NCBI GenBank assembly: GCA_964638585.1
Contig: CAZXAN010000001.1
Span: forward strand, 23,454 to 87,453
Length of the DNA: 64,000 bases
Reading direction: 5' to 3'
DNA from: an uncultured Candidatus Saccharibacteria bacterium
GTDB taxonomy: Bacteria; Patescibacteriota; Minisyncoccia; Phycocordibacterales; Phycocordibacteraceae
Part shown: in pieces, positions 1 to 64,000 of the stretch
Position numbering within the stretch: the first letter of the stretch is position 1
Layout of the letters: the number at the start of each line of letters is the position of its first letter
Translations under genes and position numbers: made by a program
Notes under the pieces: generated by a model
Seen by the model: only the letters and a program-made list of their open reading frames with translations
What the model was told of the DNA's origin: nothing
Database searches by the model: none

Positions 1-987
1 CATATTATGAAAGACTCAATCCCGCGTTCTCTCGCTCTCGGTATGGGTTCTATCACTGCACTTTTCCTCACGTCGCTCGCTTCAAGAGTAGGCACTGGCT
101 CTGTATCTGTTTTTACACTTGCCAGCAATCTAGAAGCGGTACCTTTATCGTTAATCGGTGCTTCATATGCTGTAGCGGCGTTCCCAGCGCTCTCTGAAGC
201 ATCGGCGCTTAAGAATAAAGATGAGTTCACGCGCGTTCTCTCATCAAGCGCGCGCCACATAATCCTCTGGTCTGTCGTGGCTGTAGGGCTAATTGCAGTT
301 TTACGCGCTCACATAGTCCGAATTATTCTTGGTAGCGGTGCATTTGATTGGAACGCGACGCGTCTCACGGCAGCTCTGTTAATTGTTCTTGCTGTCGGCT
401 TAGTCGCGCAAGGCCTTGTTCTTTTATTTTCTCGTGCGCTCTATGCCGCTAAGCAAAGTTGGCGACCGTTCTTTTATCAGCTTGCCGGAGCAGTGTTTAC
501 TGTGACGCTCGCTATCACGTTCTTGTCTATGGAAAATACTGCCATGCATTCTTCAATAAATTCTCTCCTGCGAGTTAGCGATGTGAGCGGAACAGCCATA
601 ATCCTAATCGCGCTTGCTGCCGCTCTCGGTCACATATTCCTTGTACTACTCTCTCTCGTTGCTCTAAAGAACATCGCTCCAGGACTGTCTTCTGGGCTAG
701 TTCTCCCGTTACGAGACGGAATTATTTCTGCTGTTGTTGGTGGTATTGCAACGTATGTCACTCTCTCTCTTCTTGGCGGTATAGCACCGCTCACGACTCT
801 CGCATCTGTCTTAATACAAGGAGTCATAGCTGGAGCAGTTGGGTCCGCATTTGTTGGCCTAACATTGTACTTATTGAAGAACCAAGAGTTTCTTGTAATG
901 GCTGGAGCACTTGATAGATTATTGCATTTGAATAGCGGACGCTCAGCTGTTCTAGAGCCATCGGCCGAAGAGCCTAAACAACCATGA
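1..987 (+). CDS. murJ: MOP-superfamily flippase, MurJ/MviN-like, C-terminal part (5' end runs off the window)
   Basis: The ORF is open from the window edge. It encodes a polytopic membrane protein with many hydrophobic helices, and its C-terminal region resembles MurJ-type lipid II flippases. Its stop overlaps the lepA start (ATGA). Confidence 0.45.
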   Translation, partial: HIMKDSIPRSLALGMGSITALFLTSLASRVGTGSVSVFTLASNLEAVPLSLIGASYAVAAFPALSEASALKNKDEFTRVLSSSARHIILWSVVAVGLIAVLRAHIVRIILGSGAFDWNATRLTAALLIVLAVGLVAQGLVLLFSRALYAAKQSWRPFFYQLAGAVFTVTLAITFLSMENTAMHSSINSLLRVSDVSGTAIILIALAAALGHIFLVLLSLVALKNIAPGLSSGLVLPLRDGIISAVVGGIATYVTLSLLGGIAPLTTLASVLIQGVIAGAVGSAFVGLTLYLLKNQEFLVMAGALDRLLHLNSGRSAVLEPSAEEPKQP

Positions 988-2801
988 ACACAGAACACAT
1001 ACGAAATTTCTCTATAGTTGCGCATGTTGACCACGGTAAATCTACGCTTGCTGACCGGTTACTGGAGCGCACTGGCACTATCCCAGACAGACTTATGCGT
1101 GACCAATTTTTGGACAGAATGGATCTGGAGCGCGAGCGCGGTATCACGATTAAGATGCAACCAGTCCGGATGAAATATAAAGAGTACGTGATGAATCTAA
1201 TAGACACGCCAGGACACATAGACTTTTCATATGAAGTTTCGCGTGCATTAAAAGCAGTTGAGGGGGTGCTTTTGCTCGTTGACTCTACACAAGGTGTTCA
1301 GGCGCAGACTCTGACGACTCTCGGCGCAGCAAGGGCTGCAAATTGCACTATCATCCCTGTCGTCTCAAAGATAGATTCTCCCGCAGCGAGAGTTCATGAG
1401 GTGAGCGCGGAGCTGGCAAAACTTTTAAAAGTATCTGTAGACGATGTGATAGCTGTGTCAGGTAAGACAGGAGAAGGTGTTGAGGAATTGCTAGAGGCAA
1501 TAATTAAGCGTATACCGCCGCCGACAAGGTTAAACCTTGCGAATTCTAAAGGTTTAACCTTGTCGGCGGAGCCACGTGGAATTATTTTTGATTTCTCATA
1601 TTCAACACACAGAGGTATCGCAGTGTACTTGCGCGTCTTAGATGGCACGTTCAAAAAAGGTCAACAATTAAGATTCCATTCGGCTCATAATGAGTTTATT
1701 GCACTAGAAACAGGCATATTTGCCCCAGAAGAAAAGGCTTCAGAAGAGCTGTCTGCAGGCGAAATAGGATACATCGTGACCGGCATCAAAGAGCCAGGTA
1801 TCGTTGGGGTAGGTGACACCATAGGTGCTGTACATGGCAAGCTAGCAGCTCTAGATGGCTATGAGAAGCCTAGACCGGTCGTATGGGCGTCTGTGTATCC
1901 AGAAAATCAAGATGATTTGCCGTTACTAAGAAAATCTCTAGAGAGACTGCGTCTCTCGGATTCTTCACTCTCGTTTGAGGAGGAATCGTCCGGAGTCTTG
2001 GGTAGGGGATTCAGATGTGGTTTTTTGGGCCTTCTGCACCTAGAAATAATCACAGAACGTCTGCGACGCGAATATAGTTTAAAACTGGTTGTCACAATTC
2101 CCACTATTTCATACGTAGTCACTAGAACAAACGGAACGCGAGAAACCATATACACTCCGTCACGGTTTCCAGAGCACGGCGACATAGCGAAGATAGAAGA
2201 GCCGTGGGCTAGAGTCATCATCATCACGCCTCCGTCGGTCGTCAGTTCTCTGATTCAACTTCTCTATGATCACGAGGCAAATACTATGGCAACAGAGTCG
2301 TACCAAGATGGGAGAATAGAGATGACTATAGAGATGCCGCTTCGCGAGCTCATGCGCGGATTCTTTGATAAATTAAAAAACATTTCTTCTGGTTATGCGT
2401 CTCTCTCATATGAGATACTCCCAGAGCGCGAGGCAGATGTAGCGAGACTAGATGTGTTGGTGGCCGAAGAGCCGGTCGCCGCATTTGCGCGCGTGGTCGC
2501 GCGCAGAAGGATAGTAGAAGAGGGAGAAAAAATGGTAGAAAAATTGCACTCAATCCTGCCGAAACAGCTTTTCAATACAAAGATTCAAGCAAAAGTAGAA
2601 GGGAGAATAGTCTCGTCACGTACTCTCTCTGCAATGCGAAAAGACGTTACTGGTTACTTATATGGAGGAGACGTCTCGCGCAAAAACAAGTTGCTTGATA
2701 AACAGAAGCGCGGTAAGAAGAAAATGCTAGAAAGGGGAACGGGTAAAGTAAATATACCCGAAGACGTCTTTATGAAAATGGTGCAGTCTTCTTCAGAGTA
2801 G
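984..2801 (+). CDS. lepA: Translation elongation factor 4 (LepA/EF4)
   Basis: The N-terminus reads NFSIVAHVDHGKSTLADRLL, a G1 P-loop, followed by DTPGHIDF. A full EF-G-like domain order is present and the length is about 600 aa. Confidence 0.95.
   Translation: MNTEHIRNFSIVAHVDHGKSTLADRLLERTGTIPDRLMRDQFLDRMDLERERGITIKMQPVRMKYKEYVMNLIDTPGHIDFSYEVSRALKAVEGVLLLVDSTQGVQAQTLTTLGAARAANCTIIPVVSKIDSPAARVHEVSAELAKLLKVSVDDVIAVSGKTGEGVEELLEAIIKRIPPPTRLNLANSKGLTLSAEPRGIIFDFSYSTHRGIAVYLRVLDGTFKKGQQLRFHSAHNEFIALETGIFAPEEKASEELSAGEIGYIVTGIKEPGIVGVGDTIGAVHGKLAALDGYEKPRPVVWASVYPENQDDLPLLRKSLERLRLSDSSLSFEEESSGVLGRGFRCGFLGLLHLEIITERLRREYSLKLVVTIPTISYVVTRTNGTRETIYTPSRFPEHGDIAKIEEPWARVIIITPPSVVSSLIQLLYDHEANTMATESYQDGRIEMTIEMPLRELMRGFFDKLKNISSGYASLSYEILPEREADVARLDVLVAEEPVAAFARVVARRRIVEEGEKMVEKLHSILPKQLFNTKIQAKVEGRIVSSRTLSAMRKDVTGYLYGGDVSRKNKLLDKQKRGKKKMLERGTGKVNIPEDVFMKMVQSSSE
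1518..1569. repeat. Perfect inverted repeat inside lepA CDS (21-bp arms ccgccgacaaggttaaacctt, 10-nt spacer containing GAATTC)
   Basis: Read directly: arms 1518-1538 and 1549-1569 are exact reverse complements. The repeat encodes an extra segment (TRLNLANSKGLTLSAEP) between the G domain and domain II, relative to canonical LepA. Confidence 0.8.
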
Positions 2802-3090
2802 AGAGATCGCGTCGACCATCGAACACACGGAGTATTCGAATACTTTCTGAGTCCATTGCTTGTTCATAGAAAACGATCCACGGTTTCATCGTAAAGCTAC
2901 GCGGGTTCCCAGCGAGCTCTTTATGCGTTCGGCCGATATCTGGCCAGTGAGCGAGCAGGGTAAATAGATGGTAGAAGCGCGTGAGAATTTTTTCTGCCAG
3001 AGTATCGTCGCTGACGAGTTCTAGATATTTTGCGAGCAAAGCAAGGTCATTTGTTGCTTCCTCCGAAAGAACAAAGTACGGCTCGCGCAT
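2770..3090 (-). CDS. parE: Type II toxin, ParE/RelE family
   Basis: 106 aa with the ParE-like pattern (..KPWIVFYEQAMDSESIRILRVFDGRRD..). It sits immediately downstream of a small ORF in classic antitoxin-toxin order. Confidence 0.65.
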   Translation of the reverse strand: MREPYFVLSEEATNDLALLAKYLELVSDDTLAEKILTRFYHLFTLLAHWPDIGRTHKELAGNPRSFTMKPWIVFYEQAMDSESIRILRVFDGRRDLSTLKKTAPFS

Positions 3091-3099
3091 GTGCGGATA

Positions 3100-3324
3100 T
3101 TATTTTATAGCAATCGCTCGTCGGAACTCCGCGTGAGTGCGTATCGTGGTTTTCTTGCCTCGCCGAAGCGATGCTCGCGCCGCCTTGAGCGCAGTATCAA
3201 GTGCGCGGAGATTGCGTGTTACGAATCGGCTCGTGAACGCTCCGTCTGCAGACGCTCCACGTCCACTTCCGCGAAGGTCCTGCTGATTGTAAGTAAGTGT
3301 CTTCATATGCAGAAAGTATAGCAT
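3100..3324 (-). CDS. Putative antitoxin partner of the ParE-like toxin
   Basis: 74-aa basic ORF directly upstream of the toxin, with a 9-bp gap. The family is not recognised from sequence; the call rests on position only. Confidence 0.4.
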   Translation of the reverse strand: MLYFLHMKTLTYNQQDLRGSGRGASADGAFTSRFVTRNLRALDTALKAARASLRRGKKTTIRTHAEFRRAIAIK

Positions 3325-3409
3325 ACCCTACCAGGCAAGCGGCACCATCCCCGAAGACGTCTTTATGAAAATGGTGCAGGAATCCAGCAATTGAGCCATT
3401 TTTTGGCTA

Positions 3410-3438
3410 TTGACTTACAGATTAAGGCATGATATGAT
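3410..3438 (+). promoter_or_regulatory. Sigma-70-like promoter (TTGACT-17 nt-TATGAT) for the 3488 gene
   Basis: The -35 TTGACT (3410-3415) and -10 TATGAT (3433-3438) have exactly 17-nt spacing. An AAGGA Shine-Dalgarno lies about 10 nt before the ATG at 3488. Confidence 0.45.
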
Positions 3439-3487
3439 GAACTTAACTCGGAATGGTCCGAGCCTTGCACATTGAAAGGAACAGCTC

Positions 3488-4213
3488 ATGAAAAAGTATG
3501 AGACAGTCCAAAACCCGCTTAGCGCGGGAGAAATTCGTGATTTACACTTGGCGGTCCTCGCGCAAATGCCGCTCAATCTTGATTCGGCAAAAGTGCGTGC
3601 CGATCTAAAAAGCAAGACCGCACTTGGTCGCGACCTCGGGAAGTTCTTCCGTGACCGCTACGCTCTGCAGACACTCGTCGACACTGCCGCGTGGATTGAC
3701 TTCTATCGCCGGACTTTCGGCAAAGAAGTCGACCTGACCAATCTGCACGTGCCAGCTAAGCCAGAGTACGAGTGCTGGCCGATCGTCATTGTGCAAGGCA
3801 TCTCGAACAATGATGCTTTTGACGCTTGCAAGAAACAGTTCGGCAAGGCGTGGCGGTATGTGGACGACCTCAACACGGTCCGCGATATCGTGAAGCGCCC
3901 CGACGGAGCATACGTGGTCTGGGTTAAGGCGAATATCGAAGCTGATCCCGACTGCGCAAATGTTTCGGCGGACATGATCGAGAAGTGTGCGCTCAACACG
4001 CTCACGCTTCGCGAACGGCTCGTCCTTGAGCTTAAGTACTTCGATGAAACAAAGTCGCATCTCGACATCAAAAACTGGACACTCTGCGCGGGCTCTCGGG
4101 ATGCGGGCGGCGACGTCCCGCGCGTGGGCTGGGGCGGCGACGGGTTGGGCGTCTACTGGTGCGGCGTTGGCGGCGCCAGCCCGTACCTCCGTGCCCGTGC
4201 AGCAGTTTCCTAA
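3488..4213 (+). CDS. Hypothetical protein (GC-rich, Gly/Ala-rich low-complexity C-terminus)
   Basis: 241-aa ORF with a good promoter, Shine-Dalgarno and a strong intrinsic terminator. No family recognised. Its GC looks much higher than the neighbours by eye, and the antisense ORFs across it are shadow ORFs. Confidence 0.5.
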   Translation: MKKYETVQNPLSAGEIRDLHLAVLAQMPLNLDSAKVRADLKSKTALGRDLGKFFRDRYALQTLVDTAAWIDFYRRTFGKEVDLTNLHVPAKPEYECWPIVIVQGISNNDAFDACKKQFGKAWRYVDDLNTVRDIVKRPDGAYVVWVKANIEADPDCANVSADMIEKCALNTLTLRERLVLELKYFDETKSHLDIKNWTLCAGSRDAGGDVPRVGWGGDGLGVYWCGVGGASPYLRARAAVS

Positions 4214-4242
4214 CCCTTTGGTCTTTGGGCTTATGCCCTTCG

Positions 4243-4279
4243 GGCCGCATTGGTAATCCAATGCGGCCTGCTTCTTTTA
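4243..4279 (+). terminator. Rho-independent terminator
   Basis: An 11-bp stem (ggccgcattgg / ccaatgcggcc) with loop taat is followed by tgcttctttt. Confidence 0.6.
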
Positions 4280-4312
4280 TGATATGAATAATAATTTTGG
4301 TATAGTAACTCA

Positions 4313-4666
4313 ATGCGCGGGAGACAATTAAGACAGGGATTACTGATAGGGTTTTTGTTGCTCGTCGCAGGCTGGCTGATCTCGCTTATCTGGGGGCTCT
4401 CTGGCAAGGTACAAATAGCTGTCCAAGAGGCTCATAATGCAGAGAGGCAATATAAGGCGCTTGAGGAGCGCAAAGCGGTTCTGCAGGCGAATATTGCCGC
4501 GCTCGCGACTGAGCGAGGGCAGGATGCCGCCATTCGCACCGCTTTCGGGGTCGCGCGCCCCGGAGAAGAGGTTATCGTAGTTGTGCCACCAGAGCCTTCC
4601 ACTACGACACAGTCTCTTTCTTGGTGGCAGAAGATATTGAGTTGGTTCCCAGCCAAAAGCCCATAG
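4313..4666 (+). CDS. ftsB: Septum formation initiator (FtsB/DivIC-like)
   Basis: 117 aa with an N-terminal TM, a coiled-coil segment (QEAHNAERQYKALEERKAVLQANIAAL) and a short Pro/Thr-rich tail. This is the typical FtsB/DivIC architecture. Confidence 0.5.
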   Translation: MRGRQLRQGLLIGFLLLVAGWLISLIWGLSGKVQIAVQEAHNAERQYKALEERKAVLQANIAALATERGQDAAIRTAFGVARPGEEVIVVVPPEPSTTTQSLSWWQKILSWFPAKSP

Positions 4667-4718
4667 GGCATTTAGGCGGGCCCGCCCCAATGGCGCAACG
4701 CCTTTGGGCTGGGTTAAT

Positions 4719-4789
4719 GCGGAATTGGTTTAGTGGTAGAACAGATGCTTCCCAAGCATCGGGCGGGAGTTCGATTCTCCCATTCCGCA
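4719..4789 (+). tRNA. tRNA-Gly(CCC)
   Basis: Cloverleaf read by hand: acceptor GCGGAAT/ATTCCGC, D-arm GTTTAGTGGTAGAAC, anticodon stem GATGC/GCATC with loop TTCCCAA, T-arm GGGAGTTCGATTCTCCC. CCA is not encoded. Confidence 0.85.
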
Positions 4790-4937
4790 CACGGATAGAT
4801 AATGTGCCAGCCACGCAAGTTTTAACGCCAATACGTAAAATAGACTGTCTATGCAGGGTATTTCGTGTACTCAATAACGTGCCTACCAAGAAATTCCGTT
4901 CAGTTTATCCACAGACACAACGAGAATCGAACTTTCT

Positions 4938-4970
4938 GTAAAACAAAAGCACTGGTCGATAACCAGTGCT
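4938..4970 (-). terminator. Intrinsic terminator (hairpin agcactgg/ccagtgct)
   Basis: An 8-bp stem with a T-run on the minus strand (plus-strand A-run 4940-4948). It lies downstream of the minus-strand small gene ending at 4996 and also downstream of tRNA-Gly. Confidence 0.4.
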
Positions 4971-4995
4971 TTGGATGTGGATTCTATGATTCACC

Positions 4996-5235
4996 TTATT
5001 TTTCAGGAGATGAAGGCTCTTTCTTATTCTCCAGCGCCGCCAGCATAAGGATGGTCCCAATAAAGGTTACGACTATCCCGATGTATGGATGACCAGTGAA
5101 AAAAGCGATTCCCCCCAATATTAAGGTGGTCATGAGAACGATGAAGCCCCCGACTTCATTTTGGAAAGAGCGATCGTCACCGCTACACTTTTCTTCAGAT
5201 TGTTGCGTCATCATTTCCTCCGCATGGAACGTCAC
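4996..5235 (-). CDS. Small hypothetical membrane protein (2 predicted TM helices)
   Basis: 79-aa ORF with two hydrophobic helices and a terminator hairpin downstream. Confidence 0.35.
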   Translation of the reverse strand: MTFHAEEMMTQQSEEKCSGDDRSFQNEVGGFIVLMTTLILGGIAFFTGHPYIGIVVTFIGTILMLAALENKKEPSSPEK

Positions 5236-5424
5236 GGGAAAAGTCCTGTGATCGTTTGATACGGGGGAATAGCTTCTGTCTCTAAACTACGCTTGATTTG
5301 ATTACTGTCAAGGACGCCGACTAGGTGGATAACTCCTTGACATGGAAACAGGGCATGATAAGGTAAAGGAACAAATCGCCAAACGGCGTCCGAGAACGCC
5401 CACCGCAAGGTGGGCTTTCGCTTT

Positions 5425-5805
5425 CTAGAAGAGTTCGGTGTACTTGGTTCTCAGTTCTTTGAACTTTCCTCGACTCATACGTCCCAGTTTCCGCTGTAGT
5501 CTTTTGGCGCTCAGCAGTCGTCCTTGGCTCAAGATAACAGAGCCCGCAGTGTCATGCAGTGTGTGAGGGAAATAATACACACTGTCCTTTAGAGCCGAGG
5601 TCAGAGGAAGTCCTATGAAAATATCTTTGTTGAATTTTCTCAGCACGCATACTGGCCGCTCGAAGTTGTCGTTCTTTCCGTCTTCTTCATAACCGATATT
5701 GAGTCCAAGACTGCACCACCAAATATCTCTCTCACTAAATTGTGGAATTGTTTTCTTTGCTTCGATCTCTCCTTTCTGCGAGTGCCAAGCAGCATAATCT
5801 TTCAT
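5425..5805 (-). CDS. MazF/PemK-family toxin (mRNA interferase-like)
   Basis: RDIWWCSLGLNIG..ERPVCVLRKFNKDIFIGLPLTS matches the MazF/Kid beta-barrel core. The C-terminal segment QGRLLSAKRLQRKLGRM resembles the MazF C-terminal helix. No cognate antitoxin ORF of at least 60 aa lies upstream. Confidence 0.6.
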   Translation of the reverse strand: MKDYAAWHSQKGEIEAKKTIPQFSERDIWWCSLGLNIGYEEDGKNDNFERPVCVLRKFNKDIFIGLPLTSALKDSVYYFPHTLHDTAGSVILSQGRLLSAKRLQRKLGRMSRGKFKELRTKYTELF

Positions 5806-6223
5806 TACGCATCAGAATAGCAAGCTGATTGCGTATGTCGAGAGCCTAGTTGGTACATTCTCACCCCTGTACCTAGATCTTCTTGTCATATAGATTGGTA
5901 TGCATGCAAATCGACGACACAGACTTTAAAGAAATCCTCGAACTTCTTCCGCAGGAGAATCTTCCGTCTGATCCAGCTGAAGCTCGTAGGGCAGTCGAGA
6001 ATTTTGTTGACCTCGTTGAACTCTTAATGAGACCACTGCCACTTCCTCCTGCTGGGCCATCCGCACTCAGACAGCCTTCTTCAGATCTTCCGGAACAAGC
6101 GCCTGTATCTCTGCCACGTCCTCAATCAACTTCAGAATTTGAGGGTCGCGATTGATGTATCGGGTTCGAACGTCGTTGATGAGCCTGCACTCGTGTGATA
6201 TACTTACTAAAATAATAAAAAAT

Positions 6224-6466
6224 ATGGATAAAAACATCACCATTTACAGCACGCCGACTTGTCACTTCTGCCAGATGGCAAAGGACTTTTTAAAGGAGAA
6301 GGGCATCGGTTATACCGAGTTTAACGTCGCGAGCGACTTAGAAAAGCGCCAAGAGATGATACAGAAGTCTGGTCAAATGGGAGTACCGGTGATATTTGTT
6401 GGCGATGAGTTGATTGTCGGTTTTGACAAAGAGAGACTCTTCTCTCTGCTTGGCATAACCGCGTAG
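6224..6466 (+). CDS. Glutaredoxin-like protein (NrdH/YruB-type, CxxC = CHFC)
   Basis: The track ORF 6152..6466 probably starts at the internal Met (MDKNITIYSTPTCHFCQMAKDFL..). It has a CxxC thioredoxin-fold motif and is about 80 aa. Confidence 0.7.
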   Translation: MDKNITIYSTPTCHFCQMAKDFLKEKGIGYTEFNVASDLEKRQEMIQKSGQMGVPVIFVGDELIVGFDKERLFSLLGITA

Positions 6467-6472
6467 CGTTCG

Positions 6473-6544
6473 GCCCCCTTAGTTCAATGGATAGAACGGC
6501 TCACTCCTAACGAGCTGATTCAGGTTCGACTCCTGAGGGGGGCA
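6473..6544 (+). tRNA. tRNA-Arg(CCT)
   Basis: Acceptor GCCCCCT/GGGGGGC with a G-U at pair 7-66; D-stem GTTC/GAAC; anticodon loop CTCCTAA; T-arm TCAGGTTCGACTCCTGA. There is an A-C mismatch closing the anticodon stem. Confidence 0.75.
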
Positions 6545-6566
6545 CATGCTGTTATAATATTGACAT

Positions 6567-6839
6567 ATGGACCCTGAGATAAAACGTCAGCTTGAAGAGA
6601 TACACGCACTAGCCAAGGACAATCATCGTTTGCTTCGTTCTATGCGCAGACATCAGCTGTTCGGTACTATCGTGACGATTGTGTTCTGGCTCGTCATTCT
6701 TATCACCCCGTTCTACATCTATCAACAATATCTCCAACCTCTCGCCGCAAAATTTTCCGCGCCCAGCTCTGCGAATTCTGGAGGCCCTACTTTCCCAGAT
6801 ATTCAAAACCTGATAAACTCATTTAAAGCAGGGCAGTAG
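6567..6839 (+). CDS. Small hypothetical membrane protein
   Basis: 90-aa ORF between two tRNA genes with one clear TM helix. No family recognised. Confidence 0.35.
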   Translation: MDPEIKRQLEEIHALAKDNHRLLRSMRRHQLFGTIVTIVFWLVILITPFYIYQQYLQPLAAKFSAPSSANSGGPTFPDIQNLINSFKAGQ

Positions 6840-6848
6840 CCCCGTATT

Positions 6849-6921
6849 GCCTAGGTAGCTCAGCTAGTAGAGCATTCCCCTGAAGAGGGAAGGGTCATCA
6901 GTGCAAATCTGATCCTAGGCA
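6849..6921 (+). tRNA. tRNA-Phe(GAA)
   Basis: Acceptor GCCTAGG/CCTAGGC, D-arm GCTCAGCTAGTAGAGC, anticodon stem TTCCC/GGGAA with loop CTGAAGA, T-arm ATCAGTGCAAATCTGAT. Confidence 0.9.
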
Positions 6922-7051
6922 CAGATATGTATTGGGTACAAGTCGCAGTCCCCTTGTGGGGGAGCGGCAGGGCGAGGGTTTCGACATTGACTATAGACAT
7001 AGATATAGCGTATATTCAGCCTCGGACACATCATCTTATAGAGAGGGGCAA

Positions 7052-7777
7052 ATGGAAACCGAAGGAATTGAACGGTATTTGAAAGTAGAATTTCGAAACA
7101 AGAATCTGCTCACGCAGGCGCTTACTCATCGGTCGTACATCAACGAAAACCGTAAATGGCCAGTCCCTCACAACGAGCGATTGGAATTGCTCGGCGACGC
7201 AGTACTCGAGCTGATTGTTACCGAGTATCTGTTGAAAGCTTTCCCTAAAGAACCCGAGGGGAGGATTACAGAATTGCGATCTGCGCTGGTGTGTACCTCG
7301 ATGCTTTCTCAAGTTGCGGATGACTTACGCATATCCCGCTTCATGTTCCTCTCACGGGGACAGAAGAAAGACAACGAACGTGCACAGCAGAAAATTTATG
7401 CAGATGCGGTCGAAGCCATATTCGGAGCTCTCTATGTCGACCAGGGTATCGCTGAAGTAGAAAAGTTAGTTTCGCGTCTCATTCTGCGCGAGCTAATGGA
7501 CATAATCAAGGCAGGCACAAAACCTGCAAAAAGTTTGGTCCAAGAGTTTGCGCAGGAGCACTTCGGCGTGACCCCCAGTTATAAAACAATAGAAGCAACA
7601 GGCCCAGATCATGCGAAATGTTTCAGGGTCGCCATCTGTCTCGGGAACGACATCCTTACGTCCGCAGTAGGATTATCAAAGAGTGAAGCCGAGACTGAAG
7701 CTGCAAAGATTGGTTATACAGCATTACGATTCAAACTTCGCTCACGAGAGACAGAGGAAGAAGATATAGAGGAATAA
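7052..7777 (+). CDS. rnc: Ribonuclease III
   Basis: The RNase III signature NERLELLGDAVLELIVTEYL is followed by a C-terminal dsRBD. Start placed at METEGIERY, which has a GAGAGGGG Shine-Dalgarno; the track ORF begins upstream at 6932. Confidence 0.9.
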   Translation: METEGIERYLKVEFRNKNLLTQALTHRSYINENRKWPVPHNERLELLGDAVLELIVTEYLLKAFPKEPEGRITELRSALVCTSMLSQVADDLRISRFMFLSRGQKKDNERAQQKIYADAVEAIFGALYVDQGIAEVEKLVSRLILRELMDIIKAGTKPAKSLVQEFAQEHFGVTPSYKTIEATGPDHAKCFRVAICLGNDILTSAVGLSKSEAETEAAKIGYTALRFKLRSRETEEEDIEE

Positions 7778-7779
7778 TG

Positions 7780-7815
7780 CAAAACGACCGCGCCATAAGC
7801 GCGGTCGTACTTCTG
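7780..7815. terminator. Bidirectional intrinsic terminator (10-bp stem acgaccgcgc/gcgcggtcgt)
   Basis: A hairpin sits between the convergent rnc (+) and the 7843..8277 (-) gene. The plus strand has an A-run before it and a T-containing tail after it. Confidence 0.45.
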
Positions 7816-7842
7816 AAAGACGAAACAACTAGTTGGTGCGAG

Positions 7843-8277
7843 TCAGTGAGGTTTGAACCGCCTCCATTCCCCGACCATGATGCGCTCGGGGATCACGCAC
7901 GACATGGTGTTGTAGCGCAGGTGGTAGAGGGCTCCTAGCCCTTGACCCGGGATTTTCCCGACATGCGGTACCATCACCGGTAAGATCGCTGGCAGGTCCC
8001 CCTTAAAGCAAGCGAATTTCACCTCCCTGAAGAACTGCTCCGCCTGGTCGTAGAGAGACCGATAAACAGGAACAGCACTTTCCTTCAGAGCGGCCAAGGT
8101 CTCGCTCAATTTGAGCAATATCTGATCGCGCCCTCGGTAGCGCGCCCAGTTGACGACACCTTGCCGATCCGGAAGGTTATACTCGTTGTTATTGGTACCC
8201 TGCATGGAACGTATGGGCCGAGTTGACGGTGTAATCGTCCTGCCGACCTTTGTTGCAACAGCACTTTGTTGATTCAT
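7843..8277 (-). CDS. Hypothetical protein (GC-rich)
   Basis: 144-aa ORF, no family recognised. GC appears elevated relative to neighbouring genes. Confidence 0.4.
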   Translation of the reverse strand: MNQQSAVATKVGRTITPSTRPIRSMQGTNNNEYNLPDRQGVVNWARYRGRDQILLKLSETLAALKESAVPVYRSLYDQAEQFFREVKFACFKGDLPAILPVMVPHVGKIPGQGLGALYHLRYNTMSCVIPERIMVGEWRRFKPH

Positions 8278-8345
8278 AACCTATCCTTTCTATCGTTAAC
8301 AGACCAAAAACCCACTTCTTTCTACCGCAAAATAGTCAATTTAGC

Positions 8346-8372
8346 AAATAAAAAGCCGCCTGTGACAGCGGC
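8346..8372 (-). terminator. Intrinsic terminator downstream of rpoD
   Basis: On the minus strand the hairpin gccgc-tgtcacag-gcggc is followed by TTTTT. Confidence 0.45.
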
Positions 8373-8396
8373 CTGTCAATACGTCAGAGATATTGC

Positions 8397-10118
8397 TCAC
8401 GGACTTGCCAGATAATCCATACGGATGTTGGCTATTGTCGCACGAAGCTTCTTGTCTCGCTCAACTATCCACTTCATCCGCTGGCAAGCATGGAGCACGG
8501 ACGTATGGTCTCTCTTGAATATCTTTGCTAGCTTGACCAAACTGAAGTTGAAGTCCAAGTTAAGCAAGTACATCACGAGGTGACGTGGCCACACGAATGA
8601 ACGGCGCCGAGACACACCGAGAACGTCATCCACACTTACACCGTACGCTTTAGCTACCGTCTGAAGTACTTTTTGTGAAGCGTCTTCTTTTTCTAATGTA
8701 ACGACAGAGCCGACATCTGCGACGATTGGATCCTCTTCCGGTGGCTCGACTACAACTGCGGGTTCGCGATCAAGCTGTATAGCTCGTAAAACCTTCTTCA
8801 CAGCTCGAGCCGCGACTTGACGAGCATACTCGCGCGTGAAGCCGAACTTGTTTCCGATGTCCTCGAGCGTGAACGACCTGTCGCCGTTAACTCCGGTTCT
8901 GAGACTGAGTACCTCCCGTTCTTGTTGTGTAAGTGTACGGAAGGCTCGCTCTACTTCATCGGCGTTAGCCCTTTCCATCAAGACATCTTCTTGGGTCGGA
9001 CTGGTATCGGCAATGAGATCGAGGAGAGGAGTGTCACTATCTCCAACCTCTTCGTCCAAGGAAACCATATTTTGGAAGCGAAGCGCCTCTTCGAGAAGAT
9101 TGGCCTCGCTGGGAGCGAGCTCCATTGCCGACGTAACCTCTCGGAACGTCGGTTCGCGACCTAGTGTGCTTGTGTACTCGCGTCGTGCCTTAAAGTACTT
9201 GCGCATAGTCTCACACAAGTGAACGGGAATGCGAACTATCCGATCGGTATCCATGATCGCTCGTGTGATGACCTGGCGGATCCACCACGTGGCATACGTA
9301 GAAAACTTGTAGCCGAGATGATAATCGAACTTCTCGACCGCTTTCAGTAGCCCGATGTTTCCCTCCTGAATTAGATCGAGAATGGTGAGACTTTCTGCAG
9401 TGCGAGTGTAGCGTCTCGCGATTGAAACCACGAGCCGCAAATTCGCCTTGATGAATCGCTCTTTGGCGACATTGTCTCCCTTTTCGATCTTTTGCATCAA
9501 TGCCACTTCCTCGTCCCTTGAAAGAATCCTGAACTGTCCGGCCTCCTGCAAGTATTTGTACAAGAGGTCATCGTGGTCCGCCCAGGGCAATTCGTACAAA
9601 GGTTTTGAGGTGACGAGTGGGTCTTCGATATCTTCAATTGCTTCTTCTACCGAGAGATCGACTTCTGCGAGAGTTGAAACATCTTCCGTTGCCGATTCTT
9701 CGACCTCGATTAAAGGCTCGTCGACTCGATTTGTCGGATAGAGTGGTGTGGCGCTAGGCCTCGAAACCACTTGTTTCTTCGGAAACTCCAGTACTTCCGC
9801 CTTGCCCGATACGCCGAGCTTGGCATTTTTCAGATATTCGCCCAGCTGAGTGACAAAGAATGAGAGAAGCTCTCGGTCTTTAATCACGCGAGCTGGCAGT
9901 AGTTCGGTAATTTCCGTAGGAGTTATATACCCGCGGCGTTTCGCGATTTCCAGGATGTGCGAATTCTTTGAGTTTAAGGTCCGTTTATTAAGTTCAGCCA
10001 GGAACGAAGGCACTACTTCTCCCATATTTACGACATTGGTCTTGTTCATTCTTACCCCTGTAAACGTTTGAGTGGTTAGTGGAAAGATCGGGTTTACAAT
10101 CTGATGCAAATCTCGCAT
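8397..10118 (-). CDS. rpoD: RNA polymerase sigma-70 factor (RpoD-like) with a C-terminal DnaA domain-IV-like DNA-binding domain
   Basis: Regions 1.2 through 4 are recognisable ([18 protein letters not shown].. and the 4.2 [30 protein letters not shown]). An extra roughly 100-aa tail, [34 protein letters not shown].., matches the DnaA C-terminal DnaA-box-binding domain almost motif for motif. The true start may be the internal Met at about 10049. Confidence 0.9.
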
Positions 10119-10228
10119 ATCTTACACAGCTTGTCAACGTATAGACAGACTGCCGTTTTAGTGTAAAGTTATTTTCGGAACGGTTTTTTTGACTTCAATC
10201 AAACGCTAGACAACAGGAGAACAAAATC

Positions 10229-12301
10229 GTGCTTACTCCCTTTGGGTACCAGCAGGAATGTCTTGCAGTTACGGAAGCAGCGCGTCGTGACCATGAAAAA
10301 AGAGCTCTCGTCGTAATGGCAAGCGGGCTTGGAAAGACTGTTACCGCCGCGTTTGACGCCAAGTCATGGCGCCAGAAGAACACGGGTCGGTATCTCTATC
10401 TCTGCCACCAGAACGATATTCTCTATCAGGCCAAGACAACCTTTGAGGGTATCGTTGATCAAGGACAGACCTATGGGTACTTCCATGGGCAAGAAAAAAG
10501 CGCCGGGGCTGATTTTCTTTTTGCGTCGCTTCAGACGATGGAGCGCCACAAAGAGTCTTTTGACCCTCGTGCGTTCGCGTATATTCTGGTTGACGAAAGT
10601 CACCATTCTAGTGCGCGGACGTATCGCACCACAATCGAGTATTTTAAGCCGGATTTTTTGTTGGGGGTGACCGCTACTCCCGATCGGCTTGATGAACTTA
10701 ACATCCGCGATATCTATGGTGAGGAGGTGTACTCCTTGCCACTCGACGAGGCTATGGCGAGAAAGTTGGTAACACCAGTGGATTATCGGCTCCTCACTGA
10801 CGAAATACAACTTTCTGGCTACATTGAAACCGGCGGGGGGCGAATGAGCATCAACAAGCTCAATCGGAAGATTTTCATCCCGCGTCGGGATGAGGAGATT
10901 GCGAAAATCATCGCTCGTCATGTCAGTGGTGTGAAAAGTCCTCGCGTTATTATCTTCTGCAATTCGGTTCAGCACTGCGACCACCTGGCCAAGTTTATTC
11001 CGAACTGTTTCGCCATCCACTCGCGCGTTCCGTTAAAAGAGCGCGCCGTACGGTTGGAGCTGTTTCGGCAAGGCTTGGTAGGCACGGTGCTCGCCGTTGA
11101 CGTCTTCAACGAGGGTATAGACATACCACAGGCGAATGTCATCGTTTTCCTGCGGTCAACTGACTCTCCGACAGTCTTTCTCCAGCAATTGGGGCGAGGT
11201 CTGCGGAAGAATGAGGAAAAAGAAAAAGTGATCGTCCTAGATTTTGTCGCTAACTGCGAACGGATCAAGATGGTGCACGACCTCTATCAGTCGGTTGAAC
11301 GAAAAAAACAGCAAGTGCAAAAACAGTCGCAGCAGTCGAGCGGGCTTGAACCGATGACACTCAACATCAAGACGGGTGAATTCAAGGAAAAAATAGTACC
11401 CATTCTTAATCTGTTGGAACGGGTTCATCCGAGCTTCTATCCGACGTGGAAAGAGGCTGCAGAGGCCGCCTGCGAGCTCGGTGTTGGTTCAAAGGACGAG
11501 TACGCGAAGCTGTACCTGAAAGACCCACGCCTCCCGTCTAGCCCGCGCTACACATACCGCACCGATTTCCCAGGCTGGGAAATCTTCCTCGGCAAGCGAA
11601 CGGCAGAACGATACGAAACGTGGCAAGAAGCGAGCAAGGCCGCCATAGCGCTTGGTATAAAAACGCCAGCTGAATATAAAGAGCGATATACCGAGGACAC
11701 TAAACTACCGGCTGACCCGCCGTCATACAAAGAGTGGCCACGGTGGCCAGTGTTTCTGGGAGGCGAATTGAGAGACCTCTATCCTGACTGGGAGCAAGTA
11801 GCGAAGGTGTGCAAACACCACAAAGTTCAGTCGGTGGCCGAGTACTGGGACCTGTGTGATAAGGACAAGCGATTGCCACGACGACCCCATGATGTCTACG
11901 AAGACTTCCCGGGATTTGCGAAAATGCTTGGTACTAAGCGCATCGTTGAGGACCCATATCCGACCTGGCAGGAAGCGAGTAGAGCTGCAAAAGAGCTTGG
12001 CATAAAAAGTTCTTTTGATTACACGAAGAAGTACAAAAAGAATACTCAGCTCTATGCAGCGCCCGCCGATCGGTACCCGGATTTCCCTGGATGGGCTACC
12101 TTCTTAGGTATTCCAGAACGAGAAGTTGTTCAGGATCCATACCCGACGTGGCAAGAAGCAGGAAGAGCCGCAAAGACTCTAGGGATCCAGAGCGGGACTG
12201 AGTATCACCAACGGCGTCGAGAAGATCCACGTCTGCCCGGAGTGGTTCATCGATATAAAGGGTTCCCGGGCTGGAACAAATTCCTGGGTAAATCTCGCTA
12301 A
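10229..12301 (+). CDS. SF2 DEAD/DEAH-box helicase (ResIII-like) with five C-terminal helicase-associated (HA) repeats
   Basis: Walker A MASGLGKT and motif II VDESHH are present, followed by a Helicase_C region (QQLGRGLR). The C-terminal 290 aa comprise five repeats of about 55 aa each, YPTWQEAxRAAKELGIxSxxEY..LPxxPxxY.xFPGWxxFLG. GTG start with AGGAGA Shine-Dalgarno. Confidence 0.8.
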   Translation: MLTPFGYQQECLAVTEAARRDHEKRALVVMASGLGKTVTAAFDAKSWRQKNTGRYLYLCHQNDILYQAKTTFEGIVDQGQTYGYFHGQEKSAGADFLFASLQTMERHKESFDPRAFAYILVDESHHSSARTYRTTIEYFKPDFLLGVTATPDRLDELNIRDIYGEEVYSLPLDEAMARKLVTPVDYRLLTDEIQLSGYIETGGGRMSINKLNRKIFIPRRDEEIAKIIARHVSGVKSPRVIIFCNSVQHCDHLAKFIPNCFAIHSRVPLKERAVRLELFRQGLVGTVLAVDVFNEGIDIPQANVIVFLRSTDSPTVFLQQLGRGLRKNEEKEKVIVLDFVANCERIKMVHDLYQSVERKKQQVQKQSQQSSGLEPMTLNIKTGEFKEKIVPILNLLERVHPSFYPTWKEAAEAACELGVGSKDEYAKLYLKDPRLPSSPRYTYRTDFPGWEIFLGKRTAERYETWQEASKAAIALGIKTPAEYKERYTEDTKLPADPPSYKEWPRWPVFLGGELRDLYPDWEQVAKVCKHHKVQSVAEYWDLCDKDKRLPRRPHDVYEDFPGFAKMLGTKRIVEDPYPTWQEASRAAKELGIKSSFDYTKKYKKNTQLYAAPADRYPDFPGWATFLGIPEREVVQDPYPTWQEAGRAAKTLGIQSGTEYHQRRREDPRLPGVVHRYKGFPGWNKFLGKSR

Positions 12302-12329
12302 CCAGTTGTCCTTTGTTCTCATTCACACG

Positions 12330-12362
12330 CCACAGATGATGAGTCTGTGGTGTTTTCTTTTT
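12330..12362 (+). terminator. Intrinsic terminator of the helicase gene
   Basis: Hairpin ccacaga-tgatgag-tctgtgg followed by tgttttctttttt. Confidence 0.6.
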
Positions 12363-12369
12363 TACATAT

Positions 12370-12401
12370 AAAAACCACAGACTACTTACGAGAGTCTGTG
12401 G
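12370..12401 (-). terminator. Intrinsic terminator of the minus-strand small HTH gene (same stem sequence as the facing terminator)
   Basis: On the minus strand, hairpin ccacagact-ctcgtaagt-agtctgtgg followed by TTTTT. Confidence 0.55.
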
Positions 12402-12606
12402 TACGGAAGTTTTTCTTTTTATGTTTGGCGAGTTTCTTGCGGAAGTAGCCAGCCATTATGGCATTCACTGTGTAGTTATCTAGACCTATTTCTCGTATCT
12501 GTTTCGAAAGTCGAAGAATAGTAGCGACCTCGTCGTCACTCATTCCGTATTCGCGTGCAATGTCTTGAAGTGAAATCATGTCTGATTCTCCATGGAAACC
12601 ATCCAT
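12382..12606 (-). CDS. Small HTH-containing protein (sigma-70 region-4-like helix-turn-helix)
   Basis: 74 aa. The segment ISLQDIAREYGMSDDEVATILRLS looks like a helix-turn-helix. Weakly supported. Confidence 0.3.
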   Translation of the reverse strand: MDGFHGESDMISLQDIAREYGMSDDEVATILRLSKQIREIGLDNYTVNAIMAGYFRKKLAKHKKKNFRTTDSRK

Positions 12607-12682
12607 AGATATAGTACCGAGATAATTCTGTGAAAGTTACTCCTCATATGAAATATTTTGAGTCCATTTTATAGAAACGAAA

Positions 12683-12712
12683 AGCCCACGATGTAGCTTG
12701 GGGCTAATCGTG
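12683..12712 (-). terminator. Putative intrinsic terminator
   Basis: A 7-bp stem (cccacgat/atcgtgg) has a T-rich tail on the minus strand, downstream of the 12734..13231 gene. Confidence 0.3.
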
Positions 12713-12733
12713 GACCTGGTGCAACCTGCGCTG

Positions 12734-13231
12734 CTAGACTGTCGGAAGGAAGTCCGGTGCATCTGGATCTGATGCCAGGAGTGTCGCGTAGTGAGTCGCT
12801 TCAGCGCACAGAGCAGCCGAATTCATTCGTGCGAACATCTCGTCAAAGTACGGCTGAACTCCGCTGACAGCGCTGATGACGCCGTCGACGATAGCGCTAC
12901 CCCAGTACAGCGGATCTCCTGGAAGAAGCATGTGTGGTTTGGTCATGATAACGTCGCGTGACGAGAGTCCCGTTCGCCACGAAATCATGGCTTTGCCGTA
13001 CGCATACTTGCGGTACGGCCACTTCCATTCCGCTTCGACGCCGAATGAGTACTCGAATAGAATCGGGAGGGGCCGTCCGTTTTCATATCGAATGTTTGGG
13101 TCGAGAGCGACTATATGCAAGTCTCCACCTTTGACGTGATTACCGCTGATTGCATTCCTGATGCCAGGGAGTACGAACGCCTCAAAAGCATTATATGCTT
13201 TCGTTTTGTCGAGAAACGGTATTGGATTCAC
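12734..13231 (-). CDS. Hypothetical protein, possibly GlcG/HbpS-like (DUF336)
   Basis: 165 aa and GC-rich. There is a weak resemblance to DUF336 heme-binding proteins (GSAIVDGVISAVSGVQ). Confidence 0.3.
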   Translation of the reverse strand: MNPIPFLDKTKAYNAFEAFVLPGIRNAISGNHVKGGDLHIVALDPNIRYENGRPLPILFEYSFGVEAEWKWPYRKYAYGKAMISWRTGLSSRDVIMTKPHMLLPGDPLYWGSAIVDGVISAVSGVQPYFDEMFARMNSAALCAEATHYATLLASDPDAPDFLPTV

Positions 13232-13457
13232 TTGAAAGTCTCCGGTTTGGGTTATTGAGAAAGTACTATCGTCCGTATTGACGATACTTGCTTTATAATA
13301 TATTGATTGATTATTGTCAAATTCTCTGGATGAAGGATGCTCCCGTTTTTGTTATCGAGTAATCTCTATTAGAAAAAAGCAGTCCCCTTTGGGGTTCAAA
13401 ACTGTTTGGTATGAAAAAGTGAACCGCCTCCCAACGGTTCTGTTGGTGGCGGCTGCT

Positions 13458-13853
13458 CTATTGCCTCAACGTTGCGAAGTAGTCACGCCAGGTGGTTCCT
13501 TTCGTATGGTCACGCGGCACGAATTTTTCGATCAGCATGACCTCGATGTCGATATTAAGCGGAGAGAGTCGCTCCACAATTTTCTCGAGCTCATCAGCCG
13601 ACGCCTTTGACCCAATCACACGAAGAAAGGGTTGACCTCCGCCATCAGTGTCGACTACCGTGTCGTCGTACAGCGTAAGAACGACGTCCTTCTCGTACGA
13701 GGCCCCCTTAAGCAGTCTCTTCGTCGCCAGATATACCGCGCTACAGTCCGATGCTTCGGGAAAGCCGTGGAACTCAATGTTCGGCATTACATTCTCCTTA
13801 AGGATGGTGGATGCAAACCAGTTTCCCGGTTCGCACGTTTGCACTAACGCCAA
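13458..13853 (-). CDS. Hypothetical protein translationally coupled to the upstream XRE regulator
   Basis: A TTG start lies 1 nt after the XRE stop, and an internal Met (MPNIEFHGF..) is an alternative start. No family recognised. Confidence 0.35.
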   Translation of the reverse strand: MALVQTCEPGNWFASTILKENVMPNIEFHGFPEASDCSAVYLATKRLLKGASYEKDVVLTLYDDTVVDTDGGGQPFLRVIGSKASADELEKIVERLSPLNIDIEVMLIEKFVPRDHTKGTTWRDYFATLRQ

Positions 13854-13854
13854 C

Positions 13855-14139
13855 TTATTTTGCCCGATTGAGAATAGGCTGAACAGAAAGTAAAAGTTCG
13901 CGCTGGAGTCTCTTTATCTCGTCCTCGGGATGCTGAATCGATTCGGCGACGAAAACGAGTTGGGAGAGTCTCAGTCCAAGAGCTTTTGCGATTTTTTGTG
14001 CGGTCTGCAACGATATTCCGCGCTGGTCCTTTTCAATTCGTGTGATAGCCGACGGCGACAGCCCAGTTCTTTTTGCAAGATCCTTCCCAGAAAGATCAAT
14101 GTTCTTTCGTGCGAGTCTTATTGCTAAACCGATCTTCAT
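13855..14139 (-). CDS. XRE-family HTH transcriptional regulator
   Basis: LSGKDLAKRTGLSPSAITRIEKDQRGISLQTAQKIAKALG is a canonical Cro/CI-type HTH. Confidence 0.75.
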   Translation of the reverse strand: MKIGLAIRLARKNIDLSGKDLAKRTGLSPSAITRIEKDQRGISLQTAQKIAKALGLRLSQLVFVAESIQHPEDEIKRLQRELLLSVQPILNRAK

Positions 14140-14266
14140 ACGAAACTCCTCGTTCGTTATTGGCGGTGTCTAGGCGAACCCCAGACGTGCCACAACATTA
14201 CCTCTGTAAAGTCCAATGTCAAATGAAAAATAGAACCGCCCGTCTAATGAACCATGAGCGGCTCTA

Positions 14267-14695
14267 TTAGACGGACGGTAAGGGTTTAATGTGGAAGATA
14301 TACTTGAATCCGAAGTACGCCAAGACCGATACGAGAACCGTTAAAATCGCTTGTGCTACAAGATAGTGAAGGTGGAGATATTCCACCAGAACGTAGAGCA
14401 AGCCAGTATTGATGATCCAATTACCAGCCGCCATAAACGTGTACAGGACGAGCTGACGGTTCAACGATTTTCTATCTTTGTTTTTAAAGGTCCAATACTT
14501 CTGACTCAAAAAGTTCACGAAGTAGTAGCCTACAAAAGCTACGGTTGCCGAGGCGATGTACCAGACACCCGCAAACTCTGTAAGTCCATAGAGCAGTGCA
14601 TAATACGTAGCAACGCTCAAACTTCCAACAATAAGAAAGCGACCCACACGGCCACTCTCTTCCACCAGAGCAGGTCGCATGATAGGTTCTCCCAA
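14267..14695 (-). CDS. GtrA-family membrane protein
   Basis: 142 aa with four TM helices and the GtrA-like motif QKYWTFKNK. Confidence 0.65.
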   Translation of the reverse strand: MGEPIMRPALVEESGRVGRFLIVGSLSVATYYALLYGLTEFAGVWYIASATVAFVGYYFVNFLSQKYWTFKNKDRKSLNRQLVLYTFMAAGNWIINTGLLYVLVEYLHLHYLVAQAILTVLVSVLAYFGFKYIFHIKPLPSV

Positions 14696-14829
14696 AGTTA
14701 TCCTTCTTAAGACTCCTATACGTGAACTAGGAAGTCAAATGAGATAGAATAAAGCTAATGACAAATAATGAATTGCCACTTGGTGTGTATGAGCGCTACA
14801 AAGGCAAATCGTGATAATGTAATGCAACT

Positions 14830-15483
14830 ATGATTAAGCTTGTAATTATCGATATTGACGACACTCTCATTCTCACAGAGAAAGCTTGTTTTAAGGTTGA
14901 AAACAGGATTGCAGAAGGAATGGGATTCTTACCTATGAGCAGAGAAACTCATATGAAGAATTGGGGAACGCCGTTAAAAGAAGCTATAATCGAAAGATTT
15001 CCAGGAATTGATGCAGAAGTCTTTGCACAGAAACTAAAAGAACAATTGCCGGATTTGGTGAGAACCGGGGAGATGGACGCTGTAAGCGATACGAACGTTC
15101 AGACTCTAGAAGCTATAAAGAAACTAGGGAAACGACTAGCCATACTCACGTCACGAGAACTATATGAGATGGAACATCTCTTAGACACAACCCATGCGCT
15201 GAATGATAAGATAGAAGCTTTTTTTCACAAGGATAATTCTGACTATACAAAACCAAACCCGAAGGTGTTTGATAAGATTCTTAGTCACTTTAACGTTGCA
15301 CCTTCGGAAGCGGTGTATGTTGGGGATACTCTAAATGATGGTCTTTGTGCCAAAGCCGCAGGACTTCACTTCGTTGCTTTGTTGGAAAGTGGGCTAAAAA
15401 CGAAAATGGATTTTGCATCGGTTCCGGTCGATTATTTCGCGAATATATTCTCTGATGTAGTAAGTTACGTCAACGCCAACTGA
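14830..15483 (+). CDS. HAD-family hydrolase
   Basis: Motif I VIIDIDDTL (DxDxT), a later VGDTLNDGLCAKAAG motif, and a Rossmann-like layout. Confidence 0.75.
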   Translation: MIKLVIIDIDDTLILTEKACFKVENRIAEGMGFLPMSRETHMKNWGTPLKEAIIERFPGIDAEVFAQKLKEQLPDLVRTGEMDAVSDTNVQTLEAIKKLGKRLAILTSRELYEMEHLLDTTHALNDKIEAFFHKDNSDYTKPNPKVFDKILSHFNVAPSEAVYVGDTLNDGLCAKAAGLHFVALLESGLKTKMDFASVPVDYFANIFSDVVSYVNAN

Positions 15484-15490
15484 TACTGCC

Positions 15491-15928
15491 CTAGACTGCT
15501 AGCTCGTCCAGGTCTTTAACTGAAATCCATGCGGCCATCATCCCAAAACCTTTTTTATTGATATCAAAGTTATTTATTCGTGATGGATTTTTAAGAAAAA
15601 TCAGCAAGCAATAGTTTTTATCTTTAAACATTTTATAGTACTTGGGTATTTCTTTTTCTGGAATGCCATCGCAGCCACCGTATTCAGTAAGAATCTGTTT
15701 AACTTTGCTCGGAGTTAAATGAGAAAACTGTAAAACGGAAGCAACATCAGCCTTCAGAGTTATCGGCTCGCCAGAGTTTTTAAAATAGACGGTATCATTC
15801 TTTTGGATTCTGTCCCAAGGCGTATATTTGTTTTTATACCACCGGGACTCAATTGTTTTCTCCCCATTTAAAATCTTGGGCAACAAACCCCATGATTTCT
15901 TCATTATGGCCACATGGTGCATATTCAA
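15491..15928 (-). CDS. ASCH (PUA-like) domain protein
   Basis: MKKSWGLLPKILNGEKTIESRW.. matches the N-terminal ASCH motif, and the protein is of ASCH size. Confidence 0.55.
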   Translation of the reverse strand: MNMHHVAIMKKSWGLLPKILNGEKTIESRWYKNKYTPWDRIQKNDTVYFKNSGEPITLKADVASVLQFSHLTPSKVKQILTEYGGCDGIPEKEIPKYYKMFKDKNYCLLIFLKNPSRINNFDINKKGFGMMAAWISVKDLDELAV

Positions 15929-15994
15929 TTCATTCTACCAACATAAGCTCTGTGGGGTAAAAGAAACACCCCGCCTTGGCGGGGTGTTGAAGCA

Positions 15995-16936
15995 TTAAGG
16001 ATTCGGCTTCTCTTTTGACCTCATTGGGTACGGTATTCTTCGTAACCAACCTCTCGCTGGTTTGTATGAACCCGGTAAAAGGTGCGTAATGACTTCGTCG
16101 TCGTGATATTTTTGTTCTTTCTCCGTTGCGAGTCTGGTCCGATAAAACATTGCCGAAGCCAGTTCTCCGTCCCAGAAGAGGTTCTCCCAACATGCGTAAC
16201 GTCCCGTATCTTTGATTTTCGCGATTACACTTTGAGGAGGACATACCGGAGCATAAAATTTCCACCAACTGTACGGCCGCATCAGTTCAATGCCTTTTTT
16301 CTTTGGCTCTTTAGTTACTGGGTCGTACATACGTTGCTTCGGCACGCGGACAATCACGGTGTCGCCCGCGCTGATATTGCCGGACACATACACGCTCCCG
16401 ACAACGCCACGTTTCCCGATAGCGACATTGGGGAAGAGACGATCAAGTCCCAGAATATCTGGGAACTTCGACTGAATCGCTTCTCCAGGCCACTGACAAG
16501 GAGTGTTTTCAGCCCACACTACGAGGACAGTCGTTCGCTTCTCGGTTTCGCTTTTTTGAAAGAACAGCATCGTGCCTGTTGGGAGCTGAGTGAACTTCGG
16601 AATGCCGCTCACGACAAGATTCTCGCCGAGGCACCCATACGGGATAGTTTCAGGGAGACTCATTGCCATTGCGATTTCCGTTAACTCTTCCAGTGAGACG
16701 GCCGAGAACTCGCGATAATTTGCTATCTCGGTCCCTTTTGACAAACCGAACTTTCGCAACTCACGTTCACGCACATCCAAGAGTCGTGTCCCGGAATGGG
16801 CGTCACCGCGAATGCCGTGAGCGCGAATTGCTTGAAGCTTCTTCACCTGGGTCGATATAATCGAGCCGAAAGTGTTTGCTACCAAGACCGCTTCAACACG
16901 ACCTTGAAGTTCAATGGGTTTCTTCTCCACTTTCAT
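15995..16936 (-). CDS. MOSC-domain protein (YiiM-like) with C-terminal extension
   Basis: RAHGIRGDAHSG and GENLVVSG are MOSC beta-barrel motifs. The last 130 aa or so are unassigned. Confidence 0.5.
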   Translation of the reverse strand: MKVEKKPIELQGRVEAVLVANTFGSIISTQVKKLQAIRAHGIRGDAHSGTRLLDVRERELRKFGLSKGTEIANYREFSAVSLEELTEIAMAMSLPETIPYGCLGENLVVSGIPKFTQLPTGTMLFFQKSETEKRTTVLVVWAENTPCQWPGEAIQSKFPDILGLDRLFPNVAIGKRGVVGSVYVSGNISAGDTVIVRVPKQRMYDPVTKEPKKKGIELMRPYSWWKFYAPVCPPQSVIAKIKDTGRYACWENLFWDGELASAMFYRTRLATEKEQKYHDDEVITHLLPGSYKPARGWLRRIPYPMRSKEKPNP

Positions 16937-17222
16937 TTCAATCTCCTGTGGCGGGATGTTGATGCATTACGGACTTTCGTCATTATTGGTGCCTTCTCGC
17001 AGTTGCTTCAAGCGACGTTCCCAATAGATCGAACGAATCAGCAGGACAACCAGTATAATGACGCCTAAAATGGTAATGGTGGTATCAGACATCTGTGCTA
17101 CCTCCTAATCTCGGTTTCGGCCAATACAGACCTCTACAGTTAGGCTAGCATATCTGCTATTCTTGAGCCATGATTGTTCCAATATCTTCCCATTAAGCCT
17201 AATTATAGTAGAATATACATAT

Positions 17223-17828
17223 ATGCTCGTAGATCTCTCAGTCGAACTCAACGAAAAAACACCAATCTATCCGGGGGATCCCGAGACCAGGATTAATGCG
17301 GCGGGCGTTCTCGAAAATGACGGGTATCAGGACCATTATGTCTGTGTAGGTACCCATGTCGGTACACACATGGACGCACCGTCTCATATGGTAGCGGGAG
17401 GAAAGAATCTAGACGACTTTTCGCTCGCCCAATTTTCTGGTAATGGAGTCTACATAAAAACAGGAAGAAATTTTGATTTAAATGAGATTAGTAAAATTCC
17501 AATCAGTGCTGGCGATATTGTTCTGTTCCATACTGGTATGAGCGACGTGTATCACGAGAAGTCATATTATGACGACTACCCAGCGATTCCAGAAGAGGTC
17601 GCGAATTACCTCGTAGAGAGGAATGTAAAAATCGTCGGGGTTGATATGTGTAGTGTTGACCACCCGCCTTTCCCGGTTCATAAAATTCTGCTTAGTAAAA
17701 ATATTCTCATTATTGAAAATCTTACCAACCTAAGTGCTTTAGCAGAGAGGTCATTCAAGATTTACGCCTTTCCAATAAAACTTCAAATCGATGGGGCACC
17801 AGTGAGGGTGGTTGCTGAAACTGAATAA
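17223..17828 (+). CDS. Cyclase-family protein (kynurenine formamidase-like)
   Basis: GTHVGTHMDAPSHM is the metal-binding His cluster of the putative-cyclase family. Start placed at the internal Met MLVDLSVELN. Confidence 0.75.
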   Translation: MLVDLSVELNEKTPIYPGDPETRINAAGVLENDGYQDHYVCVGTHVGTHMDAPSHMVAGGKNLDDFSLAQFSGNGVYIKTGRNFDLNEISKIPISAGDIVLFHTGMSDVYHEKSYYDDYPAIPEEVANYLVERNVKIVGVDMCSVDHPPFPVHKILLSKNILIIENLTNLSALAERSFKIYAFPIKLQIDGAPVRVVAETE

Positions 17829-17831
17829 AGG

Positions 17832-17857
17832 TTCCAACATCGTCCAAGACGGCCAGC
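17832..17857 (+). promoter_or_regulatory. Conserved intergenic motif copy 1 (ttccaaCATCGTCCAAGACGGCCAGC), 4 nt after the cyclase stop
   Basis: The same 22-nt core recurs at 18551-18576. A degenerate copy at 19351-19377 is located from 7 nt after the proB stop. Confidence 0.6.
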
Positions 17858-17881
17858 TAATCATTTTGCTATACTCACCCA

Positions 17882-18544
17882 ATGAAACTTCTGCTTACAT
17901 CGAACGGTCTCGCTAACAAATCTATTATCGCGGCTCTCTTTGAATTGGCGGGGAAACCCGCCGGAGAGATGAATGTCGTTTTTATTCCAACGGCAGCAGA
18001 TGCCGAGGAGGATGACAAATCGTGGCTTATCAATGATCTCGTAAATATACAGAAACAGGATTTTAAACAAATCGATATTGTTGATATCGCGGCTCTGCCT
18101 AAAGAGTCATGGCAACCGCGTCTTGAACATGCGGACATTCTTTTTTTTGGCGGCGGCCATACTCGTCACCTCGTACACTGGTTTAAGAAATCGGGACTTG
18201 CAGATATTCTTCCTGAACTTCTCAAAACGCGGGTGTATGTTGGAATTAGCGCAGGCAGCCTTGCAACGGGACCATCACTTGCTCTAAGCAGTTCCACTGA
18301 TGCGCCGTTTGACTACAACGACGATATCCCGTACGACGGGAAAGGCCTGCATTTGGTCAACTTTCATGTTCGCCCGCACTTCAACTCACCGGACTTTCCG
18401 AACGCGCGCACAGAGTATCTACGAGAAAAGGCCAAAGAAGTACCTGAAGCCATATACTGTCTCGATGATCAGTCTGCTCTAAAAGTAATTGACGACAACG
18501 TAGAAATCGTAAGCGAAGGGGAAACCCTAGTTTTTAACAAATAA
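17882..18544 (+). CDS. pepE: Peptidase E-like (S51 family dipeptidase)
   Basis: 220 aa with a GISAGS nucleophile motif and an S51 fold pattern (FFGGGHT..). Confidence 0.7.
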   Translation: MKLLLTSNGLANKSIIAALFELAGKPAGEMNVVFIPTAADAEEDDKSWLINDLVNIQKQDFKQIDIVDIAALPKESWQPRLEHADILFFGGGHTRHLVHWFKKSGLADILPELLKTRVYVGISAGSLATGPSLALSSSTDAPFDYNDDIPYDGKGLHLVNFHVRPHFNSPDFPNARTEYLREKAKEVPEAIYCLDDQSALKVIDDNVEIVSEGETLVFNK

Positions 18545-18550
18545 GAATCG

Positions 18551-18576
18551 TTCTAACATCGTCCAAGACGGCCAGC
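18551..18576 (+). promoter_or_regulatory. Conserved intergenic motif copy 2 (ttctaaCATCGTCCAAGACGGCCAGC)
   Basis: Identical 22-nt core, 7 nt after the pepE stop and 6 nt before the proB ATG. Confidence 0.6.
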
Positions 18577-18582
18577 AAATTT

Positions 18583-19344
18583 ATGAAACGAATCATTGTA
18601 AAAATAGGAACTAAAGTTCTCACAAAAAGTGATGGTACACTTGATATTGAATTTCTAAAACACATTGTCGATCAAATAGTGGAGCTGCGCAAAAAGGGTC
18701 TGCAGGTGGTGCTAATAACATCAGGAGCAGGTAGTGCAGGCAAGAGTTTGGTGTCATTGCAGGGCATACAATCTGAGACCGTACGAAAGCAAGTGTTTGC
18801 TGCTGTCGGCCAAGTAAAGATCATGAGTACCTATGCTGAGTTGTTTAGGGAATACGGCTTCTACTGTGCACAAGTATTAGCCACTAAGGAAGACTTCCGG
18901 GATGAACAACATTACACAAATATGCAAAATTGTTTTGAAGGATTGTTGCTCGATAACGTAATACCCGTGGTTAACGAGAACGATGTAGTAGCTACCACCG
19001 AACTCCTCTTTACTGACAACGATGAGCTCGCTGGTCTTGTGTCGCAACAACTAAAAGCCGATTTCCTGGTACTCCTTACCAGCACCGACGGTATTCTGGA
19101 TGCCAACCATAAAACTATTTCCAAGGTGGACTCATCTAATGCCAAGACGGTGATGGGGTATATCACTCCGGATAAGTCCACGGGCGGACGGGGAGGAATG
19201 ACCTCAAAGTTTACTGTGGCTAAAGAATTGTCTGAGAAAGGAATATCTGTACATATAGTTGACGGGAAAAAAGAAAACATCCTCTTAGATATAGCAAATG
19301 GAGAAACTACAGGCACTCACTTTATTCCTCAGGCAGGAGTTTAG
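18583..19344 (+). CDS. proB: Glutamate 5-kinase (PUA-less)
   Basis: Collinear with ProB throughout: RIIVKIGTKVLT.., VVLITSGAGSAG, VIPVVNENDVVAT, TDNDELAGL, GGMTSK. There is no PUA domain, and no proA nearby. Confidence 0.8.
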   Translation: MKRIIVKIGTKVLTKSDGTLDIEFLKHIVDQIVELRKKGLQVVLITSGAGSAGKSLVSLQGIQSETVRKQVFAAVGQVKIMSTYAELFREYGFYCAQVLATKEDFRDEQHYTNMQNCFEGLLLDNVIPVVNENDVVATTELLFTDNDELAGLVSQQLKADFLVLLTSTDGILDANHKTISKVDSSNAKTVMGYITPDKSTGGRGGMTSKFTVAKELSEKGISVHIVDGKKENILLDIANGETTGTHFIPQAGV

Positions 19345-19350
19345 GTGAAG

Positions 19351-19377
19351 TTCCGCGTCGTCCCAAATGGCCATCTC
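19351..19377 (+). promoter_or_regulatory. Conserved intergenic motif copy 3, degenerate (ttccgCGTCGTCCCAAATGGCCATC), followed by TATAAT
   Basis: About 17 of 22 core positions are shared with copies 1 and 2. TTGTTATAAT lies 12 nt before the ATG at 19400. Confidence 0.45.
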
Positions 19378-19399
19378 GTAAATTTGTTATAATTCAAAC

Positions 19400-20020
19400 A
19401 TGAAAAAGAAGATACAAGTGCTCCTCATTCATGGTGGCGAGACCTTTAAGAACAAACGGGATTACATGAAGTATCTAAGGACTAGGCCAGTTGTGGCCGT
19501 GGCGAGAAGGCGTTGGGCGGCCGAGTATCTCGATAAGAATCTGGGTAAAGGATTTGAGATAATCAGGCCACGAATGCCACTTCAAGAGAATGCTCAGTAT
19601 GAGGACTGGAAGATTTATTTCGAACGGCATCTGCCCCTTCTCAGAAGCAAGTTTATCCTCATCGGAAATTCGCTCGGTGGAATATTCCTCGCGAAGTATC
19701 TCTCCGAAAATAAGTTGTCTAAGAAAGCACTCTCGACGTATCTCACCTGCGCACCCTTCGACAATACATTGCCGAGAGAAGATCTGGTTGGCGGGTTCAC
19801 TCTGAAAGCGGACCTATCGCTCATCGAGAAGAACACCAAGAATCTCCACCTACTCTTCTCTGGTGACGACCCCGTGGTGCCCGCTGCTCACGCCGAGAAA
19901 TATAGGAAGAAATTAAAAAATGCACACATTGTCGTTTATAAAAGCAAGAACGGTCACTTTATGGTGCCATCCTTCCCAGAAATCATCAAAATGATCAAAC
20001 TAGATATCAAAGAATCGTAA
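19400..20020 (+). CDS. Alpha/beta-hydrolase (YdeN/RBBP9-like serine hydrolase)
   Basis: GNSLGG nucleophile elbow and an approximately 200-aa esterase fold. Confidence 0.55.
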   Translation: MKKKIQVLLIHGGETFKNKRDYMKYLRTRPVVAVARRRWAAEYLDKNLGKGFEIIRPRMPLQENAQYEDWKIYFERHLPLLRSKFILIGNSLGGIFLAKYLSENKLSKKALSTYLTCAPFDNTLPREDLVGGFTLKADLSLIEKNTKNLHLLFSGDDPVVPAAHAEKYRKKLKNAHIVVYKSKNGHFMVPSFPEIIKMIKLDIKES

Positions 20021-20025
20021 ATCTT

Positions 20026-20364
20026 ATGATCTCCTACGACGATTTCGAGAAAGTAGATATACGAGTCGGAAAGATACTTGAGGTACAAGATTTCCCTGAA
20101 GCGCGGAATCCGGCATTCAAACTGAAGATCGATTTCGGCCCGGAGATTGGCACCAAAGTGTCAAGCGTACAGGCAGTCGGTACACATAAAAAAGAAGAGC
20201 TACTAGGCATGCTCGTCTGCTGTGTCGTTAACTTCCCAAAGAAACGTATTGGTCCGTTTGAATCCGAAGTCCTCACACTCGGATTCAAGAACACTGCAAG
20301 TATCGGATGGGTACTTATCAGTCCGGCGAAATCGAGCGTAGAAATTGGCAGTAAGCTACAATAA
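20026..20364 (+). CDS. tRNA-binding protein (CsaA/EMAP-II-like OB-fold domain)
   Basis: FEKVDIRVGKILEV...KLKIDFG matches the tRNA_bind (Myf) domain. Confidence 0.7.
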   Translation: MISYDDFEKVDIRVGKILEVQDFPEARNPAFKLKIDFGPEIGTKVSSVQAVGTHKKEELLGMLVCCVVNFPKKRIGPFESEVLTLGFKNTASIGWVLISPAKSSVEIGSKLQ

Positions 20365-20371
20365 ATTCATT

Positions 20372-20941
20372 ATGGAAATTGGCATCTGGGGAGATAGCAT
20401 CACCTACGGCGCGGGCGACAGCGAAGCTCTCGGTTGGGTGGGACGTCTGCGTAAATTGTTGGAGAAAGGTGACGATGTAAGCGTCTATAACTTTGGCATT
20501 TGTGGAGATACGACTGACGATTTATTAAAACGATTTTCAGTAGAAGCAGATGCAATCAAACCGAATGTCATTGTATTCGCCGTTGGCATTAACGATTCCA
20601 AATATCCCGCTGGCGAAACTGAAAATGTAATTCAGCTAGATAGATATAAACAAAATATTCGGGAACTTCTAAAGCTCGCAAGAAATTACACTGACAAAAT
20701 TATTATTGTAGGGGCTACAAAAACAGACGAAGCTCTTACAAGGGAGAGTGGTACGCGTTTTGTAAATGCAGTAATTCAGACATATAACGATTTTCTTAAA
20801 GAATTTTCCGAATCAGAAGGTCTGACCTATGTAGATGTTTTTGATGTGATTGATATCGGTACTGACTTGGATGATGGTCTGCATCCGAACGATCAAGGAT
20901 ACGAAAAGCTCTTTGAGGCAATAAAAGGACCCATTGAATGA
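20372..20941 (+). CDS. SGNH/GDSL hydrolase
   Basis: GDS block I IWGDSITYG, then GINDS and a DGLHPN block V. Start placed at the internal Met MEIGIW. Confidence 0.7.
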   Translation: MEIGIWGDSITYGAGDSEALGWVGRLRKLLEKGDDVSVYNFGICGDTTDDLLKRFSVEADAIKPNVIVFAVGINDSKYPAGETENVIQLDRYKQNIRELLKLARNYTDKIIIVGATKTDEALTRESGTRFVNAVIQTYNDFLKEFSESEGLTYVDVFDVIDIGTDLDDGLHPNDQGYEKLFEAIKGPIE

Positions 20942-21669
20942 AAGACTTCTTCCAATTTTCTCGTTACCTCTTTGTTTTTGCTCACCCGGATGATGAGATC
21001 TATACCTGTGCATTTATAAAAAAATTGGTAAGCGAAGGAAAGGACGTTAATATTCTCTACATAACAAGTGGAGATTATCAAGGTCCAGAAATGATTGAAG
21101 TGAGAGAAGAAGAAGTGCAGGAGTCTACACGACTTCTAAATGTCCCCGTGGCAAACGTGCATTTCATGCGTGTTCCAGAGCGGCAATTGATGGGTAAGGT
21201 AAACGAAGTTCGCGAGAATCTTCTGACACAAGCCACCAATCTCTCGCCCGACTGCATAATTGGGCACGATTTTGAGGGAGGACATAACGGTCATGATGCC
21301 GTTAGTTTCTGCGCCTCGCGTGTAGCAGAGGAACTTCATATTCCTTTGTATGCTTTCCCCGCGTATCACGGATGGCCGGAGAAACGACTATGGAATCAGT
21401 TTGCGTCTCACAAAGCAACAGATATTCTCACACTTACGCAAGACATGCAGGTATTGCAAGATCAAGTGATAGCTACTCACACAAGCCAAGCTGGATTTTT
21501 CAACACAATTAGGCAGAGTAGCAGTAACGAACTTCTCTCGACTCGCGAGATATTGAGGCGAGTATCAGAGCCTATAAATTATATGGAGCCACCGACTGTA
21601 CCAGTGGGCTATGAGTACCCAGGTAGCAAAATTCGTTTTGAGGATTTTAAGACCGCAGTAATAAGGTAA
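20938..21669 (+). CDS. PIG-L/LmbE-family deacetylase
   Basis: AHPDDE signature near the N-terminus, plus the HxxH pattern. Confidence 0.8.
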   Translation: MKDFFQFSRYLFVFAHPDDEIYTCAFIKKLVSEGKDVNILYITSGDYQGPEMIEVREEEVQESTRLLNVPVANVHFMRVPERQLMGKVNEVRENLLTQATNLSPDCIIGHDFEGGHNGHDAVSFCASRVAEELHIPLYAFPAYHGWPEKRLWNQFASHKATDILTLTQDMQVLQDQVIATHTSQAGFFNTIRQSSSNELLSTREILRRVSEPINYMEPPTVPVGYEYPGSKIRFEDFKTAVIR

Positions 21670-21670
21670 A

Positions 21671-22099
21671 ATGAAAAATATGTTAAATCACATAACATTG
21701 CGGGTGAACGATTTAGAGAAAAGCAAAAAATTCTTTCTCGCGACACTTGCACCACTTGGATATAAGCTCTTTGTAGAAAAAGAGAAGTCAGCAGGATTTG
21801 GACAGGTAGATGTGGAAGGTAATCGGGATTTTTGGATTCATGAAGGAAAAGTCAGCGAGGTCAAATCTTTTTCGTGCCTAGCCTTTACTGCTTCAAGCAA
21901 AGAAGCGGTAGAAACTTTCTATAATGCCGCACTTGAAGCGGGAGGAAAGGACAATGGTGTTCCAGGGTATAGACCCCAATATCATCGGGGATATTATGCA
22001 GCGTTCGTACACGACCTCGATGGTTACAATATCGAAGCAGTATGGGACGACTTAGAAAAACTAAGAGGGTCTGGGTATATGGCGCCTCATAAACTATGA
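21671..22099 (+). CDS. VOC/glyoxalase-family protein
   Basis: MLNHITLRVNDLEKSKKFF is a typical VOC start, and the protein is about 140 aa. Confidence 0.7.
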   Translation: MKNMLNHITLRVNDLEKSKKFFLATLAPLGYKLFVEKEKSAGFGQVDVEGNRDFWIHEGKVSEVKSFSCLAFTASSKEAVETFYNAALEAGGKDNGVPGYRPQYHRGYYAAFVHDLDGYNIEAVWDDLEKLRGSGYMAPHKL

Positions 22100-22653
22100 A
22101 CATAAAATTAGGTACTCTGAATATTATTCCAGCGACAAAGCATCCGGAATTGCTTGCGACCTCAGTTGCAAGTGCTCTTTCAAGTTTCGCTAGAGCAAAT
22201 GAGATGGGAGTAACAGAAATTGATCCAAACTTATCTGATACGGCAGCTTTCTGTGAGTATTATCAAGTTGGTATGAATCAAGCCGCCAATTGTGTAGTGC
22301 TAGAAGCTAAACGAGCCGATAAAAGCTGGTTTGCCGCATGTGTCATTCTGGGCAGTACTCGAGCAGATGTTAATGGGCTCGCACGGCGTATTCTTGATGC
22401 TCGAAAAGTGTCATTTGCCCAGATGGACAAGGCCGTGGTACAAACGGGAATGGAATATGGTGCCATAACTCCAATTGGTCTCCCAGGTGACTGGCCTATT
22501 CTTATTGATAAAGCCGTGGCCGACTCAGAGTATATAATCATCGGGAGCGGGATCAGAAAATCAAAACTGGTAGTACCGGGGAAACTTCTTGCTAGTTTGC
22601 CGAACGTCCAAGTTCTAGAAGGTTTGGGACGCGAAGTTGTTGTACTGACGTGA
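22096..22653 (+). CDS. YbaK/ProX-like aminoacyl-tRNA deacylase domain protein
   Basis: 185 aa with a YbaK-like pattern (..AITPIGLPGDWPILIDK..). Confidence 0.45.
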   Translation: MNIKLGTLNIIPATKHPELLATSVASALSSFARANEMGVTEIDPNLSDTAAFCEYYQVGMNQAANCVVLEAKRADKSWFAACVILGSTRADVNGLARRILDARKVSFAQMDKAVVQTGMEYGAITPIGLPGDWPILIDKAVADSEYIIIGSGIRKSKLVVPGKLLASLPNVQVLEGLGREVVVLT

Positions 22654-22806
22654 ACTACTTGGTTTCGATAATCGTCGCTCTCGTTGGCATCGCGCTTGGA
22701 ACGTATATCGCGCGACAGAAAGCGAAAGTCGGATTTATCGCCAAGCCCCTCGACTGCGCTCGGGATAAACAGACGGAGCAGAAAGCCGAGAACAAACTAC
22801 CTTCTC

Positions 22807-23265
22807 TCATACCATTGGATTGGACTTTAAAAATTTTGAAGCAAAGAAGAGAACAGGGTACAGAATAACGAGCCCCCAAGGCAGTAAGTCAGAGAAGATG
22901 ATCTCTTGGAAAAGACTCAGCTTCTCTCTCCCTTCGTTAATCGCTAGCCAATCAATAGGGTAGAAGTAAAAGAGCAGACCAAAAATCAAATTTATCACAG
23001 CTATTGCAATTCCCCATGTCAATAAAATAGCATTAGATTGCGGTCGTACTTTGTTTACCACGATCATAAGCAGTGAAATCACCGTCGACAGTACGAGCGA
23101 TAGTAGTAAGAATGGTAACCATCCATCTTTGCCATCAGTACTCTTAAAATAGCCCGTCAAAAGAACCACTAGACTTGAACTCATTATTGGGATAAAGAGA
23201 CAGAGAAATTTGTTCATATATACAGGATAGTATACATCCAATAAGCAGCGCGCTGAATAACTCAA
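22807..23265 (-). CDS. Hypothetical membrane protein (4 TM)
   Basis: 152-aa hydrophobic ORF. It overlaps the weaker + strand 72-aa ORF 22650..22868. Confidence 0.4.
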   Translation of the reverse strand: MSYSARCLLDVYYPVYMNKFLCLFIPIMSSSLVVLLTGYFKSTDGKDGWLPFLLLSLVLSTVISLLMIVVNKVRPQSNAILLTWGIAIAVINLIFGLLFYFYPIDWLAINEGREKLSLFQEIIFSDLLPWGLVILYPVLFFASKFLKSNPMV

Positions 23266-23457
23266 CTCGGTGAGTTATTCGCCCCAGCAGGGCTCAGTTA
23301 TGGGTTAAAATGTATCTATGCCTCCAGAAGAAACCCCAACACCAGACGCTTCGCATTCCGCGGCGGCGAGCCCGCGAGTCTGCGAGCGGGCGAGTAAGCA
23401 TTAGGGCGTGGTATTCTGTATGAAATGAGTTCGAGCGAATTCATATAGACTCACCAT

Positions 23458-24534
23458 ATGTTTCAACGGCTTGTAGCATGGATGCAAAGACGAGAGAGAC
23501 ATCTCTCTGCCTTTGCGATGGTTGCAGGATTTATAGTAGACAGCATATTTTTTGAGCGCATTGACTTGTGGCAGACACAGATAGTTTTTGCTTCTTATAC
23601 TGCTATCTGCTTTGTAGCAATTCCGCTCTTGCACTGGATTGAGTCGCGTCAGTTACCTGCACTACGATTGCGTCTGTTGTTGCCTCTCACGATCCAGTTT
23701 GCGCTTGGCGGGTTCTGGAGCGGGTTCGTCATCTTTTACGGACGCTCGGCAGTTCTCGGCGCGTCTTGGCCGTTCTTACTCTTCTTGTTCTTAGTATTTG
23801 TTGGCAGTGAATATTTTAGTAAGTATCACGCTAGACTCGTCTTCACTAGCGTACTATTCTTCTTCGCTCTTTATTCATACGCAATATTCGCAGTGCCAGT
23901 ATACACAGGTACAATCGGGACAATGACGTTTCTAGGTAGTGGGCTTGTGGCAATATGTGTCTTCGCACTATTTACCATACTCTTGCGCTTCTTAAGCCGA
24001 GATCGTTTTCTAAGTGATTTGTGGAGGATAAGAGCTGGCGCGCTTATTGTCCTCGCGGTTATGAACATTTCTTATTTCACAAATATATTACCGCCGTTGC
24101 CTCTCTCTGCAGTCGCTGGTGGCATTTATAACAAAGTGTGGCGAGTACCTGGCAACTACATGGCTAGTAGCGAGGATCAATCGTGGAAGGTCCGCTATCT
24201 CGGCTTCTCTCCAACAATGCACGTGACTCAGGGCAGATCTCTTTTTGCATATAGTTCTGTATTTGCTCCAACATCTCTAAAAACTAAGATCGTGCATGAG
24301 TGGCAGAGATATGACACTAATCAGAAAAAATGGGTAACAACAGCCACAGTCTCGTATCCAATAGTCGGTGGTCGCGACGGCGGATATCGCGGGTACTCAA
24401 CTGCTTACGTATTTAGCTCTGGCAAGTGGCGTGTAAATATAGAGACATCAGATGGCCGTCTGATAGAACGGCTATCGTTTATCGCTGAACAGACCCTAGA
24501 TCTCCCAGCGCTTAAAACTATAACCCTGGAGTAG
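23458..24534 (+). CDS. Hypothetical membrane protein with C-terminal soluble domain
   Basis: 358 aa with about 6 TM helices, then a roughly 150-aa extracytoplasmic domain. No family recognised. Confidence 0.5.
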   Translation: MFQRLVAWMQRRERHLSAFAMVAGFIVDSIFFERIDLWQTQIVFASYTAICFVAIPLLHWIESRQLPALRLRLLLPLTIQFALGGFWSGFVIFYGRSAVLGASWPFLLFLFLVFVGSEYFSKYHARLVFTSVLFFFALYSYAIFAVPVYTGTIGTMTFLGSGLVAICVFALFTILLRFLSRDRFLSDLWRIRAGALIVLAVMNISYFTNILPPLPLSAVAGGIYNKVWRVPGNYMASSEDQSWKVRYLGFSPTMHVTQGRSLFAYSSVFAPTSLKTKIVHEWQRYDTNQKKWVTTATVSYPIVGGRDGGYRGYSTAYVFSSGKWRVNIETSDGRLIERLSFIAEQTLDLPALKTITLE

Positions 24535-24536
24535 TT

Positions 24537-25037
24537 TTAACCTGCTTTTACGCGGAGTTTTGTTTGTTTTGCCTTATCTAGCTTAGGCATAATGATTGTT
24601 AGTAAACCGTCTTTGGCGCTAGCAGAAGAAGCGTCTACATCTACCTCTTGAGGTAGCATAATTGTTCGCGAGAATGAGCCCCAGAAGAGCTCACGGGTGA
24701 AATAGTCTTGGCCGACTATTTGCTCTCTCTCCATTCGTGATCCGCTTATCTCAACCATGTCACGACTTATAGAAATAGACAGTTCGTCTGGACGCACTCC
24801 GGCTACAAATGCGCGTATAACGATGTCGTCGGCAGTCTGGTGCACATCAACTGGCAGTTGACCGTCGCTTGTCGGCAGATCGTCAGAGAGGGGAGACGGG
24901 CTAGATGAACGGTTAGAAGGTTTTGTATTCGGCGTAATGCGCGTAGGCACTTGCGCTACAGGCGCCTCATCATCAAACGAGTCAAATGCACCGCTCGTTG
25001 TGTTGCTATAAAGACGTTCAAAGAAAGATCTTTTCAT
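24537..25037 (-). CDS. Hsp20/alpha-crystallin small heat-shock protein
   Basis: Alpha-crystallin domain (..VDVHQTADDIVIRAFVAGVRPDELSISI..GLLTIIMPK). Confidence 0.8.
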   Translation of the reverse strand: MKRSFFERLYSNTTSGAFDSFDDEAPVAQVPTRITPNTKPSNRSSSPSPLSDDLPTSDGQLPVDVHQTADDIVIRAFVAGVRPDELSISISRDMVEISGSRMEREQIVGQDYFTRELFWGSFSRTIMLPQEVDVDASSASAKDGLLTIIMPKLDKAKQTKLRVKAG

Positions 25038-25042
25038 ATTGT

Positions 25043-25747
25043 TTAATAAGTTTTTTTAGGGAAATTGCTATACTGAAAATATTTTAATACTTCAAATGCC
25101 GCGAACAAAACAACGGCGACCATCCAAACAAGGAAGAACGCAGTGAGCGCTGTTGAAGTTCCTTCTCTCATGATAAGCATATTAAAGGCAGTGTGCAATG
25201 CGATAGCGAGGATAAGTCCTGTCGCAGATGCGATAGTGCGAATAAAAGGATGATATTTTGCAGAAAATGCGAATGCAAAACCTAGTGAGGCAGACGCTAC
25301 GACGTGGAGAAGTGTCGCTCCAATGAAGCGCAAATTACCAGTGAAGATTCCTGCGGCAAAGTCTCCCATTGAGAGAGGAGAAACCAAAAAGAGCATGTTT
25401 TCGGCAGCCGCAAAGCCTAGAGCGACAGTAATCATGTAAATAACGTAATCTGGAGATTCGTCTACTGCTCTACGCCATAAGATAAATGACGCTGCCATTA
25501 TATATTTCAACACCTCTTCAATTAGCGCCCACGAGAGCAAGACAGAAGATTCAAGCTGTAAGTGCTCTTTTGCATAGATCTCTAGAAGAAGCACGAACGG
25601 GACAGCCGCCATTCCTGCTATAAATGTTAGTGCGATCAACCTTTTGGGTTCTGGGTGTGAGGAATCCTCTTTAAGGAGGAAGTACAGCCAGATAAATGAT
25701 GGCAAGAGCCCTCCCAAAAATGCGTAGCCGAGAGTTGTGAGAGTCAC
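25043..25747 (-). CDS. PrsW-family intramembrane metalloprotease
   Basis: EEVLKY, AAAENMLF and ALHTAFN correspond to the PrsW motifs (EExxK, FxxxE, HxxxN). Confidence 0.7.
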   Translation of the reverse strand: MTLTTLGYAFLGGLLPSFIWLYFLLKEDSSHPEPKRLIALTFIAGMAAVPFVLLLEIYAKEHLQLESSVLLSWALIEEVLKYIMAASFILWRRAVDESPDYVIYMITVALGFAAAENMLFLVSPLSMGDFAAGIFTGNLRFIGATLLHVVASASLGFAFAFSAKYHPFIRTIASATGLILAIALHTAFNMLIMREGTSTALTAFFLVWMVAVVLFAAFEVLKYFQYSNFPKKTY

Positions 25748-25751
25748 TCAA

Positions 25752-27917
25752 CTATTCTACCACGGGCCATTTGGCGATCATTAAGTATTTAGAGTCTTTC
25801 GTTGGCAGGGACTGATATATTTCTTCAGTGATGAATGGCATAAATGGGTGGAGGAGCTTAAGCGAGTTCTCCAAGATATAGTAAAGCGTCGCAGCGTATC
25901 CATCCTTGCCCTTGCTCTCCTCAATAATTTCGTCCGCAAAGCGATGCCAAAGATAGTGATAGAGTTTCTCTCCGGCCATATAAATGCGAAATTCTTCAAT
26001 GTCGTTCGTAACGTCCACAATGAGCGCATCAAATTCGGCTTTCAACTCTTCCTTAATGTCTCCCGAGCGTTCTTGTGAGAGAACAAAACGCGCGATATTC
26101 CAAAGCTTGTTCGCGAAGTGTTTGTAGCCCTTTACCTTGTCCTCGCTGATGCGCATATCTGTACCAGGAGTGTTGCCAACAACTAGCGCCATACGCGCAG
26201 CATCTGCTCCAAACTTCGCCGATACGTCAAGCGGATCCATATTGTTGCCGAGCGATTTGCTCATCTTCCTTCCAGACGCATCGCGCACAAGGCCGTGCAA
26301 GTACACTGTTTTAAACGGGATAGTGCCGAGTGTAAATTTAGTCATAAGTATCATGCGCATGACCCAGAATGGCAAAATGTCATAGCCAGTCTCCAACAAG
26401 TCAGTCGGATGATAATTAACAAAATCATTTTCTGGTCCTGGCTTGCCCCGCGTAGCTTCAGCGAAGTGGGGCCAGCCGAGAGTAGAAAACGTCCACAGAC
26501 CAGAAGAGAACCATGTGTCTAGAGTGTCCTCGTCTTGAGTCCACGTGCCCTCCATAGCTTCAGCGACGGAGGGGCCATCTCCGACTTTTATATCTTCTCC
26601 CTTGTACCAAACAGGCACGCGATGTCCGTACCATATTTGCCTACTGATGCACCAGTCGCGAAGGTTTTCTACCCAGTGTAAGTATGTTTTCTCAAAATAT
26701 TCTGGAATTATTTTTATCTCGTTAGATCGTACAGCATCTATAACAAGCTCTTTCAGCGTCTTATCACGTTCAGGAATTTTTATATTCACATCAATAAACC
26801 ATTGGAGTTTAATCTGCGGCTCGATGATACCGCCAGTTCTCTCTGCAGTAGAAATATTGTGTATGTAGTTCTCATCAACTTTAACCAACAGTCCCTTATT
26901 CTTAATCTTGTCGACGATTTTTGGACGGGCCTCTGCTATTTTCATTCCAGAAAACTCTCCGGCAGCGGGGAGAAGCCTTCCTCTCTCATCAATTATTTGC
27001 TCCCTATCAAGTTCGAATTTTTCAGCCAGCTCGAAGTCGTGTGCAGAATGCCACGGGGTGATGGTCATTGCACCCGACCCGAATTCCATATCCTGCTCCG
27101 GATCGTGTATAACCGTTGCAGTAATCGGGCCGTTGATCCACTCGAGGTCAATCTTTTGACCATGTGCAAACTGTTTGTACCGTGCATCTTTAGGATTGAT
27201 AACGACGTATTTATCACCAAACTTTGTTTCCGGTCTGACGGTGCCAATAACAAATGGTCCGTATTGAAAATAATAAAATGGCGCTTTCTCCTCAACGTAC
27301 ACAACCTCGTCGTCTGAAATAGTTGTCTGGCCCTTTGGGTCCCAGTTCACGATGCGATGTCCGCGATATATAAGGCCGGCGTCATACATCTTTTTAAATA
27401 CCGTATTCACTGCGCGATTACGCGCCGTGTCTAGTGTAAATGCTTCGCGCGACCAATCAAGCGAGGCGCCCATCGTCTTCAGTTGATTCACAATAGTGTC
27501 ATGACTCTCGCTCGCAAATTTCTCAATCCGCTTCAATAGTTCTTCGCGACCCAGTTCGTGTCTGTTTTTCCCCTCCTCTTTTTTAATCTGTTTCTCCACA
27601 ACCGACTGTGTCGCGATGGCGGCATGGTCGGTGCCTGGTACCCAGAGTGTCCTAAAACCTCGCATTCTCTTATAACGCACAAAGACGTCCTCAATCGCGA
27701 GCATCAGCGCGTGACCCATGTGGAGCCTCCCGGTCACATTTGGCGGTGGCAGAACGATTGAATATGTAGGAGCGTCGGCCGTAGTCACTCCCTGTCTCAC
27801 GCACTCGTCGGGGTTGAAGAGTCCTCTCTTCTCCCATTCGGCATAGATGCGCGCCTCGGTGGCGCTCGGGTCGTAGGGCTTTAAAAACTTCTCATCCATT
27901 GAATAAAAATATACCAT
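25752..27917 (-). CDS. valS: Valine--tRNA ligase (compact form, lacks C-terminal coiled coil)
   Basis: PPPNVTGRLHMGHA (HIGH region) and KMSKSLGN, with a class-I editing domain in between. 721 aa. Confidence 0.9.
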   Translation of the reverse strand: MVYFYSMDEKFLKPYDPSATEARIYAEWEKRGLFNPDECVRQGVTTADAPTYSIVLPPPNVTGRLHMGHALMLAIEDVFVRYKRMRGFRTLWVPGTDHAAIATQSVVEKQIKKEEGKNRHELGREELLKRIEKFASESHDTIVNQLKTMGASLDWSREAFTLDTARNRAVNTVFKKMYDAGLIYRGHRIVNWDPKGQTTISDDEVVYVEEKAPFYYFQYGPFVIGTVRPETKFGDKYVVINPKDARYKQFAHGQKIDLEWINGPITATVIHDPEQDMEFGSGAMTITPWHSAHDFELAEKFELDREQIIDERGRLLPAAGEFSGMKIAEARPKIVDKIKNKGLLVKVDENYIHNISTAERTGGIIEPQIKLQWFIDVNIKIPERDKTLKELVIDAVRSNEIKIIPEYFEKTYLHWVENLRDWCISRQIWYGHRVPVWYKGEDIKVGDGPSVAEAMEGTWTQDEDTLDTWFSSGLWTFSTLGWPHFAEATRGKPGPENDFVNYHPTDLLETGYDILPFWVMRMILMTKFTLGTIPFKTVYLHGLVRDASGRKMSKSLGNNMDPLDVSAKFGADAARMALVVGNTPGTDMRISEDKVKGYKHFANKLWNIARFVLSQERSGDIKEELKAEFDALIVDVTNDIEEFRIYMAGEKLYHYLWHRFADEIIEESKGKDGYAATLYYILENSLKLLHPFMPFITEEIYQSLPTKDSKYLMIAKWPVVE

Positions 27918-28274
27918 TACTTGAACAAATGAACGAGTTAAGGCATAGTTGTTATGGGCACAATGTGAACTAATGGAAAGGGCAGATCATGGCAGATAAC
28001 GAGACAGTCAGGTGCTTCTTGACCAACCTGTTCGAGCATCACGCGACAATTGAAGTTCCAGACGGTAAGGCGATTCAGATACCCATCGCCTATCTTCGTT
28101 CGCATACGCACGGTGGCTACACTCTGCTTCCTGGCGCCACAATAGAGCATGTGTTTAAACACAGCACTGGCGTGCGGCAGATGGTTGTGAGGGCGCCGAA
28201 GGAGTTGATCGACAGGATCCCTGCGTGACCAGCAGGAACATCGAAAAGGCCGCGGTGGCGGCCTTTTTTATTTG

Positions 28275-29501
28275 TTACGAAGTGAGTGATCGATTCCCGT
28301 CTGCTTTAAATTCTGTAGAGAACTCGCCTCTGAGTGCTCGGTAGTAGCCGGCCAGCGCAATCATGATGGCATTATCGGTAGTCAAACTAGGAGCAGGAAG
28401 CAGGAGGCGGCAAGCAGGGAATGAAGACGCCATTTCACGAGTAAAGACTCGGCGTATGTGAGTGTTCGCTGAGACCCCGCCGCCAATAACAAGCGTTTGC
28501 GCGCCAGTCTCTTCAAGCGCCTGCGCCGTCTTCTTCCACAGCACATCTGCAACCGCGTTTTCAAATTCGTGCGCTAGATGCTGTTTTTCTTCATCACTCA
28601 AATCTGGTTTATCTTTCAATAAATACAACACTGCTGTTTTCAGCCCCGCAAACGAGAAGTCGCACGTGCCCGAATCTATCATCGGCCTCGGCAATGTGAA
28701 GGGTTTCGTAAATCCTTCATCTAATGAAGGATTTACGAAACCCTTCATGAGAAGTGATTCGGACAGTTTAGAAAGTTCGGGGCCGCCAGGGTAGGGGAGG
28801 CCGAGCATGCGCGCGACCTTGTCATAGGCTTCGCCGACTGCATCGTCGCGCGTCTGACCTATGAGCTCATATTTCAACCATTCTTTCATTAGCACTAGTT
28901 CTGTGTGGCCACCAGAAATGAGAAGCGCAAGCACGGGCAATTTTATATCTTTGATTTTGAGCTCGTCGTCGCTGCCCGCCGAAGGCGGGGCGACATGATT
29001 TCGGCTTGCTAATGCCGAAATCACATGTCCTTCCATATGATTCACCGCCACCAGAGGCTTGTCCCAGACGAGCGCAAGAGCTTTCGCGAAGTTGATGCCC
29101 ACCCATAGCGCAGGTTCTAGACCTGGACCTGCTGTTACGGCTATCGCGTCTATTTCGGGCGGCTCGCATTCAGAAACGAATTCAAAAAAGACTTCTACGA
29201 GGCCGGGCTCACGCGCCAAAATTTCTGAAATTTTGGCGCGTGATTCTTCTGGTATCGCCTGAGCATCTTCATGCAGAAGTTCTGCCTCTTCGAGCGCTGC
29301 TTCCAGAATTGGTACAAGATTCTTCGCGTGCTCGCGCTTCGCGAGAGCAGGGAAGACCCCGCCGTATTCTTTATGAACTTCTATCTGCGAAATAAGTGCA
29401 TTCCCGAGCACAGAGAATGTTGCACTGGACTGGTCTCCACTGCATTCAAGAATCGCAATCGCCGTTTCATCACAACTTGTCTCAATGGCTAGGATTTTCA
29501 T
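28275..29501 (-). CDS. tsaD: tRNA N6-adenosine threonylcarbamoyltransferase
   Basis: MKILAIETSCDETAIAIL.. and a Kae1/TsaD fold throughout, plus the HMEGH metal site. The track ORF extends a further 57 codons upstream; start placed at the canonical MKIL. Confidence 0.9.
   Translation of the reverse strand: MKILAIETSCDETAIAILECSGDQSSATFSVLGNALISQIEVHKEYGGVFPALAKREHAKNLVPILEAALEEAELLHEDAQAIPEESRAKISEILAREPGLVEVFFEFVSECEPPEIDAIAVTAGPGLEPALWVGINFAKALALVWDKPLVAVNHMEGHVISALASRNHVAPPSAGSDDELKIKDIKLPVLALLISGGHTELVLMKEWLKYELIGQTRDDAVGEAYDKVARMLGLPYPGGPELSKLSESLLMKGFVNPSLDEGFTKPFTLPRPMIDSGTCDFSFAGLKTAVLYLLKDKPDLSDEEKQHLAHEFENAVADVLWKKTAQALEETGAQTLVIGGGVSANTHIRRVFTREMASSFPACRLLLPAPSLTTDNAIMIALAGYYRALRGEFSTEFKADGNRSLTS
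28697..28747. repeat. Perfect inverted repeat inside tsaD CDS (24-bp arms tgaagggtttcgtaaatccttcat, 3-nt spacer cta)
   Basis: Arms 28697-28720 and 28724-28747 are exact reverse complements, 51 bp and in frame. The repeat encodes about 17 extra residues (..MKGFVNPSLDEGFTKPF..) in a loop that is short in canonical TsaD. Confidence 0.85.
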
Positions 29502-29523
29502 AATCTGTAGTAGTATAGCTCGT

Positions 29524-30072
29524 ATGCAGAGAAATGACCTACTTGTATGGATAGACCTCGAAATGACCTCGATTCGCGACGCACGAATTGACACGATTAC
29601 AGAGATTGCGATCGTGTTAACGGACAAAGATCTAAACACGGTAGCTGAAATGGAAAATATGGTTGTACACACAGATAGAGAGTTTTACGCGTCGCGTACA
29701 TGGACCAGCGACCCGCAATTAGAAGAGTTAATTGACGAAGCTGCTGCGAGCATCATAACGCTGGAAGAAGCCGATGAGCGAGCGCGAACCTTTCTAGAAG
29801 AACATGTTACGCCTCAGTCGTCACCGCTGTGTGGCAACTCGATTCATTCAGATCGCCATTTTATGAAATTGCAGATGCCTCGGTTTGAGAGTTATCTGTT
29901 TTACCGTTGTATTGATGTGTCAAGTATTAAAGAACTCGCGCGTCGCTGGGCTCCAGCGATCTATGAAGAAGCAGAGCGCCGCAAGGGTGTGAAGCCACAC
30001 CGGGCAAAGGCGGATATTATTAATTCCATTGAAGAGCTGAAGTACTATCGAGATAATTTCTTCAAGCTATAA
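29524..30072 (+). CDS. orn: Oligoribonuclease
   Basis: LLVWIDLEMTSI.. and a DEDDh exonuclease pattern, 182 aa. Its start codon lies only 22 bp from the divergent tsaD start. Confidence 0.85.
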   Translation: MQRNDLLVWIDLEMTSIRDARIDTITEIAIVLTDKDLNTVAEMENMVVHTDREFYASRTWTSDPQLEELIDEAAASIITLEEADERARTFLEEHVTPQSSPLCGNSIHSDRHFMKLQMPRFESYLFYRCIDVSSIKELARRWAPAIYEEAERRKGVKPHRAKADIINSIEELKYYRDNFFKL

Positions 30073-30925
30073 CAGTATCGGGTTCGATAACGGTCCATGG
30101 AATCGGTGAGCCCCACGGGAGTGAGAATGCGGCGGACTTCGGATGGCCGTTGCCACCGTATTTCTGCGCTAACTCTGCCGCGTTGACTGTATTATCACTA
30201 CGAATGGACACTCGGAGGCCAGTCGCGCCTGCTCGAACAATTAGTGCAAGCGGCGGACGCTTCTCCCGTAATTGATTGCCGAGTTCCGTAATGAACATTT
30301 TCTCACCAGCCACCAGATAGCAAGTATGCCCCTCAAATGTGACCAGCTCAGCGCTACCTGCGAGCTGGTGGGAAAGTAACTTAAAATATTCCTGATACGC
30401 ACTTCCGCGTTCAACCATCTTTGAACGTTTATCCGCATCATCCATATCTCGGACAAATGCATCCCACGTATCAAAGTGCCATGGCTGCGCATATGTATAA
30501 GTGATAATTGCTCGCTCATCGTCGGGCATCATGCGAAAGAGGTCAGCATCTTCAACGTATTTAAGAAAGGTTGGGAGCGGTGTTTCTGGGTGAAAATAAT
30601 TCCAAGAAATAGAAGCACCAGAGCGATTTGAATCATAGACATGGTTCGGCATGGATTCGACAACTGCACGAATGCCCTCGTGATGATCCAGAACAACTAG
30701 AGACTTTGAGTTCTTCAATAACTCGTTCATAATCTCTTGGTCATAGCAGAAATCGACCATGTAGATTTGTTTGCCGACAATGTGCGCCGGAACGGGCTGG
30801 CCATACTTAACCGGGATATATTCTGCCGTGTCGCCAAATTTTTTCCACGCGGCGTAGGCGCCACCGAAGCCGTCAGGACATCCGCCGTGATATAGAACAG
30901 CGATTTCTTTACGATGTTCGTGCAT
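30062..30925 (-). CDS. DHH-family phosphoesterase (NrnA-like nanoRNase/pAp phosphatase)
   Basis: LVVLDHHEG is the DHH motif, and the N-terminal DHH-like domain is followed by a DHHA1-like C-terminus. Confidence 0.65.
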   Translation of the reverse strand: MHEHRKEIAVLYHGGCPDGFGGAYAAWKKFGDTAEYIPVKYGQPVPAHIVGKQIYMVDFCYDQEIMNELLKNSKSLVVLDHHEGIRAVVESMPNHVYDSNRSGASISWNYFHPETPLPTFLKYVEDADLFRMMPDDERAIITYTYAQPWHFDTWDAFVRDMDDADKRSKMVERGSAYQEYFKLLSHQLAGSAELVTFEGHTCYLVAGEKMFITELGNQLREKRPPLALIVRAGATGLRVSIRSDNTVNAAELAQKYGGNGHPKSAAFSLPWGSPIPWTVIEPDTVIA

Positions 30926-30942
30926 ATGCTTAGTGTACTTGC

Positions 30943-31824
30943 CTAGCGCACAAAACGCACGTAGATGCCGGCAGAAATAACTCGGTCGGTAGATGATTCT
31001 TTAATGTGCAGCTCGCCTGCTTCGCCGCTTATTTCTCCAAATACACTTTCAACTGCTTGTGCAAAAGAAATAGACGCATAGCCAGCCGCGTAGCCGTTTA
31101 GTAAAAAGAATGAGCCAGTAGAATCAGCTAGCAGTGAGCGGCAAGCGGTAAGCAGGGTATGCAGGTCCTCTTCTATCTTCCACACCTCTCCCTTTGCGCC
31201 ACGTCCGAAGGCCGGCGGATCTAAAATAATGCCGTCATATTTAGCCCCGCGACGTACTTCGCGCTTTACAAATGCTAGTGCATCATCCAGCATCCAACGA
31301 ATCTTATCTTCGCCTATACCAGAGAGTCTCGCGTTTTCATTTGCCCAGTCAAGAGACTGTTTGGACGCATCAACGTGCGTGACGAATGCTCCGGTACGCG
31401 CGGTAGCCACTGTCGCAGCCCCTGTATAGCCAAAGAGGTTTAAAACCTTCATCTCCGCGCGTGCCGACTTCGCGAGCCACTCCCAGTTCGGAGCCTGCTC
31501 TGGAAATATACCGACATGTTTAAAACCTGTGAGTCGAGCAATGAGCGGTAGGCCGGTGCGTATGACAGTCCACGATTCTGGCATTGATTTCTTTATCCGC
31601 CAGCTGGCGGACCCAGAACCTTTCTTTTCTTGTCCGTCAGTGGGTGTAGCAAAGACAGCGTGAGCAGAATCCCATAGCTCTGGCTTTTGCTTCTGCCAGA
31701 GCGCCTGCGTCTCTGGTCGCGCGACGACGACCTCGCCGAAACGTTCCAGCTTCATGTTGTCTCCCGAATCGAGAAGCTCATAGTCTCCGCACGATTTTGC
31801 AACTAGGTGCTGGTCCAACTTCAT
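30943..31824 (-). CDS. Class I SAM-dependent rRNA methyltransferase (RlmI/YccW-like, no PUA)
   Basis: VLNLFGYTGAATVATA (motif I) and ILDPPAF (motif IV). Confidence 0.6.
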   Translation of the reverse strand: MKLDQHLVAKSCGDYELLDSGDNMKLERFGEVVVARPETQALWQKQKPELWDSAHAVFATPTDGQEKKGSGSASWRIKKSMPESWTVIRTGLPLIARLTGFKHVGIFPEQAPNWEWLAKSARAEMKVLNLFGYTGAATVATARTGAFVTHVDASKQSLDWANENARLSGIGEDKIRWMLDDALAFVKREVRRGAKYDGIILDPPAFGRGAKGEVWKIEEDLHTLLTACRSLLADSTGSFFLLNGYAAGYASISFAQAVESVFGEISGEAGELHIKESSTDRVISAGIYVRFVR

Positions 31825-32615
31825 GGTTCGATTTTGCTCACCACAAGTAACGCTTCAGGATGTTTGCGAGACCATTCATAAAAAACGATAGCGGCTGAGA
31901 CTGCAGCATTTAATGATTCGGTCCTTGCATTCATAGGGATGTTCAAAGTGACATCACACGCATCAAGCGTCTTTTCGCGTATGCCAGCACCTTCGTTCCC
32001 GACGACAAATGCGACTGGGGCATCAAAGGCATCTGTACCAAGAGTCGCTGTGCCGTCCATCGCCAAACCATAAACCCAGAAGCCTTTTTCTTTTAGCACT
32101 TTCAGCGTGTTGTTTACATTTCCGATAGAGACGAGAGGAATGCGGAATGCCATGCCGGCCGAAGTCTTCACTACAGCCCCTGTAACACCAGCCTGATGGT
32201 GCTCGGGTATAAGAACGCCGGATAATCCAAAAGCTGCTGCAGAGCGAATGATAGCTCCGACGTTGTGCGGGTCCTGTACCTCACCGAGGACTGCGACTGC
32301 AGGATTAGATTTGATGTCAAGCTTTTCTAAAAAAGTATCAAAAGATAGGAGAAGGGCAGATGGATCCATGATAGCGATGACTCCCTGGTGGGTGGCGTCT
32401 CTCCCGACCAGCTCCTTGCCTTTGTTATGAGCCAGAGGAACGGTAGGGATGCTGTTCTGCTCCAGCAGTTTTCGCAATTCTGTCTCACGTAGATCTGGCG
32501 CTAGAAATACTTTTTTTATCACGCGTGGGGTATTAGAAAGAGCCTCCACGAGCGCATGCTTGCCGTAGATATAGACCTTCCCATCCGTATTTTTTTTGAA
32601 ACGTTTTGGTATCAC
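31821..32615 (-). CDS. rlmB: TrmH/SpoU-family RNA 2'-O-methyltransferase (RlmB-like)
   Basis: N-terminal substrate-binding domain plus a SPOUT core (..DPHNVGAIIRSAAAFG.., VGNEGAGI, ESLNAAVSAAIVFYE). Confidence 0.8.
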   Translation of the reverse strand: MIPKRFKKNTDGKVYIYGKHALVEALSNTPRVIKKVFLAPDLRETELRKLLEQNSIPTVPLAHNKGKELVGRDATHQGVIAIMDPSALLLSFDTFLEKLDIKSNPAVAVLGEVQDPHNVGAIIRSAAAFGLSGVLIPEHHQAGVTGAVVKTSAGMAFRIPLVSIGNVNNTLKVLKEKGFWVYGLAMDGTATLGTDAFDAPVAFVVGNEGAGIREKTLDACDVTLNIPMNARTESLNAAVSAAIVFYEWSRKHPEALLVVSKIEP

Positions 32616-32617
32616 AG

Positions 32618-32691
32618 TGCGCCGTGAGGAATTCGAATCCCCGACCTACCGCACGTCAAGCGGTCGCTCTAACCAACTGAGCTAACGGCGC
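32618..32691 (-). tRNA. tRNA-Val(GAC)
   Basis: Reverse complement gives GCGCCGT..TAGCTCAGTTGGTTAGAGCG..ACCGC-TTGACGT-GCGGT..GGGGATTCGAATTCCTC..ACGGCGC-A. Confidence 0.85.
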
Positions 32692-32696
32692 ATATT

Positions 32697-33389
32697 TTAA
32701 ATATTGGAACCCTTTATTACTTTCTCACAGAATCCATTAGCAATATACATCAGGCGTCGCTGTATATCCACTCGCCCGCACTCTATAAGACAGACGCCCT
32801 TATAATGCGGATAGGTAGCTTTTCCTGCCGTTCTTTTATCTAGCGATGGCTTTCCGAAGTTAGAGAGCGACAATTTGAGTTCTTTGGACCAGAATAGCTT
32901 CATCGCATGTGGATTCTGGTCCGCACGAAGATGTAGATAGCATTTGATTTTCTCTTTAGGCACACCGTAGATTTCTTGGAGACATGTAATATAGAATTTA
33001 GCAATACGATAATCTGAACTTCCAAGCGAAGTCCCAACACTTTTCTTAGAGCCTTCTCCAAGGTAGAGAAAAGCAAGTGCGAGTTCTAGCGTCGTCGTGT
33101 CGTTGGGAATATTCTTTAAGACCGTTGCCCCTATCTGAGCAGCTTTCTTTAGACGGTCGTTCTTTTGTGCGTTGTGCCACTTAACGGCCTCGACACGGGC
33201 ACTTTCAAGTCCTTGTTTCGCTCGCTGTTTCAATTTAGCCTGATGTTTTTTGGAAAGAAGTACAGAATGAAACCATCCGCTTAAGGTTGAACGAGGAATA
33301 CCCAATTCTTTCTCAATGTCTTTAATTGAATTTCCCTTGCGTCGCAGAGCGACTGCCCAAGACTTTTTATTCGCCCATCTTGAAATCAT
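32697..33389 (-). CDS. HTH-domain protein with a LAGLIDADG-like motif (possible homing-endonuclease-like)
   Basis: N-terminal HTH IKDIEKELGIPRSTLSGW, then central LALAFLYLGEGSK, which loosely matches LAGLIDADG. It lies between tRNA genes. Weak call. Confidence 0.3.
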   Translation of the reverse strand: MISRWANKKSWAVALRRKGNSIKDIEKELGIPRSTLSGWFHSVLLSKKHQAKLKQRAKQGLESARVEAVKWHNAQKNDRLKKAAQIGATVLKNIPNDTTTLELALAFLYLGEGSKKSVGTSLGSSDYRIAKFYITCLQEIYGVPKEKIKCYLHLRADQNPHAMKLFWSKELKLSLSNFGKPSLDKRTAGKATYPHYKGVCLIECGRVDIQRRLMYIANGFCEKVIKGSNI

Positions 33390-33438
33390 GTATAAATGAT
33401 ACCATCAAAGGTACGAATAAAATCGTTTTTCCACAGCT

Positions 33439-34089
33439 CTATAGCTTGCTCTTGATAATTGCCAAGGTTTCGTCGCCAGACTTGTCATAGAGCTCTCTAG
33501 ACATCACATTTATGTGTGCGAGATCTCTGTAACGTTTGAGACGTTCTCTTAGCAAAATAGGGTAGCTTCTACGTAGCGCTGATTCTTCAGATTCTTCTGT
33601 CAGTCTAGTAAAATTGCCACACCAAGCGATCGGCTTGGGCTTCTCAAAAAATAGCTCTACCAGTTTGTCTAGCGACTCGTCACCAACGTCTAGATGCACC
33701 ACCAGCGTGTTGTCGCGCAGTAGATCAAGCGTAGACGAATTAACGTGTATAACGCTACCTGTGGTGTCAAAGATAAGATTCTTGCCAGACAGACTCATCG
33801 CCACATTTTCAGTAAACTCATTTTCAAGTTCTAGATATCTGCGTTCTCTCTCTTGGTATGTAGAGCTAGTCGGATGTCCAAGCCACTCTGACATCGCCTC
33901 TTGTCCCTCAATTCCTAAAACTTTTTGTATATCGTCGTCAACCTGATACCAGAGAAAATCTTTCTCGCTCTCAAGCATTTTTGCACGATAGCTCTTACCA
34001 CAGCTCGCCATGCCGACAAAGGAGAGGCGGAGTGTGCGGGCATTTAGGTGCGCATCAAACTCTTCTGGTGTAAGAAGTTCTGGATTCAT
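33439..34089 (-). CDS. P-loop kinase-like protein (shikimate/gluconate-kinase fold)
   Basis: Walker A FVGMASCGKS, then DDDIQKVLG..E..YLELENEF.., matching an AroK/GntK-like layout. Confidence 0.4.
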   Translation of the reverse strand: MNPELLTPEEFDAHLNARTLRLSFVGMASCGKSYRAKMLESEKDFLWYQVDDDIQKVLGIEGQEAMSEWLGHPTSSTYQERERRYLELENEFTENVAMSLSGKNLIFDTTGSVIHVNSSTLDLLRDNTLVVHLDVGDESLDKLVELFFEKPKPIAWCGNFTRLTEESEESALRRSYPILLRERLKRYRDLAHINVMSRELYDKSGDETLAIIKSKL

Positions 34090-34094
34090 AACTA

Positions 34095-34166
34095 TGACCC
34101 TACCGGGAGTCGAACCCGGGTTTAGAGCTTGAAAAGCTCTCGTCCTAACCGTTAGACGATAGGGCC
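34095..34166 (-). tRNA. tRNA-Glu(TTC)
   Basis: Reverse complement gives GGCCCTA..GTCTAACGGTTAGGAC..AGAGC-TTTTCAA-GCTCT..CCGGGTTCGACTCCCGG..TAGGGTC-A. Confidence 0.8.
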
Positions 34167-34228
34167 TTTGCGCACTGGTTTATCCTAGCATTTTCGTGTT
34201 CAAATGCTAGAATCGCGATACAAGGCAA

Positions 34229-34315
34229 GGAGGCGTGGCAGAGTGGTCGAATGCGCTAGTTTCGAAAACTAGTATGCTCGAAAGGGTATCGGAGGTTCGA
34301 ATCCTCCCGCCTCCG
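34229..34315 (+). tRNA. tRNA-Ser(CGA), long variable arm
   Basis: GGAGGCG..GCAGAGTGGTCGAATGCGC..CTAGT-TTCGAAA-ACTAG, long variable arm, GGAGGTTCGAATCCTCC..CGCCTCC-G. Confidence 0.85.
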
Positions 34316-34328
34316 CATTGATAAAACT

Positions 34329-35027
34329 TTAACGGATGGCCTCCCAACCGGCGTGCTTGAGAACGCGTTTTGGCAGTCCTGCCTGCATATTTATGAAGAA
34401 CATTTTCAAGTAACCTTTTTGGATAAAACGGCGCGCAGAGGTGACTACTTGGTCTGTGTTTATAAAAAAATATTTACCATATTTTGCTAGATCTCTTGAA
34501 TATTTCAAGTCTTCTCCGGAGACAAGTTCTTCGTCATACTTTACTTTGTACAACAAATCTTTACGCACTATGTGAGCGCGGTGCATTATCTTTATCAACT
34601 TGTCAGTTACGTTTGTGTACCATGACCAGAACTTGCCTGTGCGAGAGTAGTCATCTAGAATCACTTCTGTTGTGCCGTATCCTACGAGCGGATTGGCATC
34701 TAGATATGCATTAATCTCGTTCAAGACATTTCTTTTTAAAAAAGTGTCTGCGTCTAGCAATATCGCCCACTCCACAGAGGGAGAACATTTGTTAACACCG
34801 AAGTTACGCGCTCTTGATACACCTTTTTCAGATTGGTATACATGACAATTATCTGACTCGTACTTCTTAGCTATTGAGAGAGTAGCGTCGGTTGAACCGT
34901 TTTCTACCAGAACAATCTCGTATTTATCTTTGGGATAATCTATAGAAATGAGGCAATCTAGAGTCTTGCCTATAATGCGCTCTTCGTTGTGTGCGGGGAC
35001 TATAATTGAGAAGAATCTAGTGTGCAT
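34329..35027 (-). CDS. Family 2 glycosyltransferase
   Basis: IIVPAHNEE..LVENGSTD..LLDADT carries the GT-A DxD signature. Confidence 0.8.
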   Translation of the reverse strand: MHTRFFSIIVPAHNEERIIGKTLDCLISIDYPKDKYEIVLVENGSTDATLSIAKKYESDNCHVYQSEKGVSRARNFGVNKCSPSVEWAILLDADTFLKRNVLNEINAYLDANPLVGYGTTEVILDDYSRTGKFWSWYTNVTDKLIKIMHRAHIVRKDLLYKVKYDEELVSGEDLKYSRDLAKYGKYFFINTDQVVTSARRFIQKGYLKMFFINMQAGLPKRVLKHAGWEAIR

Positions 35028-35067
35028 TATGTTACTATAACTTGACTCACGCCTATGCGCTATCGCA

Positions 35068-36168
35068 ATGAAAAAGAGAAAAGTTAACTTAGATTATCTT
35101 AATTTATACCAAGAGATCCCACTCTTTTGTGCTATTGAGATAGGAGCAATTTTTAATAAAAAATCACTCAACAAGACGGGTAAAGTGCTTATCGTGAACA
35201 CGTGTCTAATAGGCGAGTTTGCTGCCTCTGTACCTGCTATGAGCGACTTTATAAAGCGCAATAGAGGAATAACGGTTGACCTGATGGTCTCTCCGCCTAT
35301 CAAATCTCTAGCCGAGAAAATACTTGGAGTAAATAAGGTATATATAGCTAAGTCGCTCTATGGACGGCACAACGAGAGAATAGGTGAGATTGAGCAGACG
35401 TTTACTGCTTATGATGAGATATTTGTAATGAGAGTAAGCAGAGATGCATTCAGGGTCATCCGTAAGATAAAAACGAACAGTCTATCAACCGGTCTCAAAC
35501 AATACAGCGGATATGGGATTCATTTGTGGTGGAACGTATTAACGCGTAAGTTGCCAAAGCAATGGATAGAACTCAACTTTGAAATGCTCGGTGGGCAGAT
35601 GAGAGAAGTGCCATTTGAAGAGATGTTTAAATTTGACGAAGGTGATTACGCAGATGTTACTAGACTTGAAGCTATGCAAACACTTGAGAAGAAAGTCATT
35701 ATTCACACCGGCTCGGGCTGGGTAATGAAGAAGTGGAGTACGAGTAAGTGGGTGGCCCTGATAAGCAGGATGCACGCTCTTGGCAATATGCGTTTTATTT
35801 TTGTCGGAAGCGGAGAAGATGCAGACGACTATGCAGAGATTGCTTCTCGTCTCGGATTCAAAACATACTCTCTAATCGGCGAGATAGATTTATTGAAATT
35901 ACTTTTCGTTTTACGTAAGAGCGACTATTTTATTGGCATTGATAGCGGGCCTATGAACATGGCTCACTTAGCTGACACGCGCAGTCTAGCAATACTAGGC
36001 CCAGGCCCGCACTTTTTTATGCCATGGGATAGTAGAGACATAGCGTTAGACAAATCGCACGGTAGGGGGCTTTACCAAATGTTCTTCTATAAAGAATGCG
36101 GGTTTATTGATAAAATAACTGCTGATGAGGCTTTTGAAGCATTCAAAAATAAAATATGGAATTCTTAA
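35068..36168 (+). CDS. Family 9 glycosyltransferase (heptosyltransferase-like)
   Basis: GT-B two-domain layout, IIHTGSGWVMKKWSTSKWVALI and a GIDSGPMNMA motif typical of GT9. Confidence 0.7.
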   Translation: MKKRKVNLDYLNLYQEIPLFCAIEIGAIFNKKSLNKTGKVLIVNTCLIGEFAASVPAMSDFIKRNRGITVDLMVSPPIKSLAEKILGVNKVYIAKSLYGRHNERIGEIEQTFTAYDEIFVMRVSRDAFRVIRKIKTNSLSTGLKQYSGYGIHLWWNVLTRKLPKQWIELNFEMLGGQMREVPFEEMFKFDEGDYADVTRLEAMQTLEKKVIIHTGSGWVMKKWSTSKWVALISRMHALGNMRFIFVGSGEDADDYAEIASRLGFKTYSLIGEIDLLKLLFVLRKSDYFIGIDSGPMNMAHLADTRSLAILGPGPHFFMPWDSRDIALDKSHGRGLYQMFFYKECGFIDKITADEAFEAFKNKIWNS

Positions 36169-36740
36169 CAACACACACACTTCTTGCATACGCTGTTCTA
36201 TTCTTAGGCTCTTATTTTGAAACGCTGATAGGTGTTGGGTTCTTTATTTACGGCGAGATATTCTTTATCCCCGGCGCTCTCTTAGCGGGTGCAGGTGTGC
36301 TCAACATATGGTTAGTAGCGGTCGCGCTAATAGCAGGTGGAGTTTTAGGAGACAGCTCTAGCTTTGTCCTTGGTAAGAAATACGGGGCTTCAATTTTTAA
36401 AGAGCACAACAAAATTTTCAGCCTTACTAACTATCAAAAAGGTTTAGATTTTTTTGATAAATATGGGACGAAGGCGATATTTTTTGCCCGCCTTCTTGGG
36501 CCCGTGTCGTGGATAACTCCGTTTCTCGCTGGGACATATAACGTGCCGTACAAAAAGTTTATCGGCTACAACATTCTAGGAGTCACAGTCGGCATAGGCC
36601 AGTTCCTCATCGTTGGCTACTTCTTTGGCGCCAACTACGAGACAGTCCTATCTATAATAAAAAACGATGCGATCGTAGTAGGTATAGTCGCAGTCATAGT
36701 TCTCGGCTTGTACTACGTCTACCAAAGAAACAGGGGATAG
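36156..36740 (+). CDS. DedA/VTT-domain membrane protein
   Basis: 194-aa polytopic protein. GEIFFIPGALLAG matches the DedA re-entrant loop motif. Confidence 0.7.
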   Translation: MEFLTTHTLLAYAVLFLGSYFETLIGVGFFIYGEIFFIPGALLAGAGVLNIWLVAVALIAGGVLGDSSSFVLGKKYGASIFKEHNKIFSLTNYQKGLDFFDKYGTKAIFFARLLGPVSWITPFLAGTYNVPYKKFIGYNILGVTVGIGQFLIVGYFFGANYETVLSIIKNDAIVVGIVAVIVLGLYYVYQRNRG

Positions 36741-37667
36741 TTACTGCTTCTTAATCCAGAGATAGATGTCCTCAAGAGCCTTCACTCCGTCGCCTGCGGC
36801 GATATTGTTTTGGTGATATAACTCATCAGTGCAGTCTCCGGCGGCCCAGATGCCGTCAACATTTGTGCGTTGATTACGTGGATCAACTTTTACTCTCTTT
36901 ACAGCGTCCATCTCAACGAGACTCTCAACATAGTCTGTGTTCGGGATAACGCCAGCCTCTACGAAAATGCCAGAAACAGCAACTTCTTTTTCTTCATTTG
37001 TATCTTTGTCTGTATATTTCAAACCGCTTACAAACTTGTCACCCAACACTTCGGTCGGTTCAGCGTGCGCGAGTATTTTCATATTCGGATGCGCACGAGC
37101 TTTTTCTAGTGTGACAGCATCAGCTTTAAAATCTTTATGTCTGTGAATGAGTGTGACAGATTTTGCATATGCCAAAAGTTGCAAGGCAGTTTCAAAGCCG
37201 GCATTACCGCCACCAATCACCGCGACATCCATGCCGCCGAAGAGAGGGCCGTCGCAAGAGGCACAGTAAGTAACACCTTTATTTTCAAATTTCTCTGCGC
37301 CCGGGACATCAAGCTTGCGCCTACCTGCTCCAGAGGCGACGAGCACTGCTTTCCCTAAAAACTCATCACCCTTTTTTGTTTTCACAACAAAAGTACCATC
37401 TGCCTTTTTTGAAAGGGAAGTAACACGCTCGTGGGTCGCGAGCGTGACGAACTCGCCCTTCACCGCGTCTAAGTGTTCAGCAAACGCCTTGGCGAGATTC
37501 ACTCCGCTAATCTTGGGCGACCCTATCCAATTTTCTATGCCGTCAGACACCACAGACTGTCCGCCGATTTCTTCAGCAATAATTACTGTTTTCAGATGTT
37601 TGCGCGCCGCATACACCGCCGCCGCCACCCCCGCGGGTCCGCTCCCGATAATTATGAGATCGTACAT
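36741..37667 (-). CDS. trxB: Thioredoxin-disulfide reductase
   Basis: MYDLIIIGSGPAGVAAA (FAD), CASCDG redox-active disulfide, and GGGNAGFETAL (NADPH). The track ORF starts at GTG 37679; the canonical Met is at 37667. Confidence 0.9.
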   Translation of the reverse strand: MYDLIIIGSGPAGVAAAVYAARKHLKTVIIAEEIGGQSVVSDGIENWIGSPKISGVNLAKAFAEHLDAVKGEFVTLATHERVTSLSKKADGTFVVKTKKGDEFLGKAVLVASGAGRRKLDVPGAEKFENKGVTYCASCDGPLFGGMDVAVIGGGNAGFETALQLLAYAKSVTLIHRHKDFKADAVTLEKARAHPNMKILAHAEPTEVLGDKFVSGLKYTDKDTNEEKEVAVSGIFVEAGVIPNTDYVESLVEMDAVKRVKVDPRNQRTNVDGIWAAGDCTDELYHQNNIAAGDGVKALEDIYLWIKKQ

Positions 37668-37672
37668 AAAAT

Positions 37673-37750
37673 TAGGCACTAGGCACTAGGCGCTAGTAAC
37701 AACAGTATAACTTACTCTAATGCCTAAAGCCTAGCGGTCTAGCGCCTAGT
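37673..37750. repeat. Inverted arrays of TAGGC heptad repeats around the trxB promoter / ftsZ 3' flank
   Basis: Plus strand reads TAGGCAC TAGGCAC TAGGCGC TAG. The mirror-image copies (minus-strand TAGGCGCTAG..GCTAGGCTTTAGGC) lie 30 nt away. ACTAGGCGCTAG and CTAGCGCCTAGT are exact reverse complements. Confidence 0.6.
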
Positions 37751-38989
37751 TTATTTCTTATGTCTGCGGAGAAATGCTGGGATAGCGCCCCAAGCCTCAT
37801 CGTCTTCTGGAGCTGGCAAAGCGTCTTCGCGTTTGTGTGGTAAGGCCGTGACTATAGGCTCTTCTTTTGCCACATGGGAATCTGCTTTTTTATTCTCTGG
37901 CTTTTCGGTCTCAATTTTTTCTTCGCGCTTCAAAACGTCGTGATAAATTCTGCCTTTTTCTTCTTCACGCTTTTCTACCGGCATGGCAAACAGAGAACGT
38001 TCTGGTCCTGTGTGAGAAGAGTGTAATGCACTTTCTGGAAAGCCTGTTGCGATTACGATTATACGTATCTGGCCCTTCTTGAGCTTCTCGTCTCTCATCA
38101 TGCCGAATATGATTCTGGCATTCTTATCAACAGACTCGTTGATAACCTTTGCAGCCTCTTGCACCTCCATAATGCCGAGATCGTCAGAGCCGGCAACGAC
38201 GAAGAGTATGCCCTTGGCACCGCTGATAGAGACGTCCAGGAGTGGGGAATTGACCGCCTCGTGCGCGGCGACCTTGGCGCGATCGTCGCCCTCGGCGACT
38301 CCGATACCCATAAGCGCCGGCCCTGCGCCCTCCATAATCGCCTTAATGTCATTAAAGTCTGTGTTGATGTCTCCAGGTGTCGTGATGATGTCAGAGACTC
38401 CCTCAACCGCCTGACGCAAGATTTCATCGCAGAGTGCGAACGCATCTTTCGCAGAAGTATTTTTATCAACGATAGCGAGCAACTTGTCGTTAGGGATGAC
38501 GATATAGGCGTCTACTTCTTTTTTCAATTCTGCCAAACCTCTTTCTGCAATGTCCTTCCTCTGTGCGCCTTCAAATGAGAATGGTTTGGTGACTACTGCG
38601 ATGACGAGCGCGCCAACTTCTTTCGCAATTTTTGCGACTATTGCTGAGGCGCCAGTGCCTGTGCCGCCGCCCATACCACACGTTATAAAAACCATGTCGC
38701 TTCCCGAGAGTGCTTCTTGAATTTCTTGACGAGTCTCTTCAGCAGCACGCTTGCCGAGCTCTGGGTTCATGCCAGTCCCGAGGCCCCTCGTCAAATTTTT
38801 CCCAATGTGGATCTTTCTCTTCGCGAGAGAGCGATGGAGGTCTTGTGCGTCAGAGTTGACCGCAACGAACTCAACGCCACGCACCTTTGATTCAATCATG
38901 TGGTTTATGGCGTTTTTGCCAGAACCACCAACACCAACGACGCGGATTCGCGCAAATGTCTCAACTTCAGGCTCTATTCGTTTGGACAT
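37751..38989 (-). CDS. ftsZ: Cell division GTPase FtsZ
   Basis: VGVGGSGKNAINHM and GGGTGTGAS (T4 tubulin signature), with a T7 loop. Start placed at MSKRIEPE. Confidence 0.95.
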   Translation of the reverse strand: MSKRIEPEVETFARIRVVGVGGSGKNAINHMIESKVRGVEFVAVNSDAQDLHRSLAKRKIHIGKNLTRGLGTGMNPELGKRAAEETRQEIQEALSGSDMVFITCGMGGGTGTGASAIVAKIAKEVGALVIAVVTKPFSFEGAQRKDIAERGLAELKKEVDAYIVIPNDKLLAIVDKNTSAKDAFALCDEILRQAVEGVSDIITTPGDINTDFNDIKAIMEGAGPALMGIGVAEGDDRAKVAAHEAVNSPLLDVSISGAKGILFVVAGSDDLGIMEVQEAAKVINESVDKNARIIFGMMRDEKLKKGQIRIIVIATGFPESALHSSHTGPERSLFAMPVEKREEEKGRIYHDVLKREEKIETEKPENKKADSHVAKEEPIVTALPHKREDALPAPEDDEAWGAIPAFLRRHKK

Positions 38990-39080
38990 ATAAGTATTAA
39001 ATATAATGAGTACGTGAGGGCTATCATACCAGAACTCTGTAGTATGCAAATCTTGACACTTTCCCGATGCAACTCGTTAT

Positions 39081-40238
39081 TTAAGGCAAAAACTGACGGA
39101 AGAACTTGGTGATGGAGGCGCCGAGTGGGCGCTTCGGAGCATTTGTGTCGCCGGTGAGGCCCCAGAGTGCCAGACCATAGGCGACTGCCCATGTCGCGTC
39201 GCGAATTTTTGTATCCGTAGAAATCTTGAATTCTGCAAGCCGAGCAGGAAGCTTGAGTGAGCCTCGCGCAATGTCGCTGATTGAGCCTACTCCGGCTCCG
39301 CCGCCCGAGATTATTATTCCTGCAGGTAACGGACCTCTACGCCCCAGCGACTTCAAGTGCTTATCAATAAGCGCGAACATTGTGTTAAGTCTATTCCCGA
39401 TAAAGTCGTCAATCTTCTTACGCGGATACATCTGCCCTGAGAGCCTGCCGAGCTTCACTCTCTCTGCTTCTTCAAGAGAGATACGCAGTCCGAGAGCTAT
39501 GTCGTCTGTGATATGGCTAGAGCCCATAGGGAAAACTTTTACAGACATAGGTATGCCCTCGTCATACACGACTATAGAGACGGTCTCGGCGCCTATGTTT
39601 GCAAGCAAGCATCCCTTCATCTTCTGGTCACCTTCTAATAGCACGTACGAGCCGGCGAGAGGGGATGCCATATGGTCAATAACCTCAATATCTGCGTCCT
39701 CAACTGCTTTGAACAGAGCATCTTCGTGTTGTGCAAGGCAAGTGATGAATAGGTAATCTACTTCTACGCGGACACCGTTCATACCGATAGGGTCGCCAAG
39801 AACCTTTGTGCCATCAATCCGATATTCTAGCGGGATAGAGTGGAGCACATGCCTATTTAAAAATCCTGGCGCAGCCGCTTCTCGCGCGGCCTTGCTAGCC
39901 TTCTCAATATCAAGAGCTGTGATCTCTTGGTCTGCGCGAGAGATTATTGCAAAGCCAGTCGCCCTAGCTTCGTCAAGAGAGATGCCTCCGATGGCGAGAA
40001 ACGCAGAGCGTATCGGTACACGAGCAGTTGACTCGGCTTGGCGCTTAGCCTCGCGTATGCTATTTGAAACTTCTTCTTTATTTACTATGTAGCCATGGCG
40101 CAGACCCTTTGATTCTGCAAGTCCTGTGCCGATAATGCGTAACTGATGCGAGCCGTTCTTATCAGACACCTCTTCTACTACGACCATTTTTACTTGGTAC
40201 GTCCCTATGTCTATGCCGGTGGTTATTCTCCGTGCCAT
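39081..40238 (-). CDS. ftsA: Cell division protein FtsA
   Basis: MARRITTGIDIGTYQVKMVVVEE.. Actin-like ATPase with an SHS2 insert; 385 aa. Confidence 0.9.
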   Translation of the reverse strand: MARRITTGIDIGTYQVKMVVVEEVSDKNGSHQLRIIGTGLAESKGLRHGYIVNKEEVSNSIREAKRQAESTARVPIRSAFLAIGGISLDEARATGFAIISRADQEITALDIEKASKAAREAAAPGFLNRHVLHSIPLEYRIDGTKVLGDPIGMNGVRVEVDYLFITCLAQHEDALFKAVEDADIEVIDHMASPLAGSYVLLEGDQKMKGCLLANIGAETVSIVVYDEGIPMSVKVFPMGSSHITDDIALGLRISLEEAERVKLGRLSGQMYPRKKIDDFIGNRLNTMFALIDKHLKSLGRRGPLPAGIIISGGGAGVGSISDIARGSLKLPARLAEFKISTDTKIRDATWAVAYGLALWGLTGDTNAPKRPLGASITKFFRQFLP

Positions 40239-40611
40239 ATTTAGTTACGAGCTTTTGTTCGCATTTATTCATCTTAACACCATGCACCCACCCTTTTATA
40301 TGCAATGCGCCGTGGATAAATAAATAGAGGCAGTAGGCGCTAGGCGTTAGGCCATAGGCAGGGGCTTGTTTCTTTGCTTCGCTAGGACAGATAATAATCT
40401 CGCAATTTTTGTCGCCGACTACATAAGACAGTACATTCGGCACATAAGACTTCTTACGCAACTTCTTATTTAAGGACAATGCTTTAGCTGGGCCTACAAA
40501 AACGAGCGAGACCTCCCAGTCGGGTAGCAGTTCTTTTGCAATTTTAGAAAATGCCAAACGCGATTTGCCGTAGGCAAATCGCGTCTCATTATTTATAGAA
40601 ACGCCCGGCAT
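40162..40611 (-). CDS. ybeY: Endoribonuclease YbeY (overlaps ftsA start by about 77 nt)
   Basis: NVLSYVVGD..IIICPSEA.. and the zinc motif HGALHIKGWVH (H3xH5xH). Confidence 0.65.
   Translation of the reverse strand: MPGVSINNETRFAYGKSRLAFSKIAKELLPDWEVSLVFVGPAKALSLNKKLRKKSYVPNVLSYVVGDKNCEIIICPSEAKKQAPAYGLTPSAYCLYLFIHGALHIKGWVHGVKMNKCEQKLVTKYGTENNHRHRHRDVPSKNGRSRRGV
40328..40364. repeat. Four tandem TAGGC heptads (GCAGTAGGCGCTAGGCGTTAGGCCATAGGCAG) inside the ybeY coding region
   Basis: 7-nt periodicity read directly. On the coding (minus) strand the region encodes AYGLTPSAYCLY in YbeY. Confidence 0.6.
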
Positions 40612-40614
40612 TAT

Positions 40615-40887
40615 CTACTTCTTACCGCCCTTACCTCGCGCATTTCGCTTGGCGGCAGGATCAATCTTGCCTAATTTAACTAGCTCGTTGTATGTTTCTC
40701 TACGCACTTTAGATATGAGAGCGCGTTTAAGGCCAACGTTCTTAGACTTTGAACGTTTAAAATATCGGCGGTCGCGCATCTCGCGCACTAGGCCGAGTCC
40801 CTGCGCACGGCGGGTAAATCGGCGAATAAGCGCGGCGGCACTCTCGTTCTTGCCTCGCTTAACTTCTACTCTTGTTCCTGCTGTCAT
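40615..40887 (-). CDS. rpsU: 30S ribosomal protein S21-like
   Basis: 90-aa highly basic protein. ..LIRRFTRRAQGLGLVREMRDRRYFKRSKSK.. matches the S21 pattern. It lies immediately upstream of ybeY. Confidence 0.5.
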   Translation of the reverse strand: MTAGTRVEVKRGKNESAAALIRRFTRRAQGLGLVREMRDRRYFKRSKSKNVGLKRALISKVRRETYNELVKLGKIDPAAKRNARGKGGKK

Positions 40888-40955
40888 GATTGCTGGATTC
40901 TAACATTCGCAAGAAATAAAGACAATACGCGGGAGAAAGGTGTATTATAGACAAT

Positions 40956-42002
40956 ATGAATGCCAAACTATTGCGACCATACTTCTTGGGGGCTCTAATA
41001 CTTATTTCTCTCACGTTAACGTTTTTTATCCTACGTCCATTCCTCGTCACCCTTGCGCTCGCGGCGGTGTTTGCGGTCATCTTACGGCCTCTGTATCACT
41101 TACTTTCCAAACGCATAAGCAAGTCACCAGGGCTTGCCGCGTTTGTAACTATGGCTGTCACTGTGATATGTATCTTGATCCCATTATCATTTCTATCATT
41201 ACAGATTGTTGAAGAGGCACAAAATCTATACACCTCTCTATCAGATGGCAGTGGAGTAGCGTACCTAGATACAGTATTCAGACAGGCAAATGAATCAATA
41301 AACCTATACGCACCAAGTCTCGCGATTTCTGGCTTTGACTTGTCTGTCTCTATTGATCAATATTTGAAAGACGGTCTTTCATGGCTAATATCTAATATTG
41401 GCGGAGCATTCGGCAGTGCTGCGCAACTTCTTCTAGATCTTTTTGTATTCTTGATTGCTCTCTACTATCTATTACGCGACGGAGAAAAACTCAAACAGAA
41501 GATTATTGAGATGAGTCCGCTTGCTGACACAGAAGACAGTATGGTGCTCTCACGACTTGATGTGGCGGTTACGTCAGTAATCCGTGGGAGTCTCGTGATA
41601 GCTCTTGTACAGGGAGTATTGACCGCAATTGGCTTCACCATATTTGGAGTGCCAAACAGCATCTTATGGGGAGTGGTTGCGATGTTTGCAGCACTTATCC
41701 CAGGCATAGGCACATCCATTATCTTGATACCGGGAGTAATATACTTGTTCATAATAGGAGCGACGGTGCCGGCCGTAGGTCTGTTGATATGGAGCCTTGT
41801 CGCTGTAGGCTTGATAGATAATCTGCTCGGGCCACGTCTAGTCGGTAGGGGTATGCAATTGCATCCGCTTATCGTTTTACTGTCGGTCTTTGGAGGTCTT
41901 GGTCTCATAGGGCCTGCAGGACTATTTCTTGGCCCACTATGCGCCAGTCTGCTATTTGCACTGCTTTCAATCTACCAGCACGTCTCTAAACAACCAACAT
42001 AA
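40956..42002 (+). CDS. AI-2E family transporter (PerM/YhhT-like)
   Basis: 348 aa with 8 TM helices, in the UPF0118 arrangement. Confidence 0.7.
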   Translation: MNAKLLRPYFLGALILISLTLTFFILRPFLVTLALAAVFAVILRPLYHLLSKRISKSPGLAAFVTMAVTVICILIPLSFLSLQIVEEAQNLYTSLSDGSGVAYLDTVFRQANESINLYAPSLAISGFDLSVSIDQYLKDGLSWLISNIGGAFGSAAQLLLDLFVFLIALYYLLRDGEKLKQKIIEMSPLADTEDSMVLSRLDVAVTSVIRGSLVIALVQGVLTAIGFTIFGVPNSILWGVVAMFAALIPGIGTSIILIPGVIYLFIIGATVPAVGLLIWSLVAVGLIDNLLGPRLVGRGMQLHPLIVLLSVFGGLGLIGPAGLFLGPLCASLLFALLSIYQHVSKQPT

Positions 42003-42022
42003 ATACACTAACCATGAACGAA

Positions 42023-43201
42023 TTAATGGGCAAAAGATTTCAGGCGTTCGGCGAGGCCGAGAAGGGGTATGATTGTTTCTTCTTGAGTTGCGCGATTGCG
42101 CAGGATTGCAGAACCCTCAAGAGCCTCTTTGCGCCCCATTATGAGCAGATACGGGCTGTTAAGTTTCTCTGCAAGATACATCTGTTCTGTGAGAGACTCT
42201 GTGCCGATACTCTGAGTGATCGGTACACGTGCATGTCTAAATTCTTCTGCGAGACTTATAGAAAGTCTTTTTGCTTCATCGCCGATATGTACAAACGAGA
42301 ATCGTAGCCGTGAAGGTTTTGCTTTAACAACAACCTTTCCCTCACTGGCTATCGTAAGCACCGCGCCAGTTGCAGTGAACGGAGCAGAGGGGAAGAAGTG
42401 GCGGGCTAGATCGTTGTAACGCGACCCCCACGCTACGCGTTTGTCACCCGATATTAATTCAAAGCATGTGTCATTCCAGATATTCCCTCGGCTGATAAGG
42501 TGTCGAGCAAGCTCGTACGGTGTTTCTGTCAGCTCTAAATATTCAAGCAAATCTTCAAATCGTTTTCTGCTAGCGTCTGAGAGATGTTCGCTTGGAGACG
42601 GCATATCGTCTGTGTACTCTTGTCCACTAGACTCAGAACCATTTAGTGCGGAGGCGAGTAATAATTCGGCAGCTCCAAATGCATCTTGTCTTGCGTGCGC
42701 TACATACTCTTCTGGGAGAGTCGTGGCGCGCTTCTTGAAGAAAACCCCTAGCTCGCGCGCGTAACGAGCTCGTGTCTCCTTGTCTCCCATAGAATTAATA
42801 CGGACGACAGGCTCTTCTCTAAACAGATCGCGAGATAGTGCAATAAGAGCTCTAATAACAACTGCATCAGCGAGCGCGCGGTCAGTGCCTAGAGCGTGGA
42901 ATTGGATAGTCGCCTTTTTTGGTACTGGACGACCGGGAGTTATATTGGTATGCCAGATAAAAAGAGGTTGTCGTGCATTTGGTGCGCAAGATGTGTTTTG
43001 ACAATGTTTTAAGAAGCTTGCCACTGTCTCGGCAACAGGATCTAGTGAGAGACTGGCAAGTGTGTCTGGATATCCTGCTTTGGGTCGTGCACTGCCTCGT
43101 GCCAGCGCCGTGAGTGACGAGAGCGGAGTGAATCCATAATATTGACCAACGAGAGATGCCTTACTTAAGAGTTCTTCGGCCGGAATTGTGTCACGCATCA
43201 T
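42023..43201 (-). CDS. hisS: Histidyl-tRNA synthetase-like class II protein (divergent HisS/HisZ family)
   Basis: ATIQFHALG (cf. RYRQFHQ motif), WGSRYNDLARHF..TATG (cf. GGRYDxL..PAVG), and a C-terminal anticodon-binding-like domain (YLLIMGRKEALEGSAILRN). Several catalytic motifs are degenerate. Confidence 0.45.
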   Translation of the reverse strand: MMRDTIPAEELLSKASLVGQYYGFTPLSSLTALARGSARPKAGYPDTLASLSLDPVAETVASFLKHCQNTSCAPNARQPLFIWHTNITPGRPVPKKATIQFHALGTDRALADAVVIRALIALSRDLFREEPVVRINSMGDKETRARYARELGVFFKKRATTLPEEYVAHARQDAFGAAELLLASALNGSESSGQEYTDDMPSPSEHLSDASRKRFEDLLEYLELTETPYELARHLISRGNIWNDTCFELISGDKRVAWGSRYNDLARHFFPSAPFTATGAVLTIASEGKVVVKAKPSRLRFSFVHIGDEAKRLSISLAEEFRHARVPITQSIGTESLTEQMYLAEKLNSPYLLIMGRKEALEGSAILRNRATQEETIIPLLGLAERLKSFAH

Positions 43202-43752
43202 GGTGAGTATTTTGTAGCACCAGGGAATAGACCTAGGTCTTTGAGAGGGAGCAGACGTAGATCAACTCTGCCGATAATATTTTTGCGCGGTAGAGGTCCC
43301 CAGACTCTGCTATCAGAGCTATTTGGACGGTTATCTCCCATAACAAAATATTCTCCCGGATTCAGCGTCACGTTTTTGGTATATGTCGCATCTTCATTTA
43401 CTGCATATGGTTCAGATAGAGTTAGACTCTCTCCAGAGACCGTGGCAATTGTCACAACACCGCTTTTTATTGAGACTGTCTCGCCTGGCAAGCCGATAAT
43501 GCGCTTGATATAGAAGACGGACGGTTTACCTGGGTAGCGAAATACGACATTCTCTCCTCGTTCAGGAGATTTGAACGCATATAAAATCTCGTCAACGATT
43601 AAATAGTCTAGATTACTAAATGTTGGATGCATTGAGTCGCCATCAACTACGAATGGAGAGATAACAAAGACGCGAATAGGAATAACAACGACTACAATTA
43701 GGAATGCAAGTGTGAAAAGATCCTTCAGTAGACCCTTCCAAGTATCAGTCAT
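43198..43752 (-). CDS. lepB: Signal peptidase I
   Basis: SPFVVDGDSMHPT (catalytic Ser box B), GDNRPNSSDSR (box E), and an N-terminal TM. Confidence 0.85.
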   Translation of the reverse strand: MTDTWKGLLKDLFTLAFLIVVVVIPIRVFVISPFVVDGDSMHPTFSNLDYLIVDEILYAFKSPERGENVVFRYPGKPSVFYIKRIIGLPGETVSIKSGVVTIATVSGESLTLSEPYAVNEDATYTKNVTLNPGEYFVMGDNRPNSSDSRVWGPLPRKNIIGRVDLRLLPLKDLGLFPGATKYSP

Positions 43753-43849
43753 GCAGGCATTGTACGCGTATGTTTGTAGAGCGCAAGCCCAGCACCAAAT
43801 TTTTTAGAAAAAAGTTGGTGCTGGATGAATTTTTTGCTATGATAAGCGT

Positions 43850-44446
43850 ATGAGTATCGTCATAGTAGGCCTTGGTAACCCAGGTAAAGAGTACGAGAAG
43901 ACTAGGCACAACGCCGGTAGAAGCGCGGTAGAGCTAGTGGCTAAGAACGAGGGCTTTGACGGGTTCGTTTTTAATAAAACTGCGAACGCGCTGGTGAGTA
44001 AAGGCGCGGTTGATAGTGAGAACACAACACTTGTTCTCCCAGAGACTATGATGAACCTGTCTGGTAAGGCTGTCGTGGCTTTTGTGAAGTCGCCAAAGGC
44101 CGCAAAAAACTTGTTAGTGATACACGATGACTTAGATTTACCGCTCGGCACGATAAAGATGGTATTTGCGCGCGGCTCGGGCGGGCACAAGGGAGTGGAG
44201 AGCATAATGCGCGCTATTAAAACCGACGCGTTCGCGCGCATCCGCATCGGCATCTCGGGAGTTGGGAAGAAAAATCAGGCGAAAAAAGTTTCTGGAGAAG
44301 AGAAGGTAATAAAAATGGTGATAGGGAAGTGGAAACCCTCTGAAGAGGCAGTTGTGAAAAAAACTCTCAAAAAAGTCGCCGAAACCGTCCGTCTCTACTG
44401 CACCTCCGGCATTGAATCCGCCACCCAATTCGCCAACACCCGTTAA
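43850..44446 (+). CDS. pth: Peptidyl-tRNA hydrolase
   Basis: IVIVGLGNPGKEYEKTRHNAG is the Pth signature; 198 aa. Confidence 0.9.
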   Translation: MSIVIVGLGNPGKEYEKTRHNAGRSAVELVAKNEGFDGFVFNKTANALVSKGAVDSENTTLVLPETMMNLSGKAVVAFVKSPKAAKNLLVIHDDLDLPLGTIKMVFARGSGGHKGVESIMRAIKTDAFARIRIGISGVGKKNQAKKVSGEEKVIKMVIGKWKPSEEAVVKKTLKKVAETVRLYCTSGIESATQFANTR

Positions 44447-44460
44447 TTAATGTTTTTCCT

Positions 44461-44733
44461 ATGAAGACAAAGATAACTCAGTGGAGCATTGTAATCTTGC
44501 TGGTGGTAATGAATACTCTCTGGCTGTATGTAAGTAAGTACGTAGTGTACGTGAACATAGGGATTTTGGTTCTGTCAGTCGGCATCATTTATTTCGTACT
44601 CAAATATAAACAAGAGGATCAGTCTGCCAAGGGCCGGCTTATTTATATCGGTTTGGTCTCTTTCGCTACTATTTTCCTTTTCTTGCTTGGCTTAGCGATT
44701 TTTGACCTAATGTTTTTCGGGTACAAGCATTAA
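44461..44733 (+). CDS. Small hypothetical membrane protein (3 TM)
   Basis: 90-aa hydrophobic ORF immediately after pth. Confidence 0.35.
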   Translation: MKTKITQWSIVILLVVMNTLWLYVSKYVVYVNIGILVLSVGIIYFVLKYKQEDQSAKGRLIYIGLVSFATIFLFLLGLAIFDLMFFGYKH

Positions 44734-44849
44734 CGAGTTTTGAGGATATCAGATGTCCACAAAACTACTCAAAAAAGCCTGATTGGTGCTTGATTTCAAT
44801 ATCGTCGCGCTCATAACGCCCAAGAATCACATCTCTTGAGAATTCTTTA

Positions 44850-45663
44850 GTGAGGGACGTCTAACGTCCCTCACTCGAAGGACCCGGTGCTGTGTAGTGC
44901 AGAGTCGTCAGGTATATTGCGGCCGAGAATCACGTCTCGGGCGTACTCGCGGTAATCATCTGGACTGTAAAGCGATGTAAGGAACTTCTTGTCGACAATT
45001 GGCCGATTGAAAGTTCCAACATAATCACCTAGGCTCGAATACGGATATGCACTCGCCCAGGCATAGGCTTCGTTAAAGTTACTCCGCGCCCAATTGTAGC
45101 CCTTAGGGTGAACATCGAATGCGTTTTTCACTTGGATGTACGCCGATACGTATCGGAAATAATTGTCATCGTCCACAGTTCGCGCACAATATGAACCTTG
45201 GAAGAGGGATCCTTTTTCACAATAGCGTTCGTTAAATTTCTTTGCCATCCCGGTGCCTAGACGATGCATAAAGCGTACGACACCACCTTCCTTGATTTCC
45301 TGGAGCAGAAGGTGAAAGTGATTCTCGACGAGTCCAAAAGCGACTAGTCCAACATGTGAATCACGTTCTGGCCAATGAGGTGGCCGCTCGAAGGTTCGGT
45401 GAACGTGAGCGTCATATAAATCGCGATGCCAATTTGGAGAAGTGAAGCTGTCGTTGAAGTGAGTCAGCATCAGCAAGAATCTGAATCGATCTGCCTCATC
45501 ACGAACGATAGGTAATCCTCGCGTTCCTCGTTGAACGACGTGAACGTACGACCCAATGCTGAACGGCTCCTTCCGCATACACCAATCATACACGACCTGA
45601 GGGACGTTAGACGTCCCTCAAATGTCCTTGTGTGCATAAGTGAGGGACGCTAAGCGTCCCTCA
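44850..45663. mobile_element. REP-RAYT unit: IS200-like tyrosine transposase flanked by three REP palindromes
   Basis: GAGGGACG-N5-CGTCCCTC at 44850-44874 overlaps the RAYT stop. GAGGGACG-N5-CGTCCCTC at 45598-45620 lies 5 nt upstream of the start. GAGGGACGC-N3-GCGTCCCTC sits at 45641-45663. Confidence 0.7.
44871..45593 (-). CDS. REP-associated tyrosine transposase (RAYT; IS200/Y1-transposase-like)
   Basis: YVHVVQRGTRG..FLLMLTH.. and the HUH motif ENHFHLLLQE, then FMHRLGTGMAKKFNERYCEKGSLFQGSYCAR (catalytic Tyr region) and WARSNFN..SSL. Collinear with PF01797-type RAYTs. Confidence 0.75.
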   Translation of the reverse strand: MYDWCMRKEPFSIGSYVHVVQRGTRGLPIVRDEADRFRFLLMLTHFNDSFTSPNWHRDLYDAHVHRTFERPPHWPERDSHVGLVAFGLVENHFHLLLQEIKEGGVVRFMHRLGTGMAKKFNERYCEKGSLFQGSYCARTVDDDNYFRYVSAYIQVKNAFDVHPKGYNWARSNFNEAYAWASAYPYSSLGDYVGTFNRPIVDKKFLTSLYSPDDYREYARDVILGRNIPDDSALHSTGSFE

Positions 45664-46024
45664 GGAAAAAGTATTGAAGCCGCGACCCAGTTTGCCAACA
45701 CGCGATAGTCTTCAAATTGAAAGCCCCGCGACAAAAGTTCATCGCGGGGCGGCATCACATATTTCGTCACATTTGTAAGTAATTTCACGACGATCTGGCC
45801 GACGACCAAGACAGAATCACCGTGCAGACATGAAAGACGTTCGACCGTTGCTTTAGCCACGACAAACAATGCGGCAAGCAATCCGGTGTTCTTCATACCC
45901 ACAAATCTGTCAGTATCCTAGCGCACATGGTTGTTTTTGTCAAGGTATCCCCGCAAACTGAGAGACAGCACGACCTCCCGCTGGGGAGGTCGATGCGTGT
46001 TCCGATATTGCACTTGCCGGAGCG

Positions 46025-47146
46025 TTATTTCTTCTTGCCAGCAAAGGTGAGTGTCATGCGCTGATCTTTTGGTTCAAACAATGAGATTGTGAATGGATAG
46101 GTCTTGCCAAGTTCTAGAGTTGAACGGAGCTCGGCTGGCGTCGCGAATTCGCTGACGTGAACAAGGCCCGCGACGCCCTCTTCAATAGAAGCAAGTGCGC
46201 CATGCTTGTTATATTTAATAACGACGCCCGGCACCTCCATACCCTTACTGTAGCGTTCAGCGGCAGTGTGCCAAGGGTTCTCCTTCAGCGCCTTGATAGA
46301 GAGCGATATCTTGCCGTCTTTTATTTCAATAACTTTTACGCGCACCTTATCGCCCACATTGAAGAGCGCGTGTGGATCTTCTACGAGGCCCCAGTCCAGC
46401 TCGCTTATATGCACGAGGCCTTCAAGACCTTGTTCAATCTTGACGAAGACGCCGAAGTCTACGATGCCCGTTACCTCGCCGTCGGCACTGTCGCCGACCT
46501 GATACTTATCAATTAGCGAAGCCTTCTCGTCTGCTTCGTTGCCTGTGCGCTCAGAGAAAATAAGTTTACCCTCCTTGGCGTCCGCAGTGATGATGCGAAC
46601 CGAGAGTGGATGGCCGACAAGATTCGTGAGTTCACCCAAGATCTTCTCTTTATCGCCTTCGGGGACGCGCGGATAATGATCCTTGGAGAGCTGTGACGCT
46701 GGCAAGAAGCCTTGGATGCCCTGCCATGTGAGAATGAGACCTCCCTTGTTCGCCTCCTCAACGTTGAGAGAGTAAGCAGTCTGCGATAGAATCGCCGTCT
46801 CTGCCTCGCCCCAGATAGCGGCCTGACGAGCTTCTTTCAGCGAGAGCTCTATGTAGCCATCGCGACCGGCTGGGTCGACGACCTTGGCCGAGATAATGTC
46901 GCCCGGATTCGCCTTGCGCAATACATCAGCGGCGTTGAGGTATTCACGACCGTAGATAAGACCGGTGCCAAAGGGCGCTAAGTCGATATAAACGCGTCCG
47001 CGGCTGATGGCGATAATAGTGCCTTCTACCAAGTCGCCAGTAGACGGCGGCATCGGGATAGCATCAATTAAGCCAGCCATCGGATGGTCTTTTTCTAGAT
47101 GTATTGTTGGTAAAGGCAAAGCCTTCACCTTCGTCTCGTCAGACAT
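46025..47146 (-). CDS. rpsA: 30S ribosomal protein S1 (four S1 domains)
   Basis: Repeated S1 OB-fold domains (GDLVEGTIIAI.., GDIISAKVV.., GEVTGIVDFGVFV.., VPGVVIKYNKHGA..). Confidence 0.85.
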   Translation of the reverse strand: MSDETKVKALPLPTIHLEKDHPMAGLIDAIPMPPSTGDLVEGTIIAISRGRVYIDLAPFGTGLIYGREYLNAADVLRKANPGDIISAKVVDPAGRDGYIELSLKEARQAAIWGEAETAILSQTAYSLNVEEANKGGLILTWQGIQGFLPASQLSKDHYPRVPEGDKEKILGELTNLVGHPLSVRIITADAKEGKLIFSERTGNEADEKASLIDKYQVGDSADGEVTGIVDFGVFVKIEQGLEGLVHISELDWGLVEDPHALFNVGDKVRVKVIEIKDGKISLSIKALKENPWHTAAERYSKGMEVPGVVIKYNKHGALASIEEGVAGLVHVSEFATPAELRSTLELGKTYPFTISLFEPKDQRMTLTFAGKKK

Positions 47147-47266
47147 AATATAAAAGCAGTGCGGATTTTTGATAAGGGTTCTGGCTCCTTGCGGAACGCA
47201 GTGTTAGCCACTTACTACTTCTCCAGCACGCAACAAAAAGACTATAGCAGATGATGTAGAAAATGG

Positions 47267-47289
47267 AAAGGCCCGCTTAGTACGCGGGC
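47267..47289 (-). terminator. Intrinsic terminator downstream of the 47353..47688 gene
   Basis: An 8-bp GC stem aggcccgc/gcgggcct is followed by a T-rich tail on the minus strand. Confidence 0.45.
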
Positions 47290-47352
47290 CTGTCTCCTTT
47301 CATAAGAATGTTCAATTGATTGATTTGCTTTCGGTCCCGGAATGATGTGGAC

Positions 47353-47688
47353 CTAGTTCACGTTGCCCGCGCTCGCCCAGAAATTGGCATTGCCGCCGAT
47401 GCTTTCGCGCGTCATGTCGATAGTCGCGGTGTCACCGGATTTCGCATCGAGCTGTGCCGTCTGGCCGACCCTCGTGTATCCACGGAAATTAGCGTTGGGC
47501 TTGCCGGCGCCGGGGCTGATGTACCCGAGCTGACGACTGGGGCCAGTGCTGTGCCGGTCGCGGCGGTTGGTGGCGTCCATGTTGTCGGCGAACGAATTTG
47601 CCGTATTGACGATTGCCTGGGCAGCTCCAGCAACTGTGCCTAGCGCGGCGGCAACGGCGGCATTAATCATTCTTGTCTTGAATCTCAT
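47353..47688 (-). CDS. Small secreted hypothetical protein (signal peptide, GC-rich)
   Basis: MRFKTRMINAAVAAALGTVAGAAQA is a signal peptide with AQA cleavage site. Strong AAGGAGA Shine-Dalgarno. 111 aa, GC visibly above neighbours. Confidence 0.45.
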   Translation of the reverse strand: MRFKTRMINAAVAAALGTVAGAAQAIVNTANSFADNMDATNRRDRHSTGPSRQLGYISPGAGKPNANFRGYTRVGQTAQLDAKSGDTATIDMTRESIGGNANFWASAGNVN

Positions 47689-47816
47689 ACGAGTTTCTCC
47701 TTAAGGTTTGAAACAGGTTGATTTCGCGAAAGGACGCGCCAAGGACGATACAAGCTGTCAAAGGAACGTCTGAGGGTTAATCTACCAGAATCATTTCAAT
47801 TTACAAGACCCAAAAT

Positions 47817-48521
47817 GTGTCGCAGGGGATAACATTTTGTGCTACAATATACGCAATGGTTATCACGCATCACGGGGGTCAATGTATCAAGGTTACCTTC
47901 GGCGATTTGACGCTCGTCTTTGATCCTATCTCTAAAAGTGGCACTCTGCCCGCAGTGCGATTCGGCGCCGATATCGCCCTAGTCTCGCGCGACCATCCCG
48001 ATATGAATGGCGTTGACGAAGTGACTTACGGCGACAAAAAGCCTTTTGTTGTGAACGGCCCCGGCGAGTACGAGAGAGGAGGCGTAGTGATACAAGGATT
48101 CCTCTCACACAGTGCGTACAACTTGGCGGCGAAACACCCAAGCAACTTGGGTGTTTCGCCGCCAAGTTTCGTGAATACTATATATAGTGTGCAACTTGAG
48201 GATATGACTCTAGTGCATCTCGGTGCATTGTCTGACACTGAACTGTCACAAGAGGCGCGCGAGAGCATTGACGAGATAGATGTATTGTTTGTGCCGATTG
48301 GTGGTGAAGGTGTTCTATCTGCTTCAAAGGCGCACGAACTCGCGGTGTCGCTAGAGCCAAAGATAATAGTACCTATACATTGGCAAGGAGTGGGTGCGCC
48401 GAAATCTCTTGAAGCATTTCTTAAAGAGGCTGGTAATGGGAATGAAAAAGTTGATAAGCTCACACTTAAGAAAAAGGATTTGACGACTCTTGAAGGGAGT
48501 ATAATGGTTATAACTCAATAA
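47817..48521 (+). CDS. MBL-fold metallo-hydrolase (UPF0173-like)
   Basis: MVITHHGGQCIKVTFGDLTLVFDP.. and later DVLFVPIGG, consistent with Lactamase_B_3. The start may be the internal Met at 47856. Confidence 0.55.
   Translation: MSQGITFCATIYAMVITHHGGQCIKVTFGDLTLVFDPISKSGTLPAVRFGADIALVSRDHPDMNGVDEVTYGDKKPFVVNGPGEYERGGVVIQGFLSHSAYNLAAKHPSNLGVSPPSFVNTIYSVQLEDMTLVHLGALSDTELSQEARESIDEIDVLFVPIGGEGVLSASKAHELAVSLEPKIIVPIHWQGVGAPKSLEAFLKEAGNGNEKVDKLTLKKKDLTTLEGSIMVITQ
48121..48167. repeat. Perfect inverted repeat inside the MBL-hydrolase CDS (22-bp arms acttggcggcgaaacacccaag, 3-nt spacer caa)
   Basis: Arms 48121-48142 and 48146-48167 are exact reverse complements. The repeat encodes NLAAKHPSNLGVSPPS in frame. 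Confidence 0.85.
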
Positions 48522-48524
48522 GAT

Positions 48525-48863
48525 ATGAAAACTGTCTTTGAACACATAGAACATGTTAAGGGCCAGCCACATCATATCCGCAAGAGCATTGCATTTGTCT
48601 CTGCAACTGTCGGGGCGGGGCTAATCGCACTCGTGTGGCTCGTGGGCTCTGTTGCAAACGGATTGTTCGCTGTACAAGGGTCTTCGTTTGCTGATGCCAC
48701 TGGGGGTGCAGAAGCAGTAGATGTCACAAACAATTCTCAAGGCATCGCAGGTGTTGCTGCGGTACTAGACAACGAGGACGCGCCAGCTCACATTGAGATC
48801 GTAGACACAACAGCAGGCAAGGCCCCTGTTAAGAAGCCAGAGCAGACTACGATACCGTTCTGA
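48525..48863 (+). CDS. Hypothetical membrane-anchored protein
   Basis: 112 aa, one TM helix, Ala/Gly/Val-rich ectodomain. Confidence 0.35.
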   Translation: MKTVFEHIEHVKGQPHHIRKSIAFVSATVGAGLIALVWLVGSVANGLFAVQGSSFADATGGAEAVDVTNNSQGIAGVAAVLDNEDAPAHIEIVDTTAGKAPVKKPEQTTIPF

Positions 48864-48878
48864 TATTAAATATATTTT

Positions 48879-51353
48879 ATGGCGCGTGGAAAAGCAGAAA
48901 AAGAAGACGGTGACGTGACTCCCGTTGCGTTAAATGTCATTAATCAGCCGATAGTCGCCGAGATGCGACAATCGTATATTGATTACGCGATGACGGTTAT
49001 CACCGCGCGCGCTTTGCCCGACGTCCGTGACGGCTTGAAGCCGGTGCACCGCCGTATCCTCTACGCCATGCGCGACATGGGCCTTACTCCGACGGTCAAG
49101 TTCAGGAAGTCTGCAACAGTGGTCGGCGAAGTGCTCGGTAAATATCATCCGCACGGCGATATCGCCGTCTACGACTCTATGGCCAAGATGGCGCAAACAT
49201 TTTCATATCGCTACCCGCTTGTTCTTGGTCAAGGCAACTTCGGCTCTATAGACGGCGATTCGCCTGCGGCTATGCGCTACACCGAGGCCAAGATGTCGCG
49301 CATATCAGACTCTCTGCTTGCCGATCTTGAGAAAGAGACTGTGTCTTGGATACCCAATTATGACGCGACTCGTGAAGAGCCAAGAGTTCTACCAGCCGCT
49401 TTGCCAAACTTGTTGCTAAACGGTACCCTCGGCATTGCGGTCGGCATGGCGACTAATATCCCTCCGCACAACCTACGCGAGGTAGTCGCCGCCACAGTCC
49501 ACTTGATTGAGAATCCTGATGCAACCACTGATGACTTATTACAATTTGTAAAAGGTCCGGACTTTCCACTTGGCGGCGTCGCCTTCAGCCAGACGGACAT
49601 TAAACATGCATACGGTACAGGTAAGGGGCCAGTCGTAGTGCGCGGAGAAGCGGAGATTATTGATGATGGTAAGAAAGACACGAAGATAATCATCACTTCA
49701 ATCCCGTATCGCGTTAACAAGAGTGACTTGATTACGAGGATTGCGGATTTGGTACAAGAGAAAAAGCTGGAGGGTATTCGCGATCTGCGCGACGAGTCCA
49801 CAAGCGATATCCGCGTCGTGGTAGAGCTGAAGGGCACCGCGCATCCGCAAGCAGTTTTGAATAATTTGTATAAACACACAGAGCTTGAGAGCACCTTCCA
49901 CTACAACATGCTCGCTCTTGTAGACGGTGTACCAGAGATGCTCTCACTCTCGGGGATGCTAGAACACTTTGTGCATCACAGACAAGAAGTGGTGAAGCGT
50001 CGTACAGAGTTTGACCTGCGCCAAGCAGAGGCACGCGAGCACATTTTGCTTGGACTCTGCAAGGCGCTTGACCATATAGACGAGGTCATTGCGATTATCA
50101 AGAAGGCAGCTGACGTAGCGTCTGCGAGTCTCGCTCTTCAGAAGAAGTTTGGTTTTTCTGTTCTCCAGGCTGCTGCCATTCTTGAAATGCGCCTCTCTAA
50201 GCTCGCCGGTCTTGAGAGAAAGAAAATAGAAGATGAGTTGACGGAAGTACAGGTGCTTATCGCTAAGCTTAAAAAGATTCTCTCGTCGGCAAAGAATATT
50301 CTCGCCGTGGTTAAGAGCGAGCTCATGGAGCTAGGCGAGAAATATGGTGATGATCGCCGTACAAGAATTGTGAAGGGCGGTGTGCAAAACATTTCAGTAG
50401 AGGACCTAGTTCCAGACGAAGAGAGCATGCTAGTCCTAACAGAGGGCGGATATGTAAAGCGTACTAATCCAGCAGAATATAAAAAGCAGAAGCGTGGCGG
50501 AGTGGGTGTAGTGGATATTGCGACTAAAGAAGAGGACATAGTCACGCACTTCTTGGTCACGTCAGCACATAGCGACCTATTATTCTTTACTAACTTTGGC
50601 AAGGCGTATCAGCTCAAGATGTATGAGATACCAGAGGGCAAGCGCGCCACCAAGGGCAAGAGCATTATGAACTTCTTACCGCTCTCTGGTGAAGAAGCGG
50701 TGACGAGTGTCTTAGCCGTGCCGAAGGGTGCCGCGCTTGACGCATCTTCAGTATTTTTTGTCACAAGAGAGGGCGCAGTCAAGAGAGTCTCTGCAAAGAG
50801 CTTCGCAGACGTGCGTCGCTCTGGCATCATCGCTATTAATCTCAAGAAAGGGGACACTCTTGTCTCGGCGCACTTATCTGCAGAAGGTGACACGGCATCT
50901 ATTGTTACTGCTAAAGGGCAGTCAATAAGATTTGAGGTAGAAGATGTACGCGAGATGGGTCGTACTGCCGGAGGCGTGCGCGGAGTGAGCGTTAAAAAGG
51001 GCGATAAGGTAGTCTCTGCCGAGGTTATATCTGTGGCCGCAAAGGACGCTTCACTTTTGGTAATTATGAGCAAGGGTTATGGCAAACGTACAAAACTTTC
51101 TGAATATAAAGTGCAGGGCCGTGGCGGTTCTGGCATCAAGACCGCTGCCGTAACGCCGAAGACGGGCGAGGTAATAGGCGCCCGAGTTGTGTTTGGTAAT
51201 GCTGAAGACGAAGAGCTAGTAGTTGTATCAAAGAAAGGGCAGGTGATACGCACGAGCGTCAACGAGATACCTCTAATCTCTCGCGCAACACAAGGTGTCC
51301 GAGTCATGCGCCTCTACGAGGGCGACAGCATTGCCAGCATGGTTGCACTCTAA
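48879..51353 (+). CDS. gyrA: DNA gyrase subunit A (compact)
   Basis: [31 protein letters not shown] (catalytic Tyr region) and GyrA-box beta-pinwheel repeats in the C-terminal domain. 824 aa. Confidence 0.95.
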
Positions 51354-51448
51354 TCAGGTCACGAGATCAACCTTGTGAACTGGGCGTGGGCGGTGTAGGG
51401 TTCTGACAGGAGTGACCGGACGGAGCGACACTTTGTCCGTGGCTCTCA

Positions 51449-51751
51449 TTGATGATCTGGCCAGAAAACCAATTGGTGAAAGGAGATGTTATGAGTCAGT
51501 GGAGTGAAAAGAGCAATGCTGAACAGGAAAAGCTCCTTAGGCAGGTAGCTAATAATGTCCTAGAAGCTAAGGATTGGAAGGAATTCGCGGACTTCATGGA
51601 CACCAGCAACGGTAGAGTGCTCATGTTCCTGGAGGCGACGGTTGTCGCCAAATTACGTGAAGGCAGGATAACGCGCACAACTGCGCGGAAGTCATATCTG
51701 AAACTTGGTCTCAAGATTCCAAATGAAATGCAAGAGGAAATACCTTTCTGA
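51449..51751 (+). CDS. Hypothetical protein
   Basis: 100-aa ORF (or 86 aa from MSQWSEKS). No family recognised. Confidence 0.3.
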   Translation: MMIWPENQLVKGDVMSQWSEKSNAEQEKLLRQVANNVLEAKDWKEFADFMDTSNGRVLMFLEATVVAKLREGRITRTTARKSYLKLGLKIPNEMQEEIPF

Positions 51752-51804
51752 ACGAATGGTGGATTGCGCGGCTGCCCTGGGCAGCCGCGTGTTATTTTAT
51801 ATGT

Positions 51805-52341
51805 ATGGCAAATGCATTTAGTTCTCCACACGAAAATGTCCTGCAGATGGGATTGCACAATGGTATGAAGGTAGGCGACCTAGGAGCAGGAAGCGGACAC
51901 TACTCGCGCGCAGCCGCTGGTGTTGTGGGACATAGCGGTAAGGTATACGCGATAGATGTACAAGAAGATGTTTTAAAACACTTGAAGCTGAATTCGCACA
52001 TACATCATCAGAGCATTATTGACACAATTTGGGGCGATATTGAGAAGCCTGGCGGGACGCACCTGCGCGATGCATCTCTTGATGCAGTTATTCTAGCGAA
52101 CACGTTATTCCAAATTGAAAACCGTTTTGGATTATTGAAGGAGATTAAACGCATTTTAAAGCCTGGTGGCAAACTCATGGTTGTTGATTGGGCAGGGAGC
52201 TATGGCGGGATGGGTCCGGTACCTGAAAAGGTTGTTACAGAGAGCGACACAGAAGCTTTTTTCATCAACGGCGGATTCCACAAGGTTAAATCATTTCGTG
52301 CTGGCCCGCATCATTACGGGATAATATTTACTTCGCCATGA
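51805..52341 (+). CDS. Class I SAM-dependent methyltransferase
   Basis: VGDLGAGSGHYS (motif I), AIDVQEDV (motif II), LKPGGKLMVVDW (post-II/III). Confidence 0.7.
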   Translation: MANAFSSPHENVLQMGLHNGMKVGDLGAGSGHYSRAAAGVVGHSGKVYAIDVQEDVLKHLKLNSHIHHQSIIDTIWGDIEKPGGTHLRDASLDAVILANTLFQIENRFGLLKEIKRILKPGGKLMVVDWAGSYGGMGPVPEKVVTESDTEAFFINGGFHKVKSFRAGPHHYGIIFTSP

Positions 52342-53639
52342 AAATATCTCTGTTCCAAGCGATCTTACTCGGAGTGTTCAGTATCGGGGCGCTTATGGGT
52401 CTCTTTGTTTTTGCTACACACACCAACAACAATAGTGGTGGCGAAAACGATATTGGCACAGTAGTTATATGGGGCACTCTACCTAAGACAAGCATGGACA
52501 ACGTTTTGTCGTTAGCGGCGCAGGCAAACGAGGCTCTCAAGAATTTGTCATATGTGCAGAAGAGTCCATCAGTACTGTCATCAGAGCTTGCGTCTGCGAT
52601 AGCCACCGGTGTAGCACCTGACCTAATTCTCGCTTCACAAGAAGAGCTCCGATCAATCGCTAAATATCTATCACCTATACCCCTTGATATGCTCTCACAG
52701 GCTACATTTACCAGCACGTTTATTGAAGAGGGAGACGTATTCGCGACAAATGGCGGGTACTACGGCATACCGTTTCTTGTTGACCCTCTTGTACTCTTCT
52801 CTAATCGCGACATCCTCTCGTCTGCTGGTATCGCACGGCCACCCGCGACTTGGGAGGCGTTAACTGGTCTTGTACCAAGTGTAGCGCAGATGACACCAGC
52901 ACGACAAATAACTCGTGGCCTTATAGCACTCGGCACTTATGACAATGTTCGCAATGCGCGCGGGATACTCTCATCACTCTTTTTACAACAAAGTATTCCA
53001 ATTTCTTCATATAACAACGGTGGTCTAGGGGCCAATATTGGGTCTAATACTTCAAGCGGTCAATCTCCAGGCAAAGCTGTTGTAGGCTTCTACACACAGT
53101 TTGCCGATCCGTCTAAGGTCTCGTATACGTGGAATGCTTCTTTGCAAAGTTCTGACCAAATGTTTCTAGCAGGAGATCTGGCGCTTTACCTTGGCTATGC
53201 ATCTGAAGCACGATATATGACACAGGGCAATCCAAATCTTAACTTCGCGGTTACTGCTTTGCCACAACCTGCCACTGCCAAATTTAGAAATGCTTATGGG
53301 CTACTCTACGCATTTATGATCCCACGCGGAGCCAAGAACTCGTCGGGAGCGTATCAGTCTGCAGAATTCTTCACTACTCCTACAGCACAGATCTCGTCTG
53401 CCTCGGCTACTGGGCTCGCACCGTCTACTCTAAGCCAGCTCGCGAGCGTGCCAGACGACCCTGTCGCTGTGGTTGCGTATGCCGAGGCACTCTACTCAAG
53501 AGGGTGGCTGTCCCCAATGCCTGCCGACACAGACCGCGTCTTCTCGGGTATGATTAGGGATGTGATAAGCGGTCGCTCATCTATAGACAATGCGCTCATC
53601 TCTGCCGAGCGCTCTCTAACCCAACTACTACAACAATGA
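52338..53639 (+). CDS. Membrane-anchored extracellular solute-binding protein (SBP family 1-like)
   Basis: N-terminal TM, then TVVIWGTL.., APDLILAS.., GGYYGIPFLVDPLVLFSNRDILSSAGIARPPATWEAL (the YgvP..YNkdl..PkTWdEl hallmark). No ABC permease or ATPase genes are adjacent. ATGA overlap with the next gene. Confidence 0.55.
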   Translation: MKISLFQAILLGVFSIGALMGLFVFATHTNNNSGGENDIGTVVIWGTLPKTSMDNVLSLAAQANEALKNLSYVQKSPSVLSSELASAIATGVAPDLILASQEELRSIAKYLSPIPLDMLSQATFTSTFIEEGDVFATNGGYYGIPFLVDPLVLFSNRDILSSAGIARPPATWEALTGLVPSVAQMTPARQITRGLIALGTYDNVRNARGILSSLFLQQSIPISSYNNGGLGANIGSNTSSGQSPGKAVVGFYTQFADPSKVSYTWNASLQSSDQMFLAGDLALYLGYASEARYMTQGNPNLNFAVTALPQPATAKFRNAYGLLYAFMIPRGAKNSSGAYQSAEFFTTPTAQISSASATGLAPSTLSQLASVPDDPVAVVAYAEALYSRGWLSPMPADTDRVFSGMIRDVISGRSSIDNALISAERSLTQLLQQ

Positions 53640-54112
53640 AAACTCGTTATTTCGCCGTATTCGCATTCTCACTTTTTGCATTCGTGCCAACTACACACGC
53701 TGCCTGTATTTCTGACCCAGAGGCACCTAGCGTATATTTTGAAACAAGCACGGGTGCTCCATGTACACCGCAAACATCGGGACCAGCAATCACAAATCCT
53801 GGAAATAATCCGCAGATTACAAACCCAGGCACAAGTGTCACTCTCATCAACCCGCTCAAGGGCGGGGCAACACTAGAGTCATTTCTTAGTAGCATCTTAG
53901 ACTTCGTGATACGCATCGGCGCCATCATAGTCGTCTTGATGCTAGTCTTTGTCGGCTTCAAGTTTGTCATGGCACAGGGCAAGGACAGCGAGCTTGTAGA
54001 AGCAAGAAAGATGCTTCTCTGGACTATAGTCGGCGCACTGATCTTGCTTGGAGCCAAGGCTATACAAGTGGCTATAACAGAAACTGTGAAGGCGCTCTCT
54101 GTCGGCGGCTAA
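53636..54112 (+). CDS. Pilin-like small protein P1 (signal peptide, Cys/Pro-rich variable region, conserved C-terminal 2-TM hairpin; TrbC/VirB2-like topology)
   Basis: Signal peptide MKTRYFAVFAFSLFAFVPTTHA, variable region with 2 Cys, then TM1-(QGKDSELVEARK)-TM2. This hairpin is shared with the five downstream paralogs. Confidence 0.6.
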   Translation: MKTRYFAVFAFSLFAFVPTTHAACISDPEAPSVYFETSTGAPCTPQTSGPAITNPGNNPQITNPGTSVTLINPLKGGATLESFLSSILDFVIRIGAIIVVLMLVFVGFKFVMAQGKDSELVEARKMLLWTIVGALILLGAKAIQVAITETVKALSVGG

Positions 54113-54125
54113 ATATGATATTTGC

Positions 54126-54395
54126 ATGACATTTGCTCAATTCGTCGGTAACGGTCAATCAGGCATTATTGGCGCTATCAATACTGCCGTAGTGCCTGTC
54201 ATCTTCGCATTTGCATTCGCCGCATTCATCTGGGGTGTTACGAAATATTTCTTTATCAATGCAGACGATGAGACCAAGCGTGCCGAAGGCAAACAATTCG
54301 TACTATGGGGCATACTAGGCATGGTCGTACTGTTCTCTGTCTGGGCGCTCGTGAATATGTTGTTATCCACTCTAGGCATCGCGCCGAGGGCTTAA
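54126..54395 (+). CDS. Pilin-like small protein P2 (2-TM core only)
   Basis: IIGAINTAVVPVIFAFAFAAFIWG-..DDETKRAEGKQFVLWG-ILGMVVLFSVWALVNML: the shared core motif. Confidence 0.6.
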   Translation: MTFAQFVGNGQSGIIGAINTAVVPVIFAFAFAAFIWGVTKYFFINADDETKRAEGKQFVLWGILGMVVLFSVWALVNMLLSTLGIAPRA

Positions 54396-54412
54396 TATGT
54401 AATACTTAGACT

Positions 54413-54859
54413 ATGCAACAAACATTTACACAAACGTTCTCGTACGGTTTTAGTAGCGGATTTGGTGGTCCATATGCAACTGCGTGTGGGACAAACTATT
54501 TCTGCAGTCTCGCAAACATCATTATTAACACCATTAATGGCGTTCTCGTCCCACTTCTCTTCGCAATTGCATTTATCGTATTTCTATATGGCATAGCCAA
54601 GGCCTACATATTTTCTGGTGGCGAACCAGACAAGGTGAGCGAGGGACATAAGCTGATACTCTGGGGCTTGGTAGCCTTTGCCGTGATGATATCTGTATGG
54701 GGGCTTGTAAATATTGTCGCATACAGCTTCGGCCTCAATGGCTCTTATGCACCGCCAACTCCGACCTCGTATTCTGGGCAAAGTGTTCCTGGCACGTATG
54801 GTGGACAACCGCCAGGGTATTTAGAATGTCCGAAAAAGCCAGACGGGTCTTGTATCTAA
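54413..54859 (+). CDS. Pilin-like small protein P3 (Gly/Ser-rich N-terminus, Cys-containing C-terminal tail)
   Basis: Core IINTINGVLVPLLFAIAFIVFLYG..EPDKVSEGHKLILWGLVAFAVMISVWGLVNIV. Tail ..PPGYLECPKKPDGSCI. Confidence 0.6.
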   Translation: MQQTFTQTFSYGFSSGFGGPYATACGTNYFCSLANIIINTINGVLVPLLFAIAFIVFLYGIAKAYIFSGGEPDKVSEGHKLILWGLVAFAVMISVWGLVNIVAYSFGLNGSYAPPTPTSYSGQSVPGTYGGQPPGYLECPKKPDGSCI

Positions 54860-54875
54860 TCTATATAAATAAAAT

Positions 54876-55397
54876 ATGAAAAAAATCTCACTCCTCATTA
54901 CAATTCTCGCACTAGCTACGTCCTTTTCTATTCCAGTGGCTACCTCTGCTGTAGGTGTTGATGGCGCTTGCGATGACACTCTTGCCAGGTGTGACAGTGG
55001 TCTCACATGTTCTCTCGGTAAATGTTCTGTAGTTGGCGTTGGCCCAGGAAATACAGGAAATACAGGAAATGCTGGCAACAGTGGAACTGGTGGCACCCCA
55101 GGTAGCATCAATCAGACATACCTGACTTATTACTACACCCTCATCTTAACGATAATTAACTCATACCTCGTCCCGATACTTATCGCCATAGCATTTATAG
55201 TGTTCTTGTATGGCGTATACGAATACTTCATCCTCGGTGCCGCAGAAGAGGATAAGCGCAAAGAGGGTAGACAGTTCGTCTTGTGGGGAGTTATCGGCTT
55301 CGTCATAATAGTTTCGATCTGGTCTATTGTGAATATAGTTCAAAGCACGGTGATACCTGCAGGGCAGAACAACCGTCCGACCTATCCGACTCTATAA
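54876..55397 (+). CDS. Pilin-like small protein P4 (signal peptide, Cys-rich plus GNTGNTGNAGNSG repeat variable region)
   Basis: Signal peptide MKKISLLITILALATSFSIPVATSA, 6 Cys, a Gly-Asn-Thr repeat, then core IINSYLVPILIAIAFIVFLYG..EEDKRKEGRQFVLWGVIGFVIIVSIWSIVNIV. Confidence 0.6.
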   Translation: MKKISLLITILALATSFSIPVATSAVGVDGACDDTLARCDSGLTCSLGKCSVVGVGPGNTGNTGNAGNSGTGGTPGSINQTYLTYYYTLILTIINSYLVPILIAIAFIVFLYGVYEYFILGAAEEDKRKEGRQFVLWGVIGFVIIVSIWSIVNIVQSTVIPAGQNNRPTYPTL

Positions 55398-55481
55398 AAC
55401 CTTATCCACACAGGGCGTTATAGAGCATTGACCGCAGTGCTAGAAAAGCTACAATTATCTCATTATTCGTTTATTTGTATT

Positions 55482-55853
55482 ATGAAAAAAACACTTGCCA
55501 TTACTTCTTTAACAATCGCATCGTTTGCCGTACCGCTAGTGTCTATGGCCGCTGTTAGCAACCTTTCAGAGTTTGGAGGGTTTATTATCGGTATCATCAA
55601 CAATATTCTCGTACCGGTACTCTTCGCCATAGCATTTATCGTCTTCTTGTGGGGCGCATTCTCGGTCTTTATTCTTGGACACGACTCTGAAGAGACAAAG
55701 GAGAAGGGTAAGAATCTTATGCTATGGGGTCTTATTGGTTTCTTCGTCATGGTCTCTGTGTGGGGTCTCGTTAACCTGCTTACTGGCTCTATCCAGTTTG
55801 GCAATCCAGCTCAACAGACTCCTCCTGCCGCTCGAGGTACACAGCCTATATAA
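55482..55853 (+). CDS. Pilin-like small protein P5 (signal peptide plus 2-TM core)
   Basis: Signal peptide MKKTLAITSLTIASFAVPLVSMAAVS, then core IINNILVPVLFAIAFIVFLWG..SEETKEKGKNLMLWGLIGFFVMVSVWGLVNLL. The track ORF starts earlier at a TTG at 55428. Confidence 0.6.
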   Translation: MKKTLAITSLTIASFAVPLVSMAAVSNLSEFGGFIIGIINNILVPVLFAIAFIVFLWGAFSVFILGHDSEETKEKGKNLMLWGLIGFFVMVSVWGLVNLLTGSIQFGNPAQQTPPAARGTQPI

Positions 55854-55861
55854 GATAAGTA

Positions 55862-56149
55862 ATGGCTGTTCTAAACGAGTTTCTTGTTAAGGTTGTTACG
55901 CAGATAGTCAATCCGATTATCCTGCTTCTCTCTGCCGCCGCTTTTGTGGTATTTGTCTGGGGCGTGTTTGAGTTCATAGCGCACGCAGGAGACGAGACTA
56001 AGCGTACAGAGGGCCGTAAGGCTATCGGCTGGGGGCTCATCGGGCTAGTGATAATCTTTGGTGCATACGGCATAATCAATGTCGCTCTCGGCACATTTAA
56101 CCTAGGCACTATTGAATCTAAACTCCCTCCAAAATCTGCGACACCGTAA
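55862..56149 (+). CDS. Pilin-like small protein P6 (2-TM core only)
   Basis: VVTQIVNPIILLLSAAAFVVFVWG..GDETKRTEGRKAIGWGLIGLVIIFGAYGIINVA. Confidence 0.6.
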   Translation: MAVLNEFLVKVVTQIVNPIILLLSAAAFVVFVWGVFEFIAHAGDETKRTEGRKAIGWGLIGLVIIFGAYGIINVALGTFNLGTIESKLPPKSATP

Positions 56150-56176
56150 GATAGAATGGGGAAGTAAGGCAAATAA

Positions 56177-56252
56177 ATCCAGCACCTAGTTTTGTTGCAA
56201 AACTAGGTGCTGGATAAAAAAAGGCCACCGCAAGCGGTGGCCTTTGAGTTTG
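56177..56252. terminator. Bidirectional terminator region: an 18-bp perfect palindrome with 3-nt loop (56177-56215), then a GC hairpin ggccaccgc-aa-gcggtggcc plus T-tract
   Basis: atccagcacctagttttg / caaaactaggtgctggat are exact reverse complements. The second hairpin at 56223-56242 is followed by tttgagtttg on the plus strand and has a T-run on the minus strand. The region sits between the convergent pilin-like operon and the 56261 gene. Confidence 0.6.
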
Positions 56253-56260
56253 CTACTGTT

Positions 56261-57001
56261 TCAGCACTGTTTCGTGCCTTCTTGCACGAACCAATACTTT
56301 GGAGGTGTCTGCCCCTCTTTCAGAACGAACCAAAAAGTGTCTGCAATACCTTCAAATCCTTTTTCCGGGCCACCCTTATACGAGGTTTTAATTCCGAAGT
56401 CCTGGATGTTTCTTGGATCAAAGCAGACAGAAGTTCTGTCAGGAATCACAACCTTTACTGTAGAGCCGTTTCCTAACATCGTTGGCACACAACGACTTGT
56501 CGCAGTGCAGTCGTACTTACTACCGTTTTCTTGTTGTGATTGTTGCGTCTGCGACTGTTGCGAGGGTGTTTCCTCTACCCAGAGGTTCACCGCTGGCATG
56601 ATGATTAGGATTGATAACATCACACCAGCGAGTACCAACTGAAGCGTCTTTGTCGCCCCTTCTGCATGAATCGCGATTAGAACGGCTAGAACACCCCAGA
56701 GAACTACAAGCGAGAACCAATACTGTTGCCACTTAGCAACATCGGCGACGCGCACTGGAGAAAAAATCCCCCAAAGAACGAGGCCACCGCCAATAACAAT
56801 GAGCAGAATAGTCCAGACGTTTGATTTCAACTGGTCCGTCATGCTCTGTTTTGTGGAGGGAACTGCTCCAGCACTCGCTCCCGTGGTAGTCCCTGTCGTT
56901 GGAACAGTTGCCGTAGATGTTTTTTCGAACTTCATGCCTGGCAATATAACTCTCCAAGCAATGATCACTGCAAGTAGACCAAAGAAGAGATATGTAATCA
57001 T
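56261..57001 (-). CDS. Hypothetical membrane protein (Thr-rich linker, 4 TM, Cys-containing C-terminal ectodomain)
   Basis: 246 aa. No family recognised. Confidence 0.4.
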   Translation of the reverse strand: MITYLFFGLLAVIIAWRVILPGMKFEKTSTATVPTTGTTTGASAGAVPSTKQSMTDQLKSNVWTILLIVIGGGLVLWGIFSPVRVADVAKWQQYWFSLVVLWGVLAVLIAIHAEGATKTLQLVLAGVMLSILIIMPAVNLWVEETPSQQSQTQQSQQENGSKYDCTATSRCVPTMLGNGSTVKVVIPDRTSVCFDPRNIQDFGIKTSYKGGPEKGFEGIADTFWFVLKEGQTPPKYWFVQEGTKQC

Positions 57002-57999
57002 TTCTGATTTTCCTTGTCAGTAAAACTTTTTGCAATTGCCGCTGCAGTGCCAACCAGGTCAGTGAATCCTCCAGAACCAGCAATAATTGTTCGTTGACTG
57101 GATTTGTCGCCTTCTCCCGCTATTGCACGAGCAGTTTCGGCGCCAAGAACATCATGACCTTTTACATCAAGGTCTTTTGCCATTTTTGTCAATCCAGCAG
57201 TACGACCATCCAAAATCGCTTTTTCTTTACCGCCCAGACCTTCGCCCTCGCGGATGTTGGCCATTTTTTGACGTTCTTGAACTATCACATTTTGAACGGC
57301 AGTATTGAGCGTTTTGGAGAACTTTATTGCCTTGATTTGAGCGCTTTCGATGCGAATTCCCCAGCCAGGATTAGTATTGTTGCCGTGCACCAGTAGCTCG
57401 ATTGCAGTCTGAAGTTCAGTGCTGAATTCACTGATGCGAAGAAGCGCAACAGCAGGGCTAACCTTTGTGAGTCGTTCAGTGAACATTTTCACGCAAGTAT
57501 CTTCCATCTGCTTTCGAGCTTCGTCGACGGAACCAATAACTGTCAAGAAAGTCTTGAAGTCATCTATTCTCCAGCGAATCACTGGCACGACTTCTTCAGT
57601 CATACGATTGTCATAGGGGTCATTCTCTTCGATCAGAGCATCCTTGCTCGCCTGATTCCTGCCACTGAAGGTAACCCTTATTGGCGGTCTCATACCGAGT
57701 GCTTGTAATTCTGGTGGAACAGTACTGCCTTCCGGATCACCCGCACTTGCGCGATAGATTTTTTCCGGTTCAGCAGGGAGCTCGTCTTGTATGACGAGCC
57801 GTGTTTCTGTTACAAGCCAACATATTAGCAGCGGGACAAATACAAGACCGGAAGAGACGTTGAACAATGGTCTGCCCAACAGGAGGACACATCCTTGCTC
57901 CTTTGGACCGACGATTCGTAAACTTCCTGCCAAGTATAGGAGCAGTACGTAGAATGCGATCGTGAAGCCACTATAACTTTCTCCGAATATTTCAACCAT
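56998..57999 (-). CDS. SPFH/band-7 (stomatin/prohibitin-like) domain protein
   Basis: N-terminal TM then LRIVGPKEQGCVLLLGRPL..GLVFVPLLICWLVTETRLVIQD, an SPFH-like beta-strand pattern. Moderate support. Confidence 0.45.
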   Translation of the reverse strand: MVEIFGESYSGFTIAFYVLLLYLAGSLRIVGPKEQGCVLLLGRPLFNVSSGLVFVPLLICWLVTETRLVIQDELPAEPEKIYRASAGDPEGSTVPPELQALGMRPPIRVTFSGRNQASKDALIEENDPYDNRMTEEVVPVIRWRIDDFKTFLTVIGSVDEARKQMEDTCVKMFTERLTKVSPAVALLRISEFSTELQTAIELLVHGNNTNPGWGIRIESAQIKAIKFSKTLNTAVQNVIVQERQKMANIREGEGLGGKEKAILDGRTAGLTKMAKDLDVKGHDVLGAETARAIAGEGDKSSQRTIIAGSGGFTDLVGTAAAIAKSFTDKENQK

Positions 58000-58112
58000 G
58001 ATGATCTCCTTGTTTTGTTGCGATTGATATGCGTTACGGAATGTTCAAAACTAGCCATAAAGCAGGCTAGATTTCTGATACTTATGATACACGAAACTAC
58101 AGAAAAGTCAAG

Positions 58113-58198
58113 TGGTGCTGGGGAGAGGACTCGAACCTCCAATGGGTTGCCCCGCTAGCTCCTAAGGCTAGTGCGTCTACCAATTTCGCCACCCCAGC
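58113..58198 (-). tRNA. tRNA-Leu(TAG), CCA encoded
   Basis: Reverse complement gives GCTGGGG..GCGAAATTGGTAGACGC..CTAGC-CTTAGGA-GCTAG, long variable arm, GGAGGTTCGAGTCCTCT..CCCCAGC-A-CCA. Confidence 0.85.
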
Positions 58199-58234
58199 AA
58201 AATGCACGTGCGAACTTTATTAATCTAACACACT

Positions 58235-60682
58235 TTATTTCAAATACTCGGAGGCTTCGGCAGGAGTGAGAGAGTCTGGAGAGACAGAGTCGGGGAGGTA
58301 GATGCGGCGGAGGCCCTTTTTTAGGAATACACCCTGCTTAGATTTATAGAGTACAAGTGATTTGCCGGTGCGCGGATGTTTACCGATTTCTTTTACTATT
58401 TCTACACCCTTTGGAGGTTTCTTTGGTTCGGCGAGGAGGGTGAGAGCCTGATCAAGCGTGATAGTGTATGGGTCGCCGATCTTGGCCTTGAGCGAGCGGA
58501 ACTCGCCATCGCTGCCGACATAGGGGCCGAATCGGCCGGTGTTTGAAAACACTGCCTTGCCAGTTGATGGATGATTGCCGAGCTCGCGCGGGAGAGATAG
58601 GTAACGCACAGCATCTGCGAGAGTTACCTGCGACAGGTCAGTGCCTTTAGGAATACTTGCTCTCTTGGCGGCAACTCGTGGTCGTCCTCGACCACGTTTG
58701 CCGCCACCCCGCGAAGCTTTAGCGGAGTGGGGTTTTTCGTCACGCGCCCCCTTCGCTGAAGCTTCGGAGGGCCGCAGCATCTCTACATATGGCCCGAATC
58801 TCCCTGTTTTTATGTAGATTGCTTCGCCAGTGTCGGGGTGATTACCAATCGGCTCGTCCTGCTTTAGCTCGTGACCGTCTTCTGTCCGCGCGCCCATACA
58901 ATCCGGATACTTTTTACAACTCATAAAGACACCGCCACGGCCGAGCTTGTTCTCCATCGGGCTCCCGCAGAGCGGGCAGGGGAACTCAGCTCCAGAGTCG
59001 CCGAGCGATGTTGCCTTCGGGAGTTTATCTTTCGCTCGTACTGCCTTTTCAAACGGTCCATAAAATTCCGTGAGCGTTTCTGTATATCCGCGCTCGCCAC
59101 GCGCTATTTCGTCCAACTCGTCCTCCATTTCTGCAGTGAAGGTGTCGCTCACATAGGTGGCGAAATTTTCTTCAAGCCATCCAGATACGACCATACCGGT
59201 GGCAGTGGGCTGGAGCGCTCTCGCCACCTTCTCCACATATCCGCGATCTTGAATCGTCTTCATGATAGAAGCATAGGTTGATGGTCTGCCAATCCCTCTC
59301 TTTTCTAGTTCTTTAATTAATCCAGCTTCGGTGTATCTATTCGGTGGCTCGGTCTGCTTCTCTTCTGCGCCAAGAGAGATAAGAGATAGTGGATCGCCGA
59401 CAGCAAGCTTCGGCAGTTCAACATCTTCGCCTCGCGCTTTTGTGTCCAGCGCGAGCCAGCCGGGGAATAGTAGTCGCGAGCCGTTCGCGGTAAAGATGAC
59501 TCCTTGCTGCAAGGTGTCACCCTTACACACGACACCCGTGCGCATAATTCGCGCAGCCTTCATCTGCGAGGCGAGTGCGCGCGTGCGGATTAGCTCGTAG
59601 AGTTGTGTCTCATCAGGCGTGTTACCAGCGCGCGCGAGCGATGGGTTTGTCGGGCGGACAGCCTCGTGCGCCTCCTGCGCATTCTTACTCGTTGTCTTAT
59701 ACACGCGCACTTGTACATAGTCTTTACCAAAATCTTTTTCAACCACGTTCGCTATTTTCGCGACCGCCTCTGCGCCGAGATTTACCGAATCGGTGCGCAT
59801 GTAGGTGATATGGCCAGCTTCGTAGAGCTTCTGCGCGGCGCTCATTGTCCTTGAAGGCGCGAAGCCGAGTCGTGTAGAGGCAGTTTGCTGGAGTGTAGAC
59901 GTAGTGAAGGGCGGTCGCGGATTTCTGTCCTCTTCTTTCTCTACGACGTCTGCCACACTCCAGTTAGCACTTTTGCCTGCATTTACTATTCTATCTGCCT
60001 CTTCCTTCGTCGCCGGCTGTTCAACGCAGGTCGTGGCTAGCTCGCCAGTTTTTGATTTGAAAAGTGCCGAGAGTATGAAATAGGTGACAGGATCGAAAGC
60101 CTTAATCTCGCGTTCGCGCTCCGCGAGTATCCGGAGCGCGGGGGACTGCACTCTGCCAGCAGACAGCCCGTAACGGACCTTTTTCCAGATTAGCCCAGAC
60201 AAGTCATAGCCCACTATACGGTCCAGTACACGCCGCGCTTCTTGCGCGCGGCGCAGATTCTCATCTATATCGCGCGGATGCGCAATCGCATCTTTAATAG
60301 CATCCTCGGTAATTTCATGATACACAACGCGTTTTATAGGTTTGTTTTTTGACTTTTGAGATTTGGTACTTCCGAGCTCTTCCTGTATTAGCTCGGCGAT
60401 ATGCCACGCTATCGCCTCGCCCTCGCGGTCGGGGTCGGTCGCCAGATATATCTCGTCTGCTTTTTCTGCTGCTCGCTGTATCTTCTCTATTACCTCCAAC
60501 TTCCCAGGTGACACGACATAGCGCGGGATAAACCCGCCTTCAATATCCACAGCGTCTTTATTACTCTTCGGCAAGTCGCGGACGTGACCAACCGAGGCAA
60601 TGACCTCATAGTCTTTACCTAAATATTTCCCTATAGTCCTCGCCTTCGTCGGCGATTCTACTATTAATAATCTCTTACTCAT
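58235..60682 (-). CDS. topA: DNA topoisomerase I
   Basis: [22 protein letters not shown] (TOPRIM), a catalytic Tyr domain, and C-terminal zinc-ribbon-like repeats (CPLCGSPM.., GRFGPYV). Confidence 0.95.
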
Positions 60683-60715
60683 TCATTCACTCATAACGCG
60701 AGTAGCTATATTGTG

Positions 60716-61507
60716 TCAAACGACTTCTACGCAAATCGGGTGATGGTCGGATCCAAATCTATCAGTAATTACTTCTGCTTTTTTTATTGAAAACGTGTGT
60801 GAGACGAGGATGTGGTCTAGCTGTGAGCGCGAGAGCTGGTGCGTGATGGAGCCGGCGAGGGTGTTGACGAGTTCGTGCTGAACAAATCGCTCTTGGATAT
60901 TCGTGCGTTCGCGTCGGTGTAAGAACGCATCGCTCACTTTTCCTCCCAGAATCCAATTTAATATGGAGATATGTGGTGCCTCTATGGTGTTGAAGTCCCC
61001 GCAGACTACCGTCGGCTTTGATGAGTCGCGCTCGGCCATAGCCATTTCAAATTCTTTCAGTCTCCAAGCTGGTTGGGCGAGGATGAGATGTAAGTTAAAT
61101 ACTCGCAAAGACTGTTTGTCTGTCTTTATGTCAACGTAGAGAGCACTGCGATTGCGAATCTTTGTGAATAGTTGATTTGGCATAATCATTACGAACAAAC
61201 GCGTGCGTAGCGGTAAGAAGTGCCAGTATTCAGGGAAGGCGATGCCACCTTGCGAAGTAATCGGATGTTTCGATAATGTCACTACGTAGTTATGAACAGT
61301 ACCCCAAGGATAGAGCAGCTCTCGCTCGCTGCGAAACGCTATGTGATATGGGAGGCTCTGCAAACGTTTTAGAAATTTCTCTGGTACTTCTTGCAGACAG
61401 AAGATATCGAAGTCAGATGTAGATATGAAATCAAAAGCGCGATCCAATTCGCGGTTTCTACAAAGCATGTTCCATGAGTAGATTTTCATTTTTATGTGCG
61501 ATGCCAA
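60716..61507 (-). CDS. Endonuclease/exonuclease/phosphatase-family nuclease (Xth/ExoIII-like)
   Basis: MKIYSWNMLCRN.. and FCLQEV.., with a C-terminal SDHHPI motif typical of EEP nucleases. Confidence 0.65.
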   Translation of the reverse strand: MASHIKMKIYSWNMLCRNRELDRAFDFISTSDFDIFCLQEVPEKFLKRLQSLPYHIAFRSERELLYPWGTVHNYVVTLSKHPITSQGGIAFPEYWHFLPLRTRLFVMIMPNQLFTKIRNRSALYVDIKTDKQSLRVFNLHLILAQPAWRLKEFEMAMAERDSSKPTVVCGDFNTIEAPHISILNWILGGKVSDAFLHRRERTNIQERFVQHELVNTLAGSITHQLSRSQLDHILVSHTFSIKKAEVITDRFGSDHHPICVEVV

Positions 61508-62346
61508 GCGCCGAATTCCTCGCGGATGAGCCCGCGGAGTTCGAGAGCGACGAGGGCGGTGAGAAGCTCTCCTGCGGAAGTTTGACTTCCGCGAAGAATT
61601 TCATCCCGCGTCTTTGGCTCTTCTAGCATATTCCATACAACGAGCTCGGCGTCTTCTAGGTCACTCGGTGCGGTGAGTGAGGCAGACTCACGCGGGGCGA
61701 TATGAAGTGCTTCTAGGATGTGTAGCGGGTCAGACACGAGCGCAGCGCCGAGGCGGATAAAGAGATGCGAGCCGAAGGCGTGTGGGTCGCCGATGCGGTG
61801 GGGGATAGCGAGCAGGTCGCGATTATATTCTCCCGCTAAGCGAGCAGTGATGAGCGTACCGGATTTTTGCCCGGCTTCTATAATTAGCACTGCGTCAGAG
61901 ATCCCGACCATGATGCGATTACGCTCGGGGAAGTAGTAGACGCGCGAGGGTTCGTCAGGTGGATACTCCGACAAGAACCCACCGCCTTTTTCTAGAATTT
62001 CTTTTGCAAAGGGGCGATTACTTCTTGGATAGAGCACATTATCGCCAAGTCCTGAACCCGGCACAACTAATGTATGCAAGCCAGCAGAAAGCGCAGCTTT
62101 GTGCGCGCAAGTATCAGTACCGAGCGCCAGACCAGAAACTATAGAAACTGGATAACCAGATAAACCAGTAATTAATTTCTCGCACGCCTCTTGCCCATAG
62201 CGCGTCATAGCGCGTGAGCCCACTACCGTAAGTAGCTTGTGCCCAGCAGGTGGCAGAGCACCCCTTACCCACAGCCTTTTGGGCGGTTGCGGTATCTCCA
62301 GCAACTGCCCCGGCCACTCTGTGCGTTCAAGTTCGCGAATCTCCAT
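61492..62346 (-). CDS. dprA: DNA-processing protein A (DprA/Smf)
   Basis: VVGSRAMTRYG..IVSGLALGTDTCAHKAAL..GGGFLSEYP is the Rossmann-like DprA core. Confidence 0.85.
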   Translation of the reverse strand: MEIRELERTEWPGQLLEIPQPPKRLWVRGALPPAGHKLLTVVGSRAMTRYGQEACEKLITGLSGYPVSIVSGLALGTDTCAHKAALSAGLHTLVVPGSGLGDNVLYPRSNRPFAKEILEKGGGFLSEYPPDEPSRVYYFPERNRIMVGISDAVLIIEAGQKSGTLITARLAGEYNRDLLAIPHRIGDPHAFGSHLFIRLGAALVSDPLHILEALHIAPRESASLTAPSDLEDAELVVWNMLEEPKTRDEILRGSQTSAGELLTALVALELRGLIREEFGAWHRT

Positions 62347-62369
62347 GTGTGCAGTATAATACGTAGAAC

Positions 62370-63638
62370 ATGCTGGACATACATTTTATACGGGAGAATG
62401 TTGACTTGATTAAGGCGGGCGCCAAGAAGAAGCATATAGATGTAGATATTGATCGCCTTATTAAAGTTGACGACGAGCGAAAGCTTATTCGCCAAGAGCT
62501 TGATGCTAAAAAGTCTGAACAAAATCGCCGGAGCAACGAGATACAGCGCGCCAAGGACAAGGAGCGTGAGGTGATTATTGAGCAGATGAAGCATTTGAAA
62601 GATGGCATGGCCGAGAGCGAGGAACAGTTAAAGAAGGTAATGGAGGAGTGGCATAGGCTGATGCTCGCAGTGCCGAACATCCCTGACATGACTGTGCCAG
62701 AGGGCGACAGCGACGCCAATAATATGGAAGTTAAGAAGGTCGGCGTGCCGATCCAATACACCTTTCCACCCAAGAGTCATGTAGAGCTAATGACAAAGCT
62801 AGATATGGCAGACTTTGAGCGCGGTGCCAAAGTCTCTGGCTTCAGAGGATATTTTTTAAAGGGCGACGGCGCGTTGCTCTCGTATGCTCTCTGGCACTTT
62901 ATCTCTGACTTTTTTGTTAAAAAAGAAGGGTTCACGCCGATGATAGTGCCGAGTCTTGTGCGCAGAGAATCTTTTATGGGCACTGGCTATATTCCACAAA
63001 GCGAAGATGACTTGTATAAAACGCAGGATGATTATTATCTTGCTGGCACAGGTGAAGTCGCGACGATGGGATATCACATGAACGAAATTCTAGATGTGAA
63101 GCAATTCCCGATAAAATACTTCTCATTCTCGCCATGTTTTCGTCGAGAGATTGGAGCTCATGGTAAAGATACCAAAGGTTTAGTGCGCATACATGAATTC
63201 TTTAAATTTGAACAAGTTATACTCTGCGAGGCGTCGCACGAAGCGAGTGTGAAGTATCACGAAGAGTTAACGGCAAATGCAGAAGAGATGCTCCAGCTTC
63301 TTAAAATCCCGTATCACGTTGTAATAAATTGTGGAGGAGATATCGGACTCGGACAGGTTAAGAAATATGACATTGAGTGCTGGATGCCCTCAGAGGGCAC
63401 ATATCGCGAGACGCATTCCTCTTCTTACTTCCACGATTTCCAGACTCGGCGTTTAAACATTCGTTATAGAGATGAAAATGGTGAGATGAAGTTCGCGCAC
63501 TCTCTGAACAACACCGCACTCGCGACACCACGCATACTCGCTGTGATTATAGAAAATTATCAACAGGCTGACGGTACTATTGCAGTGCCAGAAGCTCTTG
63601 TACCGTATGTGGGGAAGAGCATCATCGGAGCGAGGTAG
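62370..63638 (+). CDS. serS: Serine--tRNA ligase
   Basis: MLDIHFIRENVDL.., an N-terminal coiled-coil arm, and class II motifs (..FRRE.. motif 2, GSGLAVPR-like motif 3 region). Confidence 0.95.
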   Translation: MLDIHFIRENVDLIKAGAKKKHIDVDIDRLIKVDDERKLIRQELDAKKSEQNRRSNEIQRAKDKEREVIIEQMKHLKDGMAESEEQLKKVMEEWHRLMLAVPNIPDMTVPEGDSDANNMEVKKVGVPIQYTFPPKSHVELMTKLDMADFERGAKVSGFRGYFLKGDGALLSYALWHFISDFFVKKEGFTPMIVPSLVRRESFMGTGYIPQSEDDLYKTQDDYYLAGTGEVATMGYHMNEILDVKQFPIKYFSFSPCFRREIGAHGKDTKGLVRIHEFFKFEQVILCEASHEASVKYHEELTANAEEMLQLLKIPYHVVINCGGDIGLGQVKKYDIECWMPSEGTYRETHSSSYFHDFQTRRLNIRYRDENGEMKFAHSLNNTALATPRILAVIIENYQQADGTIAVPEALVPYVGKSIIGAR

Positions 63639-64000
63639 TGAGCGTCTCGCAGATCGGCGGCGTAATCGCCGCCGTGTCTGGCTCATTGCATTTTTCATAC
63701 TGCTCCTGCTCCTACTTTCTACAACTATTTACGGTCTTAATCAGAGCGAGGTACGCATCGCGCATGTGAATATAATTGGTGGCGACAACACGTTCTCTGG
63801 ATTGGCTCTATCAGCAATGATCGGGAACTATATGGGGCTTATACCGCGTGATTCAATATTATTCTTTCCTGAAGATAGAATTCGCAGAGATATACTCGCT
63901 AGCAATAGCGACATCGCAGCCGTTTCTATATCTCGCAGTAGCCTCACAAGTATTTCAATAAAAATAGATACGCGCACACCTATAGCGCGCTGGTGCGGGC
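63607..64000 (+). CDS. ftsQ: FtsQ/DivIB-like cell-division protein, 3' end beyond the window
   Basis: Hand-translated frame: MWGRASSERGSERLADRRRNRRRVW-LIAFFILLLLLLSTTIYGL (TM)-NQSEVRIAHVNIIGGDN..LIPRDSILFFPEDRIRRDILASNSDIAAVSISR..IARW, a POTRA-like pattern. The ORF is open to the window end and so is not in the supplied track. Confidence 0.4.
   Translation, partial: MWGRASSERGSERLADRRRNRRRVWLIAFFILLLLLLSTTIYGLNQSEVRIAHVNIIGGDNTFSGLALSAMIGNYMGLIPRDSILFFPEDRIRRDILASNSDIAAVSISRSSLTSISIKIDTRTPIARWCG

Follow-up and report, generated by a model that had tools for sequence, protein, structure and literature searches.

The 52-bp perfect palindrome inside the lepA gene described here is probably a copy, placed in frame, of a hairpin element of the REP/REPIN-like kind that CPR (Paceibacterota) bacteria carry. 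The family to which it belongs is best read as a REP/REPIN-RAYT-type system of CPR bacteria whose hairpins often lie in frame in essential genes, as do the Rickettsia palindromic elements (RPEs). Hairpins of this single family stand on both sides of a Y1 transposase gene, follow genes, and appear to be translated in at least 15 protein families.

We use "the window" for the whole stretch of DNA that was analysed, 64,000 nucleotides (64 kb) in length. The host gene, lepA (EF4), spans 984-2801 on the plus strand, and its 605-aa product matches Pfam GTP_EFTU (1e-54), LepA_C (1e-32), EFG_C, and EFG_III; among 8000 homologues scored, the best were "elongation factor 4" proteins of Patescibacteria/Paceibacterota MAGs. 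The palindrome (21/10/21) occupies 1518-1569 on the plus strand. An earlier note on this DNA had described exact 21-bp arms around a 10-nt spacer with GAATTC, and this description holds: the left arm, CCGCCGACAAGGTTAAACCTT (1518-1538), and the right arm, AAGGTTTAACCTTGTCGGCGG (1549-1569), are exact reverse complements, the spacer or loop, GCGAATTCTA (1539-1548), carries GAATTC at 1541-1546, and the whole lies in frame within the lepA ORF, where it codes for P179-P180-TRLNLANSKGLTLSA, ending at A195. The palindrome is far beyond chance. The window contains eight perfect palindromes with arms of at least 12 nt (24, 23, 21, 18, 17, 12, 12, and 12), and 30 Markov-1 simulations gave a mean of 0.1 such palindromes, with a longest arm of 13 nt.

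Within the palindrome, the family element proper is a REPIN-like doublet at 1524-1563 (plus strand) that matches the hairpin-family pattern. Unit 1, ACAAGGT-TAA-ACCTTG (1524-1539), is followed by the loop and then by unit 2, AAGGT-TTA-ACCTTGT (1549-1563), each unit being a mini-palindrome around a 3-nt centre. The family loop, TGGGGATTGATTCTTA, is shortened here to a variant specific to LepA, GCGAATTCTA. Outside the doublet, the left half of the outer stem, CCGCCG (1518-1523, plus strand), consists of the host codons for Pro179-Pro180, which belong to the conserved IPPP motif, and the right half, CGGCGG (1564-1569, plus strand), lies within the Ser194-Ala195 codons and repeats those Pro codons in inverted form.

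The palindrome is an insertion that makes the linker between the G domain and domain II about 8-9 residues longer. The earlier note had located an extra segment at this junction, in agreement with the 9-residue gap that opens at the insert upon alignment with Thermus thermophilus EF4 (5IMQ/4W2E) and Aquifex LepA (2YWE); likewise, the spacing from PPP to EPRG is 15 residues in the LepA of the window and 6-9 in near orthologues. LepA proteins have the PPP motif whether or not they carry the insert, and the insert takes the place of part of the linker rather than being simply added to it. As that note had also supposed, the insertion is lineage specific: P0004 LepA (88% identity) has no insert at the linker and P0002 LepA (95% identity) has a different one, so that the distribution is patchy, a clade of LepA proteins at least 88% identical having this insert, another insert, or none. 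Copies of the hairpin occupy the same LepA site in L203, L012, L207, L209, and L210, and variant hairpins do so in L211 and L212; inspection at the DNA level revealed short 6/15/6 and 8/16/8 hairpins in the SHKATEG and MKTQ inserts found at this position. We found no pair of empty and filled LepA sites exact enough to reveal the chemistry of insertion. In an AlphaFold model, the insert is a coil (pLDDT <50) between a well-predicted G domain and domain II, a weak piece of evidence given that the model is poor overall (mean pLDDT 55).

In the LepA orthologues, the arms stay perfectly complementary because a change in one arm is compensated in the other, in some cases with a change of amino acid. 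The outer stem 1518-1523 covaries with 1564-1569, reading CCA/TGG in L203 and L209 and CACCG/CGGTG in L210, and across six orthologues both sides have changed in four stem pairs; the paired changes include CCG>CCA with TCG>TTG (S>L) and P>S with A>V. Furthermore, the nucleotides of the element are conserved far better than adjacent synonymous sites in lepA, third-codon identity being 0.62-1.00 inside the element and 0.24-0.48 in flanking lepA. Such strong conservation of orthologous copies exceeds the expectation for a purely selfish relic and is a hint either of some function or of insertions that recur at this specific site.

The unit of the family is a mini-palindrome of 15-17 nt, (A)CAAGGT-NNN-ACCTTG(T), with a perfect 6-7-bp stem and a 3-nt loop. 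Two units in inverted orientation with a short spacer between them form one long hairpin with the core ACAAGGT-NNN-ACCTT, loop, AAGGT-N'N'N'-ACCTTGT. A metagenome pattern scan returned at least 138 copies on at least 120 contigs; the pattern fixed 22 core bases, so that some of the invariance of the core comes from the pattern itself, and the LepA copies and the Y1-flanking copies of L215-L218 lie outside this bias. Several contigs carry two or three copies, and some have three hairpins per ~10 kb, among the matches listed. The loci that were fetched contain 189 units, 156 of them within doublet matches and 33 single, and direct tandem arrays of units also occur. The spacers of doublets measure 6-17 nt and come in a small number of lengths, in 116 of 130 doublets (among the matches listed) the NNN of one unit is the complement of that of the other, and a loop consensus common to the family copies occurs in both orientations. 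The flanks are inverted-complementary, typically over 3-7 bp and most often over 6, and are not direct repeats; the hairpin copies thus lack the combination of terminal inverted repeats and direct target-site duplications. We largely reject an inverted duplication derived from the target as the source of these flanks, since the outer 4-6 bp are specific to subfamilies (gcaaa/tttgc, aaaaat/attttt, and gagt/actc) and recur at unrelated sites. The lepA outer stem, built of host Pro codons, is an exception to such subfamily-specific ends. A phage origin of the family was dropped, as the ACAAGGT-family pattern had no match in 2.9 million viral contigs.

Many copies lie within genes. Among the matches listed, 47 of 124 copies (~38%) are at least 30 codons inside open frames of at least 150 codons, 6 of the in-ORF copies having the same orientation as the coding strand and 15 the opposite one. 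Pfam confirmed in-frame copies in TopA, LigA, ArgRS, UvrB, AlaRS, GatB, CysRS, GluRS, UvrC, TsaD, PriA, Dus, aminotransferase V, and HAD proteins, and LepA included, the protein families concerned number at least 15. The core has no stops in essentially every frame (TRxNLV / QGxTL / KVxPC), the sole frame that can be closed being TRxNLV, if NNN starts with AA, AG, or GA. Because the core is stop-free, a copy whose length is divisible by three and which sits in a permissive surface loop would simply be translated, as the intact frames of the in-frame copies suggest. The intergenic copies, for their part, lie mostly behind genes, 58 of 77 being no more than 60 nt past a stop codon, and 16 have A-run/T-run flanks (both among the matches listed); in L011 and L203, one copy stands immediately 3' of the lepA stop codon. 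The proposal of the earlier note that long hairpins colonise both intergenic DNA and ORFs is therefore borne out by a family present on at least 120 contigs, after genes and in frame in 15 protein families.

That note had grouped the lepA palindrome with three others of the window, all of which are real. In tsaD, a 24/3/24 palindrome (MKGFVNPSLDEGFTKP; 28697-28747, minus strand) lies in frame in the loop before LPRPM; a related hairpin in L194, which shows a compensatory change, is in frame in MiaA, and the same TsaD loop holds the ACAAGGT family in L095 and L173. A 23/3/23 palindrome (48120-48168, plus strand) is in frame in a metallo-beta-lactamase-fold gene (47817-48521), and a single arm-like unit is intergenic in L118. 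The 18/3/18 palindrome at 56177-56215 is intergenic and is followed by a second, GC-rich hairpin. To these we add a 17/1/17 palindrome in frame in tsaD (RAKISEILAR; 29209-29243, minus strand), conserved in TsaD orthologues, with orthologous copies in L197 and L008. Hairpins of the window other than that of lepA read GGGTTTCGTAAATCC..., AACTTGGCGGCGAAACACCCAAG..., and GAGGGACG..., and the five long palindromes belong to different sequence families, of which only that of lepA fits the ACAAGGT core. The notion of a shared class of hairpins is thus supported, but the palindromes are five separate families and not copies of one element, and a single repeat family was rejected.

Y1 homologues with a lepA-type hairpin on both sides occur in L087, L109, L114, L136, and L137. 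P0135 (L215/L216) and P0167 (L218), which were picked via the protein alone, have the same two-sided flanks; in all, conserved Y1 genes for ~220-aa proteins, with single or doubled hairpin units at both ends, were found at eight loci. The flanked proteins contain HUH (PNHFHLL) and YIHLNP motifs. Four of the five proteins scanned pass the Pfam Y1_Tnp cut-off (23 bits), L137 scoring 20.9 bits, and the NCBIfam RAYT equivalog model NF047646 is their sole match, at 17-47 bits and thus below its cut-off of 80. By these scores and motifs, they are distant, RAYT-like Y1 proteins. Two MAGs share the syntenic position of P0135, and L146 encodes a pair of Y1 paralogues. Between closely spaced hairpin copies (L104, L126, L192, L163, and L186) we found ordinary genes only and no transposase. 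In L038, an IS200-type TnpA gene directly follows lepA.

The window has a Y1 gene of its own (44871-45593, minus strand), which encodes a 240-aa IS200-superfamily, RAYT-like transposase homologue (Pfam PF01797 Y1_Tnp, 38 bits versus a cut-off of 23) with the HUH motif ENHFHLLL and the Tyr motif AYIQVKN. In NCBIfam it matches only REP_Tyr_transpos, with a score of 17 bits where the cut-off is 80, and it is 27-35% identical to the Y1 proteins of other CPR contigs whose genes are flanked by lepA-type hairpins (tblastn, alignment). A hairpin of another family than that of lepA, AGTGAGGGACGT-CTA-ACGTCCCTCACT (44849-44875), lies at the 3' end of the gene, and two more GAGGGACG hairpins lie just upstream of it (45596-45665; 45598-45620 and 45641-45663), with no copies elsewhere in the window. 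A cognate Y1 gene for the lepA hairpin family was not seen within the window, where the family has a single copy.

We regard as unlikely the proposal that the palindrome is primarily a functional hairpin of the lepA mRNA (an RNase III site, a ribosome pause at the domain boundary, or a translation-dependent attenuator), its membership of a family being secondary and co-opted. The predicted RNA fold is indeed very stable (-41.2 kcal/mol, z -7.9; the DNA fold is predicted at -26.1 kcal/mol, z -7.8), the insertion sits at a LepA domain boundary, conservation of the element is well above that of synonymous sites and the arms show covariation, and intergenic copies of the family stand at gene 3' ends. 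RNase III cleaves perfect duplexes of roughly 20 bp, a length similar to that of the stems in the window (17-24 bp), and the rnc gene that had been noted near lepA was found at 6932-7777. However, in-ORF copies occur in both orientations and neither arms nor flanks show an excess of G:T (wobble) mismatches, so that nothing points specifically to a role at the RNA level. The conservation of the stem sequence goes beyond pairing, which suggests sequence recognition; moreover, the same element occurs between genes, on either side of a transposase gene, and within 15 gene families unrelated to one another, and close LepA orthologues do without it. An Rfam gathering scan returned tRNAs only, with no known RNA family at the palindromes.

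It seems to us improbable that the 7-3-7 unit ACAAGGT-NNN-ACCTTGT is a site bound by a dimeric DNA-binding protein of the host, or a DNA-uptake sequence, spread by molecular drive in the manner of DUS/USS. A double-stranded DNA site has no need for the complementarity of NNN seen between the units of most doublets, and the copies are length-adding insertions, not point-mutational conversions. For an uptake sequence in particular, the tight flanking of a Y1 gene is not expected, and the window, which has one element in 64 kb, shows no enrichment of half-sites (17 and 13 seen versus 13.5 and 12.2 expected). These points outweigh a number of resemblances: DUS/USS also occur as inverted pairs after genes and within permissive reading frames, and here too copies stand after genes and in frame in them, the half-sites are conserved around a free centre, single units (33/189) and direct tandem arrays exist, and nucleotide conservation is above the neutral expectation. 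DprA is also encoded in the window.

A de novo origin of the palindrome by replication template switching, as an inverted duplication of lepA sequence that involves no repeat family, is very improbable. Template switching can make and perfect hairpins in one step (PMC8794818), in keeping with an outer stem of inverted host Pro codons and with the paired changes in orthologues, but at least 120 unrelated contigs carry the 40-nt core with its loop type, inside other genes and next to Y1 genes, and a lepA-derived origin is contradicted because the core recurs outside lepA. Template switching is plausible as a mechanism of maintenance or extension, not of origin. Finally, MDA chimeras or assembler errors can yield perfect palindromes, but we give practically no credence to an assembly or amplification artefact (a chimeric inverted junction), which is refuted by the presence of the same 52 bp, unchanged, in five assemblies of different runs and two pipelines (two ENA and three Logan) and by orthologous copies with sequence differences in other genomes, the reading frame being intact.

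We therefore favor a REP/REPIN-like element, and the family of flanking Y1/RAYT-like transposase genes is likely the engine of its spread. We infer mobilisation by the Y1 protein, as well as any function of the hairpin. By analogy with IS200/IS605 and REPIN-RAYT, the Y1 protein would copy or move the hairpin in single-stranded DNA, without target duplication. Perfection of the arms may be kept by selection for a hairpin that Y1 can recognise, by hairpin-templated (template-switch) correction, or by both. In LepA, the hairpin occupies a hypervariable linker between the G domain and domain II and its stem has grown into the host Pro codons; the insert would be a tolerated passenger rather than an adaptation. 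More tentatively, CPR/Patescibacteria might harbor many co-diversifying hairpin/Y1 systems whose hairpins are actively maintained at the nucleotide level in essential genes, with perfect arms, cores conserved beyond synonymous saturation, and stems extended into host codons. Under this bolder and doubtful extension, symmetry at the DNA level would override amino-acid conservation, intragenic REPINs would act throughout the lineage to reshape the loops and linkers of core proteins and would thus help to account for the numerous odd insertions of CPR proteins, and the hairpins might possibly have a function at the nucleic-acid level, such as regulated cleavage, pausing, or replication-linked processing.

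REP/REPIN hairpins, with their RAYTs, are by definition extragenic, and most descriptions of them come from Proteobacteria; REP-associated tyrosine transposases (RAYTs) were reportedly described by Nunvar in 2010. For RPEs, we know of no mobilising enzyme since 2000. The two phenomena, so far described apart, appear to meet in one CPR system. If our reading is true, it gives the many lineage-specific insertions of CPR proteins a concrete source, offers for in-frame palindromic elements an enzyme and a substrate that can be tested as a pair, and supplies a natural case in which the symmetry of a DNA palindrome dictates amino-acid changes in a conserved motif; the more tentative extension would add the first candidate mobilising enzyme for RPE-type in-frame palindromes. 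In practical terms, the hairpins break CPR genome assemblies and confuse gene calling and alignment.

Our literature searches found nothing relevant on palindromic, in-frame, MITE, or inverted-repeat elements in CPR/Patescibacteria and no report of REP/REPIN-RAYT in these hosts. The TIGR-Tas stem-loop arrays of CPR bacteria and phages were set aside, since they are tandem, lie beside Tas genes, and have box C/D motifs, and are not dispersed in-ORF hairpins. Terminator-like repeats such as the pneumococcal SPRITE and the paired uptake sequences of Neisseria resemble the present family in being hairpins of a repeat family placed immediately behind genes, in many cases with T-runs, and uptake sequences can in addition lie within ORFs, in frames that tolerate them; unlike either, the copies described here lengthen proteins and are linked to a transposase gene, and there is no half-site enrichment in the window. 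IS200/IS605 elements combine a Y1 HUH transposase and a subterminal hairpin at each end with a single-strand mechanism that leaves no target duplication (PMC6006769). With them and their non-autonomous derivatives (palindrome-associated elements/MITEs), our system shares a Y1 gene with hairpins at both ends, but here the Y1 genes fit the RAYT model above any other NCBIfam model, one of them is syntenic in two MAGs rather than multi-copy, and the dispersed elements are hairpins only, without other IS end sequences.

The features of the hairpins and Y1 genes fit the definitions of REPINs and RAYTs (PMC3337134, PMC5581495). As in REP/REPIN-RAYT systems (Bertels and Rainey 2011, PMC3116915, PMC3337134; PMC5581495), a short palindromic unit forms inverted doublets around a spacer, and thereby a long hairpin, as well as singlets and complex arrangements; the copies are dispersed, many at gene ends and some with A-run/T-run flanks, and lack target-site duplications. 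The likeness extends to an IS200-related Y1 HUH gene with the same hairpins on both sides and to a cognate hairpin variant for each Y1 gene; the Y1 gene is syntenic in two MAGs (P0135) and may be single-copy. In contrast to classical REPs, which are extragenic by name and observation, ~38% of copies here (among the matches listed) are in frame in genes, and whereas the units of classical REPs are longer and imperfect, those described here measure 15-17 nt, are perfect, and have a 3-nt centre; we identified no GTAG/CGTC tag of REPs in the hairpins. The Y1 proteins are longer (~220-250 aa) than classical RAYTs and score well below the NCBIfam RAYT cut-off, and copy number in the window is low. 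RPEs, as characterised in the review consulted (Ogata et al. 2000, reviewed in PMC10969869), are palindromic repeats that lie in frame in unrelated housekeeping genes and are translated. According to that account, they too are a family of in-frame palindromic repeats in unrelated genes, which adds peptides at positions compatible with the fold and is also present in non-coding DNA, in host-dependent bacteria with reduced genomes. RPEs are described there as ~100-150 bp long, imperfect, and Rickettsia-specific (PMC10969869), whereas the elements of Patescibacteria, presumably without sequence relation to RPEs, are perfect hairpins of 40-56 bp (~13-18 residues) and, in a further difference from RPEs, are physically linked to a Y1 transposase gene family.

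The palindrome in lepA consists of a left arm, CCGCCGACAAGGTTAAACCTT (1518-1538), and a right arm, AAGGTTTAACCTTGTCGGCGG (1549-1569), which are exact reverse complements of each other and are separated by the spacer GCGAATTCTA, which includes GAATTC. The ORF that contains it in frame (984-2801, +) encodes LepA/EF4 (Pfam GTP_EFTU, EFG_III, EFG_C, and LepA_C) and has thousands of homologs, many of them annotated as elongation factor 4 in Patescibacteria/Paceibacterota MAGs. The exact 21-bp arms, the GAATTC spacer, and the in-frame position reported in the earlier note are confirmed. Eight perfect palindromes in the window have arms of 12 nt or longer (24, 23, 21, 18, 17, 12, 12, and 12 nt), against a mean of 0.1 in 30 Markov-1 simulations, none of which yielded an arm longer than 13 nt. 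Folded as a single strand, the lepA hairpin reaches -41.2 kcal/mol as RNA (z = -7.9) and -26.1 kcal/mol as DNA (z = -7.8). The palindrome is real and not an assembly artifact, since the identical 52 bp and the exact LepA protein are present in two ENA and three Logan assemblies from different runs. Downstream, a gene of the ParE toxin family (2770-3090, -) runs toward lepA and covers the final 32 nt of lepA, and a small ORF upstream of the ParE-family gene (3100-3324) may encode an antitoxin.

The insertion site is the linker between the G domain and domain II of LepA, which is the only strongly length-variable site in an alignment of 120 close homologs: it measures 6 to 9 residues in most of them, 15 in the window, and up to 31 elsewhere. 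From IPPP to the first strand of domain II, the window LepA is 9 residues longer than Thermus thermophilus EF4 (5IMQ and 4W2E) and Aquifex LepA (2YWE), which bears out the extra segment proposed at this junction. The segment TRLNL(V/A)NSKG(S/L)TLS is shared with four homologs (P0003, P0009, P0011, and P0022), and RSNL...QGSTL occurs in two (P0031 and P0082). Other inserts at the linker are SH(K/E)ATEG, in about 20 homologs (P0002, P0005, P0026, and others), which at the DNA level is a 6/15/6 hairpin, CCCTCC...GGAGGG (L206, 571-633; L213, 1029-1091), and SRSEATMKTQVGS(R/H)SEPP, in three homologs, an 8/16/8 hairpin at the DNA level (L214). The distribution is patchy even among LepA proteins at least 88% identical to that of the window, which carry TRLNL (P0003), SHEATEG (P0002, 95% identical outside the linker), or no insert (P0004 and P0019), and the predicted lineage-specific insertion relative to close orthologs is thus upheld. 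In an AlphaFold model of poor overall quality (mean pLDDT of 55), the G domain is confident to residue 180 and residues 183 to 194 form an unconfident coil, tentatively suggesting that the insert is a surface linker. In other CPR lineages, insertions in LepA have a second hotspot, which lies between MQPVRM and LNLIDTPGH of the G domain and where a Kaiserbacteria LepA (L011, 9929-11866) has a 28-residue insert and a Zambryskibacteria LepA (L215, 12131-14005) has an in-frame 13/14/13 doublet, IPQGRTLNTDSQGSTF, of the hairpin family described below; at its G/II junction, the latter has a second family-like segment, HQGQTLNTHSQGLTF, recognized at the peptide level only. Two further LepA clusters, P0099 (760 aa) and P0116 (796 aa), are about 160 to 190 residues longer and have precomputed PF13366 plus LepA domains, a pattern that fusion, mis-calling, or insertion of a nuclease-like gene could explain.

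The lepA palindrome belongs to a dispersed family of hairpins, here called the ACAAGGT family, whose unit is (A)CAAGGT-NNN-ACCTTG(T) and in which two inverted units form a doublet. In the LepA of a MAG with 76% identity (L012), the corresponding position is occupied by CCGACAAGGTCGAACCT/12 nt/AGGTTCGACCTTGTCGG, and in L011 the stop codon of lepA is followed immediately by AACAAGGTTCAACCTT/13 nt/AAGGTTGAACCTTGTT. A pattern derived from lepA-type copies, ACAAGGTNNNACCT-N(6-18)-AGGTNNNACCTTGT, gave at least 138 matches on at least 120 metagenomic contigs, several of which hold two or three copies, and no match in 2.9 million viral contigs. Either arm taken alone is also a mini-palindrome, with a 7-bp stem and a 3-nt center. 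Among the matches listed, 116 of 130 doublets have complementary free triplets at the centers of their two units, and most loops, which occur in both orientations, are variants of TGGGGATTGATTCTTA. Complementarity in these matches also extends over the 4 to 6 bp beyond the core, 6 bp being the commonest length. These outer base pairs belong to the element, because the subfamilies gcaaa/tttgc, aaaaat/attttt, and gagt/actc recur at unrelated sites. Units also occur singly (33 of 189) or in direct tandem arrays, the latter, with a 17-nt unit and a period of about 24 to 31 nt, replacing inverted doublets in L181 (2190-2290), L127 (3192-3259), L145 (3861-3901), and L146 (2597-2632).

The earlier note had proposed that such hairpins colonize both intergenic DNA and ORFs, a view that our data support and sharpen. 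Among the matches listed, 124 copies have enough flanking sequence, of which 47 are intragenic (at least 30 codons inside an open frame of at least 150 codons); of the other 77, 58 come no more than 60 nt after a stop codon on one or both sides, and 16 are bordered by A-run/T-run sequence. A Pfam scan of 20 element-bearing frames found the element within an intact host protein in 18 of them, the hosts being TopA (three frames), GatB, UvrC, and TsaD (two each), LigA, ArgRS, UvrB, AlaRS, CysRS, GluRS, PriA, Dus, a class V aminotransferase, and a HAD hydrolase; one remaining frame had no Pfam match and the coordinates of the other did not enclose its element. The core is stop-free in essentially all frames (TRxNLV, QGxTL, and KVxPC), and only the TRxNLV frame can be closed, if NNN starts with AA, AG, or GA; TRxNL is the commonest reading of in-ORF copies, of which 6 have the same orientation as the coding strand and 15 the opposite one. 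A family hairpin also fills the intergenic spot after lepA in L011, L203, and L209. In L038, a classical IS200/IS605-type TnpA gene (HVHLLL motif; 11987-12463) directly follows lepA.

Several Y1 transposase genes are flanked by the same hairpins. Homologs of the window Y1 protein were found at ten places by tblastn against all fetched loci (27 to 35% identity; PNHFHLL and YIHLNP motifs). In L087, L109, L114, L136, and L137, the Y1 gene has CAAGGT-NNN-ACCTTG units or inverted doublets on both sides, about 10 to 40 nt from its start and stop, and variants of the same design flank those of L146, L110, L011, and L035. Three of the four hairpin-flanked proteins scanned passed Pfam Y1_Tnp, that of L137 being just under the cut-off, and the only NCBIfam match of all four was REP_Tyr_transpos, at 27 to 47 bits for a cut-off of 80. 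This Y1 family comprises at least 7922 clusters in CPR (E ≤ 1e-10) of about 220 aa, annotated just as "transposase." In a hairpin-independent test, two members fetched via the protein alone, P0135 (found in conserved synteny in two Zambryskibacteria MAGs, L215/L216) and P0167 (L218), proved to have ACAAGGT-NNN-ACCTTGT hairpins immediately upstream and one at or just past the 3' end. An in-frame unit of the cognate hairpin lies within RAYT-like genes near residue 52 (KLQGRTL/KRQGSTL; L087, 445; L215, 10157; L218, 6256), a position conserved across distant members that could point to autoregulation, and the L215 gene has an additional unit within its last codons. We consider it likely that the palindrome in lepA represents a REPIN-like doublet, placed in frame, from a hairpin family associated with RAYT-like Y1 transposases in CPR bacteria; its mobilization, its translation, and any function are what we infer from these comparisons. 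We saw no Y1 gene cognate to the lepA hairpin family in the 64-kb window. The Y1_Tnp (IS200-like) gene that is present there (44871-45593, -; Pfam 38 bits, cut-off 23), whose product matches only the RAYT model of NCBIfam, far below cut-off, is flanked by three hairpins of another family, (T)GAGGGACG-NNN-CGTCCCTC(A) (TGAGGGACG-NNN-CGTCCCTCA; 44849-45665), one overlapping the stop codon at the 3' end and two just upstream. No further copy of that family occurs in the 64-kb window, and the region may represent either an insertion of the IS200 type or a RAYT accompanied by a REP family of its own.

Six orthologous long-loop copies in lepA (window, L207, L209, L203, L210, and L012) document how the hairpin evolves: four are perfect 21/10/21 palindromes, one is 17/12/17, and one is slightly decayed. 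Four stem pairs have changed on both sides, and the central triplets covary (TAA/TTA, TGA/TCA, and CGA/TCG). Two of the four pairs fall in the outer stem, which derives from the host: in L203 and L209, the Pro codon change CCG>CCA goes with TCG>TTG (Ser>Leu), and in L210, CCG>TCA, which turns a Pro of the conserved PPP into Ser, goes with GCG>GTG (Ala>Val). Third-codon identity is 0.62 to 1.00 inside the element versus 0.24 to 0.48 (saturated) in the 150 nt upstream, and codon usage inside the element is the same in all copies compared. Correction of one arm by the other cannot by itself slow divergence, so either selection acts on the nucleotide sequence, through recognition by the Y1 protein or another nucleic-acid-level role, or the copies are renewed. 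Template switching, a documented process that can both form a hairpin and make it perfect in a single step (PMC8794818), may explain the growth of the stem into the Pro codons. Perfect, structurally different hairpins at the same linker in L211 (21/3/21) and L212 (20/1/20) are probably independent events. Among the matches listed, mismatches in arms and flanks show no excess of G:T, and copies in ORFs have both orientations; taken together, these two observations speak against a constraint on RNA structure alone. Genes for RNase III (Ribonuclease_3 plus dsrm; 6932-7777) and DprA (DNA processing protein A; 61492-62346), the latter used in transformation, are present in the window and bear on the rival ideas of RNA cleavage and DNA uptake.

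The grouping of the lepA, tsaD, and MBL-gene palindromes into one class holds for their perfect-palindrome design and fails for their sequences, which fall into different families; the tsaD and MBL-gene palindromes, which differ from one another, have a center of 1 to 3 nt in common. The 24/3/24 hairpin in frame in tsaD, MKGFVNPSLDEGFTKP (GGGTTTCGTAAATCC...; 28697-28747), is matched in another contig by a related hairpin that lies in frame in MiaA (Pfam IPPT; L194, 5504-5546) and shows a compensatory change affecting both arms. The tsaD hairpin occupies the TsaD loop before LPRPM, a recurrent site that is taken by the ACAAGGT family in L095 and L173 and by other inserts in L197. The 17/1/17 palindrome (RAKISEILAR; 29209-29243), inside a TsaD insertion of about 30 residues, is found nearly base for base in the orthologs of L197 (6704-6734) and L008 (11879-11907), and L118 has a single hairpin, located between genes, that is similar to the arm of the MBL-gene palindrome. 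An imperfect overlapping palindrome (4648-4713; 39 nt, 77% complementary, GGCGGGCCCGCC center) lies just upstream of a tRNA gene (4719-4789). The 18/3/18 intergenic palindrome is followed at once by a second GC-rich hairpin, GGCCACCGCAAGCGGTGGCC (56217-56245), which has an A-run before it and TTT after it and resembles an intrinsic terminator lying between convergent genes.

In the searchable literature, we found no description of in-frame REPIN-like hairpins tied to Y1 genes in CPR, an absence that does not prove that none exists. Hairpins flanking a Y1 gene are the defining arrangement of REP/REPIN-RAYT systems (PMC3337134, PMC3116915, and PMC5581495), and the ACAAGGT-family hairpins likewise flank Y1 genes at both ends. 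The lepA element differs from those systems in not being extragenic, and the Y1 proteins fall short of the RAYT equivalog score. In its behavior within a coding sequence, the lepA palindrome resembles a Rickettsia palindromic element (PMC10969869).

Follow-up and report, generated by a model that had tools for sequence, protein, structure and literature searches.

What does a homologue of the DNA-binding domain of DnaA, the replication initiator, do at the C-terminus of a sigma-70 factor? One minus-strand gene in the window, by which we mean the whole 64,000-nucleotide stretch of DNA analyzed here, raises this question. Judged by the relatives of its LepA, the bacterium belongs to the Paceibacterota/Minisyncoccia/Parcubacteria, within the candidate phyla radiation (CPR, Patescibacteria). 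An earlier note, made from the bare sequence, described the gene as a housekeeping sigma factor with a DnaA-like tail and suggested that the tail would tie RNA polymerase to DnaA boxes or compete there with DnaA. Our analysis confirms the fusion of sigma-70 and a DnaA domain IV homologue in one intact gene, and favors a role for the tail in transcription.

A sigma-70 factor and a DnaA domain IV homologue in one gene

The gene, the parts of its product and its conserved neighbors are as follows.

7052-7777, plus strand: RNase III gene, convergent with the sigma gene
8350-8372, minus strand: probable intrinsic terminator, read from the sequence as a GC-rich hairpin, GCCGCTGTCACAGGCGGC, then a T run
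8397-10118, minus strand: sigma–DnaA_C gene, longest open reading frame, 573 amino acids, stop codon at 8397-8399
8397-10049, minus strand: probable coding sequence of this gene, 550 amino acids, start at M24
8400-8699, minus strand: DnaA domain IV-type helix-turn-helix, residues 474-573, assigned by PF08299, fold and conserved residues
8700-8768, minus strand: acidic, proline-rich flexible linker, residues 451-473, pLDDT about 40 in the full-length model
8790-8945, minus strand: sigma-70 region 4, residues 392-443, Pfam PF04545, 37.9 bits (cut-off 24.1)
8985-9212, minus strand: sigma-70 region 3, residues 303-378, Pfam PF04539, 33.7 bits (cut-off 25.3)
9240-9452, minus strand: sigma-70 region 2, residues 223-293, Pfam PF04542, 71.3 bits (cut-off 24)
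9474-9566, minus strand: sigma-70 region 1.2, residues 185-215, Pfam PF00140 (Sigma70_r1_2), 27.8 bits (cut-off 22)
9567-9773, minus strand: acidic disordered spacer, residues 116-184, pLDDT 35-46, containing a breakpoint near 9780
9774-10049, minus strand: N-terminal helical domain, residues 24-115, region 1.1-like and lineage-specific
10109-10137, minus strand: predicted promoter of the sigma gene, with the -35 element TTGACA (10132-10137), a 17-nt spacer and the extended -10 element TGcGAGATT (10109-10117)
10229-12301, plus strand: superfamily-2 helicase gene, divergent from the sigma gene, with Pfam ResIII, Helicase_C and C-terminal INT_rpt repeats

An independent gene call on ENA assembly L009 also gives 573 amino acids for the open reading frame. 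Translation probably begins at M24 (10049), for a protein of 550 amino acids, because the ATG at 10118 falls within the extended -10 element of the predicted promoter; a protein in the Logan assemblies (P0001) has this shorter length and is 100% identical to the window protein. The TTGACA-N17-(TGn)GAGATT pattern is kept in most of the upstream regions read, namely in the window and at loci L001, L002, L004 and L013. This conserved element, predicted from consensus match only, is common to loci whose sigma factor carries the DnaA-like tail and to loci whose sigma factor lacks it.

The earlier note had asked for a check that neither a frameshift nor a misjoined separate gene accounts for the tail. 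That a sequencing or assembly error joined two adjacent genes is, in our judgment, almost certainly wrong, and we found no evidence in its support. Independent assemblies are identical, with L009 matching the window over 12.8 kb, all 1722 nt of the open reading frame included. The five-domain Pfam architecture, tail included, recurs in three orthologues, P0002, P0003 and P0004 (72, 73 and 63% identity), whose single reading frame runs on across a linker that differs in length; on the two contigs fetched, those of P0002 (locus L001) and P0004 (locus L004), the neighboring genes are as in the window. Purifying selection on the tail and the dozens of distant proteins with the same architecture, both described below, also speak against an artefact.

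The sigma-70 part is complete from region 1.2 to region 4.2, as the earlier note had stated, with Pfam regions 1.2, 2, 3 and 4 all above cut-off. In the sequence and its alignment, the -10 recognition and melting motif of region 2 (2.3-2.4) is conserved, as is the region 4.2 helix-turn-helix with its TRExxRQ motif for -35 recognition. Promoter binding by the sigma part seems feasible, since these reading motifs are kept and TTGACA is the most enriched hexamer in intergenic DNA (10 of its 24 copies fall in this 8% of the window sequence). The best PDB fold matches are SigA/RpoD chains of holoenzymes; the pTM of the full-length AlphaFold2 model is 0.39. The N-terminal domain, which matches Pfam Sigma70_r1_1 weakly (14.1 bits against a cut-off of 22.5), is modeled as a small helical fold with a pLDDT of about 90, and is 64-74% identical across tailed and tail-less relatives.

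Region 4 is followed by a linker of about 25-30 amino acids that is predicted to be disordered. Its length differs between orthologues (family-wide median, 49 amino acids), and its amino-acid identity of 0.56-0.58 is the lowest of five regions, the acidic spacer excepted. Against L001, the linker also has the highest dN/dS of the five regions (0.36), whereas against L004 its value of 0.17 is close to those of core and tail. Variable length and disorder are as expected for a tether.

Beyond the linker lies a DnaA domain IV. The segment at 8397-8720 encodes residues 467-573 and the stop codon, which takes in the last part of the linker and all of the DnaA-like domain. The earlier note put the tail at about 100 amino acids; this fits the domain itself (about 97), whereas the whole extension past region 4 is about 125. 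Its comparison with the C-terminal domain of DnaA is borne out, and the two peptide strings that it quoted are accurate, the first agreeing with the translation of the open reading frame and the second, from E. coli, with the 1J1V alignment. The profile search that it proposed places Bac_DnaA_C (PF08299) at residues 482-547 with 65.1 bits (gathering cut-off 31.5; E 5.9e-18), covering profile positions 2-68 of 69. Among solved structures, the tail sequence matches those of DnaA domain IV (1J1V, E 2.5e-10; also 2HCB, 1L8Q, 8BTG and 3PVP) and is homologous to residues 374-467 of E. coli DnaA, seen in 1J1V, with 33% identity. Structure prediction, likewise proposed, gave a DnaA domain IV fold: the tail-only AlphaFold2 model has a pLDDT of 92.7 (96-97 for the domain residues), its 12 best PDB matches are all DnaA domain IV, and it superposes on 1J1V with a TM score of 0.87 (target-normalized) and an rmsd of 1.6 Å over 93 columns, with further fold matches to 3PVP, 8BTG, 1L8Q and 2HCB.

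In the 1J1V study, the residues of DnaA that contact bases are reportedly R399, P423, D433, H434, T435 and H439. The tail has the same residue at five of these six box-reading positions (R399, D433, H434, T435 and H439); the equivalent of P423 is valine in the window protein and proline in orthologue P0002. The tail is the best-conserved part of the protein, with identities of 84-86% and 68% to orthologues that are 72-73% and 63% identical over their whole length. Its dN/dS is 0.06 against L001 and 0.15 against L004, compared with 0.11 and 0.16 for the core. Domains I-III of DnaA, including the AAA+ module, are absent, with no match to Pfam Bac_DnaA or DnaA_N anywhere in the protein; the fusion protein is therefore not an initiator.

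A widespread architecture at a mosaic locus

The order of sigma-70 domains followed by DnaA_C is widespread, recurring among numerous uncultivated bacteria. Among the best 150 cluster representatives (clusters at 50% identity), at least 54 have sigma domains and then one to four DnaA_C copies. In curated Pfam searches of eight sampled members, Bac_DnaA_C and sigma-70 regions were found together in all eight, with Bac_DnaA_C above its cut-off in seven (P0288 scored 28.3 against 31.5 bits). The family also includes arrays made only of DnaA_C domains, beside the proteins with two to four tandem copies after the sigma part. A scan of GTDB species-representative genomes with an alignment of region 4 and tail returned no fusion and one weak region-4 match, and a look-up of names for the related proteins returned none. 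A scan of JGI metagenomes with the N-terminal domain recovered a single short tail-less locus, L013. Viral contigs in IMG/VR contained no fusion and no close relative, just one DnaA_C-only match, so a phage origin of the close clade is not supported.

The surroundings of the gene are conserved. The divergent helicase gene is also found at L001, L002, L003, L004, L006-8 and L014, with 78-83% identity in near relatives, and the RNase III gene is a second conserved neighbor (74-76% identity), found at L013 as well. Within this frame, near relatives have a common 5' third of the sigma gene, which continues either as core plus tail or as a different core with a separate DnaA_C gene. Indeed, in relatives as close as the tailed ones, the 3' two-thirds of the sigma gene is replaced by a very different core, and sliding nucleotide identity to these tail-less loci collapses in the acidic spacer, placing a recombination breakpoint at about 9780. 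For a sigma gene, such a mosaic is unusual.

The tail-less sigma genes of these equally close relatives, L002 and L003, occupy the same locus, and each has one standalone DnaA_C gene two genes away, past the shared helicase; the tailed loci (the window and L001) have no further DnaA_C gene. We considered whether the tail is a direct orthologue of the neighboring standalone DnaA_C; this is not supported, as the standalone proteins rank 74-99 of 204. Since other sequences are closer to the tail than the standalone DnaA_C, the relation between fused and split forms, seen at two loci versus two, is positional rather than a demonstrated fission or fusion. A small open reading frame at 12382-12606 was rejected as a remnant of a standalone DnaA_C gene (E 0.04 and 1.5, not significant). 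The closest 'standalone' relatives of the tail are uninformative on function, as P0127 is a prophage gene and P0123 is a probable dnaA fragment on an error-rich contig.

The earlier note called the sigma factor housekeeping, a label that our comparisons do not establish. As in RpoD/SigA (group 1), regions 1.2, 2, 3 and 4 are present, the -10 and -35 reading motifs are kept, and the best NCBIfam matches are RpoD models; the N-terminal domain may correspond to region 1.1. However, the window sigma scores below half of each RpoD equivalog cut-off, the best match of the core being NF006666 at 266.6 bits against 572. The RpoD_Cterm model TIGR02393 gives 238 bits on the core against a cut-off of 354. 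The core is about 44% identical to canonical RpoDs of Patescibacteria, which are about 68% identical among themselves, and it is exchangeable between relatives. The window protein further differs from RpoD/SigA in its extra C-terminal domain, in its mosaic core and in not adjoining dnaG. The 64-kb window contains no other sigma gene.

The protein could instead be an accessory, fast-evolving and horizontally exchanged sigma factor with a small and possibly mobile-element-linked regulon, the canonical rpoD lying elsewhere and the tail acting by the mechanism that we propose below. To us this is evenly poised. The low core identity, the missed RpoD equivalog cut-offs and the exchange of the 3' two-thirds of the gene between near relatives argue for it, as do the two sigma-70 genes, two genes apart, at L020 and the defense and mobile genes around L006. 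By contrast, region 1.2 and the N-terminal domain, if it is a region 1.1, are group 1 features, the promoter-reading residues are canonical, and viral contigs yielded no close relative. Elsewhere, moreover, the tailed protein is a more canonical RpoD (P0194, 59%; a 714-aa protein at L020, 58% mean identity), and the tail-less neighbor of the L020 protein reaches only 47% mean identity.

A defense role was also considered. The only match in the defense library is MzaA of the MZA anti-phage system (PADLOC, 160.9 bits; NCBIfam NF041931, 252.9 bits), and we rejected this identity, as the NCBIfam score compares with a cut-off of 800 bits and the match is limited to the generic sigma core. Among the neighboring proteins scanned there were no Mza partner proteins.

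What the tail may do

A sigma factor ordinarily recognizes no more than the -10 and -35 elements, further specificity being supplied by separate activators. We propose that the tail is a built-in upstream DNA-binding module of a functional sigma-70-family factor, the covalent counterpart of GafY plus sigma-70, a reading to which we give about an even chance. In this mechanism, region 4 would sit on the -35 element while the disordered linker, which joins region 4.2 to the DnaA domain IV helix-turn-helix, would let the tethered tail reach DNA a few turns upstream. There the tail could bind a 9-bp DnaA-box-like site, acting as a third sequence-specific DNA reader beside those of the -10 and -35 elements, stabilizing holoenzyme at a subset of promoters and thus serving as a built-in activator. 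Binding to DNA, the motif bound, the placement of that motif and activation as the outcome are all inferred. Tethering of RNA polymerase to DnaA-box-like DNA is plausible because an intact sigma-70 is fused to a DnaA domain IV that retains its box-reading residues. The module may work in cis, when fused, or in trans, as a separate gene, which would fit the tail-less sigma factor and separate DnaA_C gene of equally close relatives.

The closest parallels come from gene-transfer-agent regulation in alphaproteobacteria. GafY (HdaB), which resembles DnaA domain IV, is a DNA-binding protein that also contacts sigma-70 (PMC11150451, PMC9632790, PMC7049699); specifically, it binds promoter-upstream DNA, contacts sigma-70 domains 3-4, and aids RNA polymerase where the -35 element is weak (PMC11150451). 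GafA has a DnaA-like helix-turn-helix fused to a sigma-like DNA-binding domain, and the two parts are separate genes in other orders (PMC9638019, PMC9632790). As judged from these published descriptions, GafA of Rhodobacter capsulatus and the GafY (CCNA_01111) and GafZ proteins of Caulobacter use the same pair of modules as the window family; in the Gaf proteins the two are fused in some lineages and split into neighboring genes in others. There are differences as well. The DnaA-like domain of GafA is N-terminal and its sigma-like part C-terminal, the reverse of the order in the window protein, and the sigma-like part has remote, partial similarity, whereas the window protein is a full sigma-70. 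GafA has a central omega-binding region, DUF6456 (PMC9638019), to which the window protein has no match. Finally, GafA and GafYZ are alphaproteobacterial and tied to GTA clusters, whereas the 30 larger window open reading frames scanned include no match to capsid, portal or terminase genes. The scanned frames include housekeeping genes (lepA, ftsZ/A, gyrA, topA and aaRS genes).

Extended sigma factors are also known among the ECF group. In ECF41 and ECF42, a C-terminal extension modulates activity; these group 4 proteins have neither region 1.2 nor region 3, and what they carry as an extension is a regulatory domain (SnoaL-like, TPR) rather than a DNA-binding helix-turn-helix. The window sigma shares the C-terminal extension and differs in having regions 1.2 and 3.

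We looked for a DNA target of the tail, for which TTATCCACA is a candidate DnaA-box sequence. The window has 22 DnaA-box-like 9-mers, compared with an expectation of 12.7 ± 3.6, a mild excess of about 1.7-fold; 4 of the 22 are intergenic, no significant preference (p = 0.10). The promoter scan proposed earlier, for such elements upstream of -35 regions, gave no signal in the window: a box lies near one of about 14 intergenic TTGACA sites (5306-5342), and box positions relative to TTGACA or -35 elements follow no fixed pattern. Phylogenetic footprinting found no DnaA box in the conserved promoter region of the sigma gene itself, the conserved blocks there being explained by two divergent promoters. 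Upstream regions of a paralogue array that hold two boxes shared no recurring element, and de novo k-mer enrichment in intergenic DNA found nothing beyond TTGACA and terminator hairpins.

These results bear on the suggestion of a replication link. If the tail recognizes genuine DnaA boxes, whether at oriC or at DnaA-regulated promoters, the sigma factor or holoenzyme could either compete for these sites with DnaA or be brought to the origin, for instance for transcriptional activation of the origin; transcription initiation would thereby be coupled to replication initiation. The retained base-contact residues, the superposition on the DnaA-box complex 1J1V and the mild excess of box-like 9-mers fit this reading, which we nevertheless consider unlikely. 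Neither dnaA nor oriC was found in the 64-kb window, and its best 500-bp box cluster scores 8 against a null maximum of 8.0, so an oriC link or competition with DnaA, as the earlier note had it, is not established. The tandem copies and DnaA_C-only arrays resemble a diversifying transcription-factor module rather than the mimic of one initiator, and GafY, the precedent that has been studied, acts in transcription (PMC11150451). By analogy, published precedent points to transcription activation rather than replication coupling. A more specific version, with a primary-type sigma factor as the reader of true DnaA boxes and with RNA polymerase and DnaA competing or cooperating at oriC and DnaA-regulated promoters, strikes us as improbable; if true, transcription initiation would be wired directly to the replication cycle in tiny-genome bacteria with few regulators, and tethered DnaA-type domains, one to four per sigma factor, would constitute a three-element promoter code in uncultivated bacteria.

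Alternatively, the tail could be a regulatory, protein-contacting module that does not bind DNA, with RNA polymerase, DnaA, the neighboring helicase or another protein as partner, or it could fold back on the sigma factor in an autoinhibitory, anti-sigma-like fashion, much like the C-terminal extensions of ECF sigma factors. DnaA domain IV is known as a protein-contact surface, and HdaB, which is DnaA-domain-IV-like, binds HdaA (PMC7049699); the conserved helicase neighbor offers a possible partner. HdaB, for which a protein-contact mode was proposed, stands alone and lacks R399 (PMC7049699), whereas the window tail is fused and keeps R399. Conservation of this and the other DNA-contact residues, strong purifying selection and the predicted disorder of the linker all weigh against a purely protein-contacting tail, which we consider unlikely. 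The built-in upstream DNA-binding module is the reading that we carry forward.

Implications for promoter recognition

What distinguishes this protein is a complete sigma-70 with its own extra, predicted DNA-binding domain, taken from a replication initiator and placed at the sigma factor's C-terminus. A search of the full-text literature, with incomplete coverage, found no description of such a sigma-70–DnaA_C fusion. The design is recurrent: clusters at 50% identity that contain it number in the dozens, some with as many as four copies of the domain, and the carrier of the tail is a canonical-looking RpoD in two or more further lineages. By analogy with GafY and GafA, these observations support the view that partnership between a DnaA-domain-IV-like module and sigma-70 is a general and old solution. 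A promoter-reading domain of this kind, built into the sigma factor itself, may help to explain gene regulation in CPR bacteria, which have very few transcription factors.

A single reading frame joining sigma-70 to DnaA domain IV

The gene under study spans 573 codons of the minus strand (8397-10118), and the interval 8397-8720, to which the earlier note assigned a fusion of sigma-70 to a DnaA DNA-binding domain, is its 3' end. Curated Pfam models place five domains on this one ORF, confirming the fusion, and the peptide strings quoted for this C-terminal domain (the tail) and for E. coli DnaA are both accurate.

Domains of the sigma-DnaA_C protein (curated Pfam)
Residues 185-215: sigma-70 region 1.2
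Residues 223-293: sigma-70 region 2
Residues 303-378: sigma-70 region 3
Residues 392-443: sigma-70 region 4
Residues 482-547: Bac_DnaA_C (65.1 bits, E 5.9e-18, cut-off 31.5)

In a full-length AlphaFold2 model, the sigma core and a small helical N-terminal domain are both confident, the C-terminal bundle is very confident (pLDDT 96-97), and two stretches are disordered, namely residues 451-473 (pLDDT about 40), which link region 4.2 to the tail, and the acidic spacer that follows the N-terminal domain. Foldseek places this model on SigA/RpoD chains from holoenzyme structures. The best 12 PDB matches of a tail-only model (pLDDT 92.7) are all DnaA domain IV structures. First among them is 1J1V, in which E. 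coli domain IV is bound to a DnaA box (TM 0.87, rmsd 1.6 Å) and which the tail also matches by sequence (E 2.5e-10).

The fusion is a genuine, robust observation. Over 12.8 kb the window is identical to a 105-kb contig (L009) of an independent ENA assembly, every base of the ORF included, and the same protein is present in Logan assemblies (P0001, 550 aa). The five-domain layout recurs in orthologues P0002, P0003 and P0004 (72, 73 and 63% identity), and no part of the protein is better conserved than the tail (84, 86 and 68%). At the two orthologue loci compared (L001 and L004) the neighbours are those of the window: RNase III, convergent with the sigma gene, and a divergently transcribed helicase (ResIII/Helicase_C/INT_rpt). 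Region-wise dN/dS values, only approximate because dS is near saturation, are 0.06 for the tail, 0.11 for the core and 0.36 for the linker against L001, and 0.15, 0.16 and 0.17 against L004. The predicted sigma-gene promoter (TTGACA, 17 nt, TGnGAGATT), kept in most related loci, overlaps the ATG at 10118, and the true start is therefore probably M24 at 10049, in agreement with the 550-aa P0001.

The window is chromosomal DNA. It encodes lepA, murJ, ftsZ, ftsA, gyrA, topA, dprA, tsaD, several aminoacyl-tRNA synthetases and seven tRNAs, and its LepA shares 80-93% identity with proteins that carry the names Paceibacterota, Minisyncoccia, Parcubacteria or Patescibacteria. No dnaA, second sigma or further DnaA_C gene was found within the 64 kb. 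The stretch from lepA to the sigma locus contains several tRNA genes as well as small ORFs without annotation.

Other features of the window
About 2770-3090 (-): ParE-type toxin gene overlapping the lepA end, according to the genes listed for the identical contig L009
10229-12301 (+): superfamily-2 helicase with ResIII, Helicase_C and weak SWI2/SNF2 and XPB-like matches, and a C-terminus of 'integrase repeat' (INT_rpt) units; PADLOC matches only restriction-enzyme helicase cores
44871-45593 (-): IS200-like Y1 transposase domain (Pfam Y1_Tnp)
53636-56149: six small paralogous membrane proteins in tandem (motif ...FIVFLWG...K..G...LWG..G..V..S.W..VN), reminiscent of the small pilin-like or VirB2-like proteins that CPR genomes commonly encode
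56177-56215: ATCCAGCACCTAGTTTTG...CAAAACTAGGTGCTGGAT, a perfect inverted repeat and probable bidirectional terminator; the source of the top intergenic 8-mers

A mosaic locus and a widespread architecture

Sigma factors without the tail (P0005, P0006 and the L013 sigma) occupy the same position, beside the helicase at L002 and L003; RNase III is convergent at L013, whereas L002 has a DEAD/HA2 helicase downstream instead. Compared with the window, the helicase is 78-83% identical at these tail-less loci and 80% in tailed loci, RNase III is 74-76% identical, and the sigma N-terminal domain of the tail-less relatives is 70-74% identical, but their sigma core only about 40%. Sliding nucleotide identity to L002 and L003, about 0.7 in the 5' part of the gene, drops to 0.2-0.4 within the acidic spacer (near 9780) and stays low to the gene end, whereas identity to the tailed locus L001 remains at 0.74-0.84. 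The core, linker and tail, which make up the 3' two-thirds of the gene, therefore behave as an exchangeable cassette. Across the compared segments (window 8397-10118, L002:3869-5347, L003:3809-5293), the promoter and N-terminal domain are common to near relatives (about 70% nucleotide identity), while the core is entirely different and the tail present or absent.

The tail-less loci L002 and L003 encode standalone DnaA_C proteins on the far side of the helicase (L002:1035-1526, 163 aa; L003:1010-1522, 170 aa), and the tailed loci (window and L001) have no such gene. This complementary pattern, two loci against two, suggests that the DnaA_C module can act in cis or in trans, although the tail has nearer relatives than the standalone protein. 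The standalone proteins have an N-terminal Cys-rich, zinc-ribbon-like motif (ERLCxxCRSPLS...DRCxxH) that could dock on sigma or RNAP.

More broadly, residues 387-573 served as query for an exhaustive HMMER search, which covered 1.84 billion cluster representatives and returned several related architectures.

Architectures among the best 150 hits (cluster representatives)
Sigma regions 2 and 4, then at least one DnaA_C: 28
Region 2, then DnaA_C: 3
Region 4, then DnaA_C: 23
DnaA_C-only arrays of 2-5 copies: 21
Reverse, GafA-like order: 2

In each of eight sampled proteins, curated Pfam finds sigma-70 regions alongside Bac_DnaA_C, the latter above cut-off in seven and just under it in P0288. Sigma factors with 2-4 DnaA_C copies (P0142, P0200, and P0146 and P0150 with three or four) occur, as do sigma-less proteins with 3-5 (P0144, P0148, P0179); such tandem domains suggest reading of arrays of box-like repeats. 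DnaA-domain-IV-only proteins are also phage genes, since a prophage-like element with integrase, RecT, S24 repressor, NusG-like and portal genes has a 170-aa example (L016:10001-10513) in its early/replication module.

The same helicase and RNase III adjoin the distant tailed sigmas P0185 (L006, GCA_023267275.1) and P0170 (L014). The helicase adjoins sigma also in L001, L002, L003 and L004. Together with RNase III it is conserved as a neighbour even at 39-47% helicase identity, and it may be an RNA polymerase-associated partner. Directly after the tailed sigma of L006, L006:11815-12870 encodes another unusual protein built on a sigma fragment (351 aa, with a sigma-70 region 4 domain plus a HARE-HTH match of 22.9 bits, under the 25.9-bit threshold). 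In a second synteny group (L019; L020/21), the tailed sigma lies upstream of alaS, infA, rpsM, rpsK, rpsD and rpoA and has 58-59% mean identity to canonical RpoDs. L020 has two sigma-70 genes upstream of alaS...rpoA (5816-7237 and 8001-10145), two genes apart; the upstream, tail-less one is less canonical (47%), and the one with a weak DnaA_C tail is more RpoD-like.

Base-contact residues, candidate targets and proposed role of the tail

The tail was compared in an alignment with E. coli DnaA and some 200 DnaA_C domains. The base-contact residues in 1J1V are R399, P423, D433, H434, T435 and H439 (E. coli numbering); the tail has the identical residue at every one of these positions but P423, where it has V. 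Sigma-linked DnaA_C domains retain R399 in 83%, D433 in 76%, H434 in 75% and T/S435 in 83%. Because these residues are kept, the most economical expectation is that the tail binds DNA specifically, possibly at a DnaA-box-like site. A tail serving instead for protein contact would have a precedent in the DnaA-domain-IV-like HdaB, proposed to act via protein contact (PMC7049699), but HdaB is without R399, and we consider protein contact or autoinhibition unlikely.

The earlier note also proposed that the tail couples transcription to the replication origin. DnaA-box-like 9-mers are somewhat numerous (TTATCCACA with at most one mismatch, 22 in the window versus 12.7 ± 3.6 expected), but no more than 4 of them fall between genes (p = 0.10), and the window has no significant DnaA-box cluster. 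The earlier note's interpretation is partly supported: the fusion and the potential to read DnaA boxes hold, whereas origin coupling we regard as improbable, if slightly less so than protein contact or autoinhibition. Only one of about 14 intergenic TTGACA sequences in the window adjoins such a 9-mer (5306-5342, TTATCCACC between two divergent TTGACA), and the sigma gene's own promoter has no DnaA box. Only two perfect TTATCCACA boxes occur in the 64 kb, at 4905-4913, between tRNA-Gly and a terminator hairpin, and at 55402-55410, between two paralogous small genes of the 53636-56149 array; box-like 9-mers at 54363 and 55402 both lie between array members and are not a recurring element.

A literature search turned up no description of sigma-70 fused to DnaA_C; among studied systems, GafA/GafYZ comes closest. 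In R. capsulatus GafA, a DnaA-like HTH at the N-terminus is combined with a sigma-like DNA-binding domain at the C-terminus, whereas Hyphomicrobiales and Caulobacter encode the two parts in separate, adjacent genes (PMC9638019, PMC9632790). GafY, the DnaA-like part, had previously been named HdaB (PMC9632790, PMC7049699); it binds promoter-upstream DNA, directly contacts RpoD domains 3-4 and aids RNAP at promoters with weak -35 elements (PMC11150451). By analogy, the window protein plausibly works like a covalent GafY-sigma-70 pair. Its reversed domain order, full sigma-70, retained R399, lack of a DUF6456 region and non-GTA context rule out membership of the GafA family. It is not a DnaA, having no AAA+ module; an ECF sigma was rejected from Pfam domain content, and MzaA from NCBIfam/defence-library comparison.

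The earlier note called this a housekeeping sigma; judged within about 74 kb of the genome, that label is close to a coin toss. A region-1.1-like domain with region 1.2, canonical recognition motifs and best matches to RpoD/SigA argue for it, but the protein is about 44% identical to canonical Patescibacteria RpoDs, themselves about 68% identical to one another, misses equivalog cut-offs (the top NCBIfam matches are RpoD models, all far under cut-off, 266.6 versus 572), and shows the cassette swap.

Better supported than replication coupling, with roughly an even chance of being right, is that the DnaA_C tail, tethered to sigma, would read additional promoter DNA. TTGACA is the window's most enriched intergenic hexamer, and canonical -35 elements are thus in use; if this sigma does serve most promoters, the tail would be dispensable at the majority of them.

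Follow-up and report, generated by a model that had tools for sequence, protein, structure and literature searches.

The 64-kb stretch of DNA analysed here (the window) is core chromosome of the Patescibacteria type, with a housekeeping content, including lepA, rnc, gyrA, topA, ftsZ/A and aaRS genes. It contains a complete gene for a putative helicase and, next to it, a gene for a sigma-70 factor fused to a DnaA domain-IV HTH (Table 1); the two are divergent, as the initial annotation had described. The intergenic region between the two genes is 110 bp and includes the promoter-like site. The N-terminus of the helicase, MLTPFGYQQECL, fits the orthologue consensus M..P..YQ.ECL, and an identical protein (P0001) is carried by 7 public contigs. 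A terminator-like hairpin with a T-run begins 26 nt past the stop codon and suggests that the gene is a monocistronic unit.

Table 1. Features of the helicase gene and its divergent neighbour, in positions of the window.
Feature	Position	Strand	Details
Sigma-70 (regions 1.2, 2, 3, 4) + DnaA domain-IV HTH fusion	8397..10118	-	Pfam
Sigma-70-type promoter-like site TAGACA-16-TAAAGT	10142..10169	+	Consensus scan, pattern match only
Shine-Dalgarno-like AGGAG	10217..10221	+	7 nt 5' of the GTG start, read from the sequence
Helicase ORF	10229..12301	+	Complete, 690 aa, GTG start
ResIII / RecA-like domain 1	10235..10687	+	Pfam PF04851, aa 3-153, 2e-32
Helicase_C / RecA-like domain 2	10925..11209	+	Pfam PF00271, aa 233-327, 6e-17
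Helical linker, motor to array	11255..11425	+	AF2 model; helices aa 343-366 and 383-399
INT_rpt unit 1	11435..11602	+	hmmsearch 1.6e-25; Pfam PF14882
INT_rpt unit 2	11609..11767	+	hmmsearch 1.4e-24
INT_rpt unit 3	11777..11941	+	hmmsearch 3.9e-19; most divergent, without the LGI motif
INT_rpt unit 4	11954..12118	+	hmmsearch 5.1e-25; model pLDDT >90
INT_rpt unit 5	12137..12298	+	hmmsearch 5.5e-24; most basic (net charge +6), reaches the C-terminus
Intrinsic-terminator-like hairpin + T-run	12327..12353	+	11 pairs; consensus scan, pattern match only

The first RecA-like domain carries motif I as ASGLGKT (aa 31-37), motif II as DESHH (aa 122-126) and motif III as TATP (aa 148-151), and the second carries motif VI as QQLGRGLR (aa 319-326). 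With motifs I, II, III and VI spread over a pair of RecA-like domains, the protein is an SF2 helicase or translocase, and the previous assignment to the ResIII/DExH type holds. Among 102 homologues, GLGKT, DESHH, TATP and QQLGRGLR are almost invariant. The ATPase motifs are intact, and the protein, a stand-alone SF2 enzyme, is probably active as an ATPase.

The nearest solved motor core is that of SauUSI (7clg), matched at 1.1e-53 by aa 5-346 of the query over SauUSI residues 224-564, and the next solved relatives are RadD (4e-20) and a type I R subunit (4.5e-17). NCBIfam models for RadD and EcoAI R were matched at ~1e-30; the score to the RadD equivalog (NCBIfam NF053632) is 106 bits, below its cut-off of 720 bits. 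The helicase part of the PADLOC model mREase_IV was matched at 2.4e-54, over model positions 226-563 of 953, i.e. the central third of the model only, and the ORF begins at the motor. The likeness to SauUSI, a type IV modification-dependent restriction enzyme, thus lies in the helicase core. SauUSI has an N-terminal PLD nuclease and a C-terminal DUF3427 target-recognition domain, whereas no PLD nuclease, DUF3427 or integrase domain was found by Pfam in the helicase protein, and the C-terminal slot that DUF3427 occupies in SauUSI is filled here by a repeat array. The motor would be of the SauUSI/RadD/HsdR dsDNA translocase type, and translocase behaviour may be expected from this relationship.

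The array (aa 402-690) consists of five tandem ~57-aa repeats at the C-terminus, with units starting at aa 404, 462, 518, 577 and 638. Mapping of the units agrees with the five ~55-aa repeats in the C-terminal ~290 aa that had been noted earlier; the span given for them, 11420-12301, corresponds to the array plus the stop codon, and the consensus string proposed then equals the computed consensus. Each unit includes the pattern Y-x-[TD]-W...[FW]-P-[GR]-[WF]..[FM]-L-G, and pairwise identity among the five is 39-50%, with 8 invariant columns. Unit boundaries were taken from a repeat HMM made from homologues (domain E-values 4e-19 to 2e-25), which revealed no sixth unit elsewhere when the window was searched in all six frames. 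No tandem repeat was detected at the DNA level by Tandem Repeats Finder, the units having diverged so far that they are similar at the protein level alone. The median pI across homologues is 9.35 for the array versus 7.16 for the core, and basic residues are conserved ahead of the LP motif (86%) and within the linkers. Several of the best-conserved polar positions in homologues are acidic (E8 80%, D60 96% and D81 74%), and the units of the window protein are individually near neutral, unit 5 excepted.

In a hmmscan of the array, Pfam family PF14882 (INT_rpt) was matched at 1.3e-28. The array alone scores 99.4 bits and the full protein 94.0 bits, in 4-6 matched stretches, relative to a curated gathering threshold of 26.5 bits, and the family was also matched by 51/51 di-repeats from homologues. 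INT_rpt was formerly called PHINT_rpt and has the Pfam name 'integrase repeat unit'. Using tblastn, the array was found to be 32-36% identical to VPA1269-family proteins over 97-99% of its length.

A full-length AF2 model (pLDDT 87, pTM 0.60) includes a helical linker between the motor and the array. An AF2 di-repeat model (pLDDT 93.3, pTM 0.60) shows a pair of helices of 10 residues and two short turns per unit, and model confidence falls in the linker between units. The array is thus predicted to be a beads-on-a-string arrangement of independently folded helical modules connected by short flexible linkers. Fold searches of the PDB with the repeat model gave no convincing match.

The initial annotation had instead regarded the repeats as HA-like (PF03457). 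Indeed, in HA helicases, which come from actinobacterial, Pseudomonas and Bacillota plasmids, the SF2 motor is extended by a tandem array of 4-8 helical ~65-aa units, HA and INT_rpt units are alike in length and helical content, and a W-x-E helix opens both. The analogy therefore stands for the architecture, with C-terminal arrays in SF2 helicases, but not for the units, between which no likeness was detected by sequence, profile or fold. PF03457 did not match the array in hmmscan even at E<=10, whereas a positive control searched against the same library, P0133, scores 63.6 bits to HA, and HA is absent among the matches listed (25 of 51 families) for the 51 homologous di-repeats. When 502 INT_rpt units or 402 di-repeats were compared by hhalign with 33 genuine HA units, collected by tblastn against plasmids, the probability was 0.1-0.3% (E 0.18-0.54), versus 99.5% for one half of the HA set against the other and 99.6% (E 7.8e-25) for Patescibacteria INT_rpt against GmtZ INT_rpt. 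Likewise, the repeat model (pLDDT 93) failed to retrieve the solved HA structure 2KTA, and the motors of HA helicases and the motor here are generically related only (E 1e-14 to 3e-5). In one helicase, P0263, a single HA domain is directly followed by five INT_rpt units, and in both P0133 and P0263 HA and INT_rpt were detected side by side as distinct families. Hence, it is close to certain that the protein is an SF2 motor with five INT_rpt units, not HA units, and extremely improbable that the repeats are divergent HA domains. The title of Mills et al. 2013 (reference in PMC12191111) states that HA itself binds DNA.

INT_rpt occurs in ~3,900 representative proteins. GmtZ/VPA1269 integrases carry eight N-terminal units, of the same family, in the same tandem multi-copy organisation and with ~57 aa per unit. 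In GmtZ, however, the array is N-terminal on Integrase_2/Phage_integrase, whereas it is C-terminal on an SF2 helicase here. GmtZ belongs to the mobile Gamma-Mobile-Trio (GMT) islands, the mobility of which requires GmtZ (bioRxiv 10.1101/2023.03.28.534373), whereas the helicase gene has no mobile-element context; its product has no integrase domain, and its neighbours are the sigma-70 gene and small ORFs, not gmtY/gmtX. A phage helicase (L175) and another type of helicase, the third (P0226), also bear INT_rpt, and the family further occurs as fusions with ankyrin repeats and as array-only proteins. In viral data it is scarce, being found at one locus in IMG/VR and in one of 50,697 phage records.

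The helicase-INT_rpt architecture is common in Patescibacteria, and conservation of the repeat number, a check proposed in the initial annotation, was assessed in orthologues: the repeats are retained and their number varies from 3 to 8. That annotation had held that an absent HA score and orthologues lacking the repeats would speak against it; the first was observed, the second was not. A conserved junction, F.E.I.P.L.L.ER, is the start point of alternative arrays in relatives. At this junction, sister Patescibacteria motors, 62-67% identical, carry arrays of 4-8 DUF4379 (PF14311) zinc-ribbon units or 3-4 HNH_repeat (PF18780) units, and one relative has 2 zinc ribbons and 3 INT_rpt units in a single tail. 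Motor and junction are in common, as is the divergent sigma neighbour in the zinc-ribbon variant P0114, whereas the arrays differ in chemistry, consisting of a treble-clef zinc finger or a homing-endonuclease-associated repeat, both unrelated to INT_rpt. A homology between INT_rpt and HNH_repeat, considered from LG-x-[ST]...FxGW shared by eye, was rejected (hhalign 1.5%, with only 7 HNH_repeat units). In the core tree, motors with DUF4379 or HNH_repeat arrays are nested among INT_rpt bearers. Clearly, modules have been swapped, with the motor constant and the small-repeat array differing. In distant orthologues the positional identity of the units is lost (46.7% against 44.0% identity).

An analogy, though nothing closer, is provided by bacterial topoisomerase I, the C-terminal domains of which are zinc ribbons in E. 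coli and Toprim_C_rpt units in mycobacteria; the topA of the window carries the two together. This is likewise a DNA enzyme with a C-terminal small-repeat array, in which the module type is swapped by lineage and the position kept, whereas the enzyme class and the folds differ.

Orthologues of the helicase gene adjoin recA, ftsK, ruvA, mutM and recQ. The head-to-head sigma-70 gene is kept at the P0009, P0027, P0054, P0019 and P0114 loci while other neighbours change, and was found in 6 of the 9 lineages looked up. A wider sample was obtained by scanning metagenome contigs with a junction-specific alignment, a full-length alignment being unsuitable for this synteny scan since generic helicase motifs drew unrelated phyla. 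In this sample, 13 of 57 evaluable loci had the sigma neighbour, one of the 13 being a 489-aa gene without a sigma signature. The sigma-70 factor was thus ruled out as a universal partner, and the pairing is conserved in a subclade only. Clustering of recurrent neighbours at 88 loci returned sigma (15/88), RNase III (6/88) and shadow ORFs, and nothing else that was recurrent; the orthologue loci examined share neither a nuclease nor any other partner of a defence type. The RNase III gene lies two genes from the helicase in the window and immediately downstream of it at another locus (L089), and at a further locus (L090) the genes downstream include those for a serine recombinase and a terminase.

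We consider it somewhat better than even (a probability of about 0.55) that the motor is tethered by its array, acting as a modular DNA-binding tail with multivalent contacts, and the tethering role suggested in the initial annotation was a reasonable guess. The five INT_rpt modules would replace the C-terminal target-recognition domain of SauUSI-type enzymes and would bind nucleic acid multivalently, the most likely ligand being DNA, not RNA or protein. The array would thereby keep the motor on its substrate, or place it there, while the enzyme works on chromosomal DNA, for example in repair, in recombination or in the remodelling of forks or R-loops. Both the number of units (3-8) and the module type (INT_rpt, DUF4379 or HNH_repeat) would be free to vary because avidity, and no single unit, gives the function. 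In favour of a DNA tether, the motor is nearest to SauUSI, RadD and a type I R subunit, the enzymes that carry INT_rpt act on DNA (GmtZ, the phage helicase, P0226 and P0263), the genomic setting is chromosomal and of housekeeping type, the arrays are basic, and the same slot takes DUF4379 or HNH_repeat arrays. In PMC12350094, DUF4379/CapR-like arrays are regarded as probable accessory modules through which homing endonucleases bind DNA. Against a DNA tether, the conserved acidic positions are not usual where a surface contacts DNA and would suit a protein-binding or purely structural role, units other than unit 5 are near neutral, and ankyrin fusions and array-only proteins occur.

The ankyrin fusion and the array-only proteins, together with the conservation of aromatic as well as acidic residues in the units, would fit a protein-protein scaffold that brings the motor to, for example, RNA polymerase, the sigma-DnaA_C factor, SSB or a recombinase, with no binding of nucleic acid, as would the head-to-head sigma-70 gene that persists in the window and five other loci. 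A scaffold is nevertheless unlikely: the sigma neighbour is restricted to a subclade, a specific protein interface would hardly tolerate 3-8 copies or the loss of positional identity in distant orthologues, and the array is replaceable by unrelated zinc-ribbon or HNH_repeat arrays.

RNA is a possible ligand given the weak similarity to DbpA and the RNase III genes near some loci, and the protein would then be an RNA helicase or chaperone with a basic repeat tail that binds structured RNA, comparable to what DbpA, CsdA and RhlE do with their C-terminal extensions. The NCBIfam matches to DbpA (5e-10), SrmB, RhlB and CshA extend to 7e-4, and in the PDB eIF4A and DDX proteins are among the matches to domain 2. 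However, the DNA translocases are far stronger matches over the full core, motif II is DESHH in a ResIII-type domain 1, not DEAD, and all other identified enzymatic partners of INT_rpt are DNA enzymes, which makes this reading quite unlikely.

Membership in a defence system was rejected because the protein has neither nuclease nor reader domains and lacks conserved partners. It is also very improbable that it is a defence helicase in degenerate form or dependent on a partner, i.e. a type IV restriction-like sensor that no longer has a nuclease, or an accessory of a mobile-element integrase: mREase_IV is the best PADLOC model, the repeats were named from integrases, GmtZ is needed for the mobility of its islands and one locus has a serine recombinase and a terminase, but the helicase lies in core chromosome, has no PLD nuclease, DUF3427 or integrase domain, its sole conserved neighbour is the sigma factor of one subclade, and its repeats are scarce in viral data.

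The helicase is a further member of a common, catalogued but uncharacterised family and as such of modest interest, and the practical value of the analysis is mainly corrective in that the repeats are PF14882, not HA. The label 'integrase repeat' is misleading. At least one orthologue (P0032) is annotated as 'Phage integrase family protein', and PF14882 was taken as an integrase marker in a virome study (PMC11502894), so that chromosomal Patescibacteria helicases would be mislabelled as prophage or integrase. Binding data for one array would bear on all the representative INT_rpt proteins, since no relative of the repeat fold has been solved.

A wider reading, which we regard as quite unlikely, extends the DNA tether to a lineage-wide housekeeping DNA translocase with an interchangeable 'plug-in' slot for DNA-targeting arrays, functionally coupled in one subclade via a conserved bidirectional promoter to an unusual sigma-70 factor that carries or neighbours a DnaA domain-IV HTH. 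If this were true, INT_rpt would count as a DNA-binding fold that had so far gone unnoticed and is without solved relatives, and transcription or replication-origin recognition would be linked to DNA remodelling.

The C-terminal residues 402-690 of the helicase consist of five tandem units of 54-61 aa each, which confirms the initial annotation, with pairwise identities of 39-50% and matches of each unit to the family HMM at 4e-19 to 2e-25. The computed consensus, F-Y-x-T-W-Q-E-A-S-x-A-A-x-x-L-G-I-K-S-x-x-E-Y-x-x-x-Y-K-x-D-P-R-L-P-x-x-P-x-x-x-Y-x-D-F-P-G-W-x-x-F-L-G, essentially reproduced that proposed earlier. The family HMM found no further units elsewhere in the 64-kb window, and no DNA-level repeat was detected. 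The array matched PF14882 (INT_rpt) at 1.3e-28 (99 bits, cutoff 26.5), a family described in Pfam as an 'integrase repeat unit' and formerly named PHINT_rpt; the same family was matched by 51 of 51 di-repeats sampled from homologues (best 1.3e-29).

The repeats had been likened to the helicase-associated (HA) domain, PF03457, and this identity is now very improbable. A Pfam profile scan of the array gave no match to PF03457 even at E<=10, and HA was absent among the families listed for the 51 homologue di-repeats. When 502 INT_rpt units, or 402 di-repeats so that any register was allowed, were compared by hhalign with 33 genuine HA units from five plasmid helicases and one metagenomic protein, the probability was 0.1-0.3% (E-value 0.26-0.54), as compared with 99.5% (6.6e-23) between two halves of the HA set and 99.6% (7.8e-25) between INT_rpt units of Patescibacteria and of GmtZ, the integrase of GMT (Gamma-Mobile-Trio) mobile islands. 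INT_rpt is therefore not the HA domain at the sensitivity used. The two unrelated families can join in one tail: the SF2 helicase P0133/P0263 from a JGI metagenome, which has a different motor, carries a single true HA domain (2e-17 in P0263) and, immediately after it, five INT_rpt units.

The helicase gene is preceded by a promoter-like site and a ribosome-binding site and followed by a terminator-like hairpin (see table), which suggests that it is monocistronic. Motifs I (GLGKT), II (DESHH), III (TATP) and VI (QQLGRGLR) are near-invariant in 102 homologues, and the ATPase is thus probably functional. Among solved structures, the motor is closest to the helicase part of SauUSI, a type IV restriction enzyme (7clg, 1.1e-53), followed by RadD (4e-20) and then a type I R subunit, and motor matches in PADLOC and NCBIfam agree with this relationship, though no family cutoff of either resource was reached (RadD, 106 bits versus a cutoff of 720). 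As judged by sequence, the motor is intact and belongs to the dsDNA-translocase branch of SF2. Neither the PLD nuclease nor the DUF3427 reader domain of SauUSI was found in the protein by Pfam.

Features of the helicase locus and of other genes in the window
Feature	Position	Strand	Details
Helicase ORF	10229..12301	+	690 aa, GTG start
Ribosome-binding site AGGAG	7 nt 5' of helicase GTG start	+	
Promoter-like site	in 110-bp divergent intergenic region 5' of helicase		
Terminator-like hairpin	26 nt past helicase stop codon		
ResIII	aa 3-153 of helicase		Pfam 2e-32
Helicase_C	aa 233-327 of helicase		Pfam 6e-17
Sigma-70 gene	8397..10118	-	regions 1.2, 2, 3, 4 and C-terminal DnaA domain-IV HTH
Bac_DnaA_C	aa 481-546 of sigma-70		5.9e-18
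Small ORF	7843..8277	-	no Pfam match
Small ORF	12734..13231	-	no Pfam match
Small ORF	13458..13853	-	no Pfam match
Topoisomerase I	58235..60682	-	C-terminal Zn_ribbon_Top1 finger and two Toprim_C_rpt units

The full-length AF2 model (102 homologues) had a mean pLDDT of 87.3 and a pTM of 0.60, and that of units 4-5, built from 51 di-repeats, had values of 93.3 and 0.60. Each modelled unit includes two 10-residue helices (TWQEAxxAAxxL and SxxEYxxxYK), a conserved D-P-R-L-P-x-x-P loop, and a pair of short helical turns at Y-x-D-F-P-G-W-x-x-F-L. Its core is most simply taken to be formed by the invariant aromatic and aliphatic residues (Y, W, Y, L, Y, F, W, F, L). Confidence falls in the inter-unit linker. 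High local and moderate global confidence in the models indicates that the units fold independently, as beads on a flexible string, and do not form a rigid solenoid. No solved structural relative of INT_rpt was found. In the viral structure database BFVD, the best matches to the di-repeat were giant-virus SF2 helicases of Bodo saltans virus (E 3.6e-3, probability 1.0), Klosneuvirus and Catovirus, hinting that Nucleocytoviricota helicases may have similar tails. These entries (A0A2H4UVX6, A0A1V0SLK7 and A0A1V0S9X9) gave E-values of 3.6e-3 to 0.8 and TM-scores of 0.40-0.46.

An identical protein is encoded on seven public contigs, and over 100 of the 120 best relatives in the databases have the same helicase-INT_rpt architecture; their source names point to Patescibacteria (Paceibacterota, Parcubacteria, Taylorbacteria, Sungbacteria and Saccharibacteria). 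In every INT_rpt-bearing relative among these, the array starts at about aa 402 and ends at the C-terminus, with three units in 11 proteins, four in 27, five in 35, six in 17, seven in 8 and eight in 4. Repeat n of the window protein best resembles repeat n of other five-unit proteins in 12-18 of 34 cases. Among the 26 lower-ranked five-repeat homologues, a set that leaves out the nine closest with a core identity of at least 61%, identity between units at the same position is 46.7%, hardly higher than the 44.0% between units at different positions. The units are therefore old duplicates with turnover, not five specialised readers.

Eighteen of the 120 relatives lack INT_rpt, yet their motors are 62-67% identical to that of the window helicase, while most INT_rpt bearers are equally or more distant (36-66%). 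The alternative arrays start at the junction F-x-E-x-I-x-P-L-L-x-L-x-E-R and consist of 4-8 DUF4379 treble-clef zinc ribbons (PF14311, 1.4e-72 in P0114) or 3-4 HNH_repeat units (PF18780, 5.2e-48 in P0095), and the INT_rpt bearer P0105 has a mixed tail of two zinc ribbons and three INT_rpt units. When the cores were placed in a neighbour-joining tree, both variants nested among INT_rpt bearers, and P0114, with its zinc ribbons, lies at the same syntenic place, divergent from a sigma-70 gene. Given the shared motor, junction, nesting and synteny, the tail is an exchangeable cassette on a conserved motor. Topoisomerase I has likewise exchanged zinc ribbons for Toprim_C_rpt units between lineages, and the window topA encodes a further DNA enzyme of this genome whose tail mixes small repeats.

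The genes of the window, among them lepA, rnc, gyrA, topA, ftsZ, ftsA, aaRS genes and seven tRNAs, mark it as core chromosome. The sigma gene noted in the initial annotation indeed lies head-to-head with the helicase. A divergent sigma-70 gene recurs at the loci of P0009, P0027, P0054, P0019 and P0114, where all other neighbours differ, but in a wider sample was counted in only 13 of 57 evaluable loci, mainly among nearest relatives. One of these 13 is a divergent 489-aa gene for which no Pfam match is recorded and tblastn detected no resemblance to the sigma core, which leaves 12 of 57 loci supported. An RNase III gene was seen repeatedly, in 6 of 88 loci. The window sigma-70 is fused to DnaA_C, a fusion for which we know of no description; at the P0009 locus DnaA_C is a separate 166-aa gene adjoining the sigma gene, and at locus L090 the fusion is faint. 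The genomes with the P0019 and P0114 loci contain a second sigma-70, and that of the P0114 genome, which has region 1.1 and adjoins dnaG, is likely the housekeeping RpoD. The window sigma core is 45% similar to the latter versus 28-34% to the helicase-adjacent sigma. The sigma-helicase pair is flanked by small ORFs, which are also conserved on the identical contigs.

When 1.84 billion representative proteins were searched with a profile, 3,872 matched INT_rpt at E<=1e-3, of which 620 reached E<=1e-30. Of 142 new top matches, 30 are GmtZ-like integrases and 31 are helicases, with no fewer than three types of motor. The other 81 fit none of three reference cores and are mostly array-only proteins or fragments, some with N- or C-terminal regions without a Pfam match; they include an ankyrin fusion and P0226, a third helicase type. 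P0193, P0188 and P0216 have a conserved N-terminal domain of ~270 aa without a Pfam match, followed by 5-7 units, a fourth, unannotated host architecture. In 'VPA1269 family' proteins of gamma-proteobacterial plasmids, an N-terminal array of eight units precedes Integrase_2 and Phage_integrase, and the genes lie between gmtY and gmtX. GmtZ is needed for excision and insertion of GMT islands, the role of its repeats not being addressed (bioRxiv 10.1101/2023.03.28.534373). A different helicase on one IMG/VR phage contig carries five C-terminal units, and viral INT_rpt is otherwise rare (one match in 50,697 phage records).

On the most likely reading, the array would be a multivalent tether or positioning device that holds the motor on nucleic acid, probably DNA (probability about 0.55), replacing the target-recognition domain of SauUSI and acting by avidity, with no single unit decisive. 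This is consistent with small, independently folded C-terminal modules of variable copy number, replaceable by zinc-ribbon or homing-endonuclease-associated repeats, and with the basic character of the arrays (median pI 9.35 versus 7.16 for cores), in which K/R is conserved before L-P and in linkers. By analogy, the topoisomerase I tail exchange, with both repeat types in the window enzyme, may point the same way, as may DUF4379/CapR-like arrays, which are considered likely auxiliary DNA-binding modules in homing endonucleases (PMC12350094), and HA, reported as DNA-binding in the title of Mills et al. 2013 (cited in PMC12191111). However, the DNA-tether reading is weakened by acidic residues at several of the conserved polar positions, by the existence of ankyrin fusions and of proteins that consist of an array only, and by structural searches that gave no informative fold match for INT_rpt. 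A protein scaffold is a doubtful alternative, and binding of RNA is less likely still. No conserved nuclease or other partner gene was found near the helicase in the loci compared, and a defence or mobile-element role is improbable.

PF14882 is already a catalogued family, and its combination with a helicase is available precomputed from public resources, with NCBI naming such proteins 'integrase repeat-containing protein'; a literature search by repeat-family accessions and names found no functional study of INT_rpt. The window helicase belongs to a known, uncharacterised kind. In NCBI, the orthologous helicase P0032 bears the name 'Phage integrase family protein', and a virome study took PF14882 as an integrase marker (PMC11502894). 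The analysis corrects the family assignment to INT_rpt, documents cassette-like exchange of tail arrays, and warns that the 'integrase' label of Pfam spreads misleading annotation to chromosomal helicases.
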